Below, one piece after another: positions 1 through 36,254 of a stretch of 36,254 bases of DNA. This DNA is from a virus (taxonomy: Duplodnaviria > Heunggongvirae > Uroviricota > Caudoviricetes), in IMG/VR virus record IMGVR_UViG_2531839432_000012; one strand, given 5' to 3'. The translations under genes were made by a program, and so were the position numbers. The notes below the pieces were generated by a model that ran no database searches, was not told the DNA's origin, and saw only the letters and a list, made by a program, of their open reading frames with translations. The first letter of the stretch is position 1. The number at the start of each line of letters is the position of its first letter.

Positions 1-981
1 CTAACGTCTTGCTTTTAACAATAACCAGATAAACACCGGCGCACCCAACGTTGCGGTGACCACGCCAATAGGCAGCTCTGCGGCAGCTAATGCCAGGCGC
101 GCTACAATATCGGCCAGCAGCAATGCGCTCGCCCCTGCCAGCGCGCAGCCGGGAAGTAATACGCGATGATCGGTTAAACCACACAGCCGGAGAATATGTG
201 GGATCACCAGACCAATAAAGCCGATAGCACCCGCCAGCGCCACACTGACGCCAACCATCCAGCCGGTCGCTGCCACCAGCACATTGCGCCAGAACCACAG
301 GGGTAAACCCAGTTGCCGCGCCGAGATCTCGCCAAGTGCTAACATATTCATCGGCCTGGACTGACAACAGATCCACAACAACACGGGGATCAATGCCAGC
401 ATCAGCCAGCTTTGCCGCCAGTCTACGCCGCCAAAACCGCCCATCATCCAGTACATCAGCTGACGCAAATCAACTGAGGTGGAAAAGTAGATAGCCCACG
501 TCATTAGTGCGCTACAGATAATCCCTAATGCAACGCCAGCCAGCAATAACCGACTGGTCGAAAGATGACGACGGGCGAAACGTAAGAGTATTAAAGTGAT
601 GATAAGCGCGCCAGCAATCGCACACAGCCCTAGCGCCCAGTTGGGGAGTTGCCCTTGCCCAAGTAATACCGCGGCGATAAGCCCCACGCCTGCGCCGTTA
701 GAGACGCCAAGTAGTCCAGGTTCTGCCAGAGGATTTTCAAACAACGCCTGCATTACAGCGCCGGATATAGCCAGCGCCGCACCAACCAGCAATACAGCCA
801 GCGTACGTGGCAGGCGAATTTGCCAGACGAACAGTTCGCCACGAGGAGTAAACCAGTCACCTGGCGAGATCCATTGTTCACCGGCGCAAAGGCTTAAGAG
901 AAGCGCCAGCAGCATCAAAACTGACAGGCATAATAACCAGCGAATATTTTGTCGCTGTTGTTGGCGGGCAAGTGTCAGCAT
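1..981 (-). CDS. btuC: Vitamin B12 ABC transporter permease BtuC (complete, 326 aa; stop codon at 1..3)
   Basis: Full-length ORF; translation is a polytopic membrane permease matching remembered E. coli BtuC essentially end to end ([17 protein letters not shown]...LLKARR). Recognition from memory, not a search. Confidence 0.9.
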
Positions 982-1039
982 GGTATCCGTTCTGCTGAAG
1001 TGTCATGGCGTTGATTTTACGGTGACTCTTCGACAGTGA

Positions 1040-1064
1040 AAAGAAAAAAGGCCGCAGAGCGGCC
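1040..1064 (-). terminator. Rho-independent terminator for leftward transcripts (stem GGCCGC/GCGGCC, loop AGA, followed on the minus strand by a U-run)
   Basis: Seen in sequence: aaaagaaaaaaGGCCGCagaGCGGCC on the plus strand; lies between the end of the 1174..1728 gene and the btuC start. Confidence 0.5.
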
Positions 1065-1173
1065 ATAAACACAAGCAAAAATCAATAAGTTAGATAATTA
1101 TCAAAGACTTACAGACACACAAAAACACAGCCAACCACAACAAATAACAGGGATGTGGTCAATTTGTGGATCA

Positions 1174-1728
1174 TCAGCCAACAAATTTAGCAACAAATAC
1201 AGCAACCGCCGCCGTGAAAATGGTTGTGCATACTGGCACAATAATGCCACTCCAACGCCACTTCGTATTATCATCAACCTTGTCAACCCGCCGATTCATC
1301 TCATCCATAATCTTGTCAAAGCGTTTATCCATCGCTTCGGTAAGCTCACCCTTCAGGCTGTTAATGTCTGATTTGAGCTGCTCTTTCAGGTGAGCTGTAT
1401 CAGATTTAAGCTCACCTTTCAGATTCGCAATATCGCATTTAAGATCACCTTTCAGATGAGCAATGTCTGCTTTGAGCTCACCTTTCACCTCACCAACATC
1501 AGCTTTGGTTGAGAGGTTTGTAGTGCGTTCAGTAAGCGTCGCAAGGTCGTTTCTTGTTAGCGATAAATCACCTTCGAGTCGCTCAATTCGCCTTTCAAGT
1601 TTATCTGACATTCCGCCTCCACTACTGCCGCCATCGCCGCCATGATAAAGCACATCACGCTCAGAATGCGACATACTACCTGCTGAATTACCGAAAAGGT
1701 TTCTTGCTGCATTACCCATTTTCACCAT
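1174..1728 (-). CDS. Hypothetical tail-anchored coiled-coil protein: Gly-rich N-terminus, 11-residue tandem repeats, C-terminal transmembrane helix; start may be ATG at 1719 or 1611 rather than 1728
   Basis: ORF of 184 aa; repeats KGELKADIAHL/KGDLKCDIANL/KGELKSDTAHL/KEQLKSDINSL; hydrophobic C-terminus IIVPVCTTIFTAAVAVFVAKFVG; the ATG at 1719 overlaps the stop of the upstream gene (ATGGGTAA). Confidence 0.6.
   Translation of the reverse strand: MVKMGNAARNLFGNSAGSMSHSERDVLYHGGDGGSSGGGMSDKLERRIERLEGDLSLTRNDLATLTERTTNLSTKADVGEVKGELKADIAHLKGDLKCDIANLKGELKSDTAHLKEQLKSDINSLKGELTEAMDKRFDKIMDEMNRRVDKVDDNTKWRWSGIIVPVCTTIFTAAVAVFVAKFVG
1339..1503. repeat. About five tandem 33-bp in-frame repeats encoding the 11-residue coiled-coil repeats of the 1174..1728 protein
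   Basis: Seen in sequence: repeated units of the form atttaagctcacctttcagat...gcaat with minor substitutions. Confidence 0.6.
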
Positions 1729-2212
1729 CCTGCGCTTTGTCTTTCTCCAACCACTTCAGCACCGCAGACGTACGGTAAAGGCTCAGGTAACCACAATTCA
1801 GGCAATGCAGCGTGTAATAAGTTTTGCGCATATCAGGTATGCTCTTAACATCACCAAAAAAAGTATAAGATACATAATGCTTTATGTTCTCTTTAATTAA
1901 CTCACTCTGCTCCTCCAAGGGTAGATTGTTAAAATTTTCTGGTTTCTTATTTTTATCCCAACAAAGATCCATACTTTCAGGAATAGATAATCGCGACGAT
2001 CCACATGAAGGGCAGACACTGGAGACCCCCTTCTCAGACAAGAAACGGAAGAAGATTTCTGGCGTAATCTCCATCAGCCGCTCTTTATGTTTTTTGACAC
2101 GACTCATCGACTTCTTATTGATTTCATCAGCTTCTTCTTTGCATTTATCTTCTATATATTTCGATAGTAAATAGTCATATAACTCTTTTTTTGTAGGTTT
2201 TTTTATTTCCAT
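1712..2212 (-). CDS. Hypothetical low-GC protein with two CxxC pairs (CPSC ... CLNC), putative zinc ribbon; translationally coupled to int
   Basis: 166-aa ORF; visibly AT-rich compared with neighbours; start codon 2 nt downstream of the int stop with GGGAGG 9 nt upstream (inside the int 3' end); Lys/Glu-rich. Confidence 0.6.
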   Translation of the reverse strand: MEIKKPTKKELYDYLLSKYIEDKCKEEADEINKKSMSRVKKHKERLMEITPEIFFRFLSEKGVSSVCPSCGSSRLSIPESMDLCWDKNKKPENFNNLPLEEQSELIKENIKHYVSYTFFGDVKSIPDMRKTYYTLHCLNCGYLSLYRTSAVLKWLEKDKAQDGENG

Positions 2213-2214
2213 AG

Positions 2215-3192
2215 TTACATTCCTCCCAAGGGATTAAACCTCACCGCATCCTGCAAGTAATCCGGCGCAAGATGGGCATAAATCATCGTTGTCTGAATCT
2301 TTGCGTGCCCCAGAATTTTCTGGAGCGTCAGAATATTGCCGCCGTTCATCATGAAATGACTGGCGAATGTGTGGCGCAGCGCATGAACAGCCTGGCCGTC
2401 GGGAACATCAGGTGCGACCGTTTTGATGACATCGCGAACCAATGGATAATCCAGCGTCGGAAACACCAGTTTCCCGCCCCGTTTTTTGATCTTTTCAAAC
2501 AGGCTTTCAGAAATAGGAACGGTACGGTTTTTGCTGTTCTTCGTTTTTGAAAAAGTGATTCGACAATGAAGAACACGGCGCTGCTCCAGTGCCACTACCT
2601 CGCCCCATCGCGCCCCGGTCGACAGAAGGATTTCGACAGCCAGCCGTTCATCAGGATTTTCAGCCAGTGCATCCAGCAACTGAACACATTCAGACTTACT
2701 CAGATATCCCATTTCGCGCTCGTTAACCTTCATTCCTTTAAGGCCTTGAACGGGGTTATCGTTAAGAAAATGGCCGGATGAGATGAGTGCGGTAAACATC
2801 GCGCTTAACGCCCCAATCTCTCGATTAATAGTGCTGGGCTGTATCCCCTGCTCTATCCTGGACACACGTAGCTCGGTGAGCATCGTTGTATTAAGTTTAT
2901 GCACGCACGGGTCATCCATTGCCTCACTCAAGCGCAGCAATTTAAGGCGCGTGTTATGCCCTGACTTCATTAGCTGGCCGTGGTATTTCCACCACAAGTC
3001 AATAAGCACTGACAGCGGACGGCGATCAATGGAGTTTCCTTTCCACTCATTGTTATGCTGTTGCGCCAGCACCCACCGCTCATATAAAACTGCATCCGAT
3101 TTCGTTTTAAATTTTTTACGAATGCGTTTGCCTTTACGCCCCTCCGGGCGCATGTCAAGAAGATACCCTCCCGGAATTGATTTTATGCTCAT
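2215..3192 (-). CDS. int: P2-family tyrosine integrase (start taken at MSIKSIPGGY, not the longer ORF start at 3342)
   Basis: Translation has the phage-integrase C-terminal signature (HALRHTFASHFMMNGGNILTLQKILGHAKIQTTMIYAHL) and N-terminal arm-binding region; position next to the repressor as in P2. Confidence 0.85.
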   Translation of the reverse strand: MSIKSIPGGYLLDMRPEGRKGKRIRKKFKTKSDAVLYERWVLAQQHNNEWKGNSIDRRPLSVLIDLWWKYHGQLMKSGHNTRLKLLRLSEAMDDPCVHKLNTTMLTELRVSRIEQGIQPSTINREIGALSAMFTALISSGHFLNDNPVQGLKGMKVNEREMGYLSKSECVQLLDALAENPDERLAVEILLSTGARWGEVVALEQRRVLHCRITFSKTKNSKNRTVPISESLFEKIKKRGGKLVFPTLDYPLVRDVIKTVAPDVPDGQAVHALRHTFASHFMMNGGNILTLQKILGHAKIQTTMIYAHLAPDYLQDAVRFNPLGGM

Positions 3193-3241
3193 TCGTGAAA
3201 CCCCAGCGTTACAAGACCACCATGCCCCCAGCGCTCCATGA

Positions 3242-3553
3242 TTAGCCGGGCTGTGTGCCAGTCTTGCGGGGTTTTTGAGAAGGCGATGTGCTTTTTGGCC
3301 CATCAGGGGAGAGAGACGGACTGATCTGCCCAGCAGCCTCATTTGTTTCGTTACTCATCAACCACGTGGTGTATTTTTTAAAGTTCGGATGCATTGTGAT
3401 TTTCAGTAAAACCTCCGTCCCCACACCTCTAATACCAGTCTCATATTGCTTAACTGTACCAACCGCAATACCTATTGAATCCGCGAACTTTGCCTGGCTA
3501 AGTCCCTCAGATTCTCGAATTGCTTTTAGCTTCTTTGATATCTCTATTGACAT
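3242..3553 (-). CDS. Immunity repressor (P2 C-like), small HTH protein (start taken at MSIEISKKLKAIRESEGLSQ)
   Basis: HTH-like segment LSQAKFADSIGIAVGTVKQYETG; divergent from the early operon as in P2 int-C / cox. Confidence 0.7.
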   Translation of the reverse strand: MSIEISKKLKAIRESEGLSQAKFADSIGIAVGTVKQYETGIRGVGTEVLLKITMHPNFKKYTTWLMSNETNEAAGQISPSLSPDGPKSTSPSQKPRKTGTQPG

Positions 3554-3648
3554 GGTGTGCACCTGAATACTATATTGGTTATCAGTTGAGTACCACTTGA
3601 CGCCACAAAAAGCCACAAATAGCACCAGATTGAATAGGTTATCACATC
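3554..3648. promoter_or_regulatory. Divergent early control region (Pc/Pe-equivalent) with candidate operator direct repeats
   Basis: Seen in sequence: GCCACAAA at 3602..3609 and 3612..3619 (10-bp periodicity); GGTTATCA at 3577..3584 and 3637..3644; TTGACG -35-like hexamer at 3596..3601. Confidence 0.4.
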
Positions 3649-3927
3649 ATGGCAAAAGTCCTGAACACATACGAACAAGCGGATTTTGAGCGTTTGGCGG
3701 CGTTCTACCCATACCGTGATGAGCATGGGTTACCTGTGCTTGAAGAAAGCCTGGAAGATTACGCGAAACGCACGAATCAAAGCATTCTTGCGGTAAGAAG
3801 GCAGGCCGACAGATCAGTAATCCCCGTCACCCAAGAAGGAAGAAACACAAAACGCAAAGTAAACCTTTTCGCAATATTCCTGAAAACCATCAGGAGCGAA
3901 GAGAAATACGTGCAGATGACAAAATAA
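3649..3927 (+). CDS. First early-operon gene, Cox/Apl-like position (putative excisionase / early regulator)
   Basis: 92-aa ORF at the position of P2 cox; assignment by synteny only. Confidence 0.4.
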   Translation: MAKVLNTYEQADFERLAAFYPYRDEHGLPVLEESLEDYAKRTNQSILAVRRQADRSVIPVTQEGRNTKRKVNLFAIFLKTIRSEEKYVQMTK

Positions 3928-3941
3928 CGAGGTGTCATTTT

Positions 3942-4280
3942 ATGCTGAAGCAACGCCGTAATTTTCGTACCGGAACAGAACGCCACGCTAACCGTTTCAC
4001 TACCAGTGCATCACGCAGCAACATCCGCTACAGCCTGAGTGATACACACGCAACGCCGGATGGCTACCCAGTAAAACAAATCGGCGAGCACGCCTGGCTG
4101 ATTGAGAAAGCTGGAATCGTGATCCACAAATGCCCACGCAATCCGTTTACCGGAAACCGCATTTTTGCATTGAGCTGTGGCGACAATCAGTTCGGGCAGG
4201 ATTTCACATTATACGAAGCACTTCGCACGGTTGATCGTCTGCTTCGCGGGCAAAGTTTTATTAAACAGGCTGATTTATAA
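3942..4280 (+). CDS. Hypothetical early protein (112 aa)
   Basis: ORF in the early operon; no recognisable motif. Confidence 0.5.
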   Translation: MLKQRRNFRTGTERHANRFTTSASRSNIRYSLSDTHATPDGYPVKQIGEHAWLIEKAGIVIHKCPRNPFTGNRIFALSCGDNQFGQDFTLYEALRTVDRLLRGQSFIKQADL

Positions 4281-4290
4281 CAGGTGCTTT

Positions 4291-4578
4291 ATGACCAAAG
4301 ACCATGCACAAGGGGTATTTATCCGTTTTATTGATTTTCGCGGTGAACTGTTATTACGTGCATCCGCTATTGACGGAGTGACTCCGGCGGGTAAAAACGG
4401 AGCCGACGAAGCCACTTACGTTTATCTGAACGGCACGCGACTGCTTGTGGAACTTCCGTACCAGACCGTACGAGAAATCATTAGCGAAGCTGAAAAGGCA
4501 CGCCAGGTTAATGGCGATGAACCCTATATCGAAATTATTTGTATGGATTCAGAAGCTGAAATACAGAAAGCAGATTAA
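4291..4578 (+). CDS. Hypothetical early protein (95 aa; start at ATG 4291 inside the longer ORF 4177..4578)
   Basis: In-frame ATG after the upstream stop; same operon. Confidence 0.5.
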   Translation: MTKDHAQGVFIRFIDFRGELLLRASAIDGVTPAGKNGADEATYVYLNGTRLLVELPYQTVREIISEAEKARQVNGDEPYIEIICMDSEAEIQKAD

Positions 4579-4589
4579 AGGGCGTTGTG

Positions 4590-4832
4590 ATGGGTAAAGA
4601 ATATAAAACTCTCATTAACAAAGCACTTGAGCGTTTTTATTTTCGCTTAAGTGCATCAGGCGCTCATGCTGAACGTGCGGCCCGTGACTCATTGACCAGA
4701 GCAATCCGAAGTCTGTATGACGTGGCTTTTTACGCTGATGATCTGGATGCACTTAACGAACTTTCCGAGCTGATCTGTGCCGCAGAATGCGGGGAACATA
4801 TTGAACCGTATAAGCTGGGAAATATCGCATGA
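4590..4832 (+). CDS. Hypothetical early protein (80 aa)
   Basis: ORF with adjacent GTG/ATG start; same operon. Confidence 0.5.
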   Translation: MGKEYKTLINKALERFYFRLSASGAHAERAARDSLTRAIRSLYDVAFYADDLDALNELSELICAAECGEHIEPYKLGNIA

Positions 4833-4966
4833 GTATATTTATTTCATGGCTTGTTCTGATTATTTCGGTGGACTGCGCCATTGGGATTATGCGAATTATT
4901 AATTCAGTGAAAAAGATCGAGCGTTTTTCTCTGATGAATAACGATACAAATAAAACATCAAATTAA
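4829..4966 (+). CDS. Possible small hydrophobic membrane peptide (45 aa, MSIFISWLVLIISVDCAIGIMRIINSVKKIERFSLMNNDTNKTSN), start overlapping the upstream stop (ATGA)
   Basis: Hand-translated from the sequence; below the ORF-track size cutoff; one predicted TM helix followed by a polar tail; AT-rich. Confidence 0.3.
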   Translation: MSIFISWLVLIISVDCAIGIMRIINSVKKIERFSLMNNDTNKTSN

Positions 4967-5033
4967 ATAAGAAAACGTGAAAACCATCCGTATTAACGGA
5001 GGTATTCGCACACGTAAATAACGGAGATATAAA

Positions 5034-5450
5034 ATGAACGCAAAAGAAGAAGGCATTATCGACACATTAAAAAAAATATCAAAAGCGGAAGATGAAATGG
5101 CTAAAGATGCCGTGAAGCGTAGCCAACATATGGCAGCACTTCACGCACTGACCATTGCAAAAATCACCGCTGACGCAGCCAAAATTATTGAGGAACAGGG
5201 CAAAAAAATCGACACTCTTAAAACACAGTCAACAGTTGCAGCCATGAATCCGCCCAGCATTGGACGCCGCATTCACATTCTTGGTTCGGCAATAATGACG
5301 CAATACACCATTATTGCCGAACTGCACGGCAAATACCTGATAACGCCTTACCACACAAAAGAGTCAGAGCTTCTGACAAATCTCCGCCTGATAGAACTCT
5401 CTCAAGCTGTATTCATTGATGACGCGCAACGTGCCGTATTTAACGCATAG
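5034..5450 (+). CDS. Hypothetical protein (138 aa) preceded by an AT-rich ~200-bp spacer
   Basis: ORF with AGGAG-like RBS region (acggagatataaaATG). Confidence 0.55.
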   Translation: MNAKEEGIIDTLKKISKAEDEMAKDAVKRSQHMAALHALTIAKITADAAKIIEEQGKKIDTLKTQSTVAAMNPPSIGRRIHILGSAIMTQYTIIAELHGKYLITPYHTKESELLTNLRLIELSQAVFIDDAQRAVFNA

Positions 5451-5473
5451 GGTTACTGGACAAAGGGGGCGCA

Positions 5474-5677
5474 ATGGCAATTAAGCATTTTCCCGTCGTT
5501 CGCTTTACCTCCAGAGGGCGCGAATACGAGGTCGACGAACGCCTGATTACCACTATCGACAAACATCGTTCGGAAAAGGATGCACACCACATCTACCTCA
5601 CTGACGGCACTTATTTCTGCGCCACCAACGTGGCGCGGGTGAATCTTATCCGACAGGTACAGGAGCCACGCAGATGA
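5474..5677 (+). CDS. Hypothetical protein (67 aa)
   Basis: ORF with RBS GGGGG upstream; tight spacing with neighbours. Confidence 0.5.
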   Translation: MAIKHFPVVRFTSRGREYEVDERLITTIDKHRSEKDAHHIYLTDGTYFCATNVARVNLIRQVQEPRR

Positions 5678-5940
5678 CCATTCTGGACTACATCGCTACC
5701 CATCCGGGTTGTAGCGGCGGAGAAATCGCCGCAGCACTGAATACTCCAACCACAGCCATTAATGCTGAGTTACGCCAACTTTGGCGCGGCGGCTTAGTCA
5801 TCAGAACAAACCGCAGCACAGGTGGTCGCGCTCGCAAAACTGGAGGCCAGGCTTCTTACCACGTAAACCCGATGCCGTTCGGGTGTAGCAATCCACTTAC
5901 TCACATGTTTAACCAGCTACTGAAGGAAGCCAGAGCATGA
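5674..5940 (+). CDS. Hypothetical protein (88 aa), possibly a small winged-helix DNA-binding protein
   Basis: Start overlaps the upstream stop (ATGA); HTH guess from the composition of the translation only. Confidence 0.45.
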   Translation: MTILDYIATHPGCSGGEIAAALNTPTTAINAELRQLWRGGLVIRTNRSTGGRARKTGGQASYHVNPMPFGCSNPLTHMFNQLLKEARA

Positions 5941-6236
5941 GCACCATCAACCACCAGAAGCTACGCGAACTGGCATTTACCCTGCAACGAATGGCAACGC
6001 CTCAAAAATTACTGGCATTTCGCGCAATGCTCTCGCCGTCTGCTGTGCTGGCACTGCTGGATGAGCTGGAGCACGCCAGAACCACGGCTCCTGCCATTCG
6101 CCTGACGCTCCATCATGAAATCGCTGATTTCTGCGCGACGTTGGAGGCGCCGGGCGAACCGGAAACGCCGGAAGCAATACAGCAAGAGCTGCTGCAACGC
6201 ATTGACAAGGTTTTTGATTTTTTTCTGAACCAGTAA
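5937..6236 (+). CDS. Hypothetical protein (99 aa)
   Basis: Start overlaps the upstream stop (ATGA); same operon. Confidence 0.5.
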   Translation: MSTINHQKLRELAFTLQRMATPQKLLAFRAMLSPSAVLALLDELEHARTTAPAIRLTLHHEIADFCATLEAPGEPETPEAIQQELLQRIDKVFDFFLNQ

Positions 6237-6558
6237 GAAACCAGAGCATGCACACACAAAAAAACCGCTTGCCACGCCGCAATCAGTCAGGTTACATTTC
6301 CGCTGCACCTCATAAAACGGGTGCCGGGATTTCCACCCCGCTGACTAGCAAAGCGCACAACCGCGCCAGCGGTTTTTTTGTGCGTACCGTATCGCCACGT
6401 CTTTTTCGCACACGAATTATGGTGGGGCGTATGGGGCCGACTTCGGTCGGGCCGGGTTCTTTGCTAGCCGGTTGTGGAAACCCTGTACGTCTCACCACCC
6501 CGAGTTTTCCACCTCTGGATGGTGAGTTTTTAAAACTTACTAGCAAAGAGGCCACACC
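6237..6558 (+). other. Structured non-coding region inside the early operon with three terminator-like hairpins and ACTAGCAAAG-type repeats; candidate attenuator or small RNA
   Basis: Seen in sequence: long-range inverted repeat AAAAAAACCGCTTG (about 6259..6272) / CAGCGGTTTTTTT (about 6367..6380); GC hairpin GGCCGAC-TTCG-GTCGGGCC near 6433..6452; hairpin CTCACCA...TGGTGAG followed by TTTTT near 6502..6535. Confidence 0.3.
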
Positions 6559-6789
6559 ATGGCAAACCGCAAACAACAGCGCGCATACGCTGCGCGTCGT
6601 CACATCCAGACTGAAATCAACCGTAGACTTTTCCGCGCATCACGCGTCGCGCAAATCATGCACATCAATATGCTGCATGAGCGCAGCCACGCGCTATCGA
6701 ACATCTATTCCGCCTCTGTTTTCAGCTATCTGGCGGATGATCTGCGCGAGCTGCAACAACTCTTCCAGCAGCAAAACAAACTCCATTAA
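6559..6789 (+). CDS. Hypothetical protein (76 aa)
   Basis: ORF with RBS (agaggccacaccATG). Confidence 0.45.
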   Translation: MANRKQQRAYAARRHIQTEINRRLFRASRVAQIMHINMLHERSHALSNIYSASVFSYLADDLRELQQLFQQQNKLH

Positions 6790-6861
6790 TTCCTGTTCCG
6801 GGCCTTTCCTGCACCTTGCGGCGGGAGGCCTTCGCACATCTGTAGTAAAGAGAATTGCAGC

Positions 6862-7251
6862 ATGATTGACGCTCATGACTTCACAAGATGGGTGCGCACA
6901 CAGGACACCCGTCTGGCTCCCGTTCTTCAGGGATTATTTGATCTCTACATCCGTGGTCGTGACAACAGAGCACGCACCACAAAACCGGAGAATGCAGACC
7001 CCCTTTATTTCACAGTAGACGACTGCTACCGCGTGGACTTCACACCACACGGGCTGGCGTTGCACTGCCTGACACCACACGGAGAATCACTGCTGGCGTA
7101 TTACGACTCCCCGGCCTCCGTATTTGCGGCAATGCTGGCGCATCGCACTGCTGGCGGGTGTGCCTCGCTGAGTGAATACACCGCTGAATTTAACCGCCTT
7201 TCTGCCCTCTTCTCGCAGGAGTGGCAGCGCGTGACGGGATACCAGCCATGA
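6862..7251 (+). CDS. Hypothetical early protein (129 aa) immediately upstream of the replication gene
   Basis: ORF; its stop overlaps the A start (ATGA). Confidence 0.5.
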   Translation: MIDAHDFTRWVRTQDTRLAPVLQGLFDLYIRGRDNRARTTKPENADPLYFTVDDCYRVDFTPHGLALHCLTPHGESLLAYYDSPASVFAAMLAHRTAGGCASLSEYTAEFNRLSALFSQEWQRVTGYQP

Positions 7252-10088
7252 GTGAGTTTGCATGGAGCTGGAATGAACCACGGCCAGCCATTGATCCGGC
7301 CAGATTTACGGAGCACAGGCAGGAAACTGAAACCGACCTGCAACGCGCCATCCGTTACTACCTTGAGGCAGACAAAAAGGCTCTGGAAGAACAGGAAGCG
7401 AAGGAGGAAGCCTTTTTCGCACAATCCACCGTGGGTAAAAAACTCATGGCATCCCTTGAGGAAGCCGGACAGCGTGAAAAGCTGGCACAAAGCATCATCA
7501 GCAAGCGTCAGGCAACAGAACAAGACCCGGTGGCCCGTGCTTTTGCCACACTGAAGGTGCTTCCCGTTTATCTGCGTGAACCTCTGAGCCGCCACCTCTC
7601 TTTCCTGCGCAAAAAACAGGAAGCCGATCGCCAGAAAGGCAAAAAGAGCTGGCAGGCTGAACGCTACGCGCGCGGAACCCTGCGCAAAATATTCCAACGT
7701 CTGGACCGCACCGATCACCGCTGGCTGACACCGGGTTATCGCTCCCTTGCCGGACGCGAACGCCTGGACGATTTGCTTTACCTACCGCAGCTCAACAAAC
7801 ACCAGATACAGACGCTGGCCACCATGACGGCGGCGATGTTCAGCAGCACCTTCGAAAAACTCTGCGATGGCTTTGGCGCGACTGATGGCGAACTGACCAT
7901 GGATGTAACGCTGAAGGCGTATCAGATGCTGGCCCGCATGGCGTTACACCTGCACGCCATGCCTCCACATTATGACGCACTGACAACAGACAAAAACCGG
8001 AGGAACGAACCGGACACGGAGCTGCTGCCGGGCGCAATCCTTCGCCTGACCTGTGCGGAATGGTGGAAACGCAAACTGTGGCTGTTACGTTGCGAGTGGA
8101 GAGAAGAACAACTCCGCGCCGCCTGTCTGGTTTCCAGAAAAACATCACCCTATCTGAGCCAGGACGCGTTAAGCGAGTTTCGCGCACAGCGCGACAAAAC
8201 ACGCGATTTCCTGAAAAGTTTCATGCTGGAAAATGAAGACGGGTTTACGATTGATCTCGAGACGGTGTATTACGCGGGAGTAAGTAACCCGGTTCACCGT
8301 AAGGCAGAAATGATGGCCACAATGAAGGGGCTGGAACTTCTGGCCGAAGCCCGTGGCGACAAAGCGGTGTTTCTGACTGTCACCTGCCCGTCAAAATACC
8401 ACGCCACAACAGAGAACGGTCATCCGAATCCCAAATGGAACGGGGCCACCATGCGCGACTCCAGCGATTACCTGGTTAACACGTTTTTTGCAGCGGTCCG
8501 CAAGAAACTGAACCGCGATGGCCTGCGCTGGTATGGCATCCGCACGGTGGAGCCTCACCATGACGGCACCGTGCACTGGCATATGATGGTCTTTGCTCAT
8601 CCGGAAGAAATCGACAGCATTGTGGCCATCACCCGCGATATTGCCATTCAGGAAGACCGCCACGAGCTGGGCGATGACATAACTCCGCGTTTTAAGGCGG
8701 AGTACGTAGACGGCTCAAAAGGCACACCAACCAGCTATATCGCGACCTACATCGGAAAAAACCTGGACAGCCGCGCCGTGGATGGCATCGACCCGAAAAC
8801 GGGCAAGCCACGCGTTGAGCACGAAACCGGAAAATCAATGGCAGAGAGCGTGGAACGCGCCATCGGCTGGGGGCGCCTTCACCGGGTCCGCCAGTTCCAG
8901 TTCTTTGGTATCCCCTCCCGTCAGGTGTGGCGTGAACTGCGTCGCCTTGCCAGCCAGATGGCACGCAACCCGGAAGGCCCGCAACGGCTGAAGGATGACG
9001 CAATGGACTCGGTTCTTGCTGCCGCTGATGCCGGATGTTTTGCCACCTACATAGAGAAACAGGGCGGCGTACTTGTTCCACGCAAAGACTACCTGATTCG
9101 CACCGCCTACGACCTCGCAGATGAGCTGAACGATTACGGCGAACAGAGCGTACAGATTTACGGGATCTGGTCACCACTCATCGGGGAATCCTCCCGTGTG
9201 TGCACGCACCCGGATAACTGGAAGCTGGTAAGACGTAAACCTGAAGCAGAAGACATCGCCCGCGAAAATGGTTTTGACCTTCAGGGCGGCCCTGCCGCCC
9301 CTTGGACTCGTGGCAATAACTGTCCCCGTGTACAGGAAACGGACAACAACGGGACAGAACAGCCGGAAGAACGGCCAGCACCGTGGCCGCAGCTCCCTGA
9401 CGGCGTTGAAGTGAACGTATGGATGCGCTCACTGAAACGGCACGAACGCCGGGCGCTGATGCGTTCGCTTCGTGACAAACAGGCAAAAAACAGCAGTGAT
9501 GAAATGCAGAGCTGGACACAGAGCCGCAAACAGCAGCGGCCTTTGCCTGATAACCACGAATTACTCGCTAAAGAATGGCGGGAATCTGCCGAATCTCTCG
9601 GCCTGCATATCGGTGAACAGCAGATGCAGCACCTGTTACGGGGCGGCAGCCTGTACGTTGACGGCAGCATCATTGCACCGCAGGGATTTGAAATTGTACG
9701 CAAACCGGATACCCGCCCGGACAGCCGAATCACGCAGTTCTGGCAGCGCCTGAGCCGTAATCACGGCGTAAGCAGCACGGAGATCCGCCATAACCCGGTC
9801 GCCAGCTATCTGGAACAGCTGGGGGCATCAGCCCCCGAAGCCGCCGCACGCCTGGCATCCACACTTCAGCAGGACCAGAACACCATGAAAACCCCCGTTA
9901 CCGTGCTTTCTGACATGCTGCGCGCCATCCGTGACGCAGAGCACGCACAGAGAATCAGTGAAACCACTGAACGCGCCCACCGCAAAGCAGACCTGCTGCG
10001 GGGTGGCTTGACCCGTGGGAACAAAAAACAGACAGAAACGGGATCCACGAATCCCGTAAATGACCAAAAAACGCGCAGCGATATATGA
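7248..10088 (+). CDS. A: Replication initiation protein (P2 gpA-like rolling-circle replication endonuclease), 946 aa; start taken at MSEFAWSW
   Basis: Very large early ORF at the position of P2 A after the early small genes; conserved-looking core (HxH-type segment VHWHMMVF, YIATYIGKN); identification by size, position and motifs, not a search. Confidence 0.75.
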   Translation: MSEFAWSWNEPRPAIDPARFTEHRQETETDLQRAIRYYLEADKKALEEQEAKEEAFFAQSTVGKKLMASLEEAGQREKLAQSIISKRQATEQDPVARAFATLKVLPVYLREPLSRHLSFLRKKQEADRQKGKKSWQAERYARGTLRKIFQRLDRTDHRWLTPGYRSLAGRERLDDLLYLPQLNKHQIQTLATMTAAMFSSTFEKLCDGFGATDGELTMDVTLKAYQMLARMALHLHAMPPHYDALTTDKNRRNEPDTELLPGAILRLTCAEWWKRKLWLLRCEWREEQLRAACLVSRKTSPYLSQDALSEFRAQRDKTRDFLKSFMLENEDGFTIDLETVYYAGVSNPVHRKAEMMATMKGLELLAEARGDKAVFLTVTCPSKYHATTENGHPNPKWNGATMRDSSDYLVNTFFAAVRKKLNRDGLRWYGIRTVEPHHDGTVHWHMMVFAHPEEIDSIVAITRDIAIQEDRHELGDDITPRFKAEYVDGSKGTPTSYIATYIGKNLDSRAVDGIDPKTGKPRVEHETGKSMAESVERAIGWGRLHRVRQFQFFGIPSRQVWRELRRLASQMARNPEGPQRLKDDAMDSVLAAADAGCFATYIEKQGGVLVPRKDYLIRTAYDLADELNDYGEQSVQIYGIWSPLIGESSRVCTHPDNWKLVRRKPEAEDIARENGFDLQGGPAAPWTRGNNCPRVQETDNNGTEQPEERPAPWPQLPDGVEVNVWMRSLKRHERRALMRSLRDKQAKNSSDEMQSWTQSRKQQRPLPDNHELLAKEWRESAESLGLHIGEQQMQHLLRGGSLYVDGSIIAPQGFEIVRKPDTRPDSRITQFWQRLSRNHGVSSTEIRHNPVASYLEQLGASAPEAAARLASTLQQDQNTMKTPVTVLSDMLRAIRDAEHAQRISETTERAHRKADLLRGGLTRGNKKQTETGSTNPVNDQKTRSDI

Positions 10089-10137
10089 AGCGCGCACAAA
10101 ACAGGCAAAAACGGGATTTCAGAATCCCGTAAACGAT
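10022..10137. repeat. Two ~40-bp direct repeats, each containing a hairpin ACGGGAT-N6-ATCCCGT, flanking a possible promoter; candidate parC-like centromere/operator
   Basis: Seen in sequence: caaaaaacagacagaaACGGGATccacgaATCCCGTaaatga (10022..10063) and cacaaaacaggcaaaaACGGGATttcagaATCCCGTaaacga (10096..10137); TATAT-containing spacer between them; the first repeat overlaps the A 3' end. Confidence 0.4.
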
Positions 10138-10164
10138 TAATTAATCAACATAAGGAAAAGCGAC

Positions 10165-11124
10165 ATGAAAATTTGTATCGACGACGGCTCCACCAACATC
10201 AAGCTGGCATGGACTGAGAACGGCGAACGCCGCAACGCCATCAGCCCGAACAGCTTCAAGTCGGAATGGTCTGCGCCGTTCGGTGGCACGCAGCCCGCGA
10301 ACTATATGCTTGATGGCGTGCGCTATGGTTTTGATCCGGTCAGCGATCGCTTTGTCCAGACGACCGACACGCAATACCAATACAGAGATGTGAATGTCAT
10401 TGCCATTCATCACGCGCTGGTCAAATCAGGCATCACGCCACAGGAGGTGGATGTGGTTGTCACCCTGCCACTGAGCGAGTATTTCGACACAAACGCACAG
10501 CCGGACATGGCCAACATCAACCGCAAAAAAGCGAACGTTATGCGCCCGGTGGAGTACCAGAACGGCGAAGCATTCACTATCCGTAACGTGCGGGTTATGC
10601 CTGAATCCATTCCGGCTGGCTTTAAGGCACTGGCTGACATGAGTCCGTTTGAATCCCTGCTGATTGTGGATTTGGGCGGAACCACGCTGGATGTGGCAAA
10701 GGTTCAGGGGCAACTGGCAGGTATCAGCCAGGTGTTTTGCGATCCACACGTAGGCGTTTCTCTGATGGCCGATGCCGTACTGTCGGTGATGGCCACTAAC
10801 GGTATGCGCACCAGTCACCACATCGCCAATACCATTATCGAACATCGCCATGATGAAGCCTGGCTGCGCCAGCACATCCACAATGACGCGCATTACGCCA
10901 GCCTGATGGCGGTTATTCGTGAAAAGGAAGAAACACTGAAACAACGCGTGATCCGCGCGCTGGCGGGTTTTTCGGGTTACGGTCGGGTGATGGTTGTCGG
11001 TGGCGGGGCGGAGATTGTGGCACCCGCTATCCGCGAAGCCTGCGGAGTTAATGCGACTTTCATCGCGGACGGGGTGCCACAGTTTGCTCTGGTTAATGGG
11101 CTGTACGCAATGGACAAGGAGTAA
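10165..11124 (+). CDS. parM: Actin-like segregation ATPase, ParM/StbA family
   Basis: Translation matches remembered plasmid R1 ParM over its length, including IDDGSTNIKL, VMPESIPAG, DLGGTTLD, GGGAE; good RBS. Confidence 0.85.
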   Translation: MKICIDDGSTNIKLAWTENGERRNAISPNSFKSEWSAPFGGTQPANYMLDGVRYGFDPVSDRFVQTTDTQYQYRDVNVIAIHHALVKSGITPQEVDVVVTLPLSEYFDTNAQPDMANINRKKANVMRPVEYQNGEAFTIRNVRVMPESIPAGFKALADMSPFESLLIVDLGGTTLDVAKVQGQLAGISQVFCDPHVGVSLMADAVLSVMATNGMRTSHHIANTIIEHRHDEAWLRQHIHNDAHYASLMAVIREKEETLKQRVIRALAGFSGYGRVMVVGGGAEIVAPAIREACGVNATFIADGVPQFALVNGLYAMDKE

Positions 11125-11128
11125 ACCA

Positions 11129-11440
11129 ATGACGACACCAACCAGACGGATAAGTTTCTATCTGAAGCCCGCCGCCGTCAAGAACGAAGGCGAAGCATGC
11201 GCCTGGCTGGACAGCCTTACACCAGAAGCCCGCAAAAGCGGCCAACGCGTGGCTTTTCTGGCCGGGCTGGCACTTCTGAAAATGAATCCGGCAGAGGCTT
11301 ACCGACTGGCTGCATGGGCTGATGATGAGGCGTTATCAGTGACACAAACCAGGACAGAACGCCCCGCGTCACAGCCAGTATCAACCGCACAGATAACCAG
11401 TCAGATGGCCGGAAATATCCGGGCGTTATTTCCCGAATAA
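11129..11440 (+). CDS. parR: ParR/StbB-like centromere-binding adaptor (start at ATG 11129, not 10994)
   Basis: N-terminal ISFYLKPAAV...LDSLTPEARKSGQRVAFLAGLAL resembles the remembered ParR ribbon-helix-helix N-terminus; RBS AAGGAG 7 nt upstream; immediately downstream of parM. Confidence 0.65.
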   Translation: MTTPTRRISFYLKPAAVKNEGEACAWLDSLTPEARKSGQRVAFLAGLALLKMNPAEAYRLAAWADDEALSVTQTRTERPASQPVSTAQITSQMAGNIRALFPE

Positions 11441-11445
11441 CACAA

Positions 11446-11469
11446 CATCAGGGCGCATCCGCCCTGATG
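11446..11469 (+). terminator. Strong hairpin (10-bp stem CATCAGGGCG / CGCCCTGATG, loop CATC) after parR; weak U-tract
   Basis: Seen in sequence. Confidence 0.35.
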
Positions 11470-11503
11470 ACTTTAACCCGGGAACATAAACAAGGGGGAC
11501 ACA

Positions 11504-11836
11504 ATGCAACACATTGACAGAGAAAAAGCGCAGCGACTGATTGAGCGGATGGAAGCGCTGGCGAAAGAAGAAAATGTCAACATCCAAAAAATAGCTGAAT
11601 GTGGCCAGATAGTTCTTCGTCGTGAAAAAGACCTCAAACAACTGATGTCTGGCGAAACCAGCAAAACATGGACTTCAGGCGAGGAGACGGTTTATTGCAG
11701 TTTCTGCAATAAATCCCAGCACGAAGTCACAAAGGTGATTGCCGGACCGTCTGTTTACATCTGCAATGAGTGCGTGGATTTGTGCAATGAAATTATCAGG
11801 AAAGAAGTGACAGACAAAAAGGAAAAAAACGCATGA
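11504..11836 (+). CDS. ClpX-type C4 zinc-finger domain protein (110 aa), first gene of a five-gene coupled operon
   Basis: C-terminal half [37 protein letters not shown] closely resembles the N-terminal zinc-binding domain of ClpX; RBS GGGGGA upstream. Confidence 0.7.
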
Positions 11837-12168
11837 ACAGAAAACAAAAACAAGAGTTGAAATACTTTTTATGTAAAGAAATTGCCAGGCTTGAAGATGC
11901 AGAATCACAATCATCAGAAATTCCGTTCGGAATGGATATCAACGACGCCCGTATACTCCAGGCATACCGCATAGCTCAGGCTGCACTACAGGCAAAACCG
12001 TCAGATGGACTGGTTAGAGCAGTACGTTTCTATGAACTGGTAAAGCGTGAGAATCCGCCAGCCGAAACCGGAGCATGGAAAGACGCTGTTGACTGGGTGC
12101 TCAAAGAGGCTTGCCATGCTGTAAACATTGGTATCAAGGGAGGGGGATATGGCAACCAACAACCGTAA
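11833..12168 (+). CDS. Hypothetical protein (111 aa)
   Basis: Start overlaps the upstream stop (ATGA). Confidence 0.5.
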
Positions 12169-12343
12169 AGCAAAGATTCTGTTAGTTCGTAGAAACGCTC
12201 CTGGCGTCTGGCAGTGGGTGAGACTCAGCAACCGACGGATGGGGTTGATGAAATATTACGGGATGATGGATTGTGGTTTTTGCAAAAAGCCCAGCGCGGC
12301 GCAAAACCGCTGGAAAAACCACTTGCGCACTAAAGGAGAGTGA
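12149..12343 (+). CDS. Hypothetical basic protein (64 aa; start at ATG 12149 with RBS AGGGAGGGGG)
   Basis: In-frame ATG preceded by a strong RBS; overlaps the end of the previous gene. Confidence 0.45.
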   Translation: MATNNRKAKILLVRRNAPGVWQWVRLSNRRMGLMKYYGMMDCGFCKKPSAAQNRWKNHLRTKGE

Positions 12344-12344
12344 T

Positions 12345-12554
12345 ATGGCTATCGCTGCAAGTTACACCATGCATCTCTATTGTGATTGCCTCCAGTGTAC
12401 AGATGGCAAATATAAGTCGCCAGACTTCGGTGAGTATATAGGTACGTCATGGGCTGGCTGTGCAAAAGAGGCGCGCAAGGATGGCTGGCGAATAAGCAAA
12501 GACAAAACGCGTGCTTTTGCGCCCGGGCATAAAGTTTTGAGGATTAACAAATGA
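12345..12554 (+). CDS. Hypothetical Cys-rich protein (69 aa; CDCLQC motif)
   Basis: ATG with RBS AAGGAGAG; start overlaps the previous stop. Confidence 0.5.
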   Translation: MAIAASYTMHLYCDCLQCTDGKYKSPDFGEYIGTSWAGCAKEARKDGWRISKDKTRAFAPGHKVLRINK

Positions 12555-12811
12555 CCACTTTAACCGACAAAGAACTGATTAAAGAAATCAAAGAGCGCAT
12601 AGGTAGCCTGGACGTTCGAGACAATATTGAACGCCGTGCTTATGAAATTGCACTGGCATCGCTGGAAGCAGAGCCAGTAGCATGGATGCATGTAAATAAC
12701 GGCATCGGAATACCAGCAATAACAAGGAGTAAAGATGTTGCAGAGAGTTGGTTATCAAAAGGCTGGTATGTCCAACCCTTACATCTAGCCCAGCCTGCAT
12801 CAAAGCTATAG
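12551..12811 (+). CDS. Hypothetical protein (86 aa), last gene of the operon
   Basis: Start overlaps the previous stop (ATGA); followed by a terminator. Confidence 0.5.
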   Translation: MTTLTDKELIKEIKERIGSLDVRDNIERRAYEIALASLEAEPVAWMHVNNGIGIPAITRSKDVAESWLSKGWYVQPLHLAQPASKL

Positions 12812-12820
12812 AAATGAGCC

Positions 12821-12850
12821 AAACGCCCTCTTCCAGGGCGTTTATTTCAA
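12821..12850 (+). terminator. Rho-independent terminator (AAACGCCCT-cttcc-AGGGCGTTT + TATTTCA)
   Basis: Seen in sequence directly after the stop at 12811. Confidence 0.55.
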
Positions 12851-13248
12851 TGCACAATAGCGCACAAATTTGCACAATTTTTTTGAACGACTTTTTGCCC
12901 TTCCGGCCCGCGTGGCGGCTGGATCCGTCAAGGATCCGTGCGTGCACAAAAAAACGCGCTTTTTCTACGCGCAGGTGACGGGGGAACAGCCCGCGTTTCA
13001 GGGGGTAAATAGCACTCCCTGAACGATGTCGCAGCGACACAACAGAATGGCTGTATCGCTCACGCTGAGCGTGAAAAAGACGTAAGGGGTTCTGATTTGA
13101 TGGGATGAAAGGTAAGGCCGTCAAAATCGCACTGAGGCGGCGAGAAAATGCAGTCAGCGCGGTGGGATTGTGTAAGAGTCTGGCCGTCGATGATAGCGAT
13201 AAGTCGGAAGACGTCGTGAAATTATCTGATTGATACGGGAGCTGGAGA

Positions 13249-13277
13249 GCCGGGGCATAAATTTTTTATGCCCCGGC
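13249..13277. other. Perfect 29-bp palindrome GCCGGGGCATAAATTTTTTATGCCCCGGC (hairpin or protein-binding site) inside a 565-bp non-coding region
   Basis: Seen in sequence. Confidence 0.4.
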
Positions 13278-13376
13278 GAAGCAGCAGACAAGCGAAGCGC
13301 GTCAGTGATGCAGCACCTTGCCGACCACACTTCATAAGTGCAAAATACGAGCAAAGAAATCAATGGAGGCTGTTTT

Positions 13377-13901
13377 ATGGTCATTAATTACAAGCAGTTA
13401 CGAGAAAAACGAGAGCAGGTAAAGGAAAGTTTTCGCCGCAATGAAGATCTGACCCCGCTTGTACACCTTGCCCAGGGAATTGTTGATGCTTATGAAATCT
13501 CTCTGGAGCTGCCATCACAGACATGGACGGATAGCGATGGTAATCGCCAGCATTACGTTTCATGCGGACTGGAAACAACTGAAGGGGTTCGCAGAATGCC
13601 TTTATCTCAGATTCCTGCCGCTACCCCCAAAGCAAGGGGCGGCAATGATGAGCGAAAACTGATTTTCAGCATTGAGACAGTGGTTGACGACACACCTGGC
13701 GAAGTCGCGTTCGTGCATACTCCTCTTTCGATCGCAATGTATAACGATGAAATACAGGTTCGCGTTAATAATAATATCGTGCCACTTAAAGAAGGTAATT
13801 CACCATACACCACCGTTTGTGAAGCCATCCAATATTACGTTCTCTCTGAAATTGATAATCTCAAGCCTGACGGCACCCAGAAAATGGTTCAACTCTGGTA
13901 A
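13377..13901 (+). CDS. Hypothetical protein (174 aa; start at ATG 13377 with RBS GGAGG)
   Basis: ORF convergent with the portal gene; no recognisable motif. Confidence 0.55.
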   Translation: MVINYKQLREKREQVKESFRRNEDLTPLVHLAQGIVDAYEISLELPSQTWTDSDGNRQHYVSCGLETTEGVRRMPLSQIPAATPKARGGNDERKLIFSIETVVDDTPGEVAFVHTPLSIAMYNDEIQVRVNNNIVPLKEGNSPYTTVCEAIQYYVLSEIDNLKPDGTQKMVQLW

Positions 13902-13907
13902 AAAGGA

Positions 13908-13932
13908 CAGCCCCATCACGGGGCTGTTTTTT
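13908..13932. terminator. Bidirectional terminator-like hairpin (CAGCCCCATCACGGGGCTG + TTTTTT) between the convergent 13377..13901 gene and portal gene Q
   Basis: Seen in sequence; overlaps the last codons of Q. Confidence 0.5.
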
Positions 13933-14962
13933 CATCAAGAAGAGCATAAGAATTAAAACGGATCACCTCTTCACCAAGCCAGTCATTGATGTGCTTCATG
14001 GCCTCCATGACAGGCATCAGCTCGTTAATTGCGTAAACCCGCGCTGCCTTCTCCACATCACCAAACGCACTTTTTTCGCCCGGCATCGCCCCCATCAGTT
14101 GCGGCGGAACGCGGTGCGAAGCCAGCACATCATCACGGGATGCCGCCTTAACATTCATGAACTCATCCTTTGCGGTGATCTGCTGGAACGGCAAAATTTG
14201 CACCCCCTCTTTGCCCCCGTTGGGCGCATGAATGAGCACGTTTTTAAACGCACCACCACCACGTGCCCCCTGTAGCGTTTCCTTCAGGGAGTCCATGCTT
14301 TCGCGGTTTACCTGCGCTGCACCGATGTAGATGATGCACCCGGCGTGGGATCCGTTGTCGTAGTACAGCTTTCTGAACATGTCCGCCGAATGAGACAGGC
14401 TGGCCGAGAGTAATGCGCCAAGATATTCCGGCATGCCGTAGATTTCCTGGTTAATATCCGGATTCATCAGGTGGCACACTTTGCCAGGGCGAAACTGAAA
14501 CGCGTCCTTGCCATCCTGTACATACCACCATGATTCAAGATCGCTTCCGCGTCGCATGTATTTCGCCAGGGCGTGCCGTAATTTAAGCGGTTCGCCGAGC
14601 ATATTGCTTCGAAGCTCAAGGAATGCGTTACCGAATACAAACCAGTCCAGCGCCAGCGCCGAGAAATCCTGCCGGGAAAGCAGCGGGGGCGGAATATAGC
14701 AACCGAGCAATACATTGCGCTTAAAGTAAAGCGCAGACTGATGCCAGGACGTTTGCCGGGCGGCTCTTGCCAGACCGTACCAGTCCACCGGGGTTTCATA
14801 CCACCGCCCGTTATCAGCACAGTACATATTGTCCAGCAAATCATGCCCGGTCAGGCGATAAGGACCATCAAATGTGAATGCACTGAGCGATGATTCTTTC
14901 CTGAGCGCATCAGCGAGATCAATGCGTGAACTCATGCGCACTTTTTTATTTTTTCTGCTCAT
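13916..14962 (-). CDS. Q: Portal protein (P2 gpQ-like)
   Basis: 348-aa ORF directly downstream of and overlapping the large terminase gene, divergent from the O-N-M-L operon as in P2; size matches gpQ. Confidence 0.8.
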   Translation of the reverse strand: MSRKNKKVRMSSRIDLADALRKESSLSAFTFDGPYRLTGHDLLDNMYCADNGRWYETPVDWYGLARAARQTSWHQSALYFKRNVLLGCYIPPPLLSRQDFSALALDWFVFGNAFLELRSNMLGEPLKLRHALAKYMRRGSDLESWWYVQDGKDAFQFRPGKVCHLMNPDINQEIYGMPEYLGALLSASLSHSADMFRKLYYDNGSHAGCIIYIGAAQVNRESMDSLKETLQGARGGGAFKNVLIHAPNGGKEGVQILPFQQITAKDEFMNVKAASRDDVLASHRVPPQLMGAMPGEKSAFGDVEKAARVYAINELMPVMEAMKHINDWLGEEVIRFNSYALLDEKTAP

Positions 14963-16713
14963 CAGAACTCCATAACCGTGAAACGCTCGTTTTCTCCTTC
15001 GCCGCCAATCGGTTCGTTAATGACAGCAAGCATGGTTGCCCACGCAAGGTCGCCGTGGCTGATCCCCCTCGCGCGGTCCGTTTCGTAAGTGATAAAGCCG
15101 CCCGGTGTTTTCACCTTACGCACGGCGTTAAAGGCCGCGACCAGCTCGCGTTCGGCGCGATCGTATTCCCACCGCCCGGCACGCATTATTTGCAGCATTT
15201 TCAGTACCAGCGACCGTTTTGATGACAGCGTGAAGGTGTACGGAATAGCAGCAGGGAAAAACCGTTTCACTATCTGATAAACAGCCTCCCCGTTCCCGCC
15301 CGTCACATCAATGCCGATGTGTTCCACGTTGTAGCGATACGTGAACTCTTCAATGACTCTGGCCTGTTCTTCAAACTCCAGCCCCTGAACGCGTCGCGTC
15401 TCCACCGTTCGAAAACGGCCACCAGGAACAGCCGGAGGAACCACCACGGACACAGCGCCGCTGTCGCCGTTGCCACTGCTGCCGTTTGCGTCATACCCAA
15501 TCCATACCGGACGATTTCCCATCGGGCGGGGAGCAAAAGGTTTCCAGTCTTTCCAGTCGTCGTATCCGTCAACGCCGCAGCCAATCAGGATATTCAGGTT
15601 AAATGCCGATTCCCCTTCGCGGACAAACTCACACATATAGAGATTGCGGAACTCGTCTTCGGTGTTTTCATCACGAATTTCATCAATATCGGTGTGTTTC
15701 CAGCCGTGATTAACCACATCTTCCAGCGTGACAATTTGCCGCCACGTCCGGTCGGGGCAGATAAGCCCGTTATGCAGCGTTTTCCAGTCCACAGAAAAAC
15801 GCTGGCGTTTATGCGCGGCCTTTTTCTCGTTCCAGCGGTCGCCGTTCCAGTAGACGTATGCCTCGTGCGTTTCGGTTGATGGCGTGGAGAAGTAGGTGCG
15901 CCGCAGTCCGCTGAGGGTTGCCATAGCGCCAGCCACCTTGCGCAGTTCAGCAAAGCGACTGACCCAGAAAAATTCATCAAAATAAAAATTGCCTGTGTAG
16001 GACTGTGCCGTCGCAGCAGAAGTACCGAGAAAATGCAGTTCTGCGCCGTTGGAGAGGATGATTTTATCGCCCCCTTTCAGCTCCACATCAACTTCAGCCG
16101 CGGCCTTCTGAATAATGCTTTTAAACTGGAACGCCTGACGACGCGACGCAGACAAAAAAATCTGGTTACGCTGGTAAGGTTGTGCCACATCGTCACGCAG
16201 CGCCATCAGCAGTGCTTCCTGTGCAAAATACCAGGTCGCCCCAATCTGTCGGGATTTCAGGATCATCCTGTTACGTATCCCGGCTTCACTGCAAAGGGTC
16301 AGGGAGTCAAACCAGCCCCGCTGATGCCACTCCAGCCTGCTGATGATTTTTTCCCGCAGTGCGGCAATCTGCTCCGGCGTGAAATGATTTTTAAGTTTTT
16401 TCGCCCGGCCTTTCTTTCCTGTGGCCGTCGCATCCGGCTGGCCATCATGCAGTTTTTTAAGCTGCCGGGTCAGCAGGTCTATTTCCTTGAAGTCACCACC
16501 TGTTTTATTCTGTTTTTCAGTAAGCTGGATGAGGCGCGCATCGATGGATTGCGTGACACGCTGCACGGGTGGCGTTTCATCCCACTGGTCGCGTTTTTTC
16601 CACGCATAAATCGTGTTCGGGTTTATTCCCATCAGACGTGATATTTCTGCGGGCGGATAACCCTGCCAGTAAAGTTGCCGCGCACGCTGGCGCACAAAAG
16701 CGTCCTGAATCAT
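14962..16713 (-). CDS. P: Terminase large (ATPase) subunit (P2 gpP-like)
   Basis: 583-aa ORF with N-terminal HTH-like segment (YWQGYPPAEISRLMGINPNTIYAWKKRD) and terminase-like core; P2 gene order. Confidence 0.85.
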   Translation of the reverse strand: MIQDAFVRQRARQLYWQGYPPAEISRLMGINPNTIYAWKKRDQWDETPPVQRVTQSIDARLIQLTEKQNKTGGDFKEIDLLTRQLKKLHDGQPDATATGKKGRAKKLKNHFTPEQIAALREKIISRLEWHQRGWFDSLTLCSEAGIRNRMILKSRQIGATWYFAQEALLMALRDDVAQPYQRNQIFLSASRRQAFQFKSIIQKAAAEVDVELKGGDKIILSNGAELHFLGTSAATAQSYTGNFYFDEFFWVSRFAELRKVAGAMATLSGLRRTYFSTPSTETHEAYVYWNGDRWNEKKAAHKRQRFSVDWKTLHNGLICPDRTWRQIVTLEDVVNHGWKHTDIDEIRDENTEDEFRNLYMCEFVREGESAFNLNILIGCGVDGYDDWKDWKPFAPRPMGNRPVWIGYDANGSSGNGDSGAVSVVVPPAVPGGRFRTVETRRVQGLEFEEQARVIEEFTYRYNVEHIGIDVTGGNGEAVYQIVKRFFPAAIPYTFTLSSKRSLVLKMLQIMRAGRWEYDRAERELVAAFNAVRKVKTPGGFITYETDRARGISHGDLAWATMLAVINEPIGGEGENERFTVMEF

Positions 16714-16867
16714 TGCTCCCCCTGAGTAATTACAGGAAGATTACCCGCGCGCGAAACCGTTCTCCTTAACCCCCTGTTCTGGCCGTTTTCTTACAACAAA
16801 AGCCCTTTGTATCAGCCTGTTACGCTTTGCCATCATGACTGAAGAACCAGTCAGAGGGGCAAAAACT

Positions 16868-17704
16868 ATGGCTAATGAAAAAAAGACATCCCGCAAAAAG
16901 TTTCGCGTGGCTGTCTCCGGATCAACTGTTGATGGCCGTGAAATCAGTCCGGTGCATCTGCGTGAAGCCGCCGAGAACTTCAACCCGGATGTTTACGCTG
17001 CCCGCGTGAACGTTGAGCACTATCTCTCGCCATGCCCGTCAAGCGAATTTTCCGCAATGGGCGATGTCACCGCACTGAGTACGGAAGACATTACGGAAGG
17101 TCCGCTGGCCGGACGTACTGCGCTGTATGCAGAAATCGAACCGACCGAGCGCATGAAGCAGCTTGTCGCGGACGGCAAGAAAATCTATTCCAGTATCGAA
17201 CTGCACCCGCAGTTCTCCGTTAACGGGCGCGCCTATCTGGTCGGGCTGGCGATGACCGACACCCCGGCAAGCCTGGGCACTGAGCGCCTGAAATTCACGG
17301 CACAGCAACGTCAGGCGGTGATGACGTTCAACAGTGTCCAGGGTGAAGCACCGCTCATTTCCGAAGCCATCGAGTCTGAAATCATCGAAATGGCAGAACA
17401 ACGCCAGGAAGAAGGCACCCAGTGGTTTAACCGCGTAATGGGGATTATTGGTCGTGGCCGCAAAGCGGATGACGCCAGTTTCTCCCGTATTCAGGAAGCG
17501 GTGGAAGGCGTCGCAACGTCACAGGCCGACATTATCGACCGTTTTAATGTGCTGGAAACCCGCCATCAGCAGGACCGCCAGAAAATCACGTCACTGACCA
17601 CAGAGCTGACAGCACTGAAGGAAAAACTGCGCACGCAGGACGGCGATCCGCAGAACCGCTTCACCGCAACGGGCGCAGCCTCCGACCAGCTGGCTGACTT
17701 CTGA
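16868..17704 (+). CDS. O: Capsid scaffolding protein (P2 gpO-like); start at MANEKK
   Basis: Translation resembles remembered gpO (FRVAVSGSTVDGREIS, YLVGLAMTDTPASLGTE); RBS GAGGGG. Confidence 0.8.
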   Translation: MANEKKTSRKKFRVAVSGSTVDGREISPVHLREAAENFNPDVYAARVNVEHYLSPCPSSEFSAMGDVTALSTEDITEGPLAGRTALYAEIEPTERMKQLVADGKKIYSSIELHPQFSVNGRAYLVGLAMTDTPASLGTERLKFTAQQRQAVMTFNSVQGEAPLISEAIESEIIEMAEQRQEEGTQWFNRVMGIIGRGRKADDASFSRIQEAVEGVATSQADIIDRFNVLETRHQQDRQKITSLTTELTALKEKLRTQDGDPQNRFTATGAASDQLADF

Positions 17705-17726
17705 TAAGACAAAGGAGCAAATTTTT

Positions 17727-18779
17727 ATGAATCTGGTGATGTCAGATATTACCCGCAACAAGCTGGGTTGCTATATGGCGCAGCAGGCGTCGCTTAACAA
17801 TATCCCGGTATCTGCACTGGTATCGCGATTTACCGTAGAACCCTCGGTGCAGCAGCGTTTTGAAAACGCAGTAAAGGAGAGCACTGAATTTACAAAAAAA
17901 ATTAACGTGTTCGGTGTGACTGACCAGAAAGGCGAAAAAATCCTCCTGGACACCACCGGGCCGATTGCGCGCACGAATACCAGTTATGACGGCACAAAAC
18001 GCCGTAACCCGAATAACGTGGTTGATCTGAAAAACCGCAAATACCAGTGCGAACAGGTGAACTACGACACGTTTATTTCGTATCCGCAGCTTGATGCCTG
18101 GGCGGCACACCCTGATTTTCAGTCCCGCGTCAGCACACAGATTGCCCGGCAGGTGGCGCTTGACCGCATCATGATCGGTTTCAACGGCACGTCTCACGCA
18201 GATGAGTCCAACTTCAGCACTAACAAGCTGCTTCAGGACGTTAACGTGGGATGGCTGGAGCACATCAGAACCGACGCCAGCGAGCGCGTTATGAATGATG
18301 TAACGCTGACCTCCCGCAACATGGACAACACCGTGGCGCACGCGGGTAAATATGCGAACGCTGATGCACTGGTACAGGACGCGCGCTCATCCCTGCTGGA
18401 TGAATGGCACAAGGAAGCTGACGACCTCGTGGTGATTATGGGGCGCAACCTGTTTAACTCGCTGCGTCTGCCCGTGCTGAACAGCATCAGCGGCCAGAAT
18501 CCCAATGCGGAATTACTTGCCGGACAGCTCATCCTGTCATCGCGCGCCATTGGCGGGCTGGATGTATTCCTTGCGCCGTTCTTCCCGGATGCAACGATGC
18601 TGATCACCTCGTTCAACAACCTGTCAATTTACTGGCAGAAAGGAACAATGCGTCGCCTGATGAAAGACGAGCCGGAATACAACCGCATCGCCACCTACCA
18701 GTCCATCAATGACGCTTATGTCGTTGAAGACTATGGCAAGTGCGCGATGGTCACTGGCCTGAAGTTCGCCGACAGCTAA
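17727..18779 (+). CDS. N: Major capsid protein (P2 gpN-like)
   Basis: 350-aa ORF after the scaffold gene; FTVEPSV motif as in gpN; strong RBS AAGGAG. Confidence 0.85.
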   Translation: MNLVMSDITRNKLGCYMAQQASLNNIPVSALVSRFTVEPSVQQRFENAVKESTEFTKKINVFGVTDQKGEKILLDTTGPIARTNTSYDGTKRRNPNNVVDLKNRKYQCEQVNYDTFISYPQLDAWAAHPDFQSRVSTQIARQVALDRIMIGFNGTSHADESNFSTNKLLQDVNVGWLEHIRTDASERVMNDVTLTSRNMDNTVAHAGKYANADALVQDARSSLLDEWHKEADDLVVIMGRNLFNSLRLPVLNSISGQNPNAELLAGQLILSSRAIGGLDVFLAPFFPDATMLITSFNNLSIYWQKGTMRRLMKDEPEYNRIATYQSINDAYVVEDYGKCAMVTGLKFADS

Positions 18780-18824
18780 TCACCTCACGGCGGGCATCAT
18801 GCCCGCCTGTAACGGAGAGAAAAA

Positions 18825-19625
18825 ATGATTACTCCTGCACAGCAACACTGGCAGAACGTGATGGCACAGCGCGCAGGCCGGGCGAATGAAGGCGTGGACC
18901 ACGCCGCGCGTACCGCGCATGAAGAGGTGCTGTATCGTCTGCGTCTGGCACAGGCCCGGCTTAAGGGCGTACAGGCCAGAAGCGCGAAAGCCGCCATCAA
19001 AAAAGAGTTATTGCCGGACTTTTCCGGCTGGATTGAGGGAACGCTGGAGGCTGACGGCGGGCAGCAGGATGAAGTGATTGCCACGCTGATGGTCTGGGCG
19101 ATTGACTGCGGCGATCTTCCGCTGGCGCTGCGTATTGGTGCATATGTGGTCCGTCACAACCTCATCATGCCGGATAACTTTGGACGTACTGCTGCCACGG
19201 TACTGACCGAAGAAATCTGTAATCCGGTACTGACGCAGGCCGGGACGGATGCCGACGCGGATTTGTCCGCCTTTATCGAACCACTGGACACCCTCCGGGA
19301 GATTGTCACCGACCAGGACATGCCGGACGAAGTGCGCGCCAAATTATGCAAAGCGTGCGCCTTTGCCCGCCGTGGCCTGAGTGATACGGACAGCATGGCC
19401 CTGTCACTGAAGCTGCTGCGCGAAGCAATGCACCTGAACCCGAACGCAGGTGTGAAACGCGAGATTGCAACCCTTTCCCGCGCCCTGAAAAAAGCCGATC
19501 CCGCAGCCGCACCAGAAGACGCCAGCGCACAGCAGACGCAGGACGAAAGCAGCAAAAGTAAAAAGACAACGCGGAAGCCTGCAACACGAAAAACCACCGC
19601 GACGCAGAAGGCGAAGCGCGGTTAA
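18825..19625 (+). CDS. M: Terminase small / endonuclease subunit (P2 gpM-like)
   Basis: 266-aa ORF in the conserved position after N; basic C-terminal tail. Confidence 0.75.
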   Translation: MITPAQQHWQNVMAQRAGRANEGVDHAARTAHEEVLYRLRLAQARLKGVQARSAKAAIKKELLPDFSGWIEGTLEADGGQQDEVIATLMVWAIDCGDLPLALRIGAYVVRHNLIMPDNFGRTAATVLTEEICNPVLTQAGTDADADLSAFIEPLDTLREIVTDQDMPDEVRAKLCKACAFARRGLSDTDSMALSLKLLREAMHLNPNAGVKREIATLSRALKKADPAAAPEDASAQQTQDESSKSKKTTRKPATRKTTATQKAKRG

Positions 19626-19727
19626 CGACTGACCCCGTCAGCGGGCGGCGTGCGCGGTGTTCCGGTTTGACTCCGTGACCGTTTACACCGCGCACCCACC
19701 GCCCGATTTTTTTCAGGAGTGAACCCC

Positions 19728-20222
19728 ATGAGTATGGTTGCCAGAACTGAACCCAGACCCGCAGAGGACGACATCACCGATACCGATGATGGCGATACCC
19801 GCATTTCAGCGGGTGCATTCTGGCCGGATATTGTGCTGCGCGAGCTGCGTCTGGCGGTACGACTGCCGGGCCGCGTGACCACCTCCCGCCTGCTACATAC
19901 TGCCACCGGGGCTGTGGCACACGTTACCCGCGAGCTGGAAGCATGGCAGCAGGAACAGCAGGCAGCTGGCCATCTGACGCTGGCCGATGTTCCGGCACCC
20001 GTAATTAACGGAGAAAGCGTCAATCTCTGGCACTGGCGCAATGCTGTTTATACCGCCACGCGCGCCCTGATTCTGGAGCGTTACCGCGATGCGGACACAA
20101 CGGATAAGGGCGACCGCCGGGCGGACGCACTGGATATACAGACATCGGATTTGTGGCGCGATGTGAGCTGGGCCATCTCTGACATTCTGCGCCGCCCGCG
20201 AATTTTTGCGGAGCTGTGCTGA
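19728..20222 (+). CDS. L: Head completion/stabilisation protein (P2 gpL-like); start at ATG 19728
   Basis: Position and size; RBS AGGAG 8 nt upstream. Confidence 0.7.
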   Translation: MSMVARTEPRPAEDDITDTDDGDTRISAGAFWPDIVLRELRLAVRLPGRVTTSRLLHTATGAVAHVTRELEAWQQEQQAAGHLTLADVPAPVINGESVNLWHWRNAVYTATRALILERYRDADTTDKGDRRADALDIQTSDLWRDVSWAISDILRRPRIFAELC

Positions 20223-20422
20223 TGAAAGTGAAGGCACTGGAAGGCGACACCGTGGATTCGCTCTGTTTCCGGTACTACGGCACGACGCAGGGCGTCACCG
20301 AAAAGGTGCTGGATGCCAACCCCGGACTCTGTCAGCAGGTATTTCTGGACGCCGGGCAGGACGTGGAGATGCCGGAGCCGGAGAAGAAGAAACGAGAAAT
20401 GATTCAGTTGTGGGGGGAGTAG
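20222..20422 (+). CDS. X: Tail protein X (P2 gpX-like); start overlaps the L stop
   Basis: 66-aa ORF in the P2 position; MKVKALEGDTVDSLCFRYYG. Confidence 0.7.
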   Translation: MKVKALEGDTVDSLCFRYYGTTQGVTEKVLDANPGLCQQVFLDAGQDVEMPEPEKKKREMIQLWGE

Positions 20423-20424
20423 CA

Positions 20425-20748
20425 GTGAGCACCATTCAAACAGGGATCACAGAGCAGGTTATTGCGTGGCTCTTTGACCACCTGCCAACGGTGTATGCAG
20501 TAGGCGCGGCGGTCAGCATTTCCGCGCTGATGAGTCTTTATGACGGACGAACACTGGTTCAGACCGTAACGGGATCGCTGGCGTGCGGCGTTCTTGCCAT
20601 GGCCGTGGCCGGGTCGTTGCGCTTCTTCGGGTTTCCTGAAGATGCCGTGACGTTTATCGGCGCATCAATCGGTTTTATGGGCGCAGAGAAAGCACGCGAC
20701 AAGGTTATTGCGGCCTTTAATCGCAGGGTGAAGGGGAAGGACGAATGA
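20425..20748 (+). CDS. Putative holin (P2 gpY position), GTG start
   Basis: 107-aa hydrophobic protein with predicted TM segments immediately upstream of the endolysin; start-codon choice uncertain. Confidence 0.5.
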   Translation: MSTIQTGITEQVIAWLFDHLPTVYAVGAAVSISALMSLYDGRTLVQTVTGSLACGVLAMAVAGSLRFFGFPEDAVTFIGASIGFMGAEKARDKVIAAFNRRVKGKDE

Positions 20749-21137
20749 GCAACACATTTAAATTCAGCAGTCGGAGCGAAAAGAATTTGCAGGGCGTAAA
20801 TCCTGATCTGGTGAAAGTGACCCGACGGGCACTGGAAATTTCGGAAGTGGATTTTGGTATCACCGAAGGGTTGCGCAGCCGTTACCGCCAGAAGCAACTT
20901 GTGGCCACAGGTAAGAGCCAGACCATGAACAGCCGCCACCTTACGGGACATGCCGTGGATGTTGTGGCTTATATCGGCAGCCAGGTGTCATGGGAATGGC
21001 CGCTGTACGAAAAAATCGCAGCAGCATTCAGACAGGCCAGCCGGGAGCTGAATATTCCGGTGGAATGGGGCGGCGACTGGAAGACCCTGAAAGACGGACC
21101 GCATTTTCAGTTACCACACGGAGCCTATCCGGCATGA
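20745..21137 (+). CDS. Endolysin, peptidase M15 family (zinc metallopeptidase, L-alanyl-D-glutamate endopeptidase-like)
   Basis: Contains the SxHxxGxAxD zinc-binding signature (SRHLTGHAVD) and a downstream His (DGPHF); located between holin and spanins. Confidence 0.75.
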   Translation: MSNTFKFSSRSEKNLQGVNPDLVKVTRRALEISEVDFGITEGLRSRYRQKQLVATGKSQTMNSRHLTGHAVDVVAYIGSQVSWEWPLYEKIAAAFRQASRELNIPVEWGGDWKTLKDGPHFQLPHGAYPA

Positions 21138-21541
21138 AGCTCTGGCCCACGCTGGGTGTCGCTTTCCTTCTGATTGCCGCATGGGGAACATCCATGCGTC
21201 TGTCATGGTCGCTGGGCCGGGAGAACGCCAGAAACGAAGCGCAGGCCAGCACCCTGAAACGTACCGCCGACACCCTGAATATCATCAGCGCCGGGGTACA
21301 GGATATGCAGCAGGTGCTGGCGCAACTCCGCGTGGAAAATCAGCAACGCAATCAGGACGGAGAGGCAAGACGTGAACAGCTACGCAACGATATTGCAAAA
21401 GATGAATGCGCCCACGCTTTGCCTGACGCTCGTTTTACTGACAGGTTGCGCAGGCACGCAGAACGCGCCACGGCCAGCGCCGTCAGTCCGGCTTATACCG
21501 CAGACGCTGACCATACCAGTAATACCTCCCCCCTTCCCTGA
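21134..21541 (+). CDS. Inner-membrane spanin component (LysB/Rz-like)
   Basis: N-terminal TM helix (MKLWPTLGVAFLLIAAWG) followed by a coiled-coil/charged domain; position after the endolysin. Confidence 0.55.
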   Translation: MKLWPTLGVAFLLIAAWGTSMRLSWSLGRENARNEAQASTLKRTADTLNIISAGVQDMQQVLAQLRVENQQRNQDGEARREQLRNDIAKDECAHALPDARFTDRLRRHAERATASAVSPAYTADADHTSNTSPLP

Positions 21542-21692
21542 TACTCCCACATGGGGAAATCTCGGTATATGGGGCGACCGCCTTCTGGATGCACTGGAAA
21601 CCTGTAACGCGGATAAACGGGCCATTGAATTACTGGAACAGCGCAGACTGCAACGACTGAACAACGAGGACAACAACCATGCTGAAAACTGA
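21372..21692 (+). CDS. Outer-membrane lipoprotein spanin (LysC/Rz1-like), starting inside the LysB gene in another frame (start may be ATG 21402)
   Basis: Lipobox LLTGC after a hydrophobic signal; Pro-rich; overlapping architecture typical of spanin pairs. Confidence 0.55.
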   Translation: MNSYATILQKMNAPTLCLTLVLLTGCAGTQNAPRPAPSVRLIPQTLTIPVIPPPFPDTPTWGNLGIWGDRLLDALETCNADKRAIELLEQRRLQRLNNEDNNHAEN

Positions 21693-22146
21693 TTCCCTGC
21701 GTGAAGCCATGACCCGTTCATGCCGATGGTGTCAGGCCAACCCGGAAAAATTCACCATTTTCGTGGAGAGCGGCAACATTGAAACGACCGGAGAAACGCC
21801 CTCGTTTGTTTACCGCTATCAGATGGTGATGTTTGTCATGGATTACGCCGGGGAGCTGGACGACCTCACGCTGCCGCTACTGGCGTGGTTATCAGAAAAT
21901 CAGCCACAGTTGTTGCTCAATCCGGAGCGTAATCAGGACATCAAATTCTCCGCCGTTATCAATGACGATGACAGCGCCGATCTCCTGTTTACGCTCCCTC
22001 TGCAGGAACGCGTTCGCATCACGCGCAGCAGTCAGGGCACGCCGCAGGCAGAACACCTGCCGGAGCCAAAACCCCGCCTGCCATCTTCCGAAGGCGACTG
22101 GTCGCATGTATTCCAGGATGTGACGTGGGGTGAAAGCGATGGATAA
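21679..22146 (+). CDS. R: Tail completion protein (P2 gpR-like)
   Basis: 155-aa ORF in the P2 position. Confidence 0.65.
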   Translation: MLKTDSLREAMTRSCRWCQANPEKFTIFVESGNIETTGETPSFVYRYQMVMFVMDYAGELDDLTLPLLAWLSENQPQLLLNPERNQDIKFSAVINDDDSADLLFTLPLQERVRITRSSQGTPQAEHLPEPKPRLPSSEGDWSHVFQDVTWGESDG

Positions 22147-22774
22147 GGCATTCCCCCGCGTGGATGAAACCTTTGAGGCCATCCGCGACAGCCTGAATCA
22201 GCAGGCCATCAATAACATCGCCAGAAAGCTGGCACAGGATTTACGCCGCGCCCAGCAGGCGCGTATCCGGTCACAGAAAGCGCCGGACGGGACCGCGTGG
22301 ACACCACGCAGACGCCGCGTAACCCGGATACAGGAACGCATTCGCTTTATCTGGAATAACGAAGCACGCACGCTGAAAAACTGGCATCACGACACGGGGA
22401 AATACGGGCGAACCATTACCGGGTGGGATGAGGATAAAAATAATATCCGCACGTTTTACCGGGATGACATCGACCGTTTTCTGGAAATACGCACCCGGCG
22501 CATCAACCAGGACAGCACAAAGCGCGTCCCCATGTTCGTAAAACTGCGCACCGCCCGCTACCTGAAAGCCCGTGCAGATGCTTCCGGTGTGACGGTGGGT
22601 TACAGCGGCGTGGCCGCACGTATTGCCCGCGTTCATCAGTTCGGTGAGCGCGATCAGGTTGCGCCGGGCATTTTCACCGATTACCCGGTACGTGAGCTGT
22701 TGGGTATCAGCCAGGCAGATGAGCGCCTGATTTATAACACGGTGCTGGGCCGGATTGCGGAGGCTGTACGGTGA
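22130..22774 (+). CDS. S: Tail completion / virion morphogenesis protein (P2 gpS-like)
   Basis: ORF in the P2 position; longer than P2 S. Confidence 0.6.
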   Translation: MKAMDKAFPRVDETFEAIRDSLNQQAINNIARKLAQDLRRAQQARIRSQKAPDGTAWTPRRRRVTRIQERIRFIWNNEARTLKNWHHDTGKYGRTITGWDEDKNNIRTFYRDDIDRFLEIRTRRINQDSTKRVPMFVKLRTARYLKARADASGVTVGYSGVAARIARVHQFGERDQVAPGIFTDYPVRELLGISQADERLIYNTVLGRIAEAVR

Positions 22775-23352
22775 GCGCAGAACTCATGCGACTGCTGAGC
22801 AATATCATCCGCACCGGGATCATCTCTGAAGTTGATGAGAAGTCCTGGCGCGTGCGCGTTCGCAGCGGCGAACTGGAAACAGGCTGGCTGCGCTGGAACA
22901 CCACGCGCGCGGGAGCCTTCAATGTGTGGCTGCCGCCATCACCAGGCGAACAGGTGGTAATTGCCTGCATTGGCGGCAACCCGGAAACCGCCATGATAAT
23001 TGGCAGCCTGTGGAGTGATGCCAGTCCGGCCCCCGGCAAAAGCCTGAAAGAAATCGTGGTCAGCGCGCCGGATGGCGCGGTGTTCCGCTACGACGCGGAC
23101 GCAGGCGCACTGAGCGCCAGCGGCATGAAAACGGCCACTTTACAGGCATCCGTCAGCGTGAAACTGGATACGCCCGTCGTGGAATGCACAAACCTTCTGA
23201 GAACGGCGACGCTTGACGTCACAAAAGGAGGAAAGATGAGCGGCAATATCACGCACAGCGGCGGCAACTTCACCTCAAACGGCATTACCGTGCATACGCA
23301 TAAACACGGTGGCGTTAAAGGTGGCAGCGATTCGACAGGAGGCCCGCAGTGA
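22771..23352 (+). CDS. V: Baseplate spike / assembly protein V (GTG start overlapping the S stop)
   Basis: Translation matches the remembered gpV pattern (IRTGII, GGNFTSNGITVHTHKHGG). Confidence 0.8.
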   Translation: MSAELMRLLSNIIRTGIISEVDEKSWRVRVRSGELETGWLRWNTTRAGAFNVWLPPSPGEQVVIACIGGNPETAMIIGSLWSDASPAPGKSLKEIVVSAPDGAVFRYDADAGALSASGMKTATLQASVSVKLDTPVVECTNLLRTATLDVTKGGKMSGNITHSGGNFTSNGITVHTHKHGGVKGGSDSTGGPQ

Positions 23353-23699
23353 CAACCCGCTACACAGGAATGAACCCGGACGGAACGGGAAACCTGAACG
23401 ATATGGAGCACCTGAAACAGTCAGTCAGGGACATCCTGACCACCCCGCTGGCAAGCCGGGTTATGCGACGGGAATATGGCAGCCTTGTGCCTGATTTGAT
23501 TGACGAACCCATGAATAACACCACGCGTCTGCAATGCATGAGTGCTGCCGTGATTGCGCTGACACGATGGGAACCCCGCATTGCCCTGGATGCCATCGAC
23601 GTTGTCTGGAAAGCGGGAGGCCGCGCCGGGGTGACGCTGTCGGGCACTGTCATGCAGACCATGCAGAATGTTGAATTAACCATCACGCTGAGGGAGTAA
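23349..23699 (+). CDS. W: Baseplate protein W (gp25-like), GTG start with AGGAGG RBS
   Basis: MTTRYTGMN...SRVMRREYGSL resembles remembered gpW. Confidence 0.8.
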   Translation: MTTRYTGMNPDGTGNLNDMEHLKQSVRDILTTPLASRVMRREYGSLVPDLIDEPMNNTTRLQCMSAAVIALTRWEPRIALDAIDVVWKAGGRAGVTLSGTVMQTMQNVELTITLRE

Positions 23700-23702
23700 A
23701 TC

Positions 23703-24599
23703 ATGCCCGCCGTTGACCTTTCACAGTTACCGGAACCCGCCATCATCGCGGAGCCTGACTTTGAAGCAATTCTGGCTGACACAAAGGCCATGATGATTGC
23801 GGCTTATCCCGCCGAACAGCGTGAAGCCGTTTCCGCCGCGCTGGAGCTGGAATCGGAACCCCTTAACGTTATCGCTCAAACCATGTCGTTTCGTGAAATG
23901 CTGTTACGCCAGCGGGTTAACGAGGGGGCACGCGCCTGCATGTTAAGCCACAGCGCCGGGACAGACCTGGACAACCTCGCGGGCAATATGAACACAAAGC
24001 GCCTGGTTATCACTCCGGCAACGGATACCACCGACGCGGTGATGGAGAGCGACACCTCGCTGAGACTGCGGGCGCAGCGGGCGTACGACGGCCTGAGTGT
24101 TGCTGGCCCGTCAGGTGCATACGAGTATTTTGCCCGCAGCGCCAGCGGTCTGGTGCGTGATGCGCGGGCTATCAGTCCGTCTCCGGCAAATGTGACGGTT
24201 TCCATCCTGTCCACTGAAGGCGACGGCACAGCGACGGAGGCGTTGCTTAATACCGTTCGCGCCGTTCTGAATGCAGAGGATACCCGCCCGGTGGCCGACC
24301 GCCTGACCGTACAGAGCGCCAGAATCGTGACATGGCGGCTGAATGCAAAACTGTACTTTTACCCCGGCCCGGAATCCGAACCTATTCTGGCCGCGGCTGA
24401 ATCGTCGTTCAGGAAGTGGCTGGCTGAACAGGGGCTTATCGGTCAGGACGTGGCGTTGTCCGCCATTGCTGCCGCACTGCATGTGCACGGTGTGCAACGC
24501 GTGGAGATAATCGAACCCACACAGAATATGGCCATCAGCGACATACAGGCGGCGCGCTGTGAGTCATTCACCATCAGCGAAGGTGGACGCAATGAGTAA
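23703..24599 (+). CDS. J: Baseplate protein J
   Basis: 298-aa ORF in the P2 position; RBS GAGGGAG. Confidence 0.8.
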   Translation: MPAVDLSQLPEPAIIAEPDFEAILADTKAMMIAAYPAEQREAVSAALELESEPLNVIAQTMSFREMLLRQRVNEGARACMLSHSAGTDLDNLAGNMNTKRLVITPATDTTDAVMESDTSLRLRAQRAYDGLSVAGPSGAYEYFARSASGLVRDARAISPSPANVTVSILSTEGDGTATEALLNTVRAVLNAEDTRPVADRLTVQSARIVTWRLNAKLYFYPGPESEPILAAAESSFRKWLAEQGLIGQDVALSAIAAALHVHGVQRVEIIEPTQNMAISDIQAARCESFTISEGGRNE

Positions 24600-25200
24600 T
24601 TCGTTGTTACCACCATCAGCCAGCAATTTCATGCGTTGTGCCGAAGCCGTCGGAACACGCATTACAGACATTCCGGTAGACCTCAACACGCTGTGGTCGC
24701 CGGACACCTGCCCGGTGCATCTGCTGCCTTATCTCGCCTGGGCGTTTTCCGTTGACCGCTGGGATCGCAACTGGCCGGAAGAGACAAAGCGACAGGTGAT
24801 TCGTGATGCATGGCTGATACACCGACACAAAGGGACCATCAGCGCACTGCGAAGAGCCGTGGAGCCTCTCGGCTACCTGATTGAAGTAAAGGAGTGGTGG
24901 CAACTCAACGAGGAGCCAGGAACATTTCGCATTGTTGTCGGAGTACTTGATCAGGGCATCACCGATGAAATGTATCAGGAACTTGAGCGCCTTATTGCGG
25001 ATGCAAAACCAGTAAGTCGCCATCTGACGGGGCTGACGATCAGCCTGAGTGTGAACGGAAAGATTTTCGTTGGTACGGGATGCTATCACGGCGATGCCCT
25101 GACGGTTTATCCCTACACCCCGGAGTCCATTATTGTCGAAGGGGATTATTTTCCTGCCCCGGCCATTCATTTAATTGATAATCTGAGAGTAAACGCATGA
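24592..25200 (+). CDS. I: Baseplate / tail formation protein I
   Basis: ORF in the P2 position (start at ATG 24592). Confidence 0.7.
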   Translation: MSNSLLPPSASNFMRCAEAVGTRITDIPVDLNTLWSPDTCPVHLLPYLAWAFSVDRWDRNWPEETKRQVIRDAWLIHRHKGTISALRRAVEPLGYLIEVKEWWQLNEEPGTFRIVVGVLDQGITDEMYQELERLIADAKPVSRHLTGLTISLSVNGKIFVGTGCYHGDALTVYPYTPESIIVEGDYFPAPAIHLIDNLRVNA

Positions 25201-26927
25201 CAGTGAAATACTACGCCATTCTGACTAATCAGGGCGCGGCACGACTGGCTAACGCGACGATGCTCGGCAGTAAGCTGAATCTGACGCAAATGGCCGTTGG
25301 TGATGCAAATGGTGTGTTACCAACACCAGACCCTGCACAAACAAAACTGATTAACCAGAAACGCATCGCGCCGCTGAATCTTCTGAGTGTTGACCCGAAC
25401 AACCAGAGCCAGATTATTGCGGAGCAAATCATCCCTGAGAACGAGGGCGGATTCTGGATCCGTGAGATAGGTCTTTATGATGATGAAGGCGTACTCATTG
25501 CGGTGGCGAACTGCCCGGAAACGTACAAACCACAGTTACAGGAAGGCAGTGGTCGTACCCAGACCATCCGTATGATTCTGGTCGTCTCGAATACCGAAGC
25601 CATCACGCTGAAAATCGACCCGTCAGTGGTGCTTGCGACGCGCCAGTATGTAGATCAGCAAATAGAAGTTCATGAGCAATCGCGCCGTCATCCATCTGCT
25701 TCTTTGACAGAAAAGGGATTTGTACGTCTGTATAGCGGTGTGGAAAGCAATGATGAAACAGTCGCTGCAACGCCAAAAGCAGTGAAAATAGCGATGGATA
25801 ATGCCAGCGCCAGACTGGCAAAAGACCGCAATGGTTCTGATATTCCCAATCCGGCACTGTTTGTTCAGAATCTGGGATTGAAAACGACTGTTGATAAAGC
25901 AGCATCAGCGATTCAGCCAGGAGATTATGGAATTGGTCTGGCTTATCTGAAAACCATGGGAACCAAATCGCAATTTTTTGCTTACAGTACAGCTGTCGGC
26001 TATCCAGAAGTGCCAACACATGGTGCTGGTTTCCAGGCCTGTTACAACGACAATCGGCGTGCACAAATTTATGTCGCTAATGATGGCAAGATGTACTGTC
26101 GATTCAGCATGTTATCGAAAATTGCCGATGATGAAACACCGTGGAATCAGGTGTTCACCAGTGCACATTATCCAGAAGCATCAGTGAGTGTTAAAGGAAT
26201 GGTGCAACTGGGGAGCGATGTAAACAGCGTGTCAGAAAATGTTGCGGCGACATTGAAAGCGGTAAAAATTGCGATGGACAACGCCAGCGCGAGACTAGCA
26301 AAGGACCGCAATGGTGCTGATATTCCTGACCCGACTTTGTTTATTCAGAATCTGGGACTTAAACCGACAGTTGATAAGGCTGAAAGTGCTCTGCAACAGG
26401 GAGCATACGGAATCGGTAGCAAAAATAACTACGAAATGGGTGAGGTTTCACAGTTTCTTGCATATTCAGGTAATGCAGATGAAGTGCCATCGAATGGGGC
26501 AGGTTTTCAGGCTGCGTATAACAAGAACAGACGCGCGCAGATTTTCATCACCGGAGCAGGAGAAATGTATCACCGTTTCAGCGGCTCTGATACGGTTAAA
26601 GACAATACAACACTATGGCGTCGGGGTGTTTGTGAAGATGAATTTTCATTTGGCAGCAATTATCACCGAATAACTGGCGGTGTGCTGAAGCAGTTTTTTA
26701 ACAGTTATTTTTCCGGGGCAACTGGTGTGGTGAATAAAGAGTATCAGGTGAATTTTCCGACACCATTTGCCCGTCAGTGCTGGTACGTAATCCCCGTTTT
26801 CCGTTCGTCACACGGTGGGAGTGTTGAGGGGGTCGCCATTACAGCTATTACTGCAACTGGCTTTACTCTGAGCATCACCGGAGATAACGGTGGATGGAAT
26901 ATTGGGTTTATTGCGGAGGGGGTCTGA
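25197..26927 (+). CDS. H: Tail fiber protein H with an internal duplicated module and a lower-GC C-terminal region
   Basis: Conserved P2 H-like N-terminus (MAVGDANG, FWIREIGLYDDEGVLIAVANCPE, HEQSRRHPSASLT); duplicated AATPKAVKIAMDNASARLAKDRNG...QNLGLK segment. Confidence 0.8.
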   Translation: MTVKYYAILTNQGAARLANATMLGSKLNLTQMAVGDANGVLPTPDPAQTKLINQKRIAPLNLLSVDPNNQSQIIAEQIIPENEGGFWIREIGLYDDEGVLIAVANCPETYKPQLQEGSGRTQTIRMILVVSNTEAITLKIDPSVVLATRQYVDQQIEVHEQSRRHPSASLTEKGFVRLYSGVESNDETVAATPKAVKIAMDNASARLAKDRNGSDIPNPALFVQNLGLKTTVDKAASAIQPGDYGIGLAYLKTMGTKSQFFAYSTAVGYPEVPTHGAGFQACYNDNRRAQIYVANDGKMYCRFSMLSKIADDETPWNQVFTSAHYPEASVSVKGMVQLGSDVNSVSENVAATLKAVKIAMDNASARLAKDRNGADIPDPTLFIQNLGLKPTVDKAESALQQGAYGIGSKNNYEMGEVSQFLAYSGNADEVPSNGAGFQAAYNKNRRAQIFITGAGEMYHRFSGSDTVKDNTTLWRRGVCEDEFSFGSNYHRITGGVLKQFFNSYFSGATGVVNKEYQVNFPTPFARQCWYVIPVFRSSHGGSVEGVAITAITATGFTLSITGDNGGWNIGFIAEGV

Positions 26928-27361
26928 TGAGTTATTTTTACAGTCCATCAAGAAATGCATTTTATAACAGTGAACTGAAATCTGATTATTACGATGCTCT
27001 CGATGCGTGGCCGGATGACTGTATTGAGGTAAGTGATGCTGTCTATCAGGAGTTTTATCTTGGTTATCGGGAAGGGTACAAAATGGTTGCAGGCACTGAT
27101 AACCAGCCATCATGGGAAGAACGTCCACCATTGACCCATGAGGAACAGGTGGAACAGGCAGAAATGATGAAACAGATGCGCATTAATGAGGCTAACAACC
27201 TGATTAATGAAAAACAATGGCCATCAAAATTACAGCTTGGCAGGTTGAACGAAATGGAGACAACCAGATTTAATGCGATGCTGAATTATCTTGAGTTACT
27301 TGAAAATATTAATGTAAGTGATGCCCCGGATATAGTCTGGCCTTTATCACCAGAAGTCTGA
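26927..27361 (+). CDS. G: Tail fiber assembly protein (gpG/Tfa-like)
   Basis: Start overlaps the H stop (ATGA); position and size. Confidence 0.7.
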
Positions 27362-27365
27362 ATAC

Positions 27366-27385
27366 ATCCCCGCGTCTGCGGGGAT
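27366..27385 (+). terminator. Hairpin ATCCCCGC-gtct-GCGGGGAT after the tail fiber assembly gene
   Basis: Seen in sequence; modest U-tract. Confidence 0.4.
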
Positions 27386-27782
27386 TCCTGTATCCGCCGT
27401 TGTGCCATTTTTCATACAAACCACATAACGTGCATCCTGCTCGTATCAACCAGAACATAGGCAGCCCCCCTCTACTACCGGAGAGACTGCCTTATGGCTC
27501 AGGATTACCACCACGGGGGCGCGTTGTTGAAGTCAACGAAGGCACCCGATCCATTACCACGGTGAGCACCGCCATCGTGGGTATGGTCTGCACGGGCGAT
27601 GATGCCGATGTAAAAATGCCTCCTCTTACTGTTCACCAAATAAGCAGAACACAGAATTGCAACGTAACACTCTACAATGCGCAAAATACGGACTGGTTAT
27701 TGAAGATAAAATCAGCAACACGAAATCATCACGTGACTATTTAATCTTGCAATAACACGTAAGGTGAGCAAGGAAACATTAA

Positions 27783-27813
27783 AACCGCTAATCTGACCAT
27801 TAGCGGTTTTTGT
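27783..27813. terminator. Bidirectional terminator (ACCGCTAAT-ctgacc-ATTAGCGGT + TTTTGTGTT) just downstream of the minus-strand U gene
   Basis: Seen in sequence. Confidence 0.5.
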
Positions 27814-27819
27814 GTTAAA

Positions 27820-28314
27820 TCAGAACAGCCCTTTAACTGAACTGGCCGCGCTGTTAAGGGATGATGTCACCTTATCTTTGAAGCCGGACAGCATATCGCT
27901 GAACGATGAGGATTGCAGGCGCTCCCGCAAATCCTCATCACAGCGTTCAAGGGTCAGTGAAAATTCTATCTTTTTCGCCTTACCGTAGCGATCAAACTCG
28001 GAGCGGGTCGTATTCGTTCCGGTCAGGACATACATGCCGTAAATCTGCCCGACACCATCAATCAGAGGCCAGGGGCGTCCTGTATATGCCTGCGTGGTCA
28101 GCAACGAAAGCGACACTTCGCCACCTGTAATTTCAGGATAAAGCACACCAGAAAGAACGATGCGATCATCGCCTGCCCCGATATACTGCCAGCTTGCTGA
28201 ACGGTTAACGCGTTCATTTTTCACATGCCGCCAGCTTTTGTTTTGCTGTAACTGCTGATGCGGCAACGTGCGCAGCTCAAAAACAAACATGCCGTAGATC
28301 ATCATCATGGCCAT
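27820..28314 (-). CDS. U: Tail protein U
   Basis: 164-aa ORF following the tape measure gene on the minus strand; size as P2 U. Confidence 0.75.
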   Translation of the reverse strand: MAMMMIYGMFVFELRTLPHQQLQQNKSWRHVKNERVNRSASWQYIGAGDDRIVLSGVLYPEITGGEVSLSLLTTQAYTGRPWPLIDGVGQIYGMYVLTGTNTTRSEFDRYGKAKKIEFSLTLERCDEDLRERLQSSSFSDMLSGFKDKVTSSLNSAASSVKGLF

Positions 28315-28320
28315 GACTCC

Positions 28321-31164
28321 TCAATCTTTATCGTAAAAACTGCCACGTCCGGCACGGTCGCGTCGTTCCAATTCTGCCCTGACCATTTCACCGACCAGTT
28401 TCGCCAGTTCGCGGGGATTCTGTGTAACAACGTTATGCAGATGAACATGAATTTCACCGCCAAATCCGGAGGCAACAGGCTCCCGGTTACGGGAAGTTGC
28501 AGGAGCTGATGCCACTGGCGATCGTATGGCCTCCGCCACCGGGCGGGAGCTGGCCGCAACAACAGGGACCAGCGCCGGAGGCAGCGGAGCCGGAACCACG
28601 GGTGTGATATTAATTGCGGGGGCAGGCTTACTGACCTGCGCAATCTTCCTCCCCTGCCACTCCCCACGAACAGCAAGTGCGCGGGGCAGGTTCTTAAAGA
28701 CAATATCGCCGGGGCCAATGCGTTTTTTCGTCTCATCAACCAGCTTACCTGTGTTATCAGCAATTTTGCTGAGTCTGCGTAGCGTACCGGTATTGCTGTC
28801 TGTGAGCGGTTTGTTGTCTTTGGGCTTATCACCTCCGGTACCATTGCCATTTTCCACAGGCTTCGGCGGATTGATTTTCGCCAGGTCCCCCTGAAGTAAG
28901 GCAACCTTGTCCTGAAGAATGGCCGCACGCTGTGCGTCTTCGATTTTCTTGCGCGCCCTTTCCGCTTCATCCGGAAGGACGCCAAGTTTTTCAAGTATCC
29001 ACGCCAGCGTATCCAGTAGCATTTTTGCAGGTGTCAGAACAAGTTGTAACGCACCGCCAAGAACGTTACCGAATATCTCGCCAGCACTGGTACATTTATC
29101 CAGCGTTTCCTTGCTGGACTCCATCGGTGACAACAGCGATTTAAACCAGTTAAACACCTGGCTGATCCCGCTTCCGATTGCGTCAAAAACAGGACCAAAC
29201 CGTTCAAAGGTTTCGCGCAACGGGGTCAGCCTTTCCATAATCCCGCTGAACACCCCGGCAAAAAATGCCCTGATGGGATCCCAGTATTTCCAGATGAGAA
29301 CGGCAGCTCCGGCAAGCGCAGCCACGATAAGACCGACCGGACTGAACAACGCCCCGATAGCGCCCCCCAGTAACGAAACGGAACCCGTCACCATTCCCCA
29401 TAGTGCTGGCAGGAGTCTGACAGCATTCATTGAACCGGTCAGGAGGGAAAAGCCAAGACGCAGTTTTGCCAGCGGACCAGCAAGCACACCAATAGCCAGC
29501 GACAACGAGCCAACCGTTGCAGTCATTGCCAGCAACGCACCGCCTGCTATCAGTAGCTGGCGCGTCAGTGCCGGATGGGCCTGCGCCAGCGCCGTCACCC
29601 TTGATACCACCCGCGTGAGCCACTGCGTGACAGAACGCAGCGGACCGTCAATCAGATCTGCAATGCGGATGCGCAACCCTTCCCATGCACTGCCGAGTGA
29701 TTTCAGATCGCCGTCAAGGTTGTTGGCCATGACCTTTGCTGTGCGTTCAGCCTCACCGCGCGCGCCTTCAAGTTCTTTTCTCAGTTTAGGTAAGGAACCG
29801 TCACCCGCTGCATCAACGAGCGCCATAAACGATGTGAAAGCCTCTTCTCCGGCAATGTCCTTAAAGAACGATACCCGGTCAACTTCCCCGTATTTGCGGG
29901 TGGCTTTATAAAGGTCGGCCAGCACATCCTCCATCGGGCGCATTTTGCCGTTCGCGTCAGAGACTGCCACACCAAGCTCTTTCAGCGCCTCTGCTGCTGC
30001 CTTTGGCGGTGATGCCAGACGAGCCAGGCTGGCACGCATTGCCGTCCCGGCATCACTCCCTCTGATACCCATATTCGCCAGCACGCCCGCCATCGCTGCG
30101 GCCTGCTCCAGCGATATTCCCAGCTTACCCGCCACCGGACCTGCATATTTCATGGTTTCGCCCAGTGCGCGAAGGTCAGTGTTGGTACGGGTAAATGCTG
30201 CGGTGAGCGTGTCGCCAACCCGGTCCATCTGGTCAGCGGAGAGGCCGAACTGCGTCAGGATATTTGAGCCAATATCTGCCGTCTCGCCAAGGTCCATACC
30301 GCCAGCCGTTGCCATGCTCAGCACGCCCGGAAGCGCAGCCTGAATGGCCTGCGGAGTGAAGCCAGCCATTGCAAGAAATGCCTGCCCACTGGCGGCATCG
30401 CCTGCGGTGAACTGCGTTTCAGAGCCAAGTTTTAACGCCTGCTCACGCAGCGCCTTAAACTGCGGGCTGTTTTTGTCGATTCGCGTCAGTGCCTGAACGC
30501 GGGACATCTCTTTGCCGAACCCGATCGCAGGCTGCAAAAAACGCCCGGCAGCATAGCCGCCAGCCGCTGCCGCACCAATTGCCAGCGCACCACCTGTTTT
30601 CAGTTTTCCCGCGGTTTCCTGCACGCGCGAATACCGCTCACGCGCCCGCGTTACACGCGCAAGCGCCTGCCGTTCGCGTTCAAGCTGGTTGTTGTACTGT
30701 TCGGTGCGTCTGATGGCCTGCTGGATGGTGTTATCGCTGCCTGTCAGGGAAATGCCGTGGCGTTTCAGCTCTCCGCCAAGCTCCCGCATTTTCTGAATTT
30801 CCCGTGTGCGCGATTCATTCAGGCGTTCAAGCCGGGTGCTTAACTGCTGCATCAGCTTTTGTTGTTTTTCGCTGAGCACTGTACCCGTGCGTTGTAACTG
30901 ATTAAGGGCGTTAAGCTGGCGTCGCGCTTTCACGATACCCGCATCCGCTTTACTGACAGCGTCGCGGGCGCGCTCAAATGAACGCGCCTGACGCTCGAGA
31001 TTTTTGATCGCCCCCTGCGTTCGCTGGATGGAGTCACCAAACTGCCCCATCAGGCGGCGGGCGTTTTCGGCAGGGCGGGTCAGCCTGTCAACGGCGCTGA
31101 AAGCGACCCGGATATCAAGAGTCTTCATTGTCTGCATTCCCGCTGCGAAGTGCCGCCCGCTCAC
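28321..31164 (-). CDS. T: Tail tape measure protein (gpT-like); exact start uncertain (alternative ATGs at 31137 and 31128)
   Basis: 947-aa ORF with long coiled-coil and Gly/Ala-rich hydrophobic stretches; follows E/E'. Confidence 0.85.
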   Translation of the reverse strand: MSGRHFAAGMQTMKTLDIRVAFSAVDRLTRPAENARRLMGQFGDSIQRTQGAIKNLERQARSFERARDAVSKADAGIVKARRQLNALNQLQRTGTVLSEKQQKLMQQLSTRLERLNESRTREIQKMRELGGELKRHGISLTGSDNTIQQAIRRTEQYNNQLERERQALARVTRARERYSRVQETAGKLKTGGALAIGAAAAGGYAAGRFLQPAIGFGKEMSRVQALTRIDKNSPQFKALREQALKLGSETQFTAGDAASGQAFLAMAGFTPQAIQAALPGVLSMATAGGMDLGETADIGSNILTQFGLSADQMDRVGDTLTAAFTRTNTDLRALGETMKYAGPVAGKLGISLEQAAAMAGVLANMGIRGSDAGTAMRASLARLASPPKAAAEALKELGVAVSDANGKMRPMEDVLADLYKATRKYGEVDRVSFFKDIAGEEAFTSFMALVDAAGDGSLPKLRKELEGARGEAERTAKVMANNLDGDLKSLGSAWEGLRIRIADLIDGPLRSVTQWLTRVVSRVTALAQAHPALTRQLLIAGGALLAMTATVGSLSLAIGVLAGPLAKLRLGFSLLTGSMNAVRLLPALWGMVTGSVSLLGGAIGALFSPVGLIVAALAGAAVLIWKYWDPIRAFFAGVFSGIMERLTPLRETFERFGPVFDAIGSGISQVFNWFKSLLSPMESSKETLDKCTSAGEIFGNVLGGALQLVLTPAKMLLDTLAWILEKLGVLPDEAERARKKIEDAQRAAILQDKVALLQGDLAKINPPKPVENGNGTGGDKPKDNKPLTDSNTGTLRRLSKIADNTGKLVDETKKRIGPGDIVFKNLPRALAVRGEWQGRKIAQVSKPAPAINITPVVPAPLPPALVPVVAASSRPVAEAIRSPVASAPATSRNREPVASGFGGEIHVHLHNVVTQNPRELAKLVGEMVRAELERRDRAGRGSFYDKD

Positions 31165-31644
31165 GCCAGCTAACCACTTCGCCGGGCGTCATCATGAAGA
31201 TTTCGGCGGGCGACCAGTTAAAAATAACGGCAATATCTGCCACAAAGTCTTCTATGTGCTCAAAGCACACAACCGTGATCAGGCTTCCGTCGCCTGTTCG
31301 TTCTTCCCGCCAGAGTCCGCACCGCTCAAAAAATTTACGGCAACCACACATAACTGAATAAAGTCACGGGATGCCATTTTTTTGATCGTCACTTCATCCA
31401 GTCGCGGTGATGTCACGCGTGACAGCAGCGTAAACATGGATTCCGCTTTCAGATTCAGCACATCAGACAGCGACAAATCTCGCAGAGATCCAGCCTGCTC
31501 AATAGCCCCGGTGATCTCCACATACGTGATTTTTTCGCCGCCTCGCTCAATGGGTTGGGTAAGTTTTACGCCACGCTCACTGGTTTCTTTCACAGTGTCA
31601 GCAACTACCGTGTTTTCGGTATCGATGTTTTTCGTCTCTTTCAT
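31115..31644 (-). CDS. E+E' fusion chaperone produced by programmed -1 ribosomal frameshift at TTTTTTG (plus-strand coordinates 31327..31333)
   Basis: Slippery heptamer seen in the E reading frame (..AAU UUU UUG..); the -1 frame continues into the overlapping ORF 31115..31351, which overlaps the start of T, as in P2. Confidence 0.7.
31279..31644 (-). CDS. E: Tail assembly chaperone E
   Basis: 121-aa ORF between FII and T on the minus strand. Confidence 0.75.
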   Translation of the reverse strand: MKETKNIDTENTVVADTVKETSERGVKLTQPIERGGEKITYVEITGAIEQAGSLRDLSLSDVLNLKAESMFTLLSRVTSPRLDEVTIKKMASRDFIQLCVVAVNFLSGADSGGKNEQATEA

Positions 31645-31698
31645 CAGGAAACTCCTTTCAGTCAGAGGCGACGCACTGCGCCGCCTGCATATTACTTA

Positions 31699-32211
31699 TC
31701 AGCCAAGCCCAAGCGCGGAACGGATGCGATCGGGCACAATGTCCTTGCCGTCCTTCCGGTAAATGAAGTTCAGCAGGTCAATCTCCCACAACGGACGATC
31801 GTTAACACTCAGCTTGTAGTAGGTGTTTTTAATGGCGTAAGTGTGTGATGTGGCTTCGCCCTGTTTGGCTTCCCCCATATCAATTTCCGTCACACGTCCG
31901 CGCATTTCGACTTCATACAGGTCGCTTTCTGCATCGGTGTAGTATTCACCCGCAAAACGCAGCAGCGTGCCGTCAATCGTGCCGCCATACTTAAGGAACA
32001 GCTCACGAACTGCGCCCCCCATGACAAAGCTCGCATCAAGCGCGGAGTCGTCCAGACCGAGATCAATACTTACCGCCCCCATCATGCCACCACCCCGGTA
32101 GCTGTCGGTTTTGCGCGTCAGTTTGGGCAGAGTGACGGACGTCCCCTTACCCACTTCGTTTTCACCATCCACAAACAGCGTAAAAAAGCGAAGATGTTTT
32201 GGCACAGCCAT
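31699..32211 (-). CDS. FII: Tail tube protein FII
   Basis: 170-aa ORF directly downstream of the sheath gene. Confidence 0.85.
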   Translation of the reverse strand: MAVPKHLRFFTLFVDGENEVGKGTSVTLPKLTRKTDSYRGGGMMGAVSIDLGLDDSALDASFVMGGAVRELFLKYGGTIDGTLLRFAGEYYTDAESDLYEVEMRGRVTEIDMGEAKQGEATSHTYAIKNTYYKLSVNDRPLWEIDLLNFIYRKDGKDIVPDRIRSALGLG

Positions 32212-33395
32212 CAGGCACCTCCCAGCACCGCAAATGCGGGTTCAAAGTATTCATCAGTAAACGTCTGGTAAAGCTCCATGTCTTCCAGTGGCGGAACGGG
32301 CGTATATTTGTAGCGAATACGCACACGCCCCTGACGTAAATCCGTGGTGCTGTTATCCACCACGTCATACCAGCACTCCGCGCCAATCAGTTTCCCGGCA
32401 GTCACCAGTGAATCCAGTTTTGCCCTGATGGCACTGATAACATCCTTCACGTTCGCAGGCGTCAGTGGACTGTCGATGGTTTCAAACTGCGCTTCCGCAA
32501 TTGAATCAGCCAGCACCTGTGCGGTTCGGGTATACACCTCAAAAATGTAGGCGTTCGTTTCCGGTGTGCGGTTGCCCCAGAAGCGGAACCCGTTGCGACG
32601 AATAATGGTCGTGATTTCTTTGTTGTTGAGGCTGTTGGCATCGCTGTCTTCGGCCTGCAACGACCAGAACACATGCCTCGACATCCCCAGCACATTTTTA
32701 ACCGGAACGTTGGACAGCGATTTGTGCCAGCCCTGCTCATGGTCAATGTACGCACGAAGGCCGCACGCATAAGCAGGCGCGGGGAACGTTTCGTTTTCGC
32801 CACTTTTCGGGTTGTAGGCGATGAAGTCCGGCCATAAGAGCATCACTTCACGTTCGTTGAATTTCTGGCGGTAGGTAATCGCTTCAGCCATCGTGTTACA
32901 GCCGTGACATGAGGCATACACAAATGCGCGCAGTTTACCCGCAATCACGCACAGGGATTTTGTCACCGCCTCCGTGTCCAGCTCCGGCGCGGCCAGAATA
33001 CGCGGACGGTATCCGATGCTTTCATCCTGCTCTGCAACAAGCAGCGCATACATCCCCGTATAGCTGCCGTCATCCTCAGAACCACCGATAACCAGTTGAT
33101 CCTGCGTCTTTTCGTCTTCTTCTTTGTGTTCAGCCACACGAACGACGATCACCTTTGTGCTCACCTGGTCTGCGATGGCCTTAAGCGCACGATAAAGCGT
33201 CCCCGTTGTTCCGCATTTTCCCAGCACGTCATTGACGCGGGTCAGCAGTGTGGGCTTGTTCAGCTGGAACAGCTTCGCGTCCGCATCATCCGCCGTTGCC
33301 ACGATACCGATAACGCTGGAATCAACATCGTTAATCGCTGTTACCAGGTCGGTATTTTCCGTAACACGGGCACCATGAAAACGAGTTTCACTCAT
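32211..33395 (-). CDS. FI: Contractile tail sheath protein FI
   Basis: 394-aa ORF; size and position; RBS AAGGGG. Confidence 0.85.
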   Translation of the reverse strand: MSETRFHGARVTENTDLVTAINDVDSSVIGIVATADDADAKLFQLNKPTLLTRVNDVLGKCGTTGTLYRALKAIADQVSTKVIVVRVAEHKEEDEKTQDQLVIGGSEDDGSYTGMYALLVAEQDESIGYRPRILAAPELDTEAVTKSLCVIAGKLRAFVYASCHGCNTMAEAITYRQKFNEREVMLLWPDFIAYNPKSGENETFPAPAYACGLRAYIDHEQGWHKSLSNVPVKNVLGMSRHVFWSLQAEDSDANSLNNKEITTIIRRNGFRFWGNRTPETNAYIFEVYTRTAQVLADSIAEAQFETIDSPLTPANVKDVISAIRAKLDSLVTAGKLIGAECWYDVVDNSTTDLRQGRVRIRYKYTPVPPLEDMELYQTFTDEYFEPAFAVLGGA

Positions 33396-33552
33396 AGCTT
33401 CAGCCCCTTGTATCCGTTAAATGATTCAGCAACAATCATCACCCACCACGTGCGTAATCTCACCCCTGCGCCGTTCTCCCGCCACGGCGACAACAAAAAG
33501 CAGTAACCCCCTCCGCACGCACATGCGACCATGCCACACAGGGAGGGAGCAG

Positions 33553-34653
33553 ATGACCGACACCACCATGCAATTGCTCAGTCAGGGCACAGAACCCGTG
33601 AAAATGCCGGATTTTGATATTCTCGCCGAGGGTAAAACGCTGTCCGGCGTGGCAGAACGCCTGATGAGCCTGTCACTGACCGACAACCGGGGATTTGAGG
33701 CGGACCAGCTCACCATCACGCTGGATGATGCCGATGGCCAGTTGCAGCTACCGCCACGGGGCGCGCGTCTGACGGTTCTCATTGGCTGGAAAGGGGAACC
33801 GCTGACAGAAAAAGGCACTTACATTGTTGATGAAATCGCTCACGAAGGACCGCCGGACAGGCTGACTGTTTCAGCCAGAAGCGCAGATTTTCGGGATGAA
33901 TTTAACGTTAAACGTGAGGTGTCCTGGCATGATGTGACCGTTGAGCGTGTGGTATCCGCCATCGCTCATCGGTATGGTCTGAAACCGCAAATCAGCGAAA
34001 TGCTGATGGATATCGAAATCGACCACGCCGACCAGACCGAAGAAAGCGATATGTCCTTCCTTACGCGCATGGCGGAAATGCTGGGCGCAATCACCACGGT
34101 AAAAAGCGGCAATCTGTTATTCATCATGCCCGGTGGTGGCGTGAACACACAGGGCCAGCCGTTGCCCTCGTTCGCCATTACACGCAGCAGCGGCGATCGC
34201 CATCAGTTCCGCATTGCTGACCGCGAGGCGTATACGGGTGTACGCGCCTACTGGCTTGATCTTAATTACGGGAAAAAGAAAAAAGTCAGCGTGAAACGCC
34301 GCAAACCGAAAAAAGAGAAAAGCAGCAGCCGTGAAGGTGACTATATGGAAGGTGCGGAAGGCAACGTGTTTGTGTTACGCAAAACTTATCAGAACGAGCA
34401 GGCAGCAAGACGCGCAGCGGCGGCAAAGTGGCAGCAGCTACAACGCGGAGCCGCATCATTTTCCATCACGCTGGCACGTGGACGAGCAGAGCTCTACCCC
34501 GAAATGCATGGCACGGTAACAGGATTTAAAAGCGAGATTGATAATCAGGACTGGATCATTGCAAAAGCCGAGCACACCATTGATAACAGTGGCTTTACCA
34601 CGCAGCTTGAGCTTGAAGCCAAAATCCCGGAATGGATAGCAGAAACAGAGTAA
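33553..34653 (+). CDS. D: Tail protein D (late control D family); start at MTDTTMQLL
   Basis: 366-aa in-frame ATG inside the longer ORF 33421..34653; position before ogr as in P2. Confidence 0.8.
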   Translation: MTDTTMQLLSQGTEPVKMPDFDILAEGKTLSGVAERLMSLSLTDNRGFEADQLTITLDDADGQLQLPPRGARLTVLIGWKGEPLTEKGTYIVDEIAHEGPPDRLTVSARSADFRDEFNVKREVSWHDVTVERVVSAIAHRYGLKPQISEMLMDIEIDHADQTEESDMSFLTRMAEMLGAITTVKSGNLLFIMPGGGVNTQGQPLPSFAITRSSGDRHQFRIADREAYTGVRAYWLDLNYGKKKKVSVKRRKPKKEKSSSREGDYMEGAEGNVFVLRKTYQNEQAARRAAAAKWQQLQRGAASFSITLARGRAELYPEMHGTVTGFKSEIDNQDWIIAKAEHTIDNSGFTTQLELEAKIPEWIAETE

Positions 34654-34847
34654 ACAACTTAGATGCATTAGCCCTGACATTTGCTAACGCGCTTACAGCA
34701 AGAATCATAACCAATCTGACAGCCTACCCGGTGTCAAAATCAGAAGAGCCTTACATTAGAATATGTTAATTTGTAGCAAACAAATTTACACACAAATGAT
34801 TACTGCTGAAATAGCCCCCATAAATGCCATGTCAAAGGATCCATGTT

Positions 34848-35513
34848 ATGAATATGCAAATTTTTATCGCACCAGCAGCCACAGTTGCTGCAGTCTGCCT
34901 TGCTGCATATTTTGCTTTACGAAATGAACGTAAAAAGAAAGCACTTGAGATTAGAACAACTCAACTAGATCGAATATCAGAGCTAGTAAACCGAGCATCT
35001 ACCAATTTGATGCAATATACAGGTACTCTTGCCTCTATACTGGAAGCGCACGCCAAAGATAATTATCTACCGAACAAAAAATTTGACATTAATGTAATTA
35101 GCAAATGGAAAGATTGCCTCGATGAGAGTGAGGTCTGGGCGATTGATATACAGCAACTAAGAACATGTCAGCACAGTCTGGAGTTTCATCGTGAAAAAGA
35201 ATGGGCTGAATGGAAAAAAATAATTCCACCATTACTTGATAAAATTAACCAATTTTTTCTCATATCTAAGCTAGGGCAACCTGTTACGTTTATAAATGGC
35301 CAAAACAAAACAGCTGATGAACTACTTGTTTTCTCAAGATATTTGAGAAAACAAACAGCAGAAATTGAATCAGTACGTCAGCTGTTACTTTCTCAAATGA
35401 GAGAGGAATTCATCGAGTTAACTAGCTTTGAACCTGTCACAATGTTTAGCTTATTTAAATCAATAAAGAAAAATGTCATGCAATTTTTCTGTATCAGTGC
35501 TCTTAAAAATTGA
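34848..35513 (+). CDS. Low-GC hypothetical protein with an N-terminal transmembrane helix and ~190-aa soluble domain; candidate accessory gene inserted between D and ogr
   Basis: ORF with RBS AAAGGA 8 nt upstream of ATG 34848; visibly AT-rich compared with flanking genes; predicted TM segment IFIAPAATVAAVCLAAYFAL; followed by a terminator. Confidence 0.6.
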   Translation: MNMQIFIAPAATVAAVCLAAYFALRNERKKKALEIRTTQLDRISELVNRASTNLMQYTGTLASILEAHAKDNYLPNKKFDINVISKWKDCLDESEVWAIDIQQLRTCQHSLEFHREKEWAEWKKIIPPLLDKINQFFLISKLGQPVTFINGQNKTADELLVFSRYLRKQTAEIESVRQLLLSQMREEFIELTSFEPVTMFSLFKSIKKNVMQFFCISALKN

Positions 35514-35528
35514 CGCTCTGTTGCAAGC

Positions 35529-35560
35529 AACCCCAGTGTTAAACTGGGGTTATTCTTGCT
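35529..35560 (+). terminator. Rho-independent terminator (AACCCCAGT-gttaa-ACTGGGGTT + ATTCTTGCT)
   Basis: Seen in sequence after the stop at 35513. Confidence 0.5.
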
Positions 35561-35662
35561 AAGAGACCTTTCTACGGCATCAGTAAACAAAACGAACTAT
35601 CAGTTGGAGTCTGAGCAAGTTCAGCCTAAACTAGCGACAGCACTACGTTAAGGGAGGTCGCT

Positions 35663-35923
35663 ATGTTCCGTTGTCCGCTTTGTGGCGCATCTGCCCGTAT
35701 CCGCACCAGTCGTCCGGAAAATGATTCAAACACCGTGCGGCAAAAGTATTACCAGTGTAACAACCTGGAATGCGGCGTATGCTTCTCAACACTGGAAGCT
35801 TTCCATAAATTCACATCGAAACACGCCTCCGGCATCCACTCTTCAGAAGGTATCCCGTGGCATGAGCTGCCAGCTTCACACAGGGGAAACAATCAGATGA
35901 GTTTGCCTTTACCTCAGAATTAA
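35663..35923 (+). CDS. ogr: Late gene transcription activator, Ogr/Delta zinc-finger family
   Basis: N-terminus MFRCPLCGASARIRTSR...YYQCNNLECGVCF matches the Ogr Cys4 pattern (CPLC...C..C); RBS AAGGGAGG; position after D. Confidence 0.8.
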   Translation: MFRCPLCGASARIRTSRPENDSNTVRQKYYQCNNLECGVCFSTLEAFHKFTSKHASGIHSSEGIPWHELPASHRGNNQMSLPLPQN

Positions 35924-35983
35924 CAGGCAGAATTGCCGGAGTAACAAAAAAACGATAGATTACGCGCGGGTGCCTTTCGGCTG

Positions 35984-36196
35984 ATGGTCGGAGGGAATAC
36001 CCGAAGGCCAGATGTGGAAAGGCCCCGGAAAACATCTCTGTTTAACCGAGGCCCTAACCGCATTACCTTGACAAGTGAAAGGTTAGCGCCTCTCCGGAAA
36101 AGGAGCAAGTGCTATGTCGCAAAAATCGCTTACGGCCATCACGTTCTGCGTGACGGCAATCCTCATCATCTGGATGTTGCACGGTTCGCTGTGTGA
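35984..36196 (+). CDS. Possible mok-like overlapping reading frame of the hok locus
   Basis: 70-aa ORF overlapping most of the hok ORF in another frame, as in hok/mok/sok loci; inference only. Confidence 0.3.
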   Translation: MVGGNTRRPDVERPRKTSLFNRGPNRITLTSERLAPLRKRSKCYVAKIAYGHHVLRDGNPHHLDVARFAV

Positions 36197-36254
36197 AATA
36201 CGGATGAGCTTCTGGGGAGCGGAGTTTGCGGCGTTCTTACAGTGTAAGCAGTAA
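36114..36254 (+). CDS. hok: Hok/Gef-family type I toxin (46 aa, MSQKSLTAITFCVTAILIIWMLHGSLCEIRMSFWGAEFAAFLQCKQ), complete with stop at the window end
   Basis: Hand-translated small ORF with RBS AAAGGAG; single TM helix followed by the conserved SLCEIR and AAF motifs of Hok-family toxins (closest to HokA from memory). Confidence 0.7.
   Translation: MSQKSLTAITFCVTAILIIWMLHGSLCEIRMSFWGAEFAAFLQCKQ

Follow-up and report, generated by a model that had tools for sequence, protein, structure and literature searches.

Genomic context and coding potential of the 174-aa gene

In the window (the whole stretch of DNA analysed here, 36,254 nucleotides), a rightward gene for a 174-aa protein sits between a cos-like region and the convergently transcribed portal gene Q, within the GpA-GpQ interval next to cos that is the main defence hotspot of P2 phages (PMC9122126, PMC13586616). 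From left to right, the features at this locus are as follows.

13132-13150, unstranded: cos-like core, a putative cohesive-end site upstream of the gene, placed by homology
13249-13281, unstranded: perfect hairpin with 13-bp arms and no U-tract, between cos and the insertion, found by folding
13311-13933, plus strand: inserted block (very probably a moron), missing from P88-type phages, ~623 bp in place of ~10 bp of P88
13318-13346, plus strand: putative sigma-70 promoter, TTGCCG-17 nt-CAAAAT, proposed from conservation
13365-13369, plus strand: ribosome-binding site GGAGG, 7 nt 5' of the ATG, read from the sequence
13377-13901, plus strand: coding sequence of the 174-aa protein (WP_001692802.1), soluble, 19.8 kDa, pI 5.0
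13902-13932, both strands: putative bidirectional intrinsic terminator common to the gene and Q, with a stem at 13907-13927 and A5 and T6 flanks, from a consensus scan and folding
13916-14962, minus strand: portal gene Q, the convergent flank, whose final five codons and stop come from the insertion

The open reading frame runs for 174 codons on the plus strand, from ATG 13377 to the TAA at 13899-13901, and the GGAG of its ribosome-binding site is kept in all five aligned lineages. A GTG start at 13338, which gives the 187-aa product of the mechanical ORF list, was dropped, as the orthologues and the wider family all begin M-V/T-I-N/T-Y. Between E. coli alleles, dN/dS is 0.08-0.14 at dS 0.06-0.55, and the gene is thus under purifying selection; the earlier note, which had described a rightward gene of this length with a strong ribosome-binding site, was right on both counts. 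The exact window protein is deposited as WP_001692802.1, and every source annotates the protein as hypothetical, with no function assigned. Although this lack of any annotated function would suit a non-functional stretch, whether a chance ORF or a decaying remnant, such a reading is hardly credible: beyond the selection on its codons and the conserved ribosome-binding site, the gene is intact in 395 of the 397 genomes that carry it, has orthologues in other genera at 46-62% identity, belongs to a family of 86 clusters with conserved motifs, and has a confidently predicted fold. Both versions of it are effectively refuted by the selection and conservation data.

Structurally, neither a transmembrane segment nor a signal-like hydrophobic stretch was found in the protein by sequence analysis, and no enzymatic or membrane signature was seen. 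Two agreeing AlphaFold2 models (pLDDT 78.7 and 79.9; pTM 0.72 and 0.69) place helices at residues 5-22 and 26-42, a beta-sheet at ~49-135, and a further helix at 145-159, predicting an alpha/beta protein whose beta-sheet core is flanked by a helical hairpin at the N-terminus and a single helix at the C-terminus. Profile and structure searches, which the earlier note had proposed, only partly bear out its description of the gene as an orphan with no recognisable motif. On the one hand, the Pfam, NCBIfam, and PADLOC profile libraries gave zero matches for the 174-aa protein and only single chance-level matches across 30 family members (two for PADLOC, E 0.009 and 0.019). On the other hand, the protein matches PHROG 5091, a family of unknown function, with E 1.4e-65 and 221 bits (residues 1-168 against the entire 164-position profile), and thus has a family. 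PHROG 5091, the sole family match, is the protein's own family, matched over its full length and holding no functional information.

Foldseek searches of the two models against the PDB (twice) and BFVD found no fold match, with best E-values of 0.22 and 0.6 for the PDB and 0.053 for BFVD, and TM-scores of ~0.35 or less. NTF2-like folds (CaMKII hub, PhzA/B, ketosteroid isomerase) recurred among the Foldseek results at noise level, and no such relationship is claimed. A match to a designed helical-repeat PDB entry (5cwb, E 2.9e-10, obtained with a close-homologue profile) was a composition artefact that disappeared with a 61-sequence profile (best E 0.2). Similarly, two candidate fusion proteins, P0031 (3,099 aa) and P0083, turned out to be cadherin and Ig-repeat proteins in which the beta-hairpin motif alone matches, and there were no informative domain fusions among the family matches.

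Position relative to cos and extent of the insertion

The sequence GAGGCGGCGAGAAAAT at ~13132-13150 aligns with the P2/186 cos G(A/T)GGCGGGGAAAGCA in a four-way alignment, and the P2 cos junction scores 49 against window positions 13113-13260, as compared to 30 +/- 5 (maximum 45) in 100 shuffles; the P2 cos 19-mer itself is absent from the window, either exactly or with up to three mismatches. The distance from the cos core to the Q stop is ~168 bp in the gene-less phage P88, 186 bp in P2, 195 bp in 186, and ~784 bp in the window. From homology and geometry we infer that the cos core lies at ~13132-13150; together, the alignment and the matching P88 geometry would put the gene between cos and Q, at the far left of the packaged DNA. 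In P2, where cosL occupies positions 1-19 and Q positions 187-1221, the two are separated by just the terminator tQ (160-181), and phage 186 likewise has no gene between cos and Q, in agreement with what the earlier note had said of P2.

Several smaller elements surround the cos-like core. The perfect hairpin at 13249-13281 folds at -24.2 kcal/mol on both strands (z ~-5.6), is shared by all P88-type phages, identical with and without the gene, and may be either the native terminator of the Q operon or a packaging-related element. A 42-aa ORF at 13105-13233 (plus strand), hypothetical in several phage records, overlaps the cos-like core and is probably an annotation artefact, not a gene. Further upstream, a terminator-like hairpin at 12820-12844 stands directly 3' of the last rightward hotspot ORF (which ends at 12811) and probably stops the early/hotspot transcript before cos, in which case the 174-aa gene would be insulated from read-through.

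Alignment to P88 and P884B11 places the left border of the insert at a GATG microhomology (13306-13310), with P88 homology back at 13934. Sixteen phage records contain the cos-proximal non-coding DNA at 12812-13376 (90-95% identity), and four of them carry the gene; in the other 12, corresponding to the seven phages P88, 520873, 500465-2, 503458, Shae_phiSM, Chuche, and P884B11, the match ends at ~13310 and the portal gene follows. Compositionally, the gene (45.7% GC) and the insert as a whole (45.3%) differ from the window (52.5%), the portal gene (52.9%), and the terminase gene (53.9%), and third codon positions have 43.7% GC in the gene versus 59.6% in the portal gene.

The insertion also reaches into the portal gene. 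Q ends in ...LLDEKTAP* in the window and in three further gene-bearing E. coli loci that were checked (L001, L021, and L019), and in ...LLDTQPTS* in the empty-site phages P88 and P884B11, so that the insertion swaps the last five portal codons (EKTAP* versus TQPTS*; window 13916-13933, minus strand, and locus L005, 3492-3509) and the two alleles encode slightly different portal C-termini. The stop codons of the 174-aa gene and the convergent Q are 14 bp apart. The hairpin between them, at 13907-13927, covers the last four Q codons and the Q stop (13916-13918) and folds at -19.9 kcal/mol on the plus and -17.3 kcal/mol on the minus strand (z -5.3 and -5.0); at the sequence level, therefore, the bidirectional terminator shared with Q that had been proposed earlier stands. 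At the other end of the insert, the elements of the putative promoter, TTGCCG and CAAAAT, and their exact 17-nt spacing are kept in two E. coli and two Salmonella lineages in which the spacer and surroundings have diverged. This promoter-like element agrees with the consensus at 8 of 12 positions, which is under the promoter-scan threshold and explains why it went unlisted, and it is not evident in the Trabulsiella locus.

Morons have been defined as extra DNA between neighbouring genes, with deviant GC, with a promoter and terminator of their own, and with expression in the repressed prophage (PMC3594210). Because the extra DNA, the deviant GC, and the predicted terminator fit this published definition, to which the promoter-like element may add a promoter, we call the insertion a moron. 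It was probably acquired horizontally, and is very probably an autonomous accessory element rather than a core gene of the phage.

Occurrence in E. coli genomes and phage collections

We surveyed 5,426 complete E. coli genomes, and found the gene at 403 places in 397 of them (~7%), full-length in all but two of these 397 and chromosomal in every copy. The conserved flank at 12900-13300 was located 1,307 times, in 1,142 genomes, and an intact, empty P88-type junction in 712 genomes; occupancy of the site is ~31-35%, and ~64% of the P88-type loci in these complete genomes are without the gene. With 397 carriers against 712 empty sites, the cos-Q site is essentially biallelic, holding either this gene or nothing, unlike the whole GpA-GpQ interval, for which 1,650 arrangements have been described (PMC9122126). 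In phage collections the gene is scarce, with matches in just 4 of 50,697 phage records at E <= 1e-5. One phage that has it, PhiR44_2, propagates on E. coli C.

These data bear directly on the suggestion of the earlier note that the gene may be additional cargo of an accessory hotspot, for which it had proposed scoring presence and absence across related prophages. The cargo part of this suggestion is well supported, by absence from at least seven P88-type phages that have both flanks, by the ~64% of empty loci, and by the foreign GC, as well as by the gene's predicted terminator and conserved promoter-like element, by the Trabulsiella homologue at another place in the hotspot, and by more distant homologues in accessory slots of phages of unrelated types. 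The hotspot part needs qualifying: the gene does lie between a GpA-type ORF (7221-10088) and Q (13916-14962) and is variably present, but its cos-Q slot is biallelic and not hyper-variable like the GpA-cos part, and the protein shows no similarity to a defence protein, with no PADLOC match. Universal presence in P2-like phages with a structural role, which the note had named as the outcome that would speak against cargo, was not seen, as P2, 186, P88, and other phages are without the gene.

Carriers include O25b:H4-ST131, O111, O145, and O103 strains, and the gene is common in the first three of these groups. Upstream of cos, the window and ST131 both have ParM and a partition protein, joined in the window by a ClpX-zinc-finger protein and small ORFs and in ST131 by a pair of leftward genes, of which one is DUF4760; the set in O111 is shorter. 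Given that this upstream cargo varies among carriers, the gene is not tied to a particular partner.

Two of the upstream genes deserve a description of their own. Right after GpA, at 10165-11440 (plus strand), come genes for a 319-aa actin-like protein of the ParM/StbA type and for a small partner in partition, both of which are also found in P88 and in ST131 prophages; about one quarter of P2-like phages have a ParM-type partition system and may persist as plasmids (Rousset et al. 2022, PMC9122126). In the GpA-cos part of the hotspot, at 11504-11836 (plus strand), lies a gene for a 110-aa protein that is essentially a ClpX-type C4 zinc finger (CSFCNK...ICNECV); its P88 orthologue is annotated 'ClpX' and its Salmonella orthologue has the PF06689 zf-C4_ClpX domain. 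Such a stand-alone ClpX N-domain could serve as a decoy or adaptor for host ClpXP.

Diversity and genomic contexts of the family

A word-indexed search of 5.8 billion proteins found relatives in Escherichia, Salmonella, and Trabulsiella only, and a profile run exhaustively against 1.84 billion cluster representatives returned 86 clusters at E <= 1e-3, mostly of 155-175 aa and aligned end-to-end. Conserved motifs of the family are the N-terminal M-x-I-T-Y, followed by Y-x-x-S-L-x-L-P-x-x-x-W, F-x-I-x-T-V-x-D-D-S-P-x-G-G, and V-C-x-x-I-K. The named sources of the wider family are all Enterobacterales (Xenorhabdus, Yersinia, Entomohabitans, Edwardsiella, and Klebsiella), and in all contexts examined the family is confined to phages and prophages. 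Besides E. coli, proteins ~99% identical to the 174-aa protein have been deposited under Yersinia enterocolitica, which suggests either a very recent cross-genus spread of the P2-type prophage analysed here or mislabelled assemblies.

The contexts of these relatives fall into several types. The Salmonella orthologues (~60% identity) occupy the same place, convergent with a P2-type portal gene, and in one Salmonella-type locus the gene comes after a YafO toxin gene. The Trabulsiella orthologue (46%) lies directly after GpA in the GpA-GpQ hotspot and is followed by HicB and Phd/Fic genes. In at least seven of 17 wider-family loci, the gene comes directly after the antiterminator gene Q and before the holin and endolysin genes; in two others (L014 and L034), it stands between the lysis genes and the terminase gene. 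Five loci of E217-like myophages (L007, L015, L023, L028, and L029) share the order sheath, tube, chaperone, gene, tape measure at ~45-50% identity, and single loci have the gene after a PixA inclusion-body gene and after an antirepressor gene. Thus, the family occupies accessory slots in lambdoid, P2-like, and E217-like temperate phages of Enterobacterales. In 15 family loci, the gene is surrounded by phage genes for regulation, lysis, and tails, and PADLOC, run on these neighbours and on the window hotspot, reported no defence model save one methyltransferase.

The fixed position in the five E217-like loci, kept despite identities of only ~45-50%, invites the view that the protein is an accessory of morphogenesis or packaging, such as a helper in tail assembly or a factor that works at cos or at the portal, and so does its adjacency to cos and the portal gene in P2-type phages and to the terminase gene in L014 and L034. 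We consider this very improbable. Functional phages such as P88, as well as ~64% of near-identical P88-type prophages, do without the gene, as do P2 and 186 at this position; its GC is foreign and it is transcribed against the late operon; and the chaperone-tape measure slot is already documented as the site of a moron, HK97 gp15. Moreover, the gene accompanies three different modules in different phages, which leaves it with no co-varying structural partner. That no structural module co-varies with the gene, and that most close relatives of the window phage are missing it, together argue strongly that it is not structural.

Comparison with known morons and hotspot genes

Among characterised loci, the closest in layout is the cytotoxin locus of the Pseudomonas phage phiCTX, a member of the P2 family, in which cosL (1-21) is followed by -35/-10 elements (281-308), ctx (362-1222), terminators, and a convergent Q homologue, the same slot and architecture as in the window. 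Like the 174-aa gene, ctx shows a presence/absence polymorphism, being missing from >90% of phiCTX-like prophages (PMC7454045). The products differ, as ctx encodes a secreted pore-forming toxin, whereas the 174-aa protein is unrelated in sequence and predicted to be cytoplasmic.

The phiCTX parallel raises the alternative of host-directed lysogenic conversion, in which the protein would alter host physiology or virulence and not phage sensitivity. Consistent with this, other cargo of the P2 hotspot is non-defensive, including cytolethal distending toxin and partition systems (Rousset et al., PMC9122126), and the gene is common in ST131, O111, and O145 strains. Position points the same way: in at least six family loci, the gene lies between Q and the lysis genes. 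Stx toxin genes occupy that slot in Stx phages. Nevertheless, conversion is distinctly unlikely here, given that the protein has no signal peptide or membrane segment and is thus not a secreted toxin or surface protein, that the profile libraries revealed no similarity to known effectors, and that the family is found equally in phages of insect-associated Xenorhabdus and of Edwardsiella, Klebsiella, and Yersinia, which share no pathogenic niche.

A second instructive case is gene 15 of HK97, the original moron, which has deviant GC and its own promoter and terminator and functions in superinfection exclusion (PMC3594210). It, too, is a small gene between otherwise adjacent genes, and the five homologues of the 174-aa gene in E217-like myophages occupy the same chaperone-tape measure slot. 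HK97 gp15, though, is an inner-membrane protein of the YebO family; the 174-aa protein lacks membrane segments and is not related to gp15 in sequence.

Finally, the hotspot cargo of P2 itself (old, tin, and the systems of Rousset et al. 2022) resembles the 174-aa gene in lying within GpA-GpQ next to cos and in being variably present. The differences are that old and tin are on the opposite side of cos and transcribed leftward, and that the 174-aa gene matches no defence model and resides in a biallelic sub-site. Of eight newly tested hotspot systems, three proved defensive (PMC9122126), and machine-learning predictors flag 15-32% of P2 unknowns as antiviral (PMC13586616).

Proposed function

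Our best guess, which we put forward tentatively and with the probability still tilted against it, is that the gene, expressed in the prophage state, encodes a cytoplasmic binding protein which keeps competing phages out. As we envisage it, the moron, lodged between cos and Q in a P88-type prophage (P2 family, Xuanwuvirus), would be transcribed in the lysogen from its own putative promoter, independently of the convergent late operon; its product would act alone, as a cytoplasmic binder of a protein or small ligand, and the benefit, by analogy to the P2 hotspot genes tin and old, would be the exclusion of competing phages. This guess draws on the gene's place in the hotspot, on its moron-like make-up, on the toxin-antitoxin genes that lie near some homologues, and on published success rates for hotspot unknowns, and the family's presence in slots of known exclusion or conversion morons, such as that of HK97 gp15, was also counted in its favour. 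Since no effector domain and no fold match were found, the mechanism itself is drawn from context. Points against a defensive role are that PADLOC was negative for the protein and 30 family members, that the promoter-like element agrees with the consensus at only 8 of 12 positions, and that the cos-Q slot is biallelic and does not hold rotating cargos.

In the lambdoid relatives, the gene is the first after the antiterminator gene Q, which implies late lytic expression, and a role in serving the phage therefore fits at least as well as one in protecting the host. The protein could instead act in counter-defence, as a small soluble inhibitor or sponge that shields phage infection or induction from a host immune system. 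Many anti-defence proteins are small, acidic, soluble, and non-enzymatic, and the 174-aa protein is small, acidic (pI 5.0), and soluble, with no enzymatic motif. Its family is found in phages and prophages only, is absent from PADLOC, and occurs in the Q-dependent late region of lambdoid relatives and between lysis and terminase genes in L014 and L034, a slot that in the Yersinia locus L009 holds an anti-CBASS gene with an Acb2/Tad1 hairpin. The conserved aromatic residues Y5, Y39, W50, Y60, and F97, together with the TVxDDSPxGG loop, could form a ligand pocket.

Nonetheless, we regard counter-defence, although the leading alternative to exclusion, as rather unlikely. The 30 family members gave no match to a Pfam anti-defence family, and no fold match emerged among solved or viral predicted structures. 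The promoter-like element, terminator, and convergent orientation are the classic signature of a conversion gene expressed from the prophage, though they are compatible with early expression after infection, and a frequency above ~31-35% might be expected of a gene that counters a common defence. We give nearly an even chance to a broader reading, namely that the protein is the founder of a new single-gene family in phage-bacterium conflict that either excludes phages or neutralises host defence, through a predicted fold for which neither solved nor predicted viral structures offer a detectable relative.

Implications for P2-family phages and their hosts

The gene is an uncharacterised and unnamed hotspot gene that is already in a published catalogue: Table S5, among the accessible portions of Rousset et al. 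2022 (PMC9122126), lists the ST131 allele (WP_000236495) as hypothetical, at least 167 times. A literature search by PHROG 5091 and by protein identifiers found no paper on the gene and no report of its testing, and the accessible portions of Rousset et al. 2022 do not single it out. From a genomic perspective, in P2-family phages of E. coli the short stretch from cos to Q serves as a cargo slot, laid out like the phiCTX toxin locus and with a single alternative occupant. If that occupant serves in defence or counter-defence, it would represent a single-gene system of only 525 bp whose fold has not been seen before, carried by major clinical E. coli lineages and mobile between three unrelated types of temperate phage.

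Follow-up and report, generated by a model that had tools for sequence, protein, structure and literature searches.

The window analyzed here, a 36,254-nucleotide stretch of DNA, is a P2-like (Peduoviridae) prophage with an intact tail fiber of the P2/186 type, and the distal part of this fiber contains two old, tandemly arranged modules. On balance, we favor an account in which a trimeric two-module fiber grew by accretion at a conserved core and the distal fiber block was imported from a 186-type prophage.

The tail fiber locus

Coordinates of all features are collected in Table 1. The late tail genes follow the order V-W-J-I-H-G, as read from the open reading frames, from Pfam for I and G, and from the annotation of TUM9757, a locus 99% identical to the window in which the gene I homolog is annotated ‘phage tail protein I’. 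In RefSeq relatives, gene I starts at the equivalent of 24592. Tail protein U is the first gene of a minus-strand tail block, U-T-E-FII-FI, a gene order typical of the P88/500465-2 backbone.

The fiber protein H shares with P2 gpH and 186 K the PF12571 domain, the Phage_fiber_2 repeats and the place after J and I. The PF12571 N-terminal tail-collar fiber domain covers residues 1-150 (E 8.2e-63; 211 bits, cut-off 23) and is followed by two stretches of PF03406 (Phage_fiber_2; E 1e-29), the best of them at residues 169-209. Judged by sequence, residues 1-150 are part of the backbone or of a shared conserved region and would anchor the fiber, presumably a functional trimer, to the baseplate. As in loci of the P2 gpG type, a Caudo_TAP chaperone gene (G; PF02413, E 7.6e-26, 91 bits, cut-off 22.1) lies directly 3' of H with overlapping stop and start codons; the ATG and TGA share one base (TGATG at 26925-26929), and another ATG in the same frame farther 5', at 26894, is probably unused. 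Identical or near-identical 576-residue proteins are present in many E. coli contigs; none of the 50,697 records of the phage collection covers 80% of H.

Table 1. Features of the tail fiber locus (positions in the window)
Feature	Position	Strand	Basis or remark
Baseplate/tail protein I (P2 gpI homolog), 5' of fiber gene	24559..25200	+	PF09684 Tail_P2_I, E 4e-53
Tail fiber gene, P2 H / 186 K type, 576 aa, intact	25197..26927	+	ORF; PF12571 and two PF03406
N-terminal baseplate-attachment domain, aa 1-150	25197..25646	+	PF12571
Module 1, aa 166-316	25692..26144	+	Self-alignment, Pfam
Segment A1, aa 166-240			Phage_fiber_2 repeat and Mu-S-like stretch; QNLGL at 25866-25880
Conserved DNA core, module 1	25776..25900	+	Encodes AATPKAVKIAMDNASARLAKDRNG.DIP..LF.QNLGLK
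Domain B1, aa 241-318	25917-26150		
Module 2, aa 326-474	26172..26618	+	Self-alignment, Pfam
Segment A2, aa 326-400			QNLGL at 26346-26360
Conserved DNA core, module 2	26256..26380	+	Partner of 25776-25900
Domain B2, aa 401-476	26397-26624		AF2 model, pLDDT 83
C-terminal tip, aa 477-576, presumed receptor-binding domain	26625..26924	+	Weak PF21882
Tail fiber assembly chaperone G (P2 G / Tfa), 144 aa	26927..27361	+	PF02413, phrog_188
Dead 5' fragment of 186-type tail sheath gene, FI/J codons 1-45, frameshift near 27518	27494..27627	+	tblastn
Serine DNA invertase remnant, aa 8-45 only	27630..27743	+	tblastn
Terminator-like hairpin between invertase remnant and convergent gene U	27781..27810		
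Tail protein U	27820..28314	-	PF06995, E 1.5e-38

An old repeat under purifying selection

Self-alignment of H bears out the internal repeat that the first-pass annotation had described at both protein and DNA level. The two copies, whose limits enclose the intervals first proposed (25760-26100 and 26240-26590) and which hold all of the motifs quoted for them, are identical at 94 of 151 positions (62%; 2 gap positions; BLASTP E = 5e-61). At the DNA level, 25690-25937 and 26170-26417 are 70% identical in an ungapped alignment with a spacing of 480 nt, and the two conserved cores form the best local stretch, with 83% identity over 125 nt (E = 1e-33). Past the midpoint of the module, 15-codon windows show a nucleotide identity of 0.44-0.64, and the DNA likeness of the copies is confined to the core. 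The 150-residue repeat is not universal among P2-type H proteins, several of which have segment A only.

Since synonymous sites between the copies are saturated (pS = 0.72; dN = 0.35), the repeat is old and not recent. Of the domain duplication suggested earlier, the tandem repetition of a module of about 150 residues stands; a recent event is contradicted by this pS value and by the placement of domain B2 apart from B1 (see below). Compared with 13 other alleles, module 1, module 2 and the tip have pN/pS values of 0.05-0.14, and on this reading of the sequences the modules are old paralogs under purifying selection. A recent tandem duplication, or an assembly artifact of the repeated region, would account for nothing beyond the existence of the repeat; we regard it as extremely improbable, because the copies differ at 38% of residues, their synonymous sites are saturated, and the 576-residue architecture recurs in independent complete genomes, several of them deposited as whole chromosomes, and in 16 IMG/VR contigs. 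Both module copies are present wherever this distal fiber was found among E. coli complete genomes (48/48) and IMG/VR prophages (16/16).

Rod segments and a small beta domain

Each of the two tandem modules of the shaft consists of a segment A, presumably rod-forming, and a 78-residue domain B, predicted to be all-beta. In both modules, segment A matches residues 111-190 of Mu S (PDB 5yvq and 8ju3; E 1e-23 to 3e-24). It is made up of a Phage_fiber_2 repeat and a stretch common to Mu S, P2 H and 186 K; the closing QNLGL motif lines up with the place where the invertase of relatives makes its crossover. Residues 212-286 of 186 K are 49-68% identical to segment A of the window, and the feature labeled ‘Mu-like inversion crossover site’ in 186 K has its homolog in the module 1 core. 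Segment A is also all that P2-type H, 186 K and the H protein of Yersinia phage MHG75 have in common with the modules and tip; P88 H shares three copies of the 41-residue Phage_fiber_2 repeat and nothing else, and 500465-2 H matches neither module. All five fibers are without domain B and without the tip of the window. BLAST alignments do run past segment A, to residue 349 in 186 K and to residue 320 in P2-type H, but these extensions are gapped and of low identity and the B HMM misses both proteins, so that a shared B domain was rejected. Mu S and its Tfa resemble the locus in segment A and in a chaperone with a variable N-domain and an exchangeable C-domain (PDB 5yvq), whereas the N-terminal domain, B domains and tip of the window are unrelated to Mu S by sequence.

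No Pfam family was found for domain B, which occurs in one or two copies in fibers with unrelated tips (Gp53-like_C, Collar and Peptidase_S74). A search of NCBIfam found nothing, and comparison of the B profile with PDB sequences yielded chance matches only, as did that of the tip. The AF2 model of B2 is a four-stranded beta domain. Its best PDB matches by TM score are the R1 and R2 pyocin fibers (6cl5 and 6cl6; TMq 0.55 and 0.52; E about 3), and among its six top matches in the viral library four are named, all of them tail fiber or tail proteins (best E 0.055); no Foldseek match in the PDB or the viral library reached E <= 0.001. Profile-profile comparison did not identify B as a knob of the P2/pyocin type (hhalign probability 1%), and a single-sequence AF2 model of B2 plus tip was unusable (pLDDT 36). 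Domain B is probably a trimeric knob.

The R1 and R2 pyocin fibers offer an anatomical parallel: rods and tandem Knob1 and Knob2 domains are followed by a beta-sandwich tip, and the chaperone has a gene of its own (Buth et al. 2018, PMC6116203). Like the fiber studied here, they belong to contractile tails and carry two tandem small beta domains, which have been ascribed to duplication. They differ in that their structural match to B2 is not significant and the profile comparison is negative, and in that the repeated unit of the window is larger (rod plus knob, 150-160 residues) and its copies are 62% rather than 20% identical.

How the two modules may have come together

We propose that two fiber genes that had already diverged recombined out of register within their conserved A core and that this placed the modules in tandem; a fresh duplication would then not be the source of the arrangement. 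Domain B2 is 54-63% identical to the B domains of unrelated fibers and 51% identical to B1. In the B-domain tree, B2 pairs with the only B domain of a Citrobacter-type fiber (79% bootstrap), and B1 falls outside this pair. Each of the other B domains in the comparison is more distant from B1 than from B2.

The main alternative is that one A+B module was duplicated in tandem within the gene long ago and that the copies have since diverged where they stood, B1 at the higher rate; fibers with one module, such as P0122 and that of the Citrobacter type, would in this case have lost a copy later by recombination between the cores. Since the deep nodes of the B-domain tree are weak (10-52% bootstrap), this stays a rival to which we give a real but lesser likelihood. 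In its favor, the copies are adjacent, collinear and laid out alike throughout, the pyocin knobs are ascribed to gene duplication and share only 20% identity (PMC6116203), another fiber (P0256) likewise has two tandem B domains, and the distance of B1 from all other compared B domains could be a rate effect. What tells against it, besides the closeness of B2 to unrelated fibers and its pairing with the Citrobacter-type domain, is that module 1 with the head of module 2 is found on an unrelated distal part, and that an invertible cassette carries B2 plus tip but no module 1.

These combinations suggest that the conserved A core is a recurrent splice point of this H fiber family. In P0276, the N-terminal domain, module 1 and the head of module 2 are joined at AATLKAVK to the unrelated distal part. 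P0122, a one-module form of 416 residues, switches from module 1-like to module 2-like sequence inside the core, between NGS and DIPD and upstream of the QNLGL codons. In the related prophage L025, B, tip and Tfa lie in an invertible segment with 26-nt inverted repeats at the QNLHLG codons; the cassette comprises B, the tip and the N-domain of the chaperone, and adjoins an intact invertase. Its start, at the QNLGL crossover-site motif, corresponds to the module 2 core of the window, and the deeper cassette includes B2 and not the tip alone. Given this invertible cassette, exchange of tip and chaperone, as suggested in the first-pass annotation, holds on a deeper timescale.

The fiber switches inverted by Gin/Cin/Min-type invertases (Mu, P1, p15B, P88-like) occupy this exact place in relatives of the backbone, among them P88 and 500465-2, where the invertase and the fiber switch are intact, and the QNLGL motif of both modules is the protein-level homolog of their crossover site. 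The window differs from them in having no intact invertase, inverted repeats or alternative fiber end: codons 8-45 are all that was found of a serine invertase next to the fiber genes, no inverted repeats were found within 25197-27361, and the ORFs of the window include no second fiber end or second Tfa. Its two QNLGL motif copies are direct repeats, with only about half of 26 positions in agreement with the functional site of L025. Deletion by an invertase was rejected as the origin of the one-module form, given the half-matching motif DNA, the lack of an intact invertase and the position of the P0122 switch upstream of QNLGL.

A probable imported block with its left edge in the N-terminal domain

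A mosaic boundary lies at about residue 150, the point at which base composition, synonymous divergence and identity to the backbone all change abruptly. GC3 drops from 0.587 to 0.369 at residues 150-165 or so, and pS against the 13 other alleles is 0.60 in the N-terminal domain, compared with 0.053 in module 1, 0.047 in module 2 and 0.037 in the tip. Identity to phage 500465-2 is 98% up to 25655, megablast matches to phages end at nucleotides 443-459 of H, and likeness to the backbone resumes at 27771. Greater AT-richness of the C-terminal tip and chaperone gene than of the N-terminal part, as noted at first, is confirmed by GC contents of 0.479 (tip) and 0.407 (G) against 0.522; the modules are nevertheless more AT-rich than the tip, at 0.452 for module 1 and 0.469 for module 2, and the drop in composition is therefore placed at residue 150-165 and not at the last 120 residues.

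On the right-hand side, donor-type identity runs to 27628. The sheath fragment is identical to FI of VTB96777v at residues 1-8 and 94% identical at residues 10-45 (tblastn), and the TUM9757 annotation lists it as a partial ‘phage tail protein’ with a frameshift. It is fused directly to the invertase remnant, which is 53% identical to the 500465-2 invertase (E 5e-9, tblastn), and this fusion is the right-hand scar of the replacement. The same distal fiber was found in three P2-like backbone types. We suggest that the distal fiber, G, the intergenic region and 45 sheath codons arrived as one block from a 186-type prophage, with the left edge inside the N-terminal domain and a backbone of the Gemsvirus/Xuanwuvirus type as recipient. 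The incoming block would have replaced an invertible two-fiber host-range switch and destroyed its invertase, and the phage would therefore be locked into one host specificity. That the fiber sets the host range was shown earlier for P88 (PMC5285337).

The earlier proposal of an exchanged tip and chaperone thus holds in that the receptor-binding end and its chaperone are horizontally mobile; no junction precedes the last 120 or so residues, and the block exchanged here extends instead from inside the N-terminal domain through G to the end of the sheath fragment at 27627. A duplication in this phage with a separate swap of only the last 120 or so residues and the chaperone gene would agree with the AT-richness of tip and G relative to the N-terminal domain, with the finding of the tip only in this H fiber family and the Citrobacter-type relative, and with the co-variation of Tfa N-domains with tips. 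It is nonetheless very unlikely and contradicted for this lineage, as module 2 passes into the tip without a break in GC or pS, the breakpoints lie at about 25655 and 27628, both modules are present in all 16 close IMG/VR relatives, and the boundary of the L025 cassette is upstream of B and not of the tip. Moreover, a probe of tip plus G and a probe of distal H each matched 48 of 5,426 E. coli complete genomes with at least 80% cover, and the tip was therefore not seen on another shaft in those genomes. Two apparent variants proved not to be such: the partial match in NS-NP030 is an ISEc8 insertion, and P0123, a candidate fiber with a different tip, is a +1 frameshifted version of this fiber gene, its tail equaling the window ORF 26311..26673.

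Tip and chaperone

The tip of about 100 residues, presumably beta-structured, would bind the host surface. It resembles Gp53-like_C (PF21882) weakly, at residues 508-570, with 23.0 bits and E 1.1e-4, below the Pfam cut-off of 24.9; the Citrobacter-type homolog scores 24.8 bits, and two other B-containing fibers pass clearly (P0137, 51 bits; P0268, 54 bits). None of the phage records matches the entire tip; one weak alignment, to Enterobacter phage KKP_3711 (32% identity), extends to query residue 123, some 47 residues past the start of the tip. A word-indexed homolog search returned four matches with the tip, all fragments, and one with the B-domain alignment, and two scans of GTDB species representatives with B2 plus tip returned nothing.

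The variable N-domain of Tfa (G) would bind the tip and start folding of the trimer from the C-terminus. Relative to L025, B plus tip is 75% identical, the N part of Tfa 67% (42/63) and the C part 28% (22/79). This split agrees with the Tfa model in which the N-domain varies and binds the fiber and the C-domain can be exchanged (North et al. 2019, summarized in PMC9608196). In some E. coli alleles, divergence is limited to the final 67 nt of G.

Discussion

Duplication of fiber domains and exchange of cassettes are textbook phenomena. Tail fibers set the host range of phages and tailocins, and modular joints serve their re-targeting. The locus described here is a well-documented instance of such shuffling of host-recognition parts and leaves current understanding unchanged. 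It documents a single cassette in three P2-like backbones, an invertible host-range switch that appears to have been overwritten by a fixed fiber, and a 78-residue fiber domain that lacks a Pfam family and a detectable sequence relative in the PDB.

More speculatively, and with little probability in our estimate, the two direct cores might constitute a built-in length switch, or B might represent an uncatalogued family of receptor-binding knobs. RecA-type recombination between the cores, which are 83% identical and lie 480 nt apart as direct repeats, would interconvert the two-knob fiber of 576 residues and a one-knob fiber of 416 residues, the structure seen in P0122. Such an event would alter the reach of the fiber or remove a second sugar-binding knob, providing a slow host-range toggle for a phage without an invertase switch. 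If B were a receptor-binding knob, each fiber could have up to three binding sites.

For re-targeting, usable joints are mapped in this locus where the N-terminal domain ends, within the AATxKAVK...QNLGL core and midway through Tfa.

The fibre gene and its internal repeat

The tail fibre gene H is an intact reading frame for 576 residues, preceded by P2 gpI and followed by a Caudo_TAP chaperone gene (G), whose ATG overlaps the TGA of H, and then by gpU (Pfam assignments). The fibre shares the domain and gene-order features of P2 H/G and 186 K, and its tip resembles Gp53-like_C at 23.0 bits, below the Pfam cut-off of 24.9. H and G constitute, with high confidence, a functional tail fibre/chaperone pair; the H protein is already present, generically named, in many E. 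coli assemblies. The window coincides with the whole of IMG/VR contig IMGVR_UViG_2531839439_000018. Across 80-88% of the structural region, its backbone matches Xuanwuvirus/Gemsvirus-type phages, among them P88 and 500465-2, at 96-98%. The U, tape measure, E, tube and sheath genes (27820-33395) lie on the minus strand, opposite to the baseplate and fibre genes; a local inversion of this U-T-E-FII-FI block was rejected, as the opposite strand is the usual layout in P88/500465-2-type phages.

Features of the fibre region in the window and of the invertible fibre segment in the related locus L025
Feature	Position	Strand	Remarks
Tail fibre gene H	window 25197-26927	+	
Tail-collar fibre N-terminal domain, PF12571	H aa 1-150		Pfam, E 8e-63
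Phage_fiber_2 repeats, two	H, one heading each module		Pfam
Module 1 (A1 + B1)	H aa 166-316		
Module 2 (A2 + B2)	H aa 326-474		
Tip	H aa 477-576		
Chaperone gene G	window 26927-27361		
186-type sheath-gene 5' fragment and serine invertase remnant	window 27494-27743		directly fused; recombination scar
Invertase, intact	L025 3318-3914	-	adjoins 1.6-kb segment between inverted repeats
Inverted repeats, 26 nt	L025 3951-3976 and 5528-5553		92% complementary; at codons FLQNLHLGE

The first-pass annotation had described a repeat in H at both the protein and DNA level, and its coordinates and motifs proved correct. Comparison of the two halves gives a single alignment of the two modules (94/151 residues identical, E = 5e-61). 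The DNA copies are in register at a spacing of 480 nt and align ungapped over 248 nt at 70% identity; a 125-nt core (25776-25900 versus 26256-26380) is 83% identical (E 1e-33), beyond which nucleotide identity falls to 0.44-0.64 in 15-codon windows. The other P2-type fibres compared lack the full repeat: segment A alone is common to a P2-type H, 186 K and the H of Yersinia phage MHG75, P88 H has only a 41-residue repeat in three copies, and 500465-2 H matches neither module. The element that the family has in common is the short Phage_fiber_2 repeat rather than the unit of 150 residues. Conversely, the double module is fixed in the window's own fibre family: the distal fibre is full length in 48 of the 48 complete E. 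coli genomes that have it (5,426 screened), and all 16 close IMG/VR relatives possess two B domains.

Segments A and B

Segment A (about 75-80 residues) consists of the Phage_fiber_2 repeat followed by AMDNASARLAKDRNG.DIP..LF.QNLGLK.TVDKA, and matches residues 111-190 of the Mu fibre S (PDB 5yvq, 8ju3; E about 1e-23). The 186 K annotation places a 'Mu-like inversion crossover site' on the DNA for FVQNIGLKP, and homologous codons are present in both modules. Two further proteins single out the A core as a splice point. P0276 keeps module 1 and the start of module 2, then switches at AATLKAVK to an unrelated distal part rich in glycine, and the single module of P0122 (416 aa) resembles module 1 as far as NGS and module 2 from DIPD onwards.

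Segment B spans 78 residues (G.G...SQF..Y...EVP.NGAGFQ..Y...RRAQI....G..Y.RFS......TPW) and has no sequence match in Pfam, NCBIfam or PDB. Of the 150 cluster representatives of highest similarity, its HMM matches only about a dozen; the N-termini and tips of these fibres are unrelated (Gp53-like_C, Collar, Peptidase_S74), and one of them bears B twice in tandem. Among 50,697 phage records only about seven phages have it, none P2-like. AlphaFold2, from a 9-sequence alignment, predicts a four-strand beta domain (pLDDT 83, pTM 0.70). Foldseek returned no significant match to this model; the highest PDB TM-scores were to the R1 and R2 pyocin fibres, and the top six viral matches had probabilities of 0.93-1.0, all four named ones being tail fibre or tail proteins. 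Profile comparison of B with P2/pyocin-type knobs was negative. We infer that B is a knob-like trimeric shaft domain, with the knobs on the fibre axis, and that the tip, and possibly the knobs too, would bind a surface saccharide. R-pyocin fibres, with their duplicated tandem knobs, would be a working parallel, and in these a larger share in specificity has been proposed for Knob2 than for the C-terminal domain (PMC6116203). Domain duplication is an established route of fibre evolution, as is horizontal transfer of fibre ends (PMC6116203; PMC5285337). The repeat is a real feature of ordinary biology; our literature searches brought up no description of domain B or of the double module of H, a narrow gap.

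The two modules have diverged to saturation at synonymous sites (pS = 0.72, dN = 0.35), while the core alone gives a dN of 0.08 and a dS of about 1.0. B2 shares 51% identity with B1 and 54-63% with the B domains of other fibres, and the B tree, weak at its deeper nodes, pairs it with the only B of a Citrobacter-type fibre (79% bootstrap), leaving B1 outside. Across alleles of the window's fibre, the two modules and the tip all have pN/pS values of 0.05-0.14. It follows that neither copy is young or defunct, and we regard the repeat with high confidence as an old paralogy under selection. Of the domain duplication suggested earlier, the repeated module stands, but a recent event is excluded. 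With moderate confidence, we derive the tandem from two fibre genes that had already diverged and recombined out of register within the conserved core; duplication within the gene followed by divergence is a less probable route.

A mosaic joint and an imported block

The C-terminal part of H and G had been noted as AT-richer than the N-terminal part. This holds for tip and G, but the drop occurs already at about residue 150-165 (GC/GC3: N-terminal domain 0.522/0.587, module 1 0.452/0.369, module 2 0.469/0.413, tip 0.479/0.446, G 0.407/0.379). Backbone identity and synonymous divergence agree with composition on this break. Identity to 500465-2 is 98% as far as 25655 and returns only at 27771, and against 13 other alleles the N-terminal domain shows a synonymous divergence of 0.60, every distal part one of 0.04-0.05; none of the three measures breaks ahead of the tip. 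Megablast against all phages ends at H nt 443-459.

On the right, identity to 186-type prophages (e.g. that of strain VTB96777v) extends to 27628, the donor-like stretch taking in G, the intergenic spacer and sheath-gene codons 1-45, frameshifted in the window. At 27628/27630 the sheath fragment is fused to invertase codons 8-45 (53% identity to the invertase of 500465-2, E 5e-9), and in the same place P88 and 500465-2 carry an additional, inverted fibre end with another chaperone gene and an invertase that is intact. The fusion and these intact switches indicate that a fixed 186-type fibre-chaperone block overwrote the backbone's invertible switch; with high confidence, 25656-27628 was acquired in one piece and took the place of that switch. 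Gin/Cin-type invertible fibre segments occur in relatives; the window, tested for one, does not have it.

At least three types of backbone carry the window's fibre, each with its own right-hand joint: a 186-like type in which a sheath gene of 98% identity follows, that of the IMG/VR loci L016 and L021 (sheath 68% identical; similarity to the window stops at 27342, inside G), and the window itself. The 576-aa fibre of L016 and L021 includes the window's MTVKYY N-terminal allele.

The stretch 27362-27628 is GC-rich (0.547), and its part between G and the sheath fragment (27362-27493) starts with a GC hairpin at about 27368-27383. Phage 186 has its terminator t45 at this position, and the late promoter pJ, activated by B, comes next. 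The putative pJ-type promoter, if intact, would now read into the dead sheath fragment towards convergent U.

An invertible cassette in a relative

L025 (IMGVR_UViG_2627854164_000004) has an intact invertible fibre segment (3318-5553). Half of its 1.6-kb segment comprises B and tip, together 75% identical to the window's, and a chaperone, at present in the off orientation; protein P0279 is the flipped form. The L025 and window chaperones are 67% identical over the N-terminal 63 residues and 28% over the remainder. This pattern fits the reported Tfa design, in which tip binding falls to a variable N-domain and assembly is driven by a conserved C-domain (North et al. 2019, as summarised in PMC9608196). 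The earlier proposal of an exchangeable tip and chaperone is therefore right in spirit, given this cassette together with P0276 and P0122, but the natural unit starts at the crossover-site motif and includes B2.

The fibres of L025 (5183-6394, minus strand) and P0279 carry two 'NG.D.P....QNL.LG' motifs about 45 residues apart, only the second of which coincides with the crossover site; this suggests that small duplications around the site recur in this family. P0123, considered as a variant tip, was rejected: its aberrant C-terminus is a 120-aa ORF in an alternative frame of H (window 26311-26673, plus strand), so that P0123 is a frameshifted copy or a sequencing error. In L008 (E. coli NS-NP030, NZ_AP024126.1 1601326-1608397), ISEc8 of the IS66 family lies within module 1 of the fibre gene, and the distal ORF past it is truncated yet annotated.

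Follow-up and report, generated by a model that had tools for sequence, protein, structure and literature searches.

The reversed sheath-to-U tail operon of a P88-like prophage as an inherited gene order within the P2-related phages

The stretch of DNA considered here (36,254 nt of a Caudoviricetes virus, IMG/VR record IMGVR_UViG_2531839432_000012, referred to below as the window) is most probably a P88-like prophage of the Xuanwuvirus type. Its gene order would have been inherited with its clade and would combine one old inversion, a bidirectional late promoter, and a later exchange of tail-fiber genes; we put the probability of this reading at about 0.88. We imagine that a monophyletic branch of the Peduoviridae inherited a reversed FI-FII-E/E'-T-U operon, made once, when the F operon was inverted without D. 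The window shows a leftward FI-U unit with an intact E/E' signal and a D gene that has its own ribosome-binding site.

The original prediction had placed FI to U on the minus strand and D, with the baseplate and fiber genes, on the plus strand, and had explained this as a local rearrangement of one prophage. The description stands, and both PHROGs and Pfam confirm it; an order of genes is read directly from the sequence and leaves no part for chance. The P2 reference record likewise bears out that FI-FII-E-T-U-D is colinear with V-W-J-I-H-G in that phage, and the conclusions that the FI-U block is inverted relative to P2, and that D is severed from the F operon and needs a promoter of its own, both hold. 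The explanation, however, does not. The same divergent FI and D are standard in P88, in other Xuanwuvirus phages, and in further genera, and divergence of these two genes is thus the norm in reference P2-family genomes of this kind. A large and viable P2-like branch has its genes arranged in this way normally and invariably, and in that sense the reversed block is ordinary.

As a discovery this carries little weight, since it is the gene order of several ICTV genera and occurs in roughly one in four complete E. coli genomes; the arrangement is already known, in that it is present in annotated reference genomes. It does warn against taking P2 as the model of gene order throughout the Peduoviridae. 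In addition, it is a natural case in which an inversion has divided an operon, and the stranded D seems to rely on the activator site of the former operon promoter. The model of a shared activator site and the scar of the fiber exchange, both discussed below, are modest additions.

Gene content and limits of the reversed block

The ORF map, read with PHROGs and Pfam, assigns U, T, E/E', FII, and FI to the minus strand (27820-33395) and D and the baseplate and fiber genes to the plus strand (Table 1). Together these make up a complete and intact P2-type tail set, with sheath, tube, E and its -1 frameshift product, tape measure, GpU, and GPD. Both D and U align with P2 over their full lengths, and U is 100% identical in amino acid sequence to U of P88. 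What is absent from the window is the single colinear operon from FI to D, running in the direction of V-G, that is found in P2.

P2 itself (NC_001895) has the same genes, the same internal order from FI to U, and the same T TTT TTG frameshift signal, and its activator site upstream of FI has the orientation and the roughly -55 geometry of the one proposed here. The two nevertheless differ in layout. The P2 F operon runs in line with V-G and takes in D, the start of which overlaps the stop of U, and the order ends D-ogr. In the window, FI-U points the other way and D stands apart with a ribosome-binding site of its own; the proteins of the two are only 32-49% identical.

Table 1. Features of the reversed tail block and its surroundings (positions in the window)
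Feature	Position	Strand	Basis or remark
Probable imported tail-fiber module with invertase remnant	25037..27770	+	3' end of I, H, G, relic P_F, FI'
H, fiber gene	25197-26927	+	
G	26894/26927-27361	+	
Relic P_F activator site, upstream of FI fragment	27401..27418	+	perfect TGT-N12-ACA
FI' pseudogene	27494..27628	+	45 codons from the start of a second tail sheath gene, of canonical type
Serine DNA invertase fragment, 39 codons	27630..27746	+	corresponds to residues 9-42 of P88 invertase
Bidirectional intrinsic terminator between convergent G-side and U-side transcripts	27781..27810	.	fold and terminator scan
U, GpU tail protein, final gene of leftward tail operon	27820..28314	-	PHROG 76, 8e-75; Pfam Phage_P2_GpU, 1.5e-38
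T, tape measure	28321..31164	-	PHROG 28, 5e-216
E+E' by -1 frameshift	31115..31644	-	slippery heptamer and -1 frame ORF
E, E-type tail chaperone	31279-31644	-	PHROG 103, 3e-35
FII, tail tube	31699..32211	-	Pfam Phage_tube, 1e-45
FI, tail sheath, first gene of leftward tail operon	32211..33395	-	PHROG 23, 3e-126; Pfam sheath domains
FI/D divergent spacer, 157 bp	33396..33552	.	
Putative Ogr-type activator site	33475..33492		TCT-N12-ACA on plus, TGT-N12-AGA toward FI; adjacent ACAACAAAA
D, baseplate hub GPD	33553..34653	+	PHROG 52, 2e-166; Pfam Phage_GPD; alignment to P2 D
Ogr/Delta zinc-finger gene	35663-35923		Pfam Ogr_Delta

The E/E' frameshift is intact, as had been claimed. The heptamer T TTT TTG, of the P2 type, lies at 31333-31327 on the minus strand, at codon 104 of E, and the -1 frame that encodes E' is open as far as a stop at 31115, adjoining the start of T. 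The annotations of P88 and of the E. coli genome TUM9757 have a GpE family CDS in the matching place. The N-terminal translation of T was examined beside the P88 annotation for the choice of start; T likely begins at the ATG at 31128 rather than at the upstream GTG at 31164, because P88 T is annotated as 2808 nt.

For D, an in-frame ATG at 33421 would lengthen the protein by 44 aa. Aligned with P2 D, the protein of the window matches from the N-terminus, the difference in length being an internal gap of 21 aa, and 33553 is therefore the right start. D has a strong Shine-Dalgarno sequence of its own, GGGAGGGAG, at 33541-33549. Between D and ogr, the cargo of the window differs from that of P88-type phages, and its ORF at 34824-35513 had no match in Pfam, PHROGs, or PADLOC. 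The sole match of a sigma-70 scan, at 34516-34545, falls within the 3' end of D, upstream of this ORF.

At the other end of the block, the terminator beside U has a stem of 12 bp and a U-run on each strand, with folding energies of -19.3 and -18.2 kcal/mol and z scores of -4.4 and -2.8, and the hairpin is conserved with P88. The leftward FI-U unit and the rightward O-to-G late genes converge at this hairpin, which can terminate transcription on both strands.

Distribution and origin of the reversed order

From the U-side terminator through the block, the spacer, and D (27771-34663), the window gives a single colinear megablast match, at 95-97% identity, to P88 and 12 other phage records, and these 12 are Xuanwuvirus. 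The reversed U-T-E'-E-FII-FI order is common to the window and to P88 (NC_026014; Peduoviridae, Xuanwuvirus), PhiR44_2, Shae_phiSM, P88_4B11, and 500465-2, and so are the 157-bp spacer, D, and the U-side terminator, again at 95-97% identity. The annotated strands of P88 and P88_4B11 agree with those of the window, with U-T-E-FII-FI opposite D and the baseplate genes. Matches to P88 cover 76% of 3300-27800 at 96.7% identity and 86% of 26800-34800 at 97.4%. The parts without P88 coverage are the fiber module and the cargo; the remainder of the window is mostly 95-97% identical to P88-type phages.

Complete E. coli genomes tell the same story. An 801-bp probe for the FI/D junction was found nearly full-length in 1355 of 5426 such genomes. 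A synthetic probe for the canonical junction was made from the lineage's own sequence, joining the last 300 nt of U to the first 300 nt of D; among the 1413 genomes matching either half of this probe, none (0/1413) had the lineage's U joined to D in the P2 order. Orientation is fixed in the P88-like lineage. Given the divergent junction in 1355 genomes and the lack of any U-D join, assembly error and a switchable segment are therefore excluded.

The layout reaches well beyond E. coli. A protein scan with FI, taking one genome per species, gave 57 loci, picked by FI similarity, on which J, I, H, G, FI, FII, E, T, U, and D were placed by tblastn. At every locus with an FI at least 69% identical (23/23), D is divergent from FI, and FI-U is convergent with G/H/I/J. 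These 23 loci span about 13 enterobacterial genera (Salmonella, Citrobacter, Edwardsiella, Enterobacter, Kosakonia, Symbiopectobacterium, Mixta, Pantoea, Erwinia, Izhakiella, Kluyvera, Trabulsiella, and Serratia). Loci with an FI at most 48% identical, where D could be placed, were all colinear like P2. The reversed layout is also found in Novemvirus phiT5282H (FI 76% identical), Reginaelenavirus 3LV2017 (68%), and Senquatrovirus SEN5 (55%), and is known in all from four Peduoviridae genera, Xuanwuvirus included. As in the window, phiT5282H, 3LV2017, and SEN4/SEN5 have a divergent D and FI, with FI-U converging on the fiber genes, and they carry a single central dyad in a spacer of 153-157 bp; their divergence is much greater, however, with FI 55-76% identical, and they lack an invertase beside U.

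In neighbor-joining trees, drawn without bootstrap support, the sequences with the inverted layout group in a single clade that includes no canonical sequence, both for FI (27/27) and for D (26/26). Identity to P2 is 46% for FI and 46% for U, which are inverted, and 49% for D, 54% for J, and 61% for I, which flank them and are not. That FI, U, D, J, and I are about equally diverged from P2 (46-61%) fits an inversion in place. Taken together, the clade-wide layout, the monophyly, and the equal divergence point to a single old inversion of FI-U, in place and with D excluded, in the ancestor of the branch.

The reversed arrangement supports viable phage, because both P88 and PhiSM are inducible and plaque-forming: P88 can be induced and is lytic, and PhiSM is spontaneously released, forms plaques, and lysogenizes (PMC5285337, PMC6456863). 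In the literature searched, the coverage of which was partial, we found no text that describes the inversion, and the words inversion, orientation, and sheath are all absent from the P88 paper. P-Q is described in one paper on P2-like phages as "the only multigene leftwards operon," a wording that reflects a P2-centered view.

How else might the block have come to lie backwards? The original prediction favored a recent 5.6-kb inversion private to this prophage, with breakpoints in 27362-27819 and 33396-33552. The order is certainly unlike that of P2, and the left junction does look scarred, with a pseudogene and a gene fragment in it. We nevertheless consider a private event highly improbable. 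The right junction and the U side from 27771 are common to P88 and 1355 E. coli genomes at 95-97% identity, and the layout reaches FI homologues that are only 55-75% identical. Inverted repeats had been proposed as a feature to look for at the two ends; among the inverted and direct repeats of 26800-34800, none pair the junctions, the only junction hairpin being the terminator, and the scars are accounted for by the swap of the fiber module. Still less credible, to the point of being negligible, is a mis-oriented contig, an assembly artefact that had been kept in view earlier. Nothing speaks for it except the unusual order relative to P2, and the same junctions recur in 13 phage records and, from independent projects, in 1355 complete genomes; even the rarer G-FI'-hin'-U junction is repeated, at 99.8% identity, in a complete E. 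coli genome.

The P88-type DNA invertase gene that adjoins the U end of the block, a fragment of which type survives in the window, could suggest a programmed segment flipped by a Hin/Gin/Cin-type enzyme, of which we happen to see one of two orientations. The likeness to Mu G/Gin, P1 C/Cin, and the Hin family lies in this serine invertase gene bordering the block in P88-type phages. In those systems, however, short fiber segments flip between inverted repeats and both orientations occur, and the block shows neither: no inverted repeats flank it, and the other orientation is found in 0/1413 genomes. Moreover, deeper members of the clade have a convergent G and U with no room for an invertase, the invertase of the window is a 39-codon fragment without a start codon, and that of P88 adjoins the alternative fiber genes G'/H'. 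An invertase-driven origin was rejected together with invertase-driven switching, there being no crossover repeats, no polymorphism of orientation, and no invertase beside U in deep members; we would give a programmed segment hardly any chance. A mosaic origin, with a foreign sheath-to-U module inserted backwards in the ancestor, has somewhat more to recommend it, in that P2-like phages are mosaic and the window itself has an adjoining module swap, and yet it too seems unlikely. The inverted FI (46%) and U (46%) are no more diverged from P2 than are D (49%) and J (54%), the FI and D trees split identically, and P_F keeps a P2-like orientation and distance to FI.

A shared activator site between FI and D

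FI and D diverge over a 157-bp spacer, as had been noted before, and we infer that this spacer is a bidirectional, activator-dependent late promoter region, with P_F reading leftward and P_D rightward. In an alignment of 24 spacers, from loci with proteins down to about 70% identity, the block TTTTGTTGT is invariant, and it is part of a TGT-N12-A(G/C)A dyad. The four genera have exactly one central dyad, 68-76 nt from the ATG of D and 81-88 nt from the ATG of FI. It is a perfect TGT-N12-ACA in SEN5 and 3LV2017 and has one mismatch, in the AGA half-site, in the window. Toward FI, the orientation of the dyad and its spacing to a -10-like GAT(G/T)AT match the mapped P_F of P2. In P2, late promoters that depend on Ogr have a TGT-N12-ACA dyad centered near -55, no -35 element, and a cognate Ogr/Delta zinc-finger activator. 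A promoter scan found no sigma-70-type promoter in the FI/D spacer, and the window encodes an Ogr/Delta zinc-finger protein at 35663-35923. Perfect TGT-N12-ACA is absent from both the FI/D and the P/O spacers, the one-mismatch version having been found by alignment; the window as a whole has three perfect matches, which is below chance expectation.

A useful comparison is provided by pP and pO of P2, where the record gives a single activator site between the two promoters, 55.5 bp from each mapped start. The FI/D spacer is alike in that a single dyad of the TGT-N12 type lies midway between divergent late units, some 55 bp from either start, although in the window the starts are predicted only and the half-site is AGA rather than ACA. 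A second copy of the extended motif GTTCT-N12-ACAACAAAAGC stands at 16776-16803, between P and O of the window, and of three exact ACAACAAAA matches in the window, two lie in the FI/D and P/O spacers. If O is read from the ATG at 16868, a start supported by alignment with P2 O, the P/O spacer of the window has a matching geometry.

We imagine that a single Ogr-type site, at 33475-33492, serves both FI and D, lying about 55 bp upstream of both predicted starts (around 33428 leftward for FI and around 33539 rightward for D). Toward FI, the site would retain the geometry of the ancestral P_F; in the other direction it would serve D, and the arrangement would work like the single site of the divergent pP/pO pair in the P2 record. 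This shared-site model rests on geometry and conservation, with starts that are predicted rather than mapped, and two features count against it: the site of the window has one mismatch to TGT-N12-ACA, and the D leader that the model predicts is short, only about 14 nt.

More broadly, and only tentatively, since we rate it at a little under even odds, the old inversion may have set D beside the upstream side of P_F, with one dyad-symmetric Ogr site now acting in both directions, and the entire late regulon of this Peduoviridae branch may depend on two bidirectional activator sites (P/O and F/D). There would be only these two, because S and V abut and leave no room for a separate P_V. In this prophage an orphaned P_F, a third site and a perfect one (27401-27418), may still fire late, into a dead-end FI stub.

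Probable replacement of the tail-fiber module

The interval 27362-27819 had been taken for the left breakpoint of the inversion. Its scars are not those of the inversion and appear instead to come from a later and rare replacement of the tail-fiber module. Homology to P88 ends at 25036 and restarts at 27771. Within this gap, 25168-27628 matches P2-like E. coli prophages of canonical order, and its right end, 27000-27628, corresponds at 98.7% identity to the junction of G with FI in such prophages. Between I and U, P88 has H, G, the pair G'/H' in inverted orientation, and a DNA invertase gene that is intact, whereas the window has a foreign H-G, the relic P_F with FI', and an invertase fragment. 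G'/H' and an intact invertase between G and U are thus a feature of P88 itself and are absent in the window.

The sheath fragment FI' was recognized from matches of the ORF at 27400-27744 to PHROGs 23 and 12477, and alignment to the locus L061 places a 1-nt deletion at its codon 9. The relic P_F upstream of it is the one meaningful match among the three perfect TGT-N12-ACA motifs of the window. The invertase fragment, which has no start codon, is 56% identical to the P88 invertase (BLASTP, E value of 7e-11) and was also matched to annotated invertase genes by blastn. Pfam gave no match for this 39-aa piece, which is too short, and E. coli genomes held no close full-length parent for it, the best match being about 80% identical over 84 nt.

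The simplest history of 25037-27770 would be a replacement in which the invertible tail-fiber region of the prophage was swapped for H-G from a canonical-order P2-like phage. The left crossover may have fallen in the conserved 3' end of I or in the 5' end of H. The right join would have been illegitimate, connecting codon 45 of the donor FI to the recipient invertase, most of which would then have been lost. Such a scar suggests that canonical- and inverted-order P2-like phages trade host-range modules by illegitimate recombination. The whole G-FI'-hin'-U junction is found in only one complete E. coli genome, TUM9757, at 99.8% identity, and the annotation of that genome treats the FI stub as a partial pseudogene with a frameshift.

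Remnants at the G-U junction and the state of their second copy

Directly 3′ of G the window carries two remnants lying almost end to end. The first, in which a vestigial late promoter precedes the truncated start of a canonical-type tail sheath gene, shares 98.7% identity with the junction between G and FI in E. coli prophages with the canonical, P2-type order, and its TGT-N12-ACA dyad, the Ogr-type activator site of P2-like phages, is perfect. The second is a fragment of a serine DNA invertase without a start codon. No close full-length parent of this fragment was found among the E. coli complete genomes, the top match being about 80% identical over 84 nt. The full hybrid junction is rare: only 1 of 5,426 complete genomes in the E. 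coli set, that of strain TUM9757, has it in common with the window.

The TUM9757 prophage copy looks to be decaying. At locus positions 26396 to 27663 its annotation shows a partial pseudogene followed by D as a shortened CDS of 266 aa, and its replication gene A is frameshifted, whereas in the window both genes are intact ORFs.

Features of the window discussed here
Feature	Coordinates	Strand	Remarks
Two low-GC (~43%) ORFs	1174-2212	-	adjoin integrase (2215-3342)
ParM-like plasmid segregation gene and partition or stability gene	10165-11440		after replication gene A
S	22130-22774		directly abuts V
V	start ~22771-22786		within region 22130-23352
Vestigial second late promoter and 45 codons of canonical-type tail sheath gene	27401-27628	+	directly 3′ of G
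Serine DNA invertase fragment, 39 codons	27630-27746		equivalent to residues 9-42 of P88 invertase
229-aa ORF, low GC (~38%)	34824-35513	+	between D and ogr

Late-operon layout and accessory genes

At the S-V boundary there is no intergenic region and no orf30, leaving no space for a promoter like P_V, the P2 late promoter ahead of V; in this lineage, O through G may therefore make up one late operon. The longest ORF for O begins at 16835, but the ATG at 16868 is favored as the start by alignment to P2 O and by promoter geometry.

The ORF between D and ogr has no match in Pfam, PHROG, or PADLOC, and its counterpart in TUM9757 is annotated as hypothetical. A sigma-70-like promoter is predicted shortly upstream, at 34516 to 34545. 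Because phage P88 carries different cargo at this position, the ORF may be a moron. The two ORFs adjoining the integrase, which gave only weak coiled-coil-type matches, could be either cargo or host DNA from the flank. The ParM-like and partition or stability genes, annotated likewise in P88 and TUM9757, are uncommon equipment for a P2-like prophage that integrates.

Unusual loci in the survey

One Firmicute-labeled contig (NZ_JBQPOM010000071.1, "Vagococcus sp. WN89Y") carries this enterobacterial prophage, with the gene order of the window and an FI protein 96% identical to its FI; the assembly is probably contaminated or mislabeled. In an Asticcacaulis MAG (~5846 to 15000), FI, FII, U, and D are colinear, as in P2, but I and J, found downstream of D, are encoded on the other strand. 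Here a distantly related P2-like prophage shows a module inversion distinct from that of FI to U.

Follow-up and report, generated by a model that had tools for sequence, protein, structure and literature searches.

Organisation of the D–ogr insertion

The window, i.e. the whole 36,254-nucleotide stretch of viral DNA analysed here, belongs to a P2-family prophage of E. coli and carries between the conserved genes D and ogr a segment that encodes a single, uncharacterised protein (Table 1). BLASTN alignment with phage P88, which matches the window at 34400–34663 and 35632–35950 (95% identity over the last 264 nt of D), places one nucleotide in P88 where the window has 968 bp, giving a clean insertion at 34664–35631. 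The original prediction, made from the letters of the DNA alone, had correctly placed an insertion between D and ogr, with a right end at 35560 that now proves about 70 bp too short. Its view of the DNA as AT-rich and foreign in composition is borne out; the insertion has a GC content of 0.374 versus 0.525 for the whole window, the lowest-GC 968-bp frame in the entire window begins at 34651, and the cargo coding sequence (GC 0.356, GC3 0.279) stands apart from D (GC 0.535, GC3 0.583).

Table 1. Features of the D–ogr region in the window
Feature	Position	Strand	Remarks
Gene D (tail/baseplate hub), left conserved flank	33553..34653	+	PF05954 Phage_GPD, E = 1.9e-17
Left inverted repeat	34654..34750	+	Outer 7-mer ACTTAGA (34657–34663), then terminus TGCATTAGCCCTGAC
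Cargo-gene leader	34751..34847	+	Conserved block with palindrome, weak −10-like hexamers only, Shine–Dalgarno AAGGA
Cargo gene	34848..35513	+	221 aa, 25.7 kDa, pI 9.0; sole ORF of the insertion
Terminator-like hairpin	35529..35551	+	AACCCCAGTGTTAAACTGGGGTT, then ATTCTTGC; 9 pairs, 5 G–C, weak T tract
Right inverted repeat	35565..35631	-	Degenerate in the window, clear in sibling cargos
ogr (late-gene activator), right conserved flank	35663..35923	+	PF04606 Ogr_Delta, E = 5e-14

As had been proposed, there is one gene, the product of which has a predicted N-terminal transmembrane (TM) helix. The ORF follows its Shine–Dalgarno sequence (34835–34839) at a distance of 8 nt, and RefSeq annotates the same 666-nt ORF, as the hypothetical protein WP_001057121.1, at the matching position of EPEC E2348/69, where the locus is 99.7% identical in DNA to that of the window; a literature search on WP_001057121 returned nothing. 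The leader palindrome is AATTTGT (34768–34774)–N5–ACAAATT (34780–34786), and the leader block is 77–78% conserved with respect to Kluyvera copies from two unrelated contexts. In these Kluyvera contexts approximately 90–140 nt of upstream DNA is conserved along with the gene, which hints at a regulatory role for this DNA. The promoter envisaged for the gene was not confirmed, as a consensus scan gave no sigma-70 site upstream of the ORF and only weak −10-like hexamers, while the envisaged terminator has its counterpart in the hairpin of Table 1, albeit with a weak T tract. This hairpin is common to the variant in E. coli 113303; the Kluyvera copies do not have it and possess a 15-bp hairpin of their own instead. 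Rfam searches of the insertion produced nothing but one chance miRNA-like match. Expression of the cargo gene in the lysogen is presumed.

Variation at the D–ogr slot

The D/ogr flanks occur in 1243 of 5426 complete E. coli genomes. The D–ogr junction is uninterrupted in 728 of these 1243 and the cargo DNA of the window is present in 58, which shows the presence/absence polymorphism that had been proposed as a check; across all 5426 genomes, the slot is interrupted or rearranged in roughly 500. Amongst sequenced phages, 520873 has the segment. The possibility, raised with the original prediction, that homologues might be core late genes in other P2-family phages does not hold: the segment is missing from P88, from four other sequenced relatives (Chuche, Shae_phiSM, PhiR44_2 and P884B11) and from at least 728 E. 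coli prophage junctions; most P88-like prophages lack the gene, and relatives of it reside on plasmids, an ICE and islands. This distribution also bears on whether the protein could be a lytic-cycle accessory, made by read-through of the late D transcript and affecting lysis timing or membrane events, or acting only upon induction. The gene follows the late gene D directly and in the same orientation, the scan revealed no consensus promoter for it, and a single TM helix is also seen in holin/antiholin-type regulators; however, most P88-like prophages do without the gene, the uninterrupted junctions include phage isolates such as P88, the same cassette occurs in non-phage contexts (plasmids, ICE, island) and restriction or Thoeris cargo can take its place, so that a lytic role is very unlikely.

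Eight other filled sites were sampled and these held seven other cargos, giving eight cargo types when that of the window is counted. The seven comprise one protein each with a GmrSD domain, with DUF3800 and with a SEC-C motif, a ParA-like ATPase and a Thoeris ThsA + TIR pair, together with an unknown protein of 1039 aa and one of 340 aa whose HEPN match is weak and below threshold. Thoeris alone among the slot cargos gave a strong PADLOC match and most of the other sampled cargos are uncharacterised; the slot is not purely defensive.

The non-coding flanks common to all filled slots are inverted repeats of each other, roughly 70–95 nt in length. On the left, the repeat is common to filled D–ogr slots with different cargos and absent from the empty site of P88; it includes the core motif CTGACAGCCTACCCGGTGTCAAAATCAGAA at 34716–34745, with 6 substitutions, and can be aligned to the feature that the GenBank entries AJ512679 and AJ512680 (P2 Z region) label ‘left inverted repeat’. 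On the right, the reverse complement of the repeat can be aligned both to the left repeat and to the right inverted repeat of P2-EC46. Whichever of the eight cargo types is present, the last ~35–40 nt of the right repeat are conserved ahead of ogr (consensus TCAGTTGGAGTCTGAGCTAGTACAACTTAGAATAGCG). A candidate ogr promoter, TTGGAG (35604–35609) and TAAACT (35627–35632) separated by 17 nt, lies in this right repeat. In classical P2-like contigs, the cargo bracketed by the core motif measures 0.8–5.8 kb and lies between FI and the tail-fibre genes. The boundary motif is not known to resemble an Ogr-binding site, an invertase crossover site, an integron attC or a REP element, and these readings of it were set aside.

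The D–ogr junction of P88-like (Xuanwuvirus) prophages is a hypervariable slot bounded by inverted repeats, occupied at present in the window by the 968-bp segment; judged by its flanking repeats, this slot is a counterpart of the classical Z/fun hotspot in P2. The earlier description of the slot as not a commonly described P2 hotspot has to be revised in this light, since the slot is hypervariable and is bounded by the repeats of a classical one. A 2024 preprint (10.1101/2024.10.15.618418) had already pointed out a third hotspot in P2, located between CI and a tail protein. The D–ogr slot lies outside the two that are usually mined (A–Q and Z/fun) and is itself worth mining.

The one-gene cassette in other elements

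In Kluyvera, a lambdoid prophage and an integrase island share an identical coding sequence within a 966-bp unit (99.4% identity), and this unit is bounded by the same core motif as the D–ogr slot; the cargo forms a one-gene cassette complete in itself. Whether the gene belongs with the colicin gene beside the lambdoid copy, for instance as its immunity protein, was considered and rejected, as the shared cassette (7882–8847 of locus L004) leaves out both the colicin and its neighbour. A two-gene system was likewise discarded, the downstream genes varying with context and the insertion in the window offering no second ORF.

Regarding movement of these repeat-bounded units, in one locus (L053) the unit has the 7-bp sequence GCTAACT perfectly duplicated on its two sides, and A(A/C)TTAGA is found on both sides of filled D–ogr sites and once in the empty site. 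There is no clear target duplication at the P2 Z region or at the Kluyvera ends, and no transposase or recombinase was identified for the units. The boundary repeats common to the slot, to Z/fun and to unrelated elements, together with the one 7-bp duplication, point to a possible active mobilisation of defence cargo.

The cargo protein and its family

The family comprises 23 representatives among 1.84 billion proteins, with members on mobile elements only (prophages, plasmids, an ICE and defence islands), and a scan of genome contigs found one locus only, in Pantoea. Length is conserved at 214–235 aa and the invariant residues are kept down to 19% identity. Across the E. coli and Kluyvera copies, dN/dS is 0.24–0.33 with dS up to 0.67, i.e. 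purifying selection, and on this ground the gene is taken to be real. Some copies of the ORF are disrupted by IS3, and in one otherwise intact copy IS1 sits in the leader; since copies are damaged or possibly affected in this way, the gene is dispensable. Together with the frameshifted copy in phage 520873, these insertions could be taken to mean that the ORF is a non-functional passenger or decaying remnant, and that only the mobile cassette is of interest. This is extremely unlikely given the selection on the coding sequence, the conservation of length and invariant residues, and the confident structural model described below; moreover, D too is fragmented in the 520873 record, which suggests sequencing errors.

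Residues 5–23 have a Kyte–Doolittle 19-residue mean of 2.11, every other segment reaching 0.93 at most, and across the family the net charge is +4 after this segment and 0 to −2 before it. Membrane localisation is predicted from this hydropathy and the conserved charge asymmetry. By the positive-inside rule, the topology would be N-out/C-in with a bundle of ~170–190 residues that is probably cytoplasmic, so that of the two locations first allowed for the large domain, cytoplasmic or periplasmic, the former is favoured. A single-sequence AlphaFold model was poor (pLDDT 60) and an alignment-based model was used instead; with the family alignment, AlphaFold2 gave an all-helical model with a pLDDT of 86.8, in which an inner-membrane anchor is predicted to carry a four-helix bundle in which H114 and W122 are invariant, the C-terminal helix spanning residues 199–220. 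The most conserved residues are P9, T12, V16, A20, L24, RNE, KK, F113, H114 and W122, with the juxtamembrane motif LRNExxKKxLE in the cargo protein. The TM helix thus has one strongly conserved face and the bundle carries an invariant Phe-His...Trp patch. Conservation of the TM segment suggests action within the membrane; the modelled bundle fold is generic and says nothing specific on function.

The profile and structure searches called for by the original prediction have been run, and they yielded no significant or consistent match and hence no defence identity. Searches of Pfam, NCBIfam and PADLOC with the window protein and 18 aligned family members, and of PHROGs with the window protein alone, gave sub-threshold matches only, and no model was matched by more than two of the 18 family members. 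Against the defence HMMs of PADLOC-DB v2.0.0, the best E-value for the window protein was 0.023, which is not significant; a profile search of PDB sequences peaked at 0.015, with a Cog7 fragment, and Foldseek found nothing at E <= 0.001 among BFVD structures.

Possible functions

Neighbours of the homologues include a retron RT_VI, PDC-S35 (a TIR-domain candidate) and a Mokosh-like helicase and, elsewhere, DUF4238 and DUF4145 proteins, a DUF4238 protein having given protection against T7 (PMC9122126). Homologues also occur on Rep3 plasmids, one of which has an Old/AriA/GajA-like (Old/Gabija-like) ATPase, and within the cargo of an ICE resembling pKLC102, where a SEFIR/TIR gene is close by. Given the position in a slot shared with GmrSD and Thoeris siblings, and the retron, TIR, Mokosh-like and Old/Gabija-like genes near homologues, we propose with moderate confidence that the cargo is a stand-alone lysogenic-conversion gene, which probably shields the lysogen, and hence the prophage within it, from mobile elements or other phages. 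The original idea of an abortive-infection or superinfection-exclusion gene accordingly gains from position and neighbourhood and draws nothing from known defence models, PADLOC included; a defence function would fit the context in which the gene is found.

Alternatively, the gene could be a lysogenic-conversion or fitness gene unrelated to defence against phages or mobile elements, such as a membrane-stress, envelope or host-interaction factor of some other benefit to the bacterium or to the mobile element. The homologous P2 Z-region cargos are labelled in GenBank only as ‘putative lysogenic conversion protein’, P2 hotspots are also reported to hold cargo other than defence genes, e.g. tail-fibre genes and a cytolethal distending toxin (preprint 10.1101/2024.10.15.618418), the protein fits no defence model, and the gene is carried by pathogens, e.g. 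EPEC E2348/69. On the other hand, several homologues have recognised defence genes as direct neighbours, sibling prophages hold GmrSD and Thoeris in the very same slot, and the family is extremely rare and confined to mobile elements, as is typical of conflict genes; we consider such a fitness role unlikely.

Distant homologues adjoin Rep3 and ParA/ParB genes on Klebsiella, Citrobacter and Pantoea plasmids, and at plasmid sites beside Rep or ParA a role in maintenance or competition fits as well as defence. The protein might then act on mobile elements and not on phages, making it harder for rival plasmids or ICEs to enter or become established, or stabilising its own element; the copy inside the pKLC102-like ICE backbone agrees with this, and an anchor with a conserved TM face would suit interference with DNA-transfer machinery. 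That no type IV secretion or entry-exclusion gene is adjacent in any examined locus, and that the closest homologues are in prophages and in the retron/Mokosh island, makes this quite improbable.

In the mechanism favoured for the protective reading, the bundle, predicted to be cytoplasmic, would sense an infection cue, upon which the conserved TM face would self-associate or engage a membrane partner. The outcome could be collapse of membrane integrity, i.e. abortive infection, or a block to genome entry at the inner membrane, i.e. superinfection exclusion. If the gene is protective, a compact 25-kDa single-gene membrane system without a recognisable domain joins the defence repertoire of E. 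coli, and its presence in reference strains such as EPEC E2348/69 makes it easy to test. More tentatively, and with some doubt, the protein may found a new single-protein family of membrane-acting anti-phage systems, the repeat-bounded units of which are transposon-like cassettes mobilised in trans. If so, such cassettes would shuttle defence genes among P2-like prophages (at both Z/fun and D–ogr), lambdoid prophages and genomic islands, giving a mechanistic explanation of hotspot turnover.

Comparison with known systems

Small membrane proteins of prophages that act in exclusion or abortive infection include T4 Imm, P22 SieA, HK97 gp15 and lambda RexB. The cargo protein resembles these as a small, prophage-borne, predicted inner-membrane protein encoded by stand-alone accessory cargo, with a conserved TM segment, whereas it differs in having no PADLOC or PHROGs similarity and a large domain that is predicted to be cytoplasmic. 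The bundle also recalls the sensor four-helix bundles of the Tar/Tsr, NarX/NarQ and PilJ ligand-binding domains, with 5–11% identity and a resemblance in fold only. This likeness is probably generic to helical bundles, because designed bundles score highest; the cargo protein has no match to Pfam 4HB_MCP and, whilst 4HB_MCP sensors have a periplasmic bundle between two TM helices, it has one TM helix, a bundle predicted to be cytoplasmic and no signalling output domain.

As for the DNA, the ‘moron’ concept of Hendrix and colleagues refers to autonomous promoter–gene–terminator insertions between conserved phage genes. The cargo is alike in being present or absent between genes that are adjacent in relatives, and in having a single gene, deviant composition and a terminator-like hairpin of its own; it is unlike a moron in that the unit has long inverted repeats and an apparent 7-bp target duplication, neither of which a classical moron has to possess, and in that the consensus scan found no promoter.

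The closest parallel is the Z region of P2, for which the GenBank entries AJ512676–AJ512685 presumably stem from the study of Nilsson, Karlsson & Haggard-Ljungquist (2004, Mol Biol Evol 21:1). In P2 the slot lies between the tail-fibre genes (H/G) and FI and that of the window between D and ogr, the FI–FII–E–T–U block is inverted in the window phage unlike in P2, and no copy of the cargo gene of the window turned up in a sample of 31 Z-region-type contigs. A simple inversion carrying a Z-type slot from G–FI to D–ogr was considered and rejected, as no single inversion yields the observed order. The two slots nevertheless share homologous repeats, the left copy being roughly 95 nt long and the right one degenerate and shorter (~70 nt), with the core CTGACAGYCCRCTYNGTGYCAGRAGCRGAC lying about 53 nt inside the TGTATTAGCTC terminus, and both hold highly variable, low-GC cargo, often of one or two genes with their own signals, which in the P2 Z region bears the lysogenic-conversion label mentioned above.

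The insertion and its host prophage

The window is an Escherichia coli prophage of the P88-like type (genus Xuanwuvirus, family Peduoviridae) together with a little host DNA. In EPEC E2348/69, ihfA-pheT adjoins the equivalent prophage end. BLASTN against P88 matched 34400-34663 and 35632-35950, between which P88 has one nucleotide; relative to P88 the window carries a clean 968-bp insertion (34664-35631) between the tail gene D and the late activator gene ogr. The whole of the 34400-35950 segment aligns with Escherichia phage 520873 at 93.5% identity, while its matches to P88, Chuche, Shae_phiSM, PhiR44_2 and P884B11 are confined to both ends. The GC content of the insertion is 0.374, against 0.525 for the window, and in a scan of the entire window the lowest-GC 968-bp frame starts at 34651. 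GC3 is 0.279 in the single gene of the insertion, the cargo gene, compared to 0.583 in D. AAGGA lies 8 nt 5' of its ATG, and at the matching position in E2348/69 (locus DNA 99.7% identical) RefSeq has the same 666-nt ORF as WP_001057121.1, ‘hypothetical protein’. The AT-rich, single-gene insertion that had been noticed from the sequence is confirmed by these comparisons. The original prediction also gave the gene its own promoter and terminator; a terminator-like hairpin is present, and a scan upstream of the gene found no consensus sigma-70 promoter.

Main features of the prophage and the insertion
Feature	Position	Strand	Remarks
Host FecCD-family gene	1-981	minus	left window end
Two low-GC ORFs (184 aa, 166 aa)	1174-2212	minus	GC about 0.41
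Integrase	2215-3342		
Canonical A-Q hotspot	10165-13901		
Sheath-tube-E-T-U block	27820-33395	minus	divergent from D
D	33553-34653		PF05954
Cargo gene	34848-35513		221 aa; only credible ORF of insertion
Terminator-like hairpin	35529-35551		3' of cargo gene
ogr	35663-35923		PF04606
hok/sok-type toxin–antitoxin module	35968-36254		prophage end

Other accessory loci are present in the same prophage. The 184-aa and 166-aa ORFs, the former coiled-coil-like with weak matches to the LmuB/ZorA region, lie between the host gene and the integrase, i.e. in the att-int interval, which a 2026 paper describes as a minor P2 defence hotspot. The A-Q hotspot contains a ParM-like actin (319 aa, E = 1e-81), a ClpX-type zinc-finger protein (110 aa) and three domain-less ORFs, none of its ORFs having a PADLOC match. 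In the toxin–antitoxin module, the sok RNA match scores 48.4 bits (E = 2.8e-9) and so falls short of the gathering score of 59; a Hok/Gef-like ORF starts at 36114, and related records label its counterpart Hok/Gef or MokW-like.

The D-ogr slot is a hotspot

A joined D-end/ogr query matched its flanks in 1243 of 5426 complete E. coli genomes, with an uninterrupted junction in 728 of the 1243. This insertion is contained in 58 genomes (50 at at least 99% identity), and sampling of eight other interrupted junctions gave seven further cargo types: a GmrSD_N protein, a DUF3800 protein, a SEC-C-motif protein, a 340-aa protein whose weak RiboL-PSP HEPN match falls short of the Pfam threshold, a ParA-like ATPase, a domain-less 1039-aa protein and, in a degraded prophage, a Thoeris ThsA (E = 3e-88) and TIR pair. 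The slot is a hotspot, and the cargo gene is one of its uncharacterised cargos in P2-family prophages.

D and ogr are only 45 nt apart in P88. In most cargo variants TTGGAG-N17-TAGAAT occurs at the right flank, just 5' of ogr, the window version being TTGGAG (35604-35609) and TAAACT (35627-35632). This is a candidate ogr promoter borne by the boundary repeat (35597-35632), which would maintain ogr expression despite the terminator at the cargo end; terminator-bearing insertions may be tolerated upstream of ogr because the right flank supplies it.

A small family confined to mobile elements

The cargo gene is real, and its family is tiny and confined to mobile elements. Among 5.8 billion proteins, a word-seeded search recovered no more than seven clusters, every one from E. 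coli or Kluyvera; when 1.84 billion representatives were searched exhaustively with a profile, 23 proteins matched, 17 with E-values below 1e-10. No significant match to a known family was obtained in Pfam, NCBIfam, PADLOC, PHROGs or PDB sequences. Comparison of E. coli copies (86% amino acid identity) and Kluyvera georgiana (73%) gave dN/dS values of 0.24-0.33, with dS up to 0.67.

Some copies are disrupted. IS1A lies in the leader, ~45 nt upstream, in strains AR_0128 and AR_0118, where the ORF is otherwise intact (L042, an E. coli copy, 829-1526); in strain 165 (L043, likewise, 2983-4211) the ORF is interrupted close to codon 92 by an element of the IS3 family, and in two further strains the match to the ORF breaks at the same position. 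The gene is dispensable, given these interrupted ORFs and leader. That it is merely a decaying passenger, as the IS3 interruptions might imply, is hardly credible when set against the purifying selection. In NC_049344, the RefSeq record of phage 520873 (L001, 657-2323), both D and the cargo gene are split into short CDSs by single-base indels, which are probably assembly errors and not true pseudogenes.

In Kluyvera an identical CDS occurs in two contexts, a lambdoid prophage (L004), between replication genes and NinG/RusA/Q genes, and an integrase island, where the genes 5' of it match retron RT_VI, PDC-S35 (TIR) and a Mokosh-like helicase. The two contexts have exactly 966 bp in common (99.4% identity), made up of the gene with 119 bp of upstream and 181 bp of downstream sequence, the latter including a 15-bp hairpin; the unit forms a self-contained cassette of one gene. 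Just 5' of the prophage copy, L004 6077-7652 encodes a 408-aa protein that has a pore-forming Colicin domain; a 100-aa ORF there, in opposite orientation, has an N-terminus resembling a signal peptide. The pair, which is not part of the shared cassette, would make up a bacteriocin module of the prophage.

Among more distant homologues, some are carried as cargo by a pKLC102-like ICE, close to a SEFIR/TIR gene; others reside on Rep3 plasmids, in Klebsiella aerogenes and Citrobacter, the Klebsiella plasmid also encoding an Old/AriA/GajA-like ATPase, and on a plasmid-like Pantoea contig with ParA/ParB. An anti-plasmid or anti-ICE function is a doubtful reading of the gene. A further, island-borne homologue is flanked by DUF4238 and DUF4145 genes, and strong T7 resistance has been reported from a DUF4238 protein (PMC9122126). 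Homologues that were core late genes of other P2 phages would have spoken against the original prediction; the sites found are prophages, an island, an ICE and plasmids. None of the homologue loci examined is in a late-operon position. A lytic-cycle accessory role of the gene is very unlikely.

Predicted structure and possible function

The predicted membrane anchor is borne out by residues 5-23, with a mean Kyte–Doolittle value of 2.11 against at most 0.93 in other segments. AlphaFold2 with the family alignment (pLDDT 86.8, pTM 0.72) modelled a long helix, 4-71, that includes the transmembrane segment, and further helices at 81-93, 101-136, 156-192 and 199-220; a BFVD search gave nothing significant. 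Twelve full-length members (214-235 aa) were retrieved and aligned, with H114 and W122 invariant and P9, A20, L24, K30, K31 and F113 nearly so. At an 80% threshold the conserved set comprises P9, T12, V16, L18, A20, L24, R25, N26, E27, K30, K31, L33 and E34 in the N-terminal part and Y57, L111, F113, H114, W122, F136 and F137 later. Transmembrane residues 9, 12, 16, 20 and 24 share one helical face, which suggests a specific helix–helix contact rather than a passive anchor. The N-terminus is short and neutral or acidic across the family. Directly C-terminal to the hydrophobic segment, a stretch of 15 residues has a net charge between 0 and +4, which is positive in 15 of the 17 members, so that by the positive-inside rule the helical bundle is predicted to be cytoplasmic.

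What can be said firmly is that the gene is accessory, swappable, horizontally mobile and under purifying selection, and encodes a predicted inner-membrane protein. A defence role is suggested by the other cargos of the slot, by the genes next to the homologues, by the confinement of the family to mobile elements and by the enrichment of defence systems (PMC9519451) in Z/fun, the classical P2 cargo hotspot homologous to the slot; the abortive-infection or exclusion function originally proposed is thus partly supported. From its anatomy, the protein could be a cytoplasmic helical-bundle sensor coupled to the conserved transmembrane face. Oligomerisation of that face might compromise membrane integrity, giving abortive infection; alternatively, the face might bind an inner-membrane partner that serves in genome entry, giving exclusion.

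Boundary repeats and the relation to Z/fun

The more intriguing lead of the analysis comes from the slot boundaries. All cargo-bearing slots have in common non-coding flanks absent from P88, roughly 95 nt downstream of the D stop and roughly 35-40 nt upstream of ogr, which are inverted repeats of one another (34654-34750 and 35565-35631). Their core motif, CTGACAGYCCRCTYNGTGYCAGRAGCRGAC, is found at 34716-34745 with 6 substitutions and, with a single substitution, in the Kluyvera cassette, where it marks the left edge. When IMG/VR was scanned for exact matches to the pattern, 31 contigs contained it. Those with the classical P2 gene order carry the motif after the tail-fibre genes and an inverted copy some 200 bp before FI; the two enclose 0.8-5.8 kb of cargo, sometimes with additional internal copies. 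BLASTN against GenBank phages matched the repeat to AJ512676-AJ512685, the ‘proviral Z-region’ of P2-EC30 to P2-EC67, which we take to be the records of Nilsson et al. 2004. These records annotate the matched stretch as ‘left inverted repeat’ and its partner as ‘right inverted repeat’; the window flanks align with these annotated repeats. The cargo ORFs of these records are named ‘putative lysogenic conversion protein’; that the gene studied here is a non-defence conversion factor is possible, if unlikely.

The repeats end in 5'-TGTATTAGCTC...GAGCTAATACA-3', 53 nt outside the core (41 nt in some P2-type copies), and bound cargo in P2 Z/fun, the D-ogr slot and the Kluyvera lambdoid prophage (L004 7814-10419); they also bound cargo in contigs, among those with the core motif, that have no match to this phage's genes. 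In one contig with the core motif (L053) the unit, 214-4366, is flanked by a perfect 7-bp direct repeat, GCTAACT, inside an apparent terminator hairpin, and the D-ogr slot has A(A/C)TTAGA on both sides when filled and once in the empty P88 (ACTTAGA). These direct repeats may reflect transposition that duplicated 7 bp, after which cargo was exchanged via the boundary repeats. No clear target duplication was seen at the P2 Z region or the Kluyvera ends, and no transposase was identified for the repeat-bounded units, which resemble a transposon-like mobile insertion cassette.

Two canonical P2 hotspots, A-Q and Z/fun, have been described (PMC9122126, PMC9519451, 10.1101/2024.10.15.618418), and a third, from a tail protein to CI (10.1101/2024.10.15.618418), may include the D-ogr region. 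The tail block U-T-E-FII-FI is inverted in the window relative to classical P2, and D and the sheath gene are transcribed divergently, unlike in P2. No single inversion turns the P2 order, in which Z/fun separates G from FI, into the window order, in which a Z-type slot follows D. Judged by the Z-type repeats at its boundaries, the D-ogr slot corresponds to a Z/fun hotspot that has been relocated.

Follow-up and report, generated by a model that had tools for sequence, protein, structure and literature searches.

The closest described relatives of the locus reported here are the hok/sok-type toxin–antitoxin loci. Their toxins, the Hok family, have been catalogued by Escalera-Maurer et al. (bioRxiv 10.1101/2025.08.07.668861). 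Positions conserved in the family logo of that work are M1, C16, T18, L30, C31, E32 and E41. Genes for Hok are enriched in prophages (IMG/VR-based), and cluster 72 is a high-abundance Hok cluster. Toxicity is reported for 42 of 45 tested Hok homologues; peptide 72_1621 (cluster 72, plasmid LRP137, Table S2) belongs to the tested set and is absent from the three homologues named as non-toxic. The study covers the Hok coding sequence, with Mok, Sok and mRNA structure outside its scope.

The window, the whole stretch of 36,254 nucleotides analysed here (IMG/VR virus record IMGVR_UViG_2531839432_000012), encodes at its right end a peptide identical to 72_1621. This end is very likely the 5′ three-quarters of a type I toxin–antitoxin locus of the hok/sok type, carried as cargo by a P88-like prophage and provided with an RNA switch like that of plasmid R1. 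The element is of an already known kind: its peptide is present in RefSeq, is catalogued and has reportedly been tested for toxicity. It is unusual only in that its relatives have not retained the mok leader reading frame. Features of the locus and its surroundings are listed in Table 1.

Table 1. Features of the hok locus and its prophage context, in window coordinates.
Feature	Position	Strand	Details	Basis
attL core	1040–1064	+	AAAGAAAAAAGGCCGCAGAGCGGCC; corresponds to the ihfA terminator; sets the prophage limits	
ogr (P2-type late activator)	35663–35923	+	Directly upstream of hok; context, outside the toxin–antitoxin locus	
Candidate hok promoter	35933–35961	+	−35 TTGCCG (35933–35938), 17-nt spacer, −10 TAGATT (35956–35961)	Sequence reading
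Predicted hok mRNA 5′ end and tac element	35968–35982	+	GGGUGCCUUUCGGCU; nt 1–15 of the transcript	Rfam match start, conservation, folds
70-aa ORF overlapping the hok start	35984–36196	+	Probably not a gene; frame differs from that of hok	ORF list
Predicted Sok-like RNA	36010–36073	−	About 64 nt; 10-nt single-stranded 5′ tail UGUCAAGGUA and long hairpin; both ends approximate	Fold
ucb / anti-SD region	36014–36028	+	GUGGAAAGGCCCCGG; includes GGCCCCGG (36021–36028)	Folds, pair counts
GAGG and dcb hairpin	36048–36092	+	GAGG at 36048–36051; loop CUUGACAA (36067–36074), the predicted Sok recognition loop	Truncated fold
Candidate sok promoter	36080–36108	−	−35 TTGCTC (36108–36103), 17-nt spacer, −10 TAACCT (36085–36080); overlaps the hok SD	Sequence reading
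hok Shine-Dalgarno (SD)	36100–36105	+	AAGGAG, 8 nt 5′ of ATG	Sequence reading; nearly invariant in relatives
hok	36114–36254	+	MSQKSLTAITFCVTAILIIWMLHGSLCEIRMSFWGAEFAAFLQCKQ; 46-aa Hok/Gef membrane toxin	Pfam, PHROG, RefSeq, alignment

A 46-aa Hok/Gef ORF ending at the window edge had been claimed by the sequence-only reading, and this is borne out. The last base of the stop codon is the final base of the window. The product matches Pfam PF01848 (HOK_GEF) above the cut-off (29.9 bits, cut-off 22, E 4e-7), with residues 7–44 covering profile positions 5–42 of 42, and PHROG 251 (E 1e-22). On these matches the ORF is therefore not a chance one. The peptide aligns over its full length with HokC and HokB of E. 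coli K-12. M1, C12, T14, L26, C27, E28 and E37 fall in the columns conserved in the family (compared with HokB, HokC and Hok of R1), so that the full conserved residue set is present. Identity to HokB–E and R1 Hok is 24–33%. Scores are far below the cut-off for the NCBIfam HokA equivalog (34 bits, cut-off 89) and for the NCBIfam Hok subfamily (21.6 bits, cut-off 73), and by these model scores the Hok of the window is placed in a cluster separate from the HokA–E equivalogs. An identical protein in RefSeq (WP_000078916.1, E. coli) is annotated as Hok/Gef family protein. Neither Hok nor the neighbouring 229-aa ORF is matched by a PADLOC model. The label 'MokW-like host killing' in phage records is the family description of PHROG 251 and is not evidence of mok.

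The window is an IMG/VR prophage prediction cut at gene ends. Its edge coincides with the hok stop because the prophage call was trimmed in this way, and the hok 3′UTR (fbi, terminator) therefore lies outside it. The 3′UTR was taken from a proxy genome, that of E. coli CB9615 (L001). Over window positions 35500–36254 this genome has two differences, at 35902 and 35952, and each of them lies 5′ of the hok transcript. The 25-mer of the attL core is present as a single copy at the empty btuC–ihfA site of K-12 (L004, 1212). The attR core is found in L001 at 5017–5041, at the right junction, 262 bp past the hok stop and beyond the window. Lying between the two att cores, hok is therefore placed inside the prophage. 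The prophage is P88-like (P2-family, Peduoviridae, Xuanwuvirus) and is integrated in the btuC–ihfA interval of E. coli, at the terminator of ihfA; its hok cargo occupies the stretch from ogr to attR.

The neighbourhood of hok and ogr at the right end of the prophage, also noted in the sequence-only reading, is confirmed; the ogr product matches Pfam Ogr_Delta with 52.4 bits. Of 80 related IMG/VR contigs, 74 have ogr ahead of hok, in most cases some 194 nt 5′ of the hok ATG. The same order is present in the deposited phages P88, PhiR44_2, Chuche, Shae_phiSM and P884B11, and one Salmonella locus has the order gpU-gpD-ogr-hok-ihfA. The locus had been described as either cargo or a mark of the flanking island. 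The first alternative stands, with the att cores and the ogr–hok order in P88 and the related contigs in its favour; the second is ruled out by mapping of the att cores against the empty K-12 site. Among 5426 complete E. coli genomes, 1553 have a match to a 755-bp ogr–hok query (window 35500–36254). The ogr–hok junction is present in roughly one fifth of complete genomes of the species.

Relatives of the locus were collected in several ways. A scan of genome contigs, made from an alignment, gave only 7 loci. A first scan of viral contigs gave 80 loci, in all of which Hok was 100% identical; this biased sample was therefore left out of the arguments on selection. The scan was replaced by an exact 21-mer scan, which gave 120 loci.

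The place of hok downstream of the late-gene activator bears on a reading that uses the same parts for phage lysis and not for addiction or exclusion. Induction would lead to loss of Sok, Hok would damage the inner membrane, and progeny would be released faster, as reported for hokW-sokW. Between ogr and hok no convincing terminator is found by sequence reading or scan. Deletion of hokW-sokW reportedly halves the yield of Sp5, and the appearance of HokW after mitomycin C depends on RecA (PMC8621323). HokW, however, is another kind of Hok: it has 51 aa and, judged by the primer used to clone it, is HokC/D-like. P2-like phages, moreover, carry a holin and an endolysin of their own. A role as lysis helper is rather unlikely. 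Such a role is compatible with prophage retention or with exclusion of other phages.

Of 71 distinct relatives, 70 have the −10 box of the candidate hok promoter (TAGATT, TAGAAT or TAAATT) 6 nt 5′ of GGGTGCC; the box aligns with TATAAT of K-12 hokC. GGGTGCC is invariant across 36 aligned relatives. With the strict sigma-70 consensus, a scan called no promoter on either strand. A degenerate promoter pattern, built after both candidates were known, serves for coordinates only (2 matches, 1.4 expected). The leader matches Rfam RF01794 at 35968–36127 on the hok strand, over the full model length (48.4 bits, E 1e-9), below the gathering score of 59 bits. Relatives score 38–48 bits; K-12 hokC and hokB score 118 and 110 bits on the same hok strand. 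RF01794 is named 'sok', yet it is modelled on the hok leader strand. By these scores the leader is homologous to RF01794 and diverged. As it falls below the gathering score, the locus will be missed by Rfam-based annotation, and since IMG/VR also trims at the hok stop, automated pipelines are left with an isolated toxin ORF, cut off from its antitoxin and from the control elements at the 3′ end.

The hok-type leader elements that were looked for (tac, ucb, dcb and fbi) are all found, fbi in the proxy genome. The fbi box lies about 50–65 nt past the hok stop, just beyond the window, and is followed by the terminator (read in L001); a 3′ stem-loop and the terminator close the hok transcript (L001). 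In the predicted fold of the 408-nt full-length transcript (−177.8 kcal/mol, z −8.5), nt 1–15 are paired to GGUCGAUAAGGCACCC (fbi), and GGCCCCGG is paired with CCGAGGCC (36046–36053). In the truncated fold ucb is paired with tac, and a GAGGC...GCCUC hairpin is formed. The recognition loop has an unpaired probability of 0.87 in the truncated form versus 0.28 in the full-length form. GAGGC/GCCUC is invariant in the aligned relatives. The loop itself is hypervariable, with the YUNR motif kept in 26 of 26 variants.

Both structures are supported by the alignment. The tac/fbi helix is recovered by RNAalifold (36 relatives). In the full-length structure, pairing is kept in 96.7% of cells, and two-sided changes occupy 42 cells versus 7.7 in shuffles; when the partners are slid by 1–3 columns, 34–56% of cells pair. 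Covariation in the truncated structure is similar. The structures compared in this way were derived from one of the aligned sequences, which gives them an advantage over the slid controls. The tac/fbi helix comprises 15 pairs (97% of cells paired, 4 pairs with compensatory changes), the tac/ucb helix 12 pairs (98.6% paired, 3 with compensatory changes), and the GAGGC/GCCUC helix is 99% paired. Alignment columns 10–11, in tac, covary with their partners in fbi as well as with those in ucb. On this covariation, the tac/fbi closure and the alternative tac/ucb pairing are both maintained by compensatory changes.

The start of hok is paired with the invariant codons 36–41 (RNAalifold). Predicted accessibility of its SD, for which 'GGAGC' is the prediction given for the 72_1621 peptide (bioRxiv 10.1101/2025.08.07.668861), is 0.33 in the full-length form, 0.40 in the truncated form and 0.33 in the Sok-blocked form; the differences are small. 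Pairing of the AUG with an invariant downstream segment, with low predicted SD exposure in every form, would suit a translationally silent relic, in which, without mok, the hok transcript would yield no toxin and the locus would have no current function in the prophage. A conserved mok is indeed absent, and hok loci of K-12 are often disabled, with IS150 inside the hokA leader and IS186 adjoining hokC and hokE. The window locus, in contrast, has no IS or frameshift. Promoter boxes, tac, ucb, fbi, the 3′ hairpin and the terminator are kept, with compensatory changes, in copies from E. coli, Salmonella, Klebsiella and Stx phages. Every family-conserved Hok residue is present, and the peptide is reportedly toxic when expressed. 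The gene is also retained beside ogr in most related contigs and in deposited phages such as P88. Decay into a silent relic is highly improbable.

An antisense Sok-like RNA had been expected on the minus strand at about 36000–36110. A candidate promoter and a predicted transcript within this interval agree with the expectation (Table 1). Among 75 distinct relatives, 72 share the promoter layout (−35 TTG/TTT-NNN, 17–18 nt spacer, −10 TA[AT]CCT), and its placement relative to the hok ATG is the same as in the annotated sokB, sokC and sokE of K-12. The predicted RNA folds with −26.4 kcal/mol (z −3.4), and its 5′ tail is complementary to the recognition loop. It would be about 64 nt long and begin 41 nt from the hok ATG; SokC, SokB and SokE of K-12 are 59, 57 and 60 nt long, at 44–49 nt. 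Termination after the Sok hairpin is uncertain because only 3 U residues follow it.

The sequence-only reading had also recorded an overlapping mok-like frame. The overlap with the hok start holds for the 70-aa ORF; a mok-like function is not supported by comparison with relatives. Its candidate starts are ATG 35984, GTG 36014 and TTG 36068. The frame is closed in phage P88 by an indel and a TAA. ORFs with canonical starts (ATG, GTG or TTG) were sought across the hok start with a script by which mokB, mokC and a HokA-like mok were recovered as positive controls; the comparison is made at sequence level. Of the 116 related loci, 63 lack such an ORF in every frame; among the 66 distinct sequences, 36 lack it. 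The absence extends to loci with identical or near-identical Hok, and Hok of the P88 type differs by one residue. No match for the 70-aa frame is found in Pfam, PHROGs or NCBIfam, and BLASTP gives no alignment with MokB. MokB of K-12 likewise has no NCBIfam match, and MokC matches only Hok models; the missing matches of the 70-aa frame therefore say little.

Canonical, mok-dependent control was weighed against these observations. In it the 70-aa frame would be translated, probably from TTG 36068 after GAGG, and its translation would open the hok ribosome-binding site; Sok would block initiation of mok. The frame is open in the window and overlaps the hok start. GAGG, the mok Shine-Dalgarno sequence in R1 (PMC9841398), is invariant, and a leader of the window type, with an in-frame TTG 16 nt past GAGG, occurs in 35 of 116 related loci. 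Sok is predicted to begin at about 36073, a few nt into the putative ORF, like SokB and SokC in mokB and mokC. Against this, the 63 loci without an ORF over the hok start include the P88 type, and TTG 36068 is one version of the YUNR motif of the loop (UUGA; others include UUAA, CUAA and CUAG). The spacing after GAGG is 16 nt versus 7–8 nt in mokB and mokC. The leader variants preserve pairing of the stem and not a reading frame. Dependence on mok is improbable for this locus.

Across the sequences compared, cluster 72 shows no conservation of a mok reading frame. Hok translation and Sok repression in this cluster are therefore probably independent of mok. A wider proposal is offered tentatively, its chances being a little short of even: an abundant prophage Hok cluster has dropped the mok leader ORF and kept the tac/ucb/fbi/GAGG switch, Sok acts independently of mok, and the hypervariable YUNR loops are specificity determinants against cross-talk among co-resident hok/sok copies. 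Sok could act without mok, for example, through RNase III-triggered decay or through occlusion of GAGG as a ribosome standby site. No report of mok-less hok loci was found in a full-text literature search of incomplete coverage, which does not prove novelty.

By homology with hok/sok of R1, the following course of events is proposed for the hok/sok-type locus of the window. The full-length hok mRNA would be closed and inert. Slow trimming from the 3′ end, which is assumed, would remove fbi, and tac would then capture ucb. The GAGG/dcb hairpin would form next, with the YUNR loop exposed. A short, unstable antisense RNA from the promoter at 36108–36080 would bind this loop through its 5′ tail, leading to decay of the hok mRNA or to blocked expression. 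When Sok synthesis stops, Hok would be made and inserted into the inner membrane, and the cell would be killed or lysed. The locus could serve prophage retention, help lysis on induction or exclude other phages. Should the module stabilise P2-like prophages or change their lysis, it would be relevant to prophage curing and to the behaviour of these very common lysogens. Since the cluster keeps all RNA elements of the R1 paradigm except mok, it offers a natural way to find out whether hok/sok control needs mok-coupled translation.

Among the known systems, hok/mok/sok of R1 (parB) shares with the window locus the toxin family (33% identity, SLCEIR and AAF motifs), the mRNA layout (tac/fbi closure, tac/ucb alternative, GAGG paired to ucb or dcb), the 3′ layout (protective hairpin, fbi, then terminator) and, as predicted here, a cis-antisense RNA of about 60 nt with its promoter overlapping the hok SD. 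The R1 system is located on a plasmid and has a Hok of 52 aa, whereas the window locus is located in a prophage and has a Hok of 46 aa. The window cluster differs further in the lack of a conserved mok ORF after GAGG and in a leader below the Rfam gathering threshold.

Leaders of K-12 hokB/sokB and hokC/sokC can be aligned with that of the window over the stretch that begins at the −10 box and ends at the ATG of hok. The K-12 sokB, sokC and sokE are annotated at the position equivalent to that of the predicted Sok, and hokB has an fbi-like GGCACCC at a similar distance past the stop. In K-12, mokB and mokC start 7–8 nt after GAGG, whereas cluster 72 has no conserved start there. The K-12 hok loci are chromosomal and mostly IS-flanked or IS-disrupted.

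The hokW-sokW locus of the Stx2 prophage Sp5 (Takada et al. 2021, PMC8621323) is likewise prophage-borne; it is an experimentally supported type I toxin–antitoxin locus with a proposed role in phage release. Its HokW, by size and HokC/D-like type, is ruled out as the same Hok. HokST of Salmonella, located on plasmid pCol1B9, is another Hok type and is also excluded. Stx phages carry a separate cluster-72 hok beside lom, with about 82% nucleotide identity to hok of the window.

Cluster 72, with peptide 72_1621 (bioRxiv 10.1101/2025.08.07.668861), is the closest match, its peptide being identical to Hok of the window. To the picture of this cluster, the ogr–hok–attR position, the predicted RNA switch, the candidate antisense promoter and the absence of mok are added here.

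The hok locus lies inside the prophage, between ogr and attR, since the att core AAAGAAAAAAGGCCGCAGAGCGGCC is found near the left end of the window and again 262 bp downstream of the hok stop, followed by ihfA, outside the window in the E. coli O55:H7 CB9615 locus (L001). Sequence 3' of the hok stop, absent from the window, was read from L001, which differs from window 35500-36254 at two positions only (35902 and 35952), each 5' of the hok transcript. The abrupt end at the hok stop arises because the window is a predicted IMG/VR prophage trimmed at gene boundaries. Many related UViGs end exactly there too. The boundaries are off on both sides: host btuC (1-981) is taken in, and the right end falls about 290 bp short of attR, so that the hok 3' UTR with fbi and terminator is lost. 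Phage P88 shares the ogr-hok order, as do genomes of related Peduoviridae, 74 of 80 related IMG/VR contigs and a Salmonella gpU-gpD-ogr-hok-ihfA locus (Hok 61% identical). Of 5426 complete E. coli genomes, 1553 match a 755-bp ogr-hok query, 1156 of them over at least 80% of its length. The sequence-only reading had allowed either cargo or a flanking island; hok is cargo, and the island was dropped, hok falling between the att cores. Just downstream of ihfA, the STnc540 sRNA family (RF02082) matches L001 4973-5117 (-) with 41 bits, spanning the attR core, and Salmonella L095 3295-3492 (-) with 172 bits. The prophage is inserted within or beside this ihfA 3' transcript, convergent with hok.

Features of the hok locus and the prophage ends in the window
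Feature	Position	Strand	Remarks
attL core AAAGAAAAAAGGCCGCAGAGCGGCC	1040-1064		25-mer, ihfA terminator; same 25-mer once at empty K-12 btuC-ihfA site
ogr	35663-35923	+	Pfam Ogr_Delta
Candidate hok -35 box TTGCCG		+	17 nt upstream of -10 box
Candidate hok -10 box TAGATT	35956-35961	+	6 nt before invariant GGGTGCC (35968)
70-codon ORF	35984-36196	+	other frame, overlapping hok start
GGCCCCGG	36021-36028	+	leader alignment
CCGAGGCC	36046-36053	+	leader alignment
Hairpin GAGGC...GCCUC	36048-36092	+	leader alignment
hok SD AAGGAG	36100-36105	+	leader alignment
hok ORF, 46 codons	36114-36254	+	ATG start; last 141 bases of window; product MSQKSLTAITFCVTAILIIWMLHGSLCEIRMSFWGAEFAAFLQCKQ
Candidate sok -35 TTGCTC	36108-36103	-	overlaps hok SD
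Candidate sok -10 TAACCT	36085-36080	-	17-nt spacer from -35
Predicted Sok-like RNA, ~64 nt	about 36073 to about 36010	-	10-nt free 5' tail UGUCAAGGUA and long hairpin

The 46-aa ORF is not a chance frame, since its product matches Pfam HOK_GEF (29.9 bits, cut-off 22) and PHROG 251 (E 1e-22), aligns end to end with K-12 HokC and HokB, and has all residues conserved across the 1264 Hok peptides of a recent survey's set. It shares 24-33% identity with R1 Hok and HokB-E, scores below the cut-offs of the NCBIfam HokA and Hok models, and matches no PADLOC model. The Hok/Gef ORF first seen at the window edge is real and was largely correctly interpreted, but the element is already known and catalogued. 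The identical RefSeq protein, WP_000078916.1, is annotated as Hok/Gef family protein; the phage-record label 'MokW-like host killing' is the PHROG family name. In a preprint from Escalera-Maurer et al. (bioRxiv 10.1101/2025.08.07.668861), the exact peptide is 72_1621 of a high-abundance cluster and one of 45 homologues cloned for toxicity tests, 42 of them reported toxic, with 72_1621 not among the three named exceptions. The same preprint shows, using IMG/VR, that hok is enriched in prophages and places Mok, Sok and the mRNA outside its analysis.

Leader elements were obtained by alignment with the K-12 loci and with relatives in Salmonella, Klebsiella oxytoca and Stx phages. The fbi, tac and ucb elements of the R1 paradigm were all located, fbi beyond the window end in L001, where a GC-rich hairpin is followed by AAGGCACCC, the complement of the mRNA 5' end. 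The 3' limit of AAGGCACCC is 65 nt past the hok stop, with a terminator ~20 nt further. Rfam RF01794 matches 35968-36127 (plus strand) with 48.4 bits (E 1e-9); control scores are 118 bits for K-12 hokC (L005 602-754) and 110 bits for hokB (L006 1067-1218). RF01794 models the hok leader, +1 to hok ATG, since both K-12 matches lie on the strand of hok and antisense to sokC and sokB as annotated. Its name is 'sok antitoxin', and annotations derived from it would give Sok the wrong strand and the wrong length. Standard pipelines overlook the RNA parts of the locus, through the Rfam score below threshold and IMG/VR trimming.

From homology and covariation, the locus is predicted with high confidence to encode a membrane toxin restrained by an antisense RNA in cis and an mRNA switch that depends on 3' processing. 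The full-length hok RNA (408 nt) folds at -177.8 kcal/mol (z -8.5), with nt 1-15 paired with the 3' box (tac/fbi) and GGCCCCGG paired with CCGAGGCC (ucb with the GAGG box). In the RNA cut back at its 3' side as far as the protective hairpin, tac/ucb pairing joins the 5' end to GGAAAGGCCCC, and GAGGC:GCCUC pairing leaves the loop CUUGACAA exposed (unpaired probability 0.87 trimmed versus 0.28 full-length). The tac/fbi helix is recovered by RNAalifold from 36 distinct relatives. In these, about 95-97% of cells pair in both structures versus 34-58% with partners slid 1-3 columns, a comparison favouring the tested structures because they were folded from one aligned sequence. Both-sided changes in pairs number 42 cells versus 7.7 in shuffles (full-length) and 30 versus 4.8 (trimmed). 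Tac columns 10-11 read C,G instead of U,C in Salmonella-type copies, and their partners on the fbi side (columns 357, 356) and on the ucb side (columns 51, 50) co-change. Such three-way covariation is expected from two mutually exclusive pairings and is the most telling of the covariation evidence.

A Sok-like RNA had been anticipated on the minus strand at about 36000..36110, and one is predicted there. Its promoter arrangement occurs in 72 of 75 distinct relatives, with TATCCT in three of them. The R1 sok promoter (TTGCGC-N17-TATCCT) has the same position as the candidate. The candidate scores below a strict promoter scan. The predicted RNA folds at -26.4 kcal/mol (z -3.4), its tail complements the loop that trimmed hok mRNA exposes, and just three U residues follow the hairpin. 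Among identical-Hok loci, the hairpin loops 36031-36045 (Sok body loop) and 36060-36079 (Sok-tail target) have many variants while stems and peptide are constant. Such variation would fit selection for antitoxins that discriminate between co-resident copies.

The mok-like frame proposed earlier exists as an open frame; as a conserved mok it did not hold up. In R1, mok starts 8 nt past GAGG and has to be translated for Hok to be made (PMC9841398). Positive controls of the ORF test were mokC (ATG at -57), mokB (ATG at -58) and mok of a HokA-like Superficieibacter locus. The frame is closed in P88 by a 1-nt indel and TAA, and no ATG/GTG/TTG ORF runs across the hok start in Salmonella, Klebsiella and Stx-phage copies. 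An invariant 21-mer, which leaves protein identity out of the selection, retrieved 116 IMG/VR loci. Of these, 63 (36 of 66 distinct sequences) lack such an ORF, 35 carry a TTG of the window type 16 nt past GAGG, and 18 have far-upstream starts only. The window TTG sits in a hairpin loop; this hypervariable loop is always Y-U-N-R (UUGA, UUAA, CUAA, CUAG, UUAG, CUCA, UUCA). Y-U-N-R is reportedly the U-turn motif that Franch et al. proposed in 1999 for rapid antisense recognition. Differences between leader variants keep the stem, not the reading frame. Since the ORF test mostly fails, the TTG lies within the Y-U-N-R loop and variants keep the stem, we conclude that the window frame is probably a by-product of loop sequence and mok no conserved part of the cluster. 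The hok AUG is paired with invariant codons 36-41 (RNAalifold consensus), and predicted hok SD exposure changes little between mRNA forms. Without mok, hok might be initiated directly after 3' processing, GAGG might serve as a standby site occluded by Sok, or control might act through RNase III only; a silent hok is a further option. Residual interest lies in the apparent absence of mok from a cluster retaining every other R1 control element.

Only inference bears on the biological role: a post-segregational penalty for prophage loss would be the classical expectation, and lysis help on induction may be considered by analogy with Sp5 (PMC8621323). T4 exclusion by R1 hok/sok is reported, as cited in PMC8621323.

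The prophage has further loci. IsrK (RF01394, 63.8 bits, 6305-6379, +) adjoins C4 antisense RNA (RF01695, 78.8 bits, 6415-6502, +), both above gathering score and here within a P2-like prophage. Such a pair is part of the immunity and antirepressor control of P1/P7 type. A full-length ParM is encoded at 10165-11124 (+; Pfam StbA_N and ParM_N, E 1e-82); in the related prophage of E. coli strain 165, ParM is annotated together with a 'plasmid partitioning/stability' gene. Downstream of the ParM region, a 110-aa ORF (11504-11836, +) encodes a C4 zinc finger of the ClpX type (Pfam zf-C4_ClpX, E 3e-18). A 229-aa ORF (34824-35513, +) between gpD and ogr, followed by an intrinsic terminator (35529-35551), occurs in only 8 of 80 related contigs, has nothing significant in Pfam, PHROGs, NCBIfam and PADLOC, and looks like the occupant of a variable moron slot.

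Outside P2-like phages, hok of cluster 72, the preprint's group holding the window peptide, is likewise found at the outer edge of integrated elements, in K. oxytoca (L094 1552-3141) and in Salmonella (L097 437-3141). One copy neighbours a Phd/Fic pair, before ppiD; another comes after lambdoid tail-fibre genes, with HicA/HicB near, before fieF. Two Salmonella loci, at an island edge, each have a tandem pair of cluster-72 hok copies ~490 bp apart (L099 3001-3141 and 3491-3631; L100 3001-3141 and 3495-3635); the leader hairpin sequences of the tandem copies differ.

This one prophage has equivalents of the two R1 stability loci, partition of the parA type and hok/sok of the parB type, a hint of plasmid ancestry or of an episomal phase. 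The experimentally studied hokW-sokW of prophage Sp5 differs in its toxin, HokW being 51 aa and HokC/D-like, the window Hok 46 aa. The predicted Sok-like RNA matches annotated K-12 SokB, SokC and SokE in length and position, and the hok RNA read from the window and L001 has the same architecture as R1 hok mRNA (summarised in PMC9841398).
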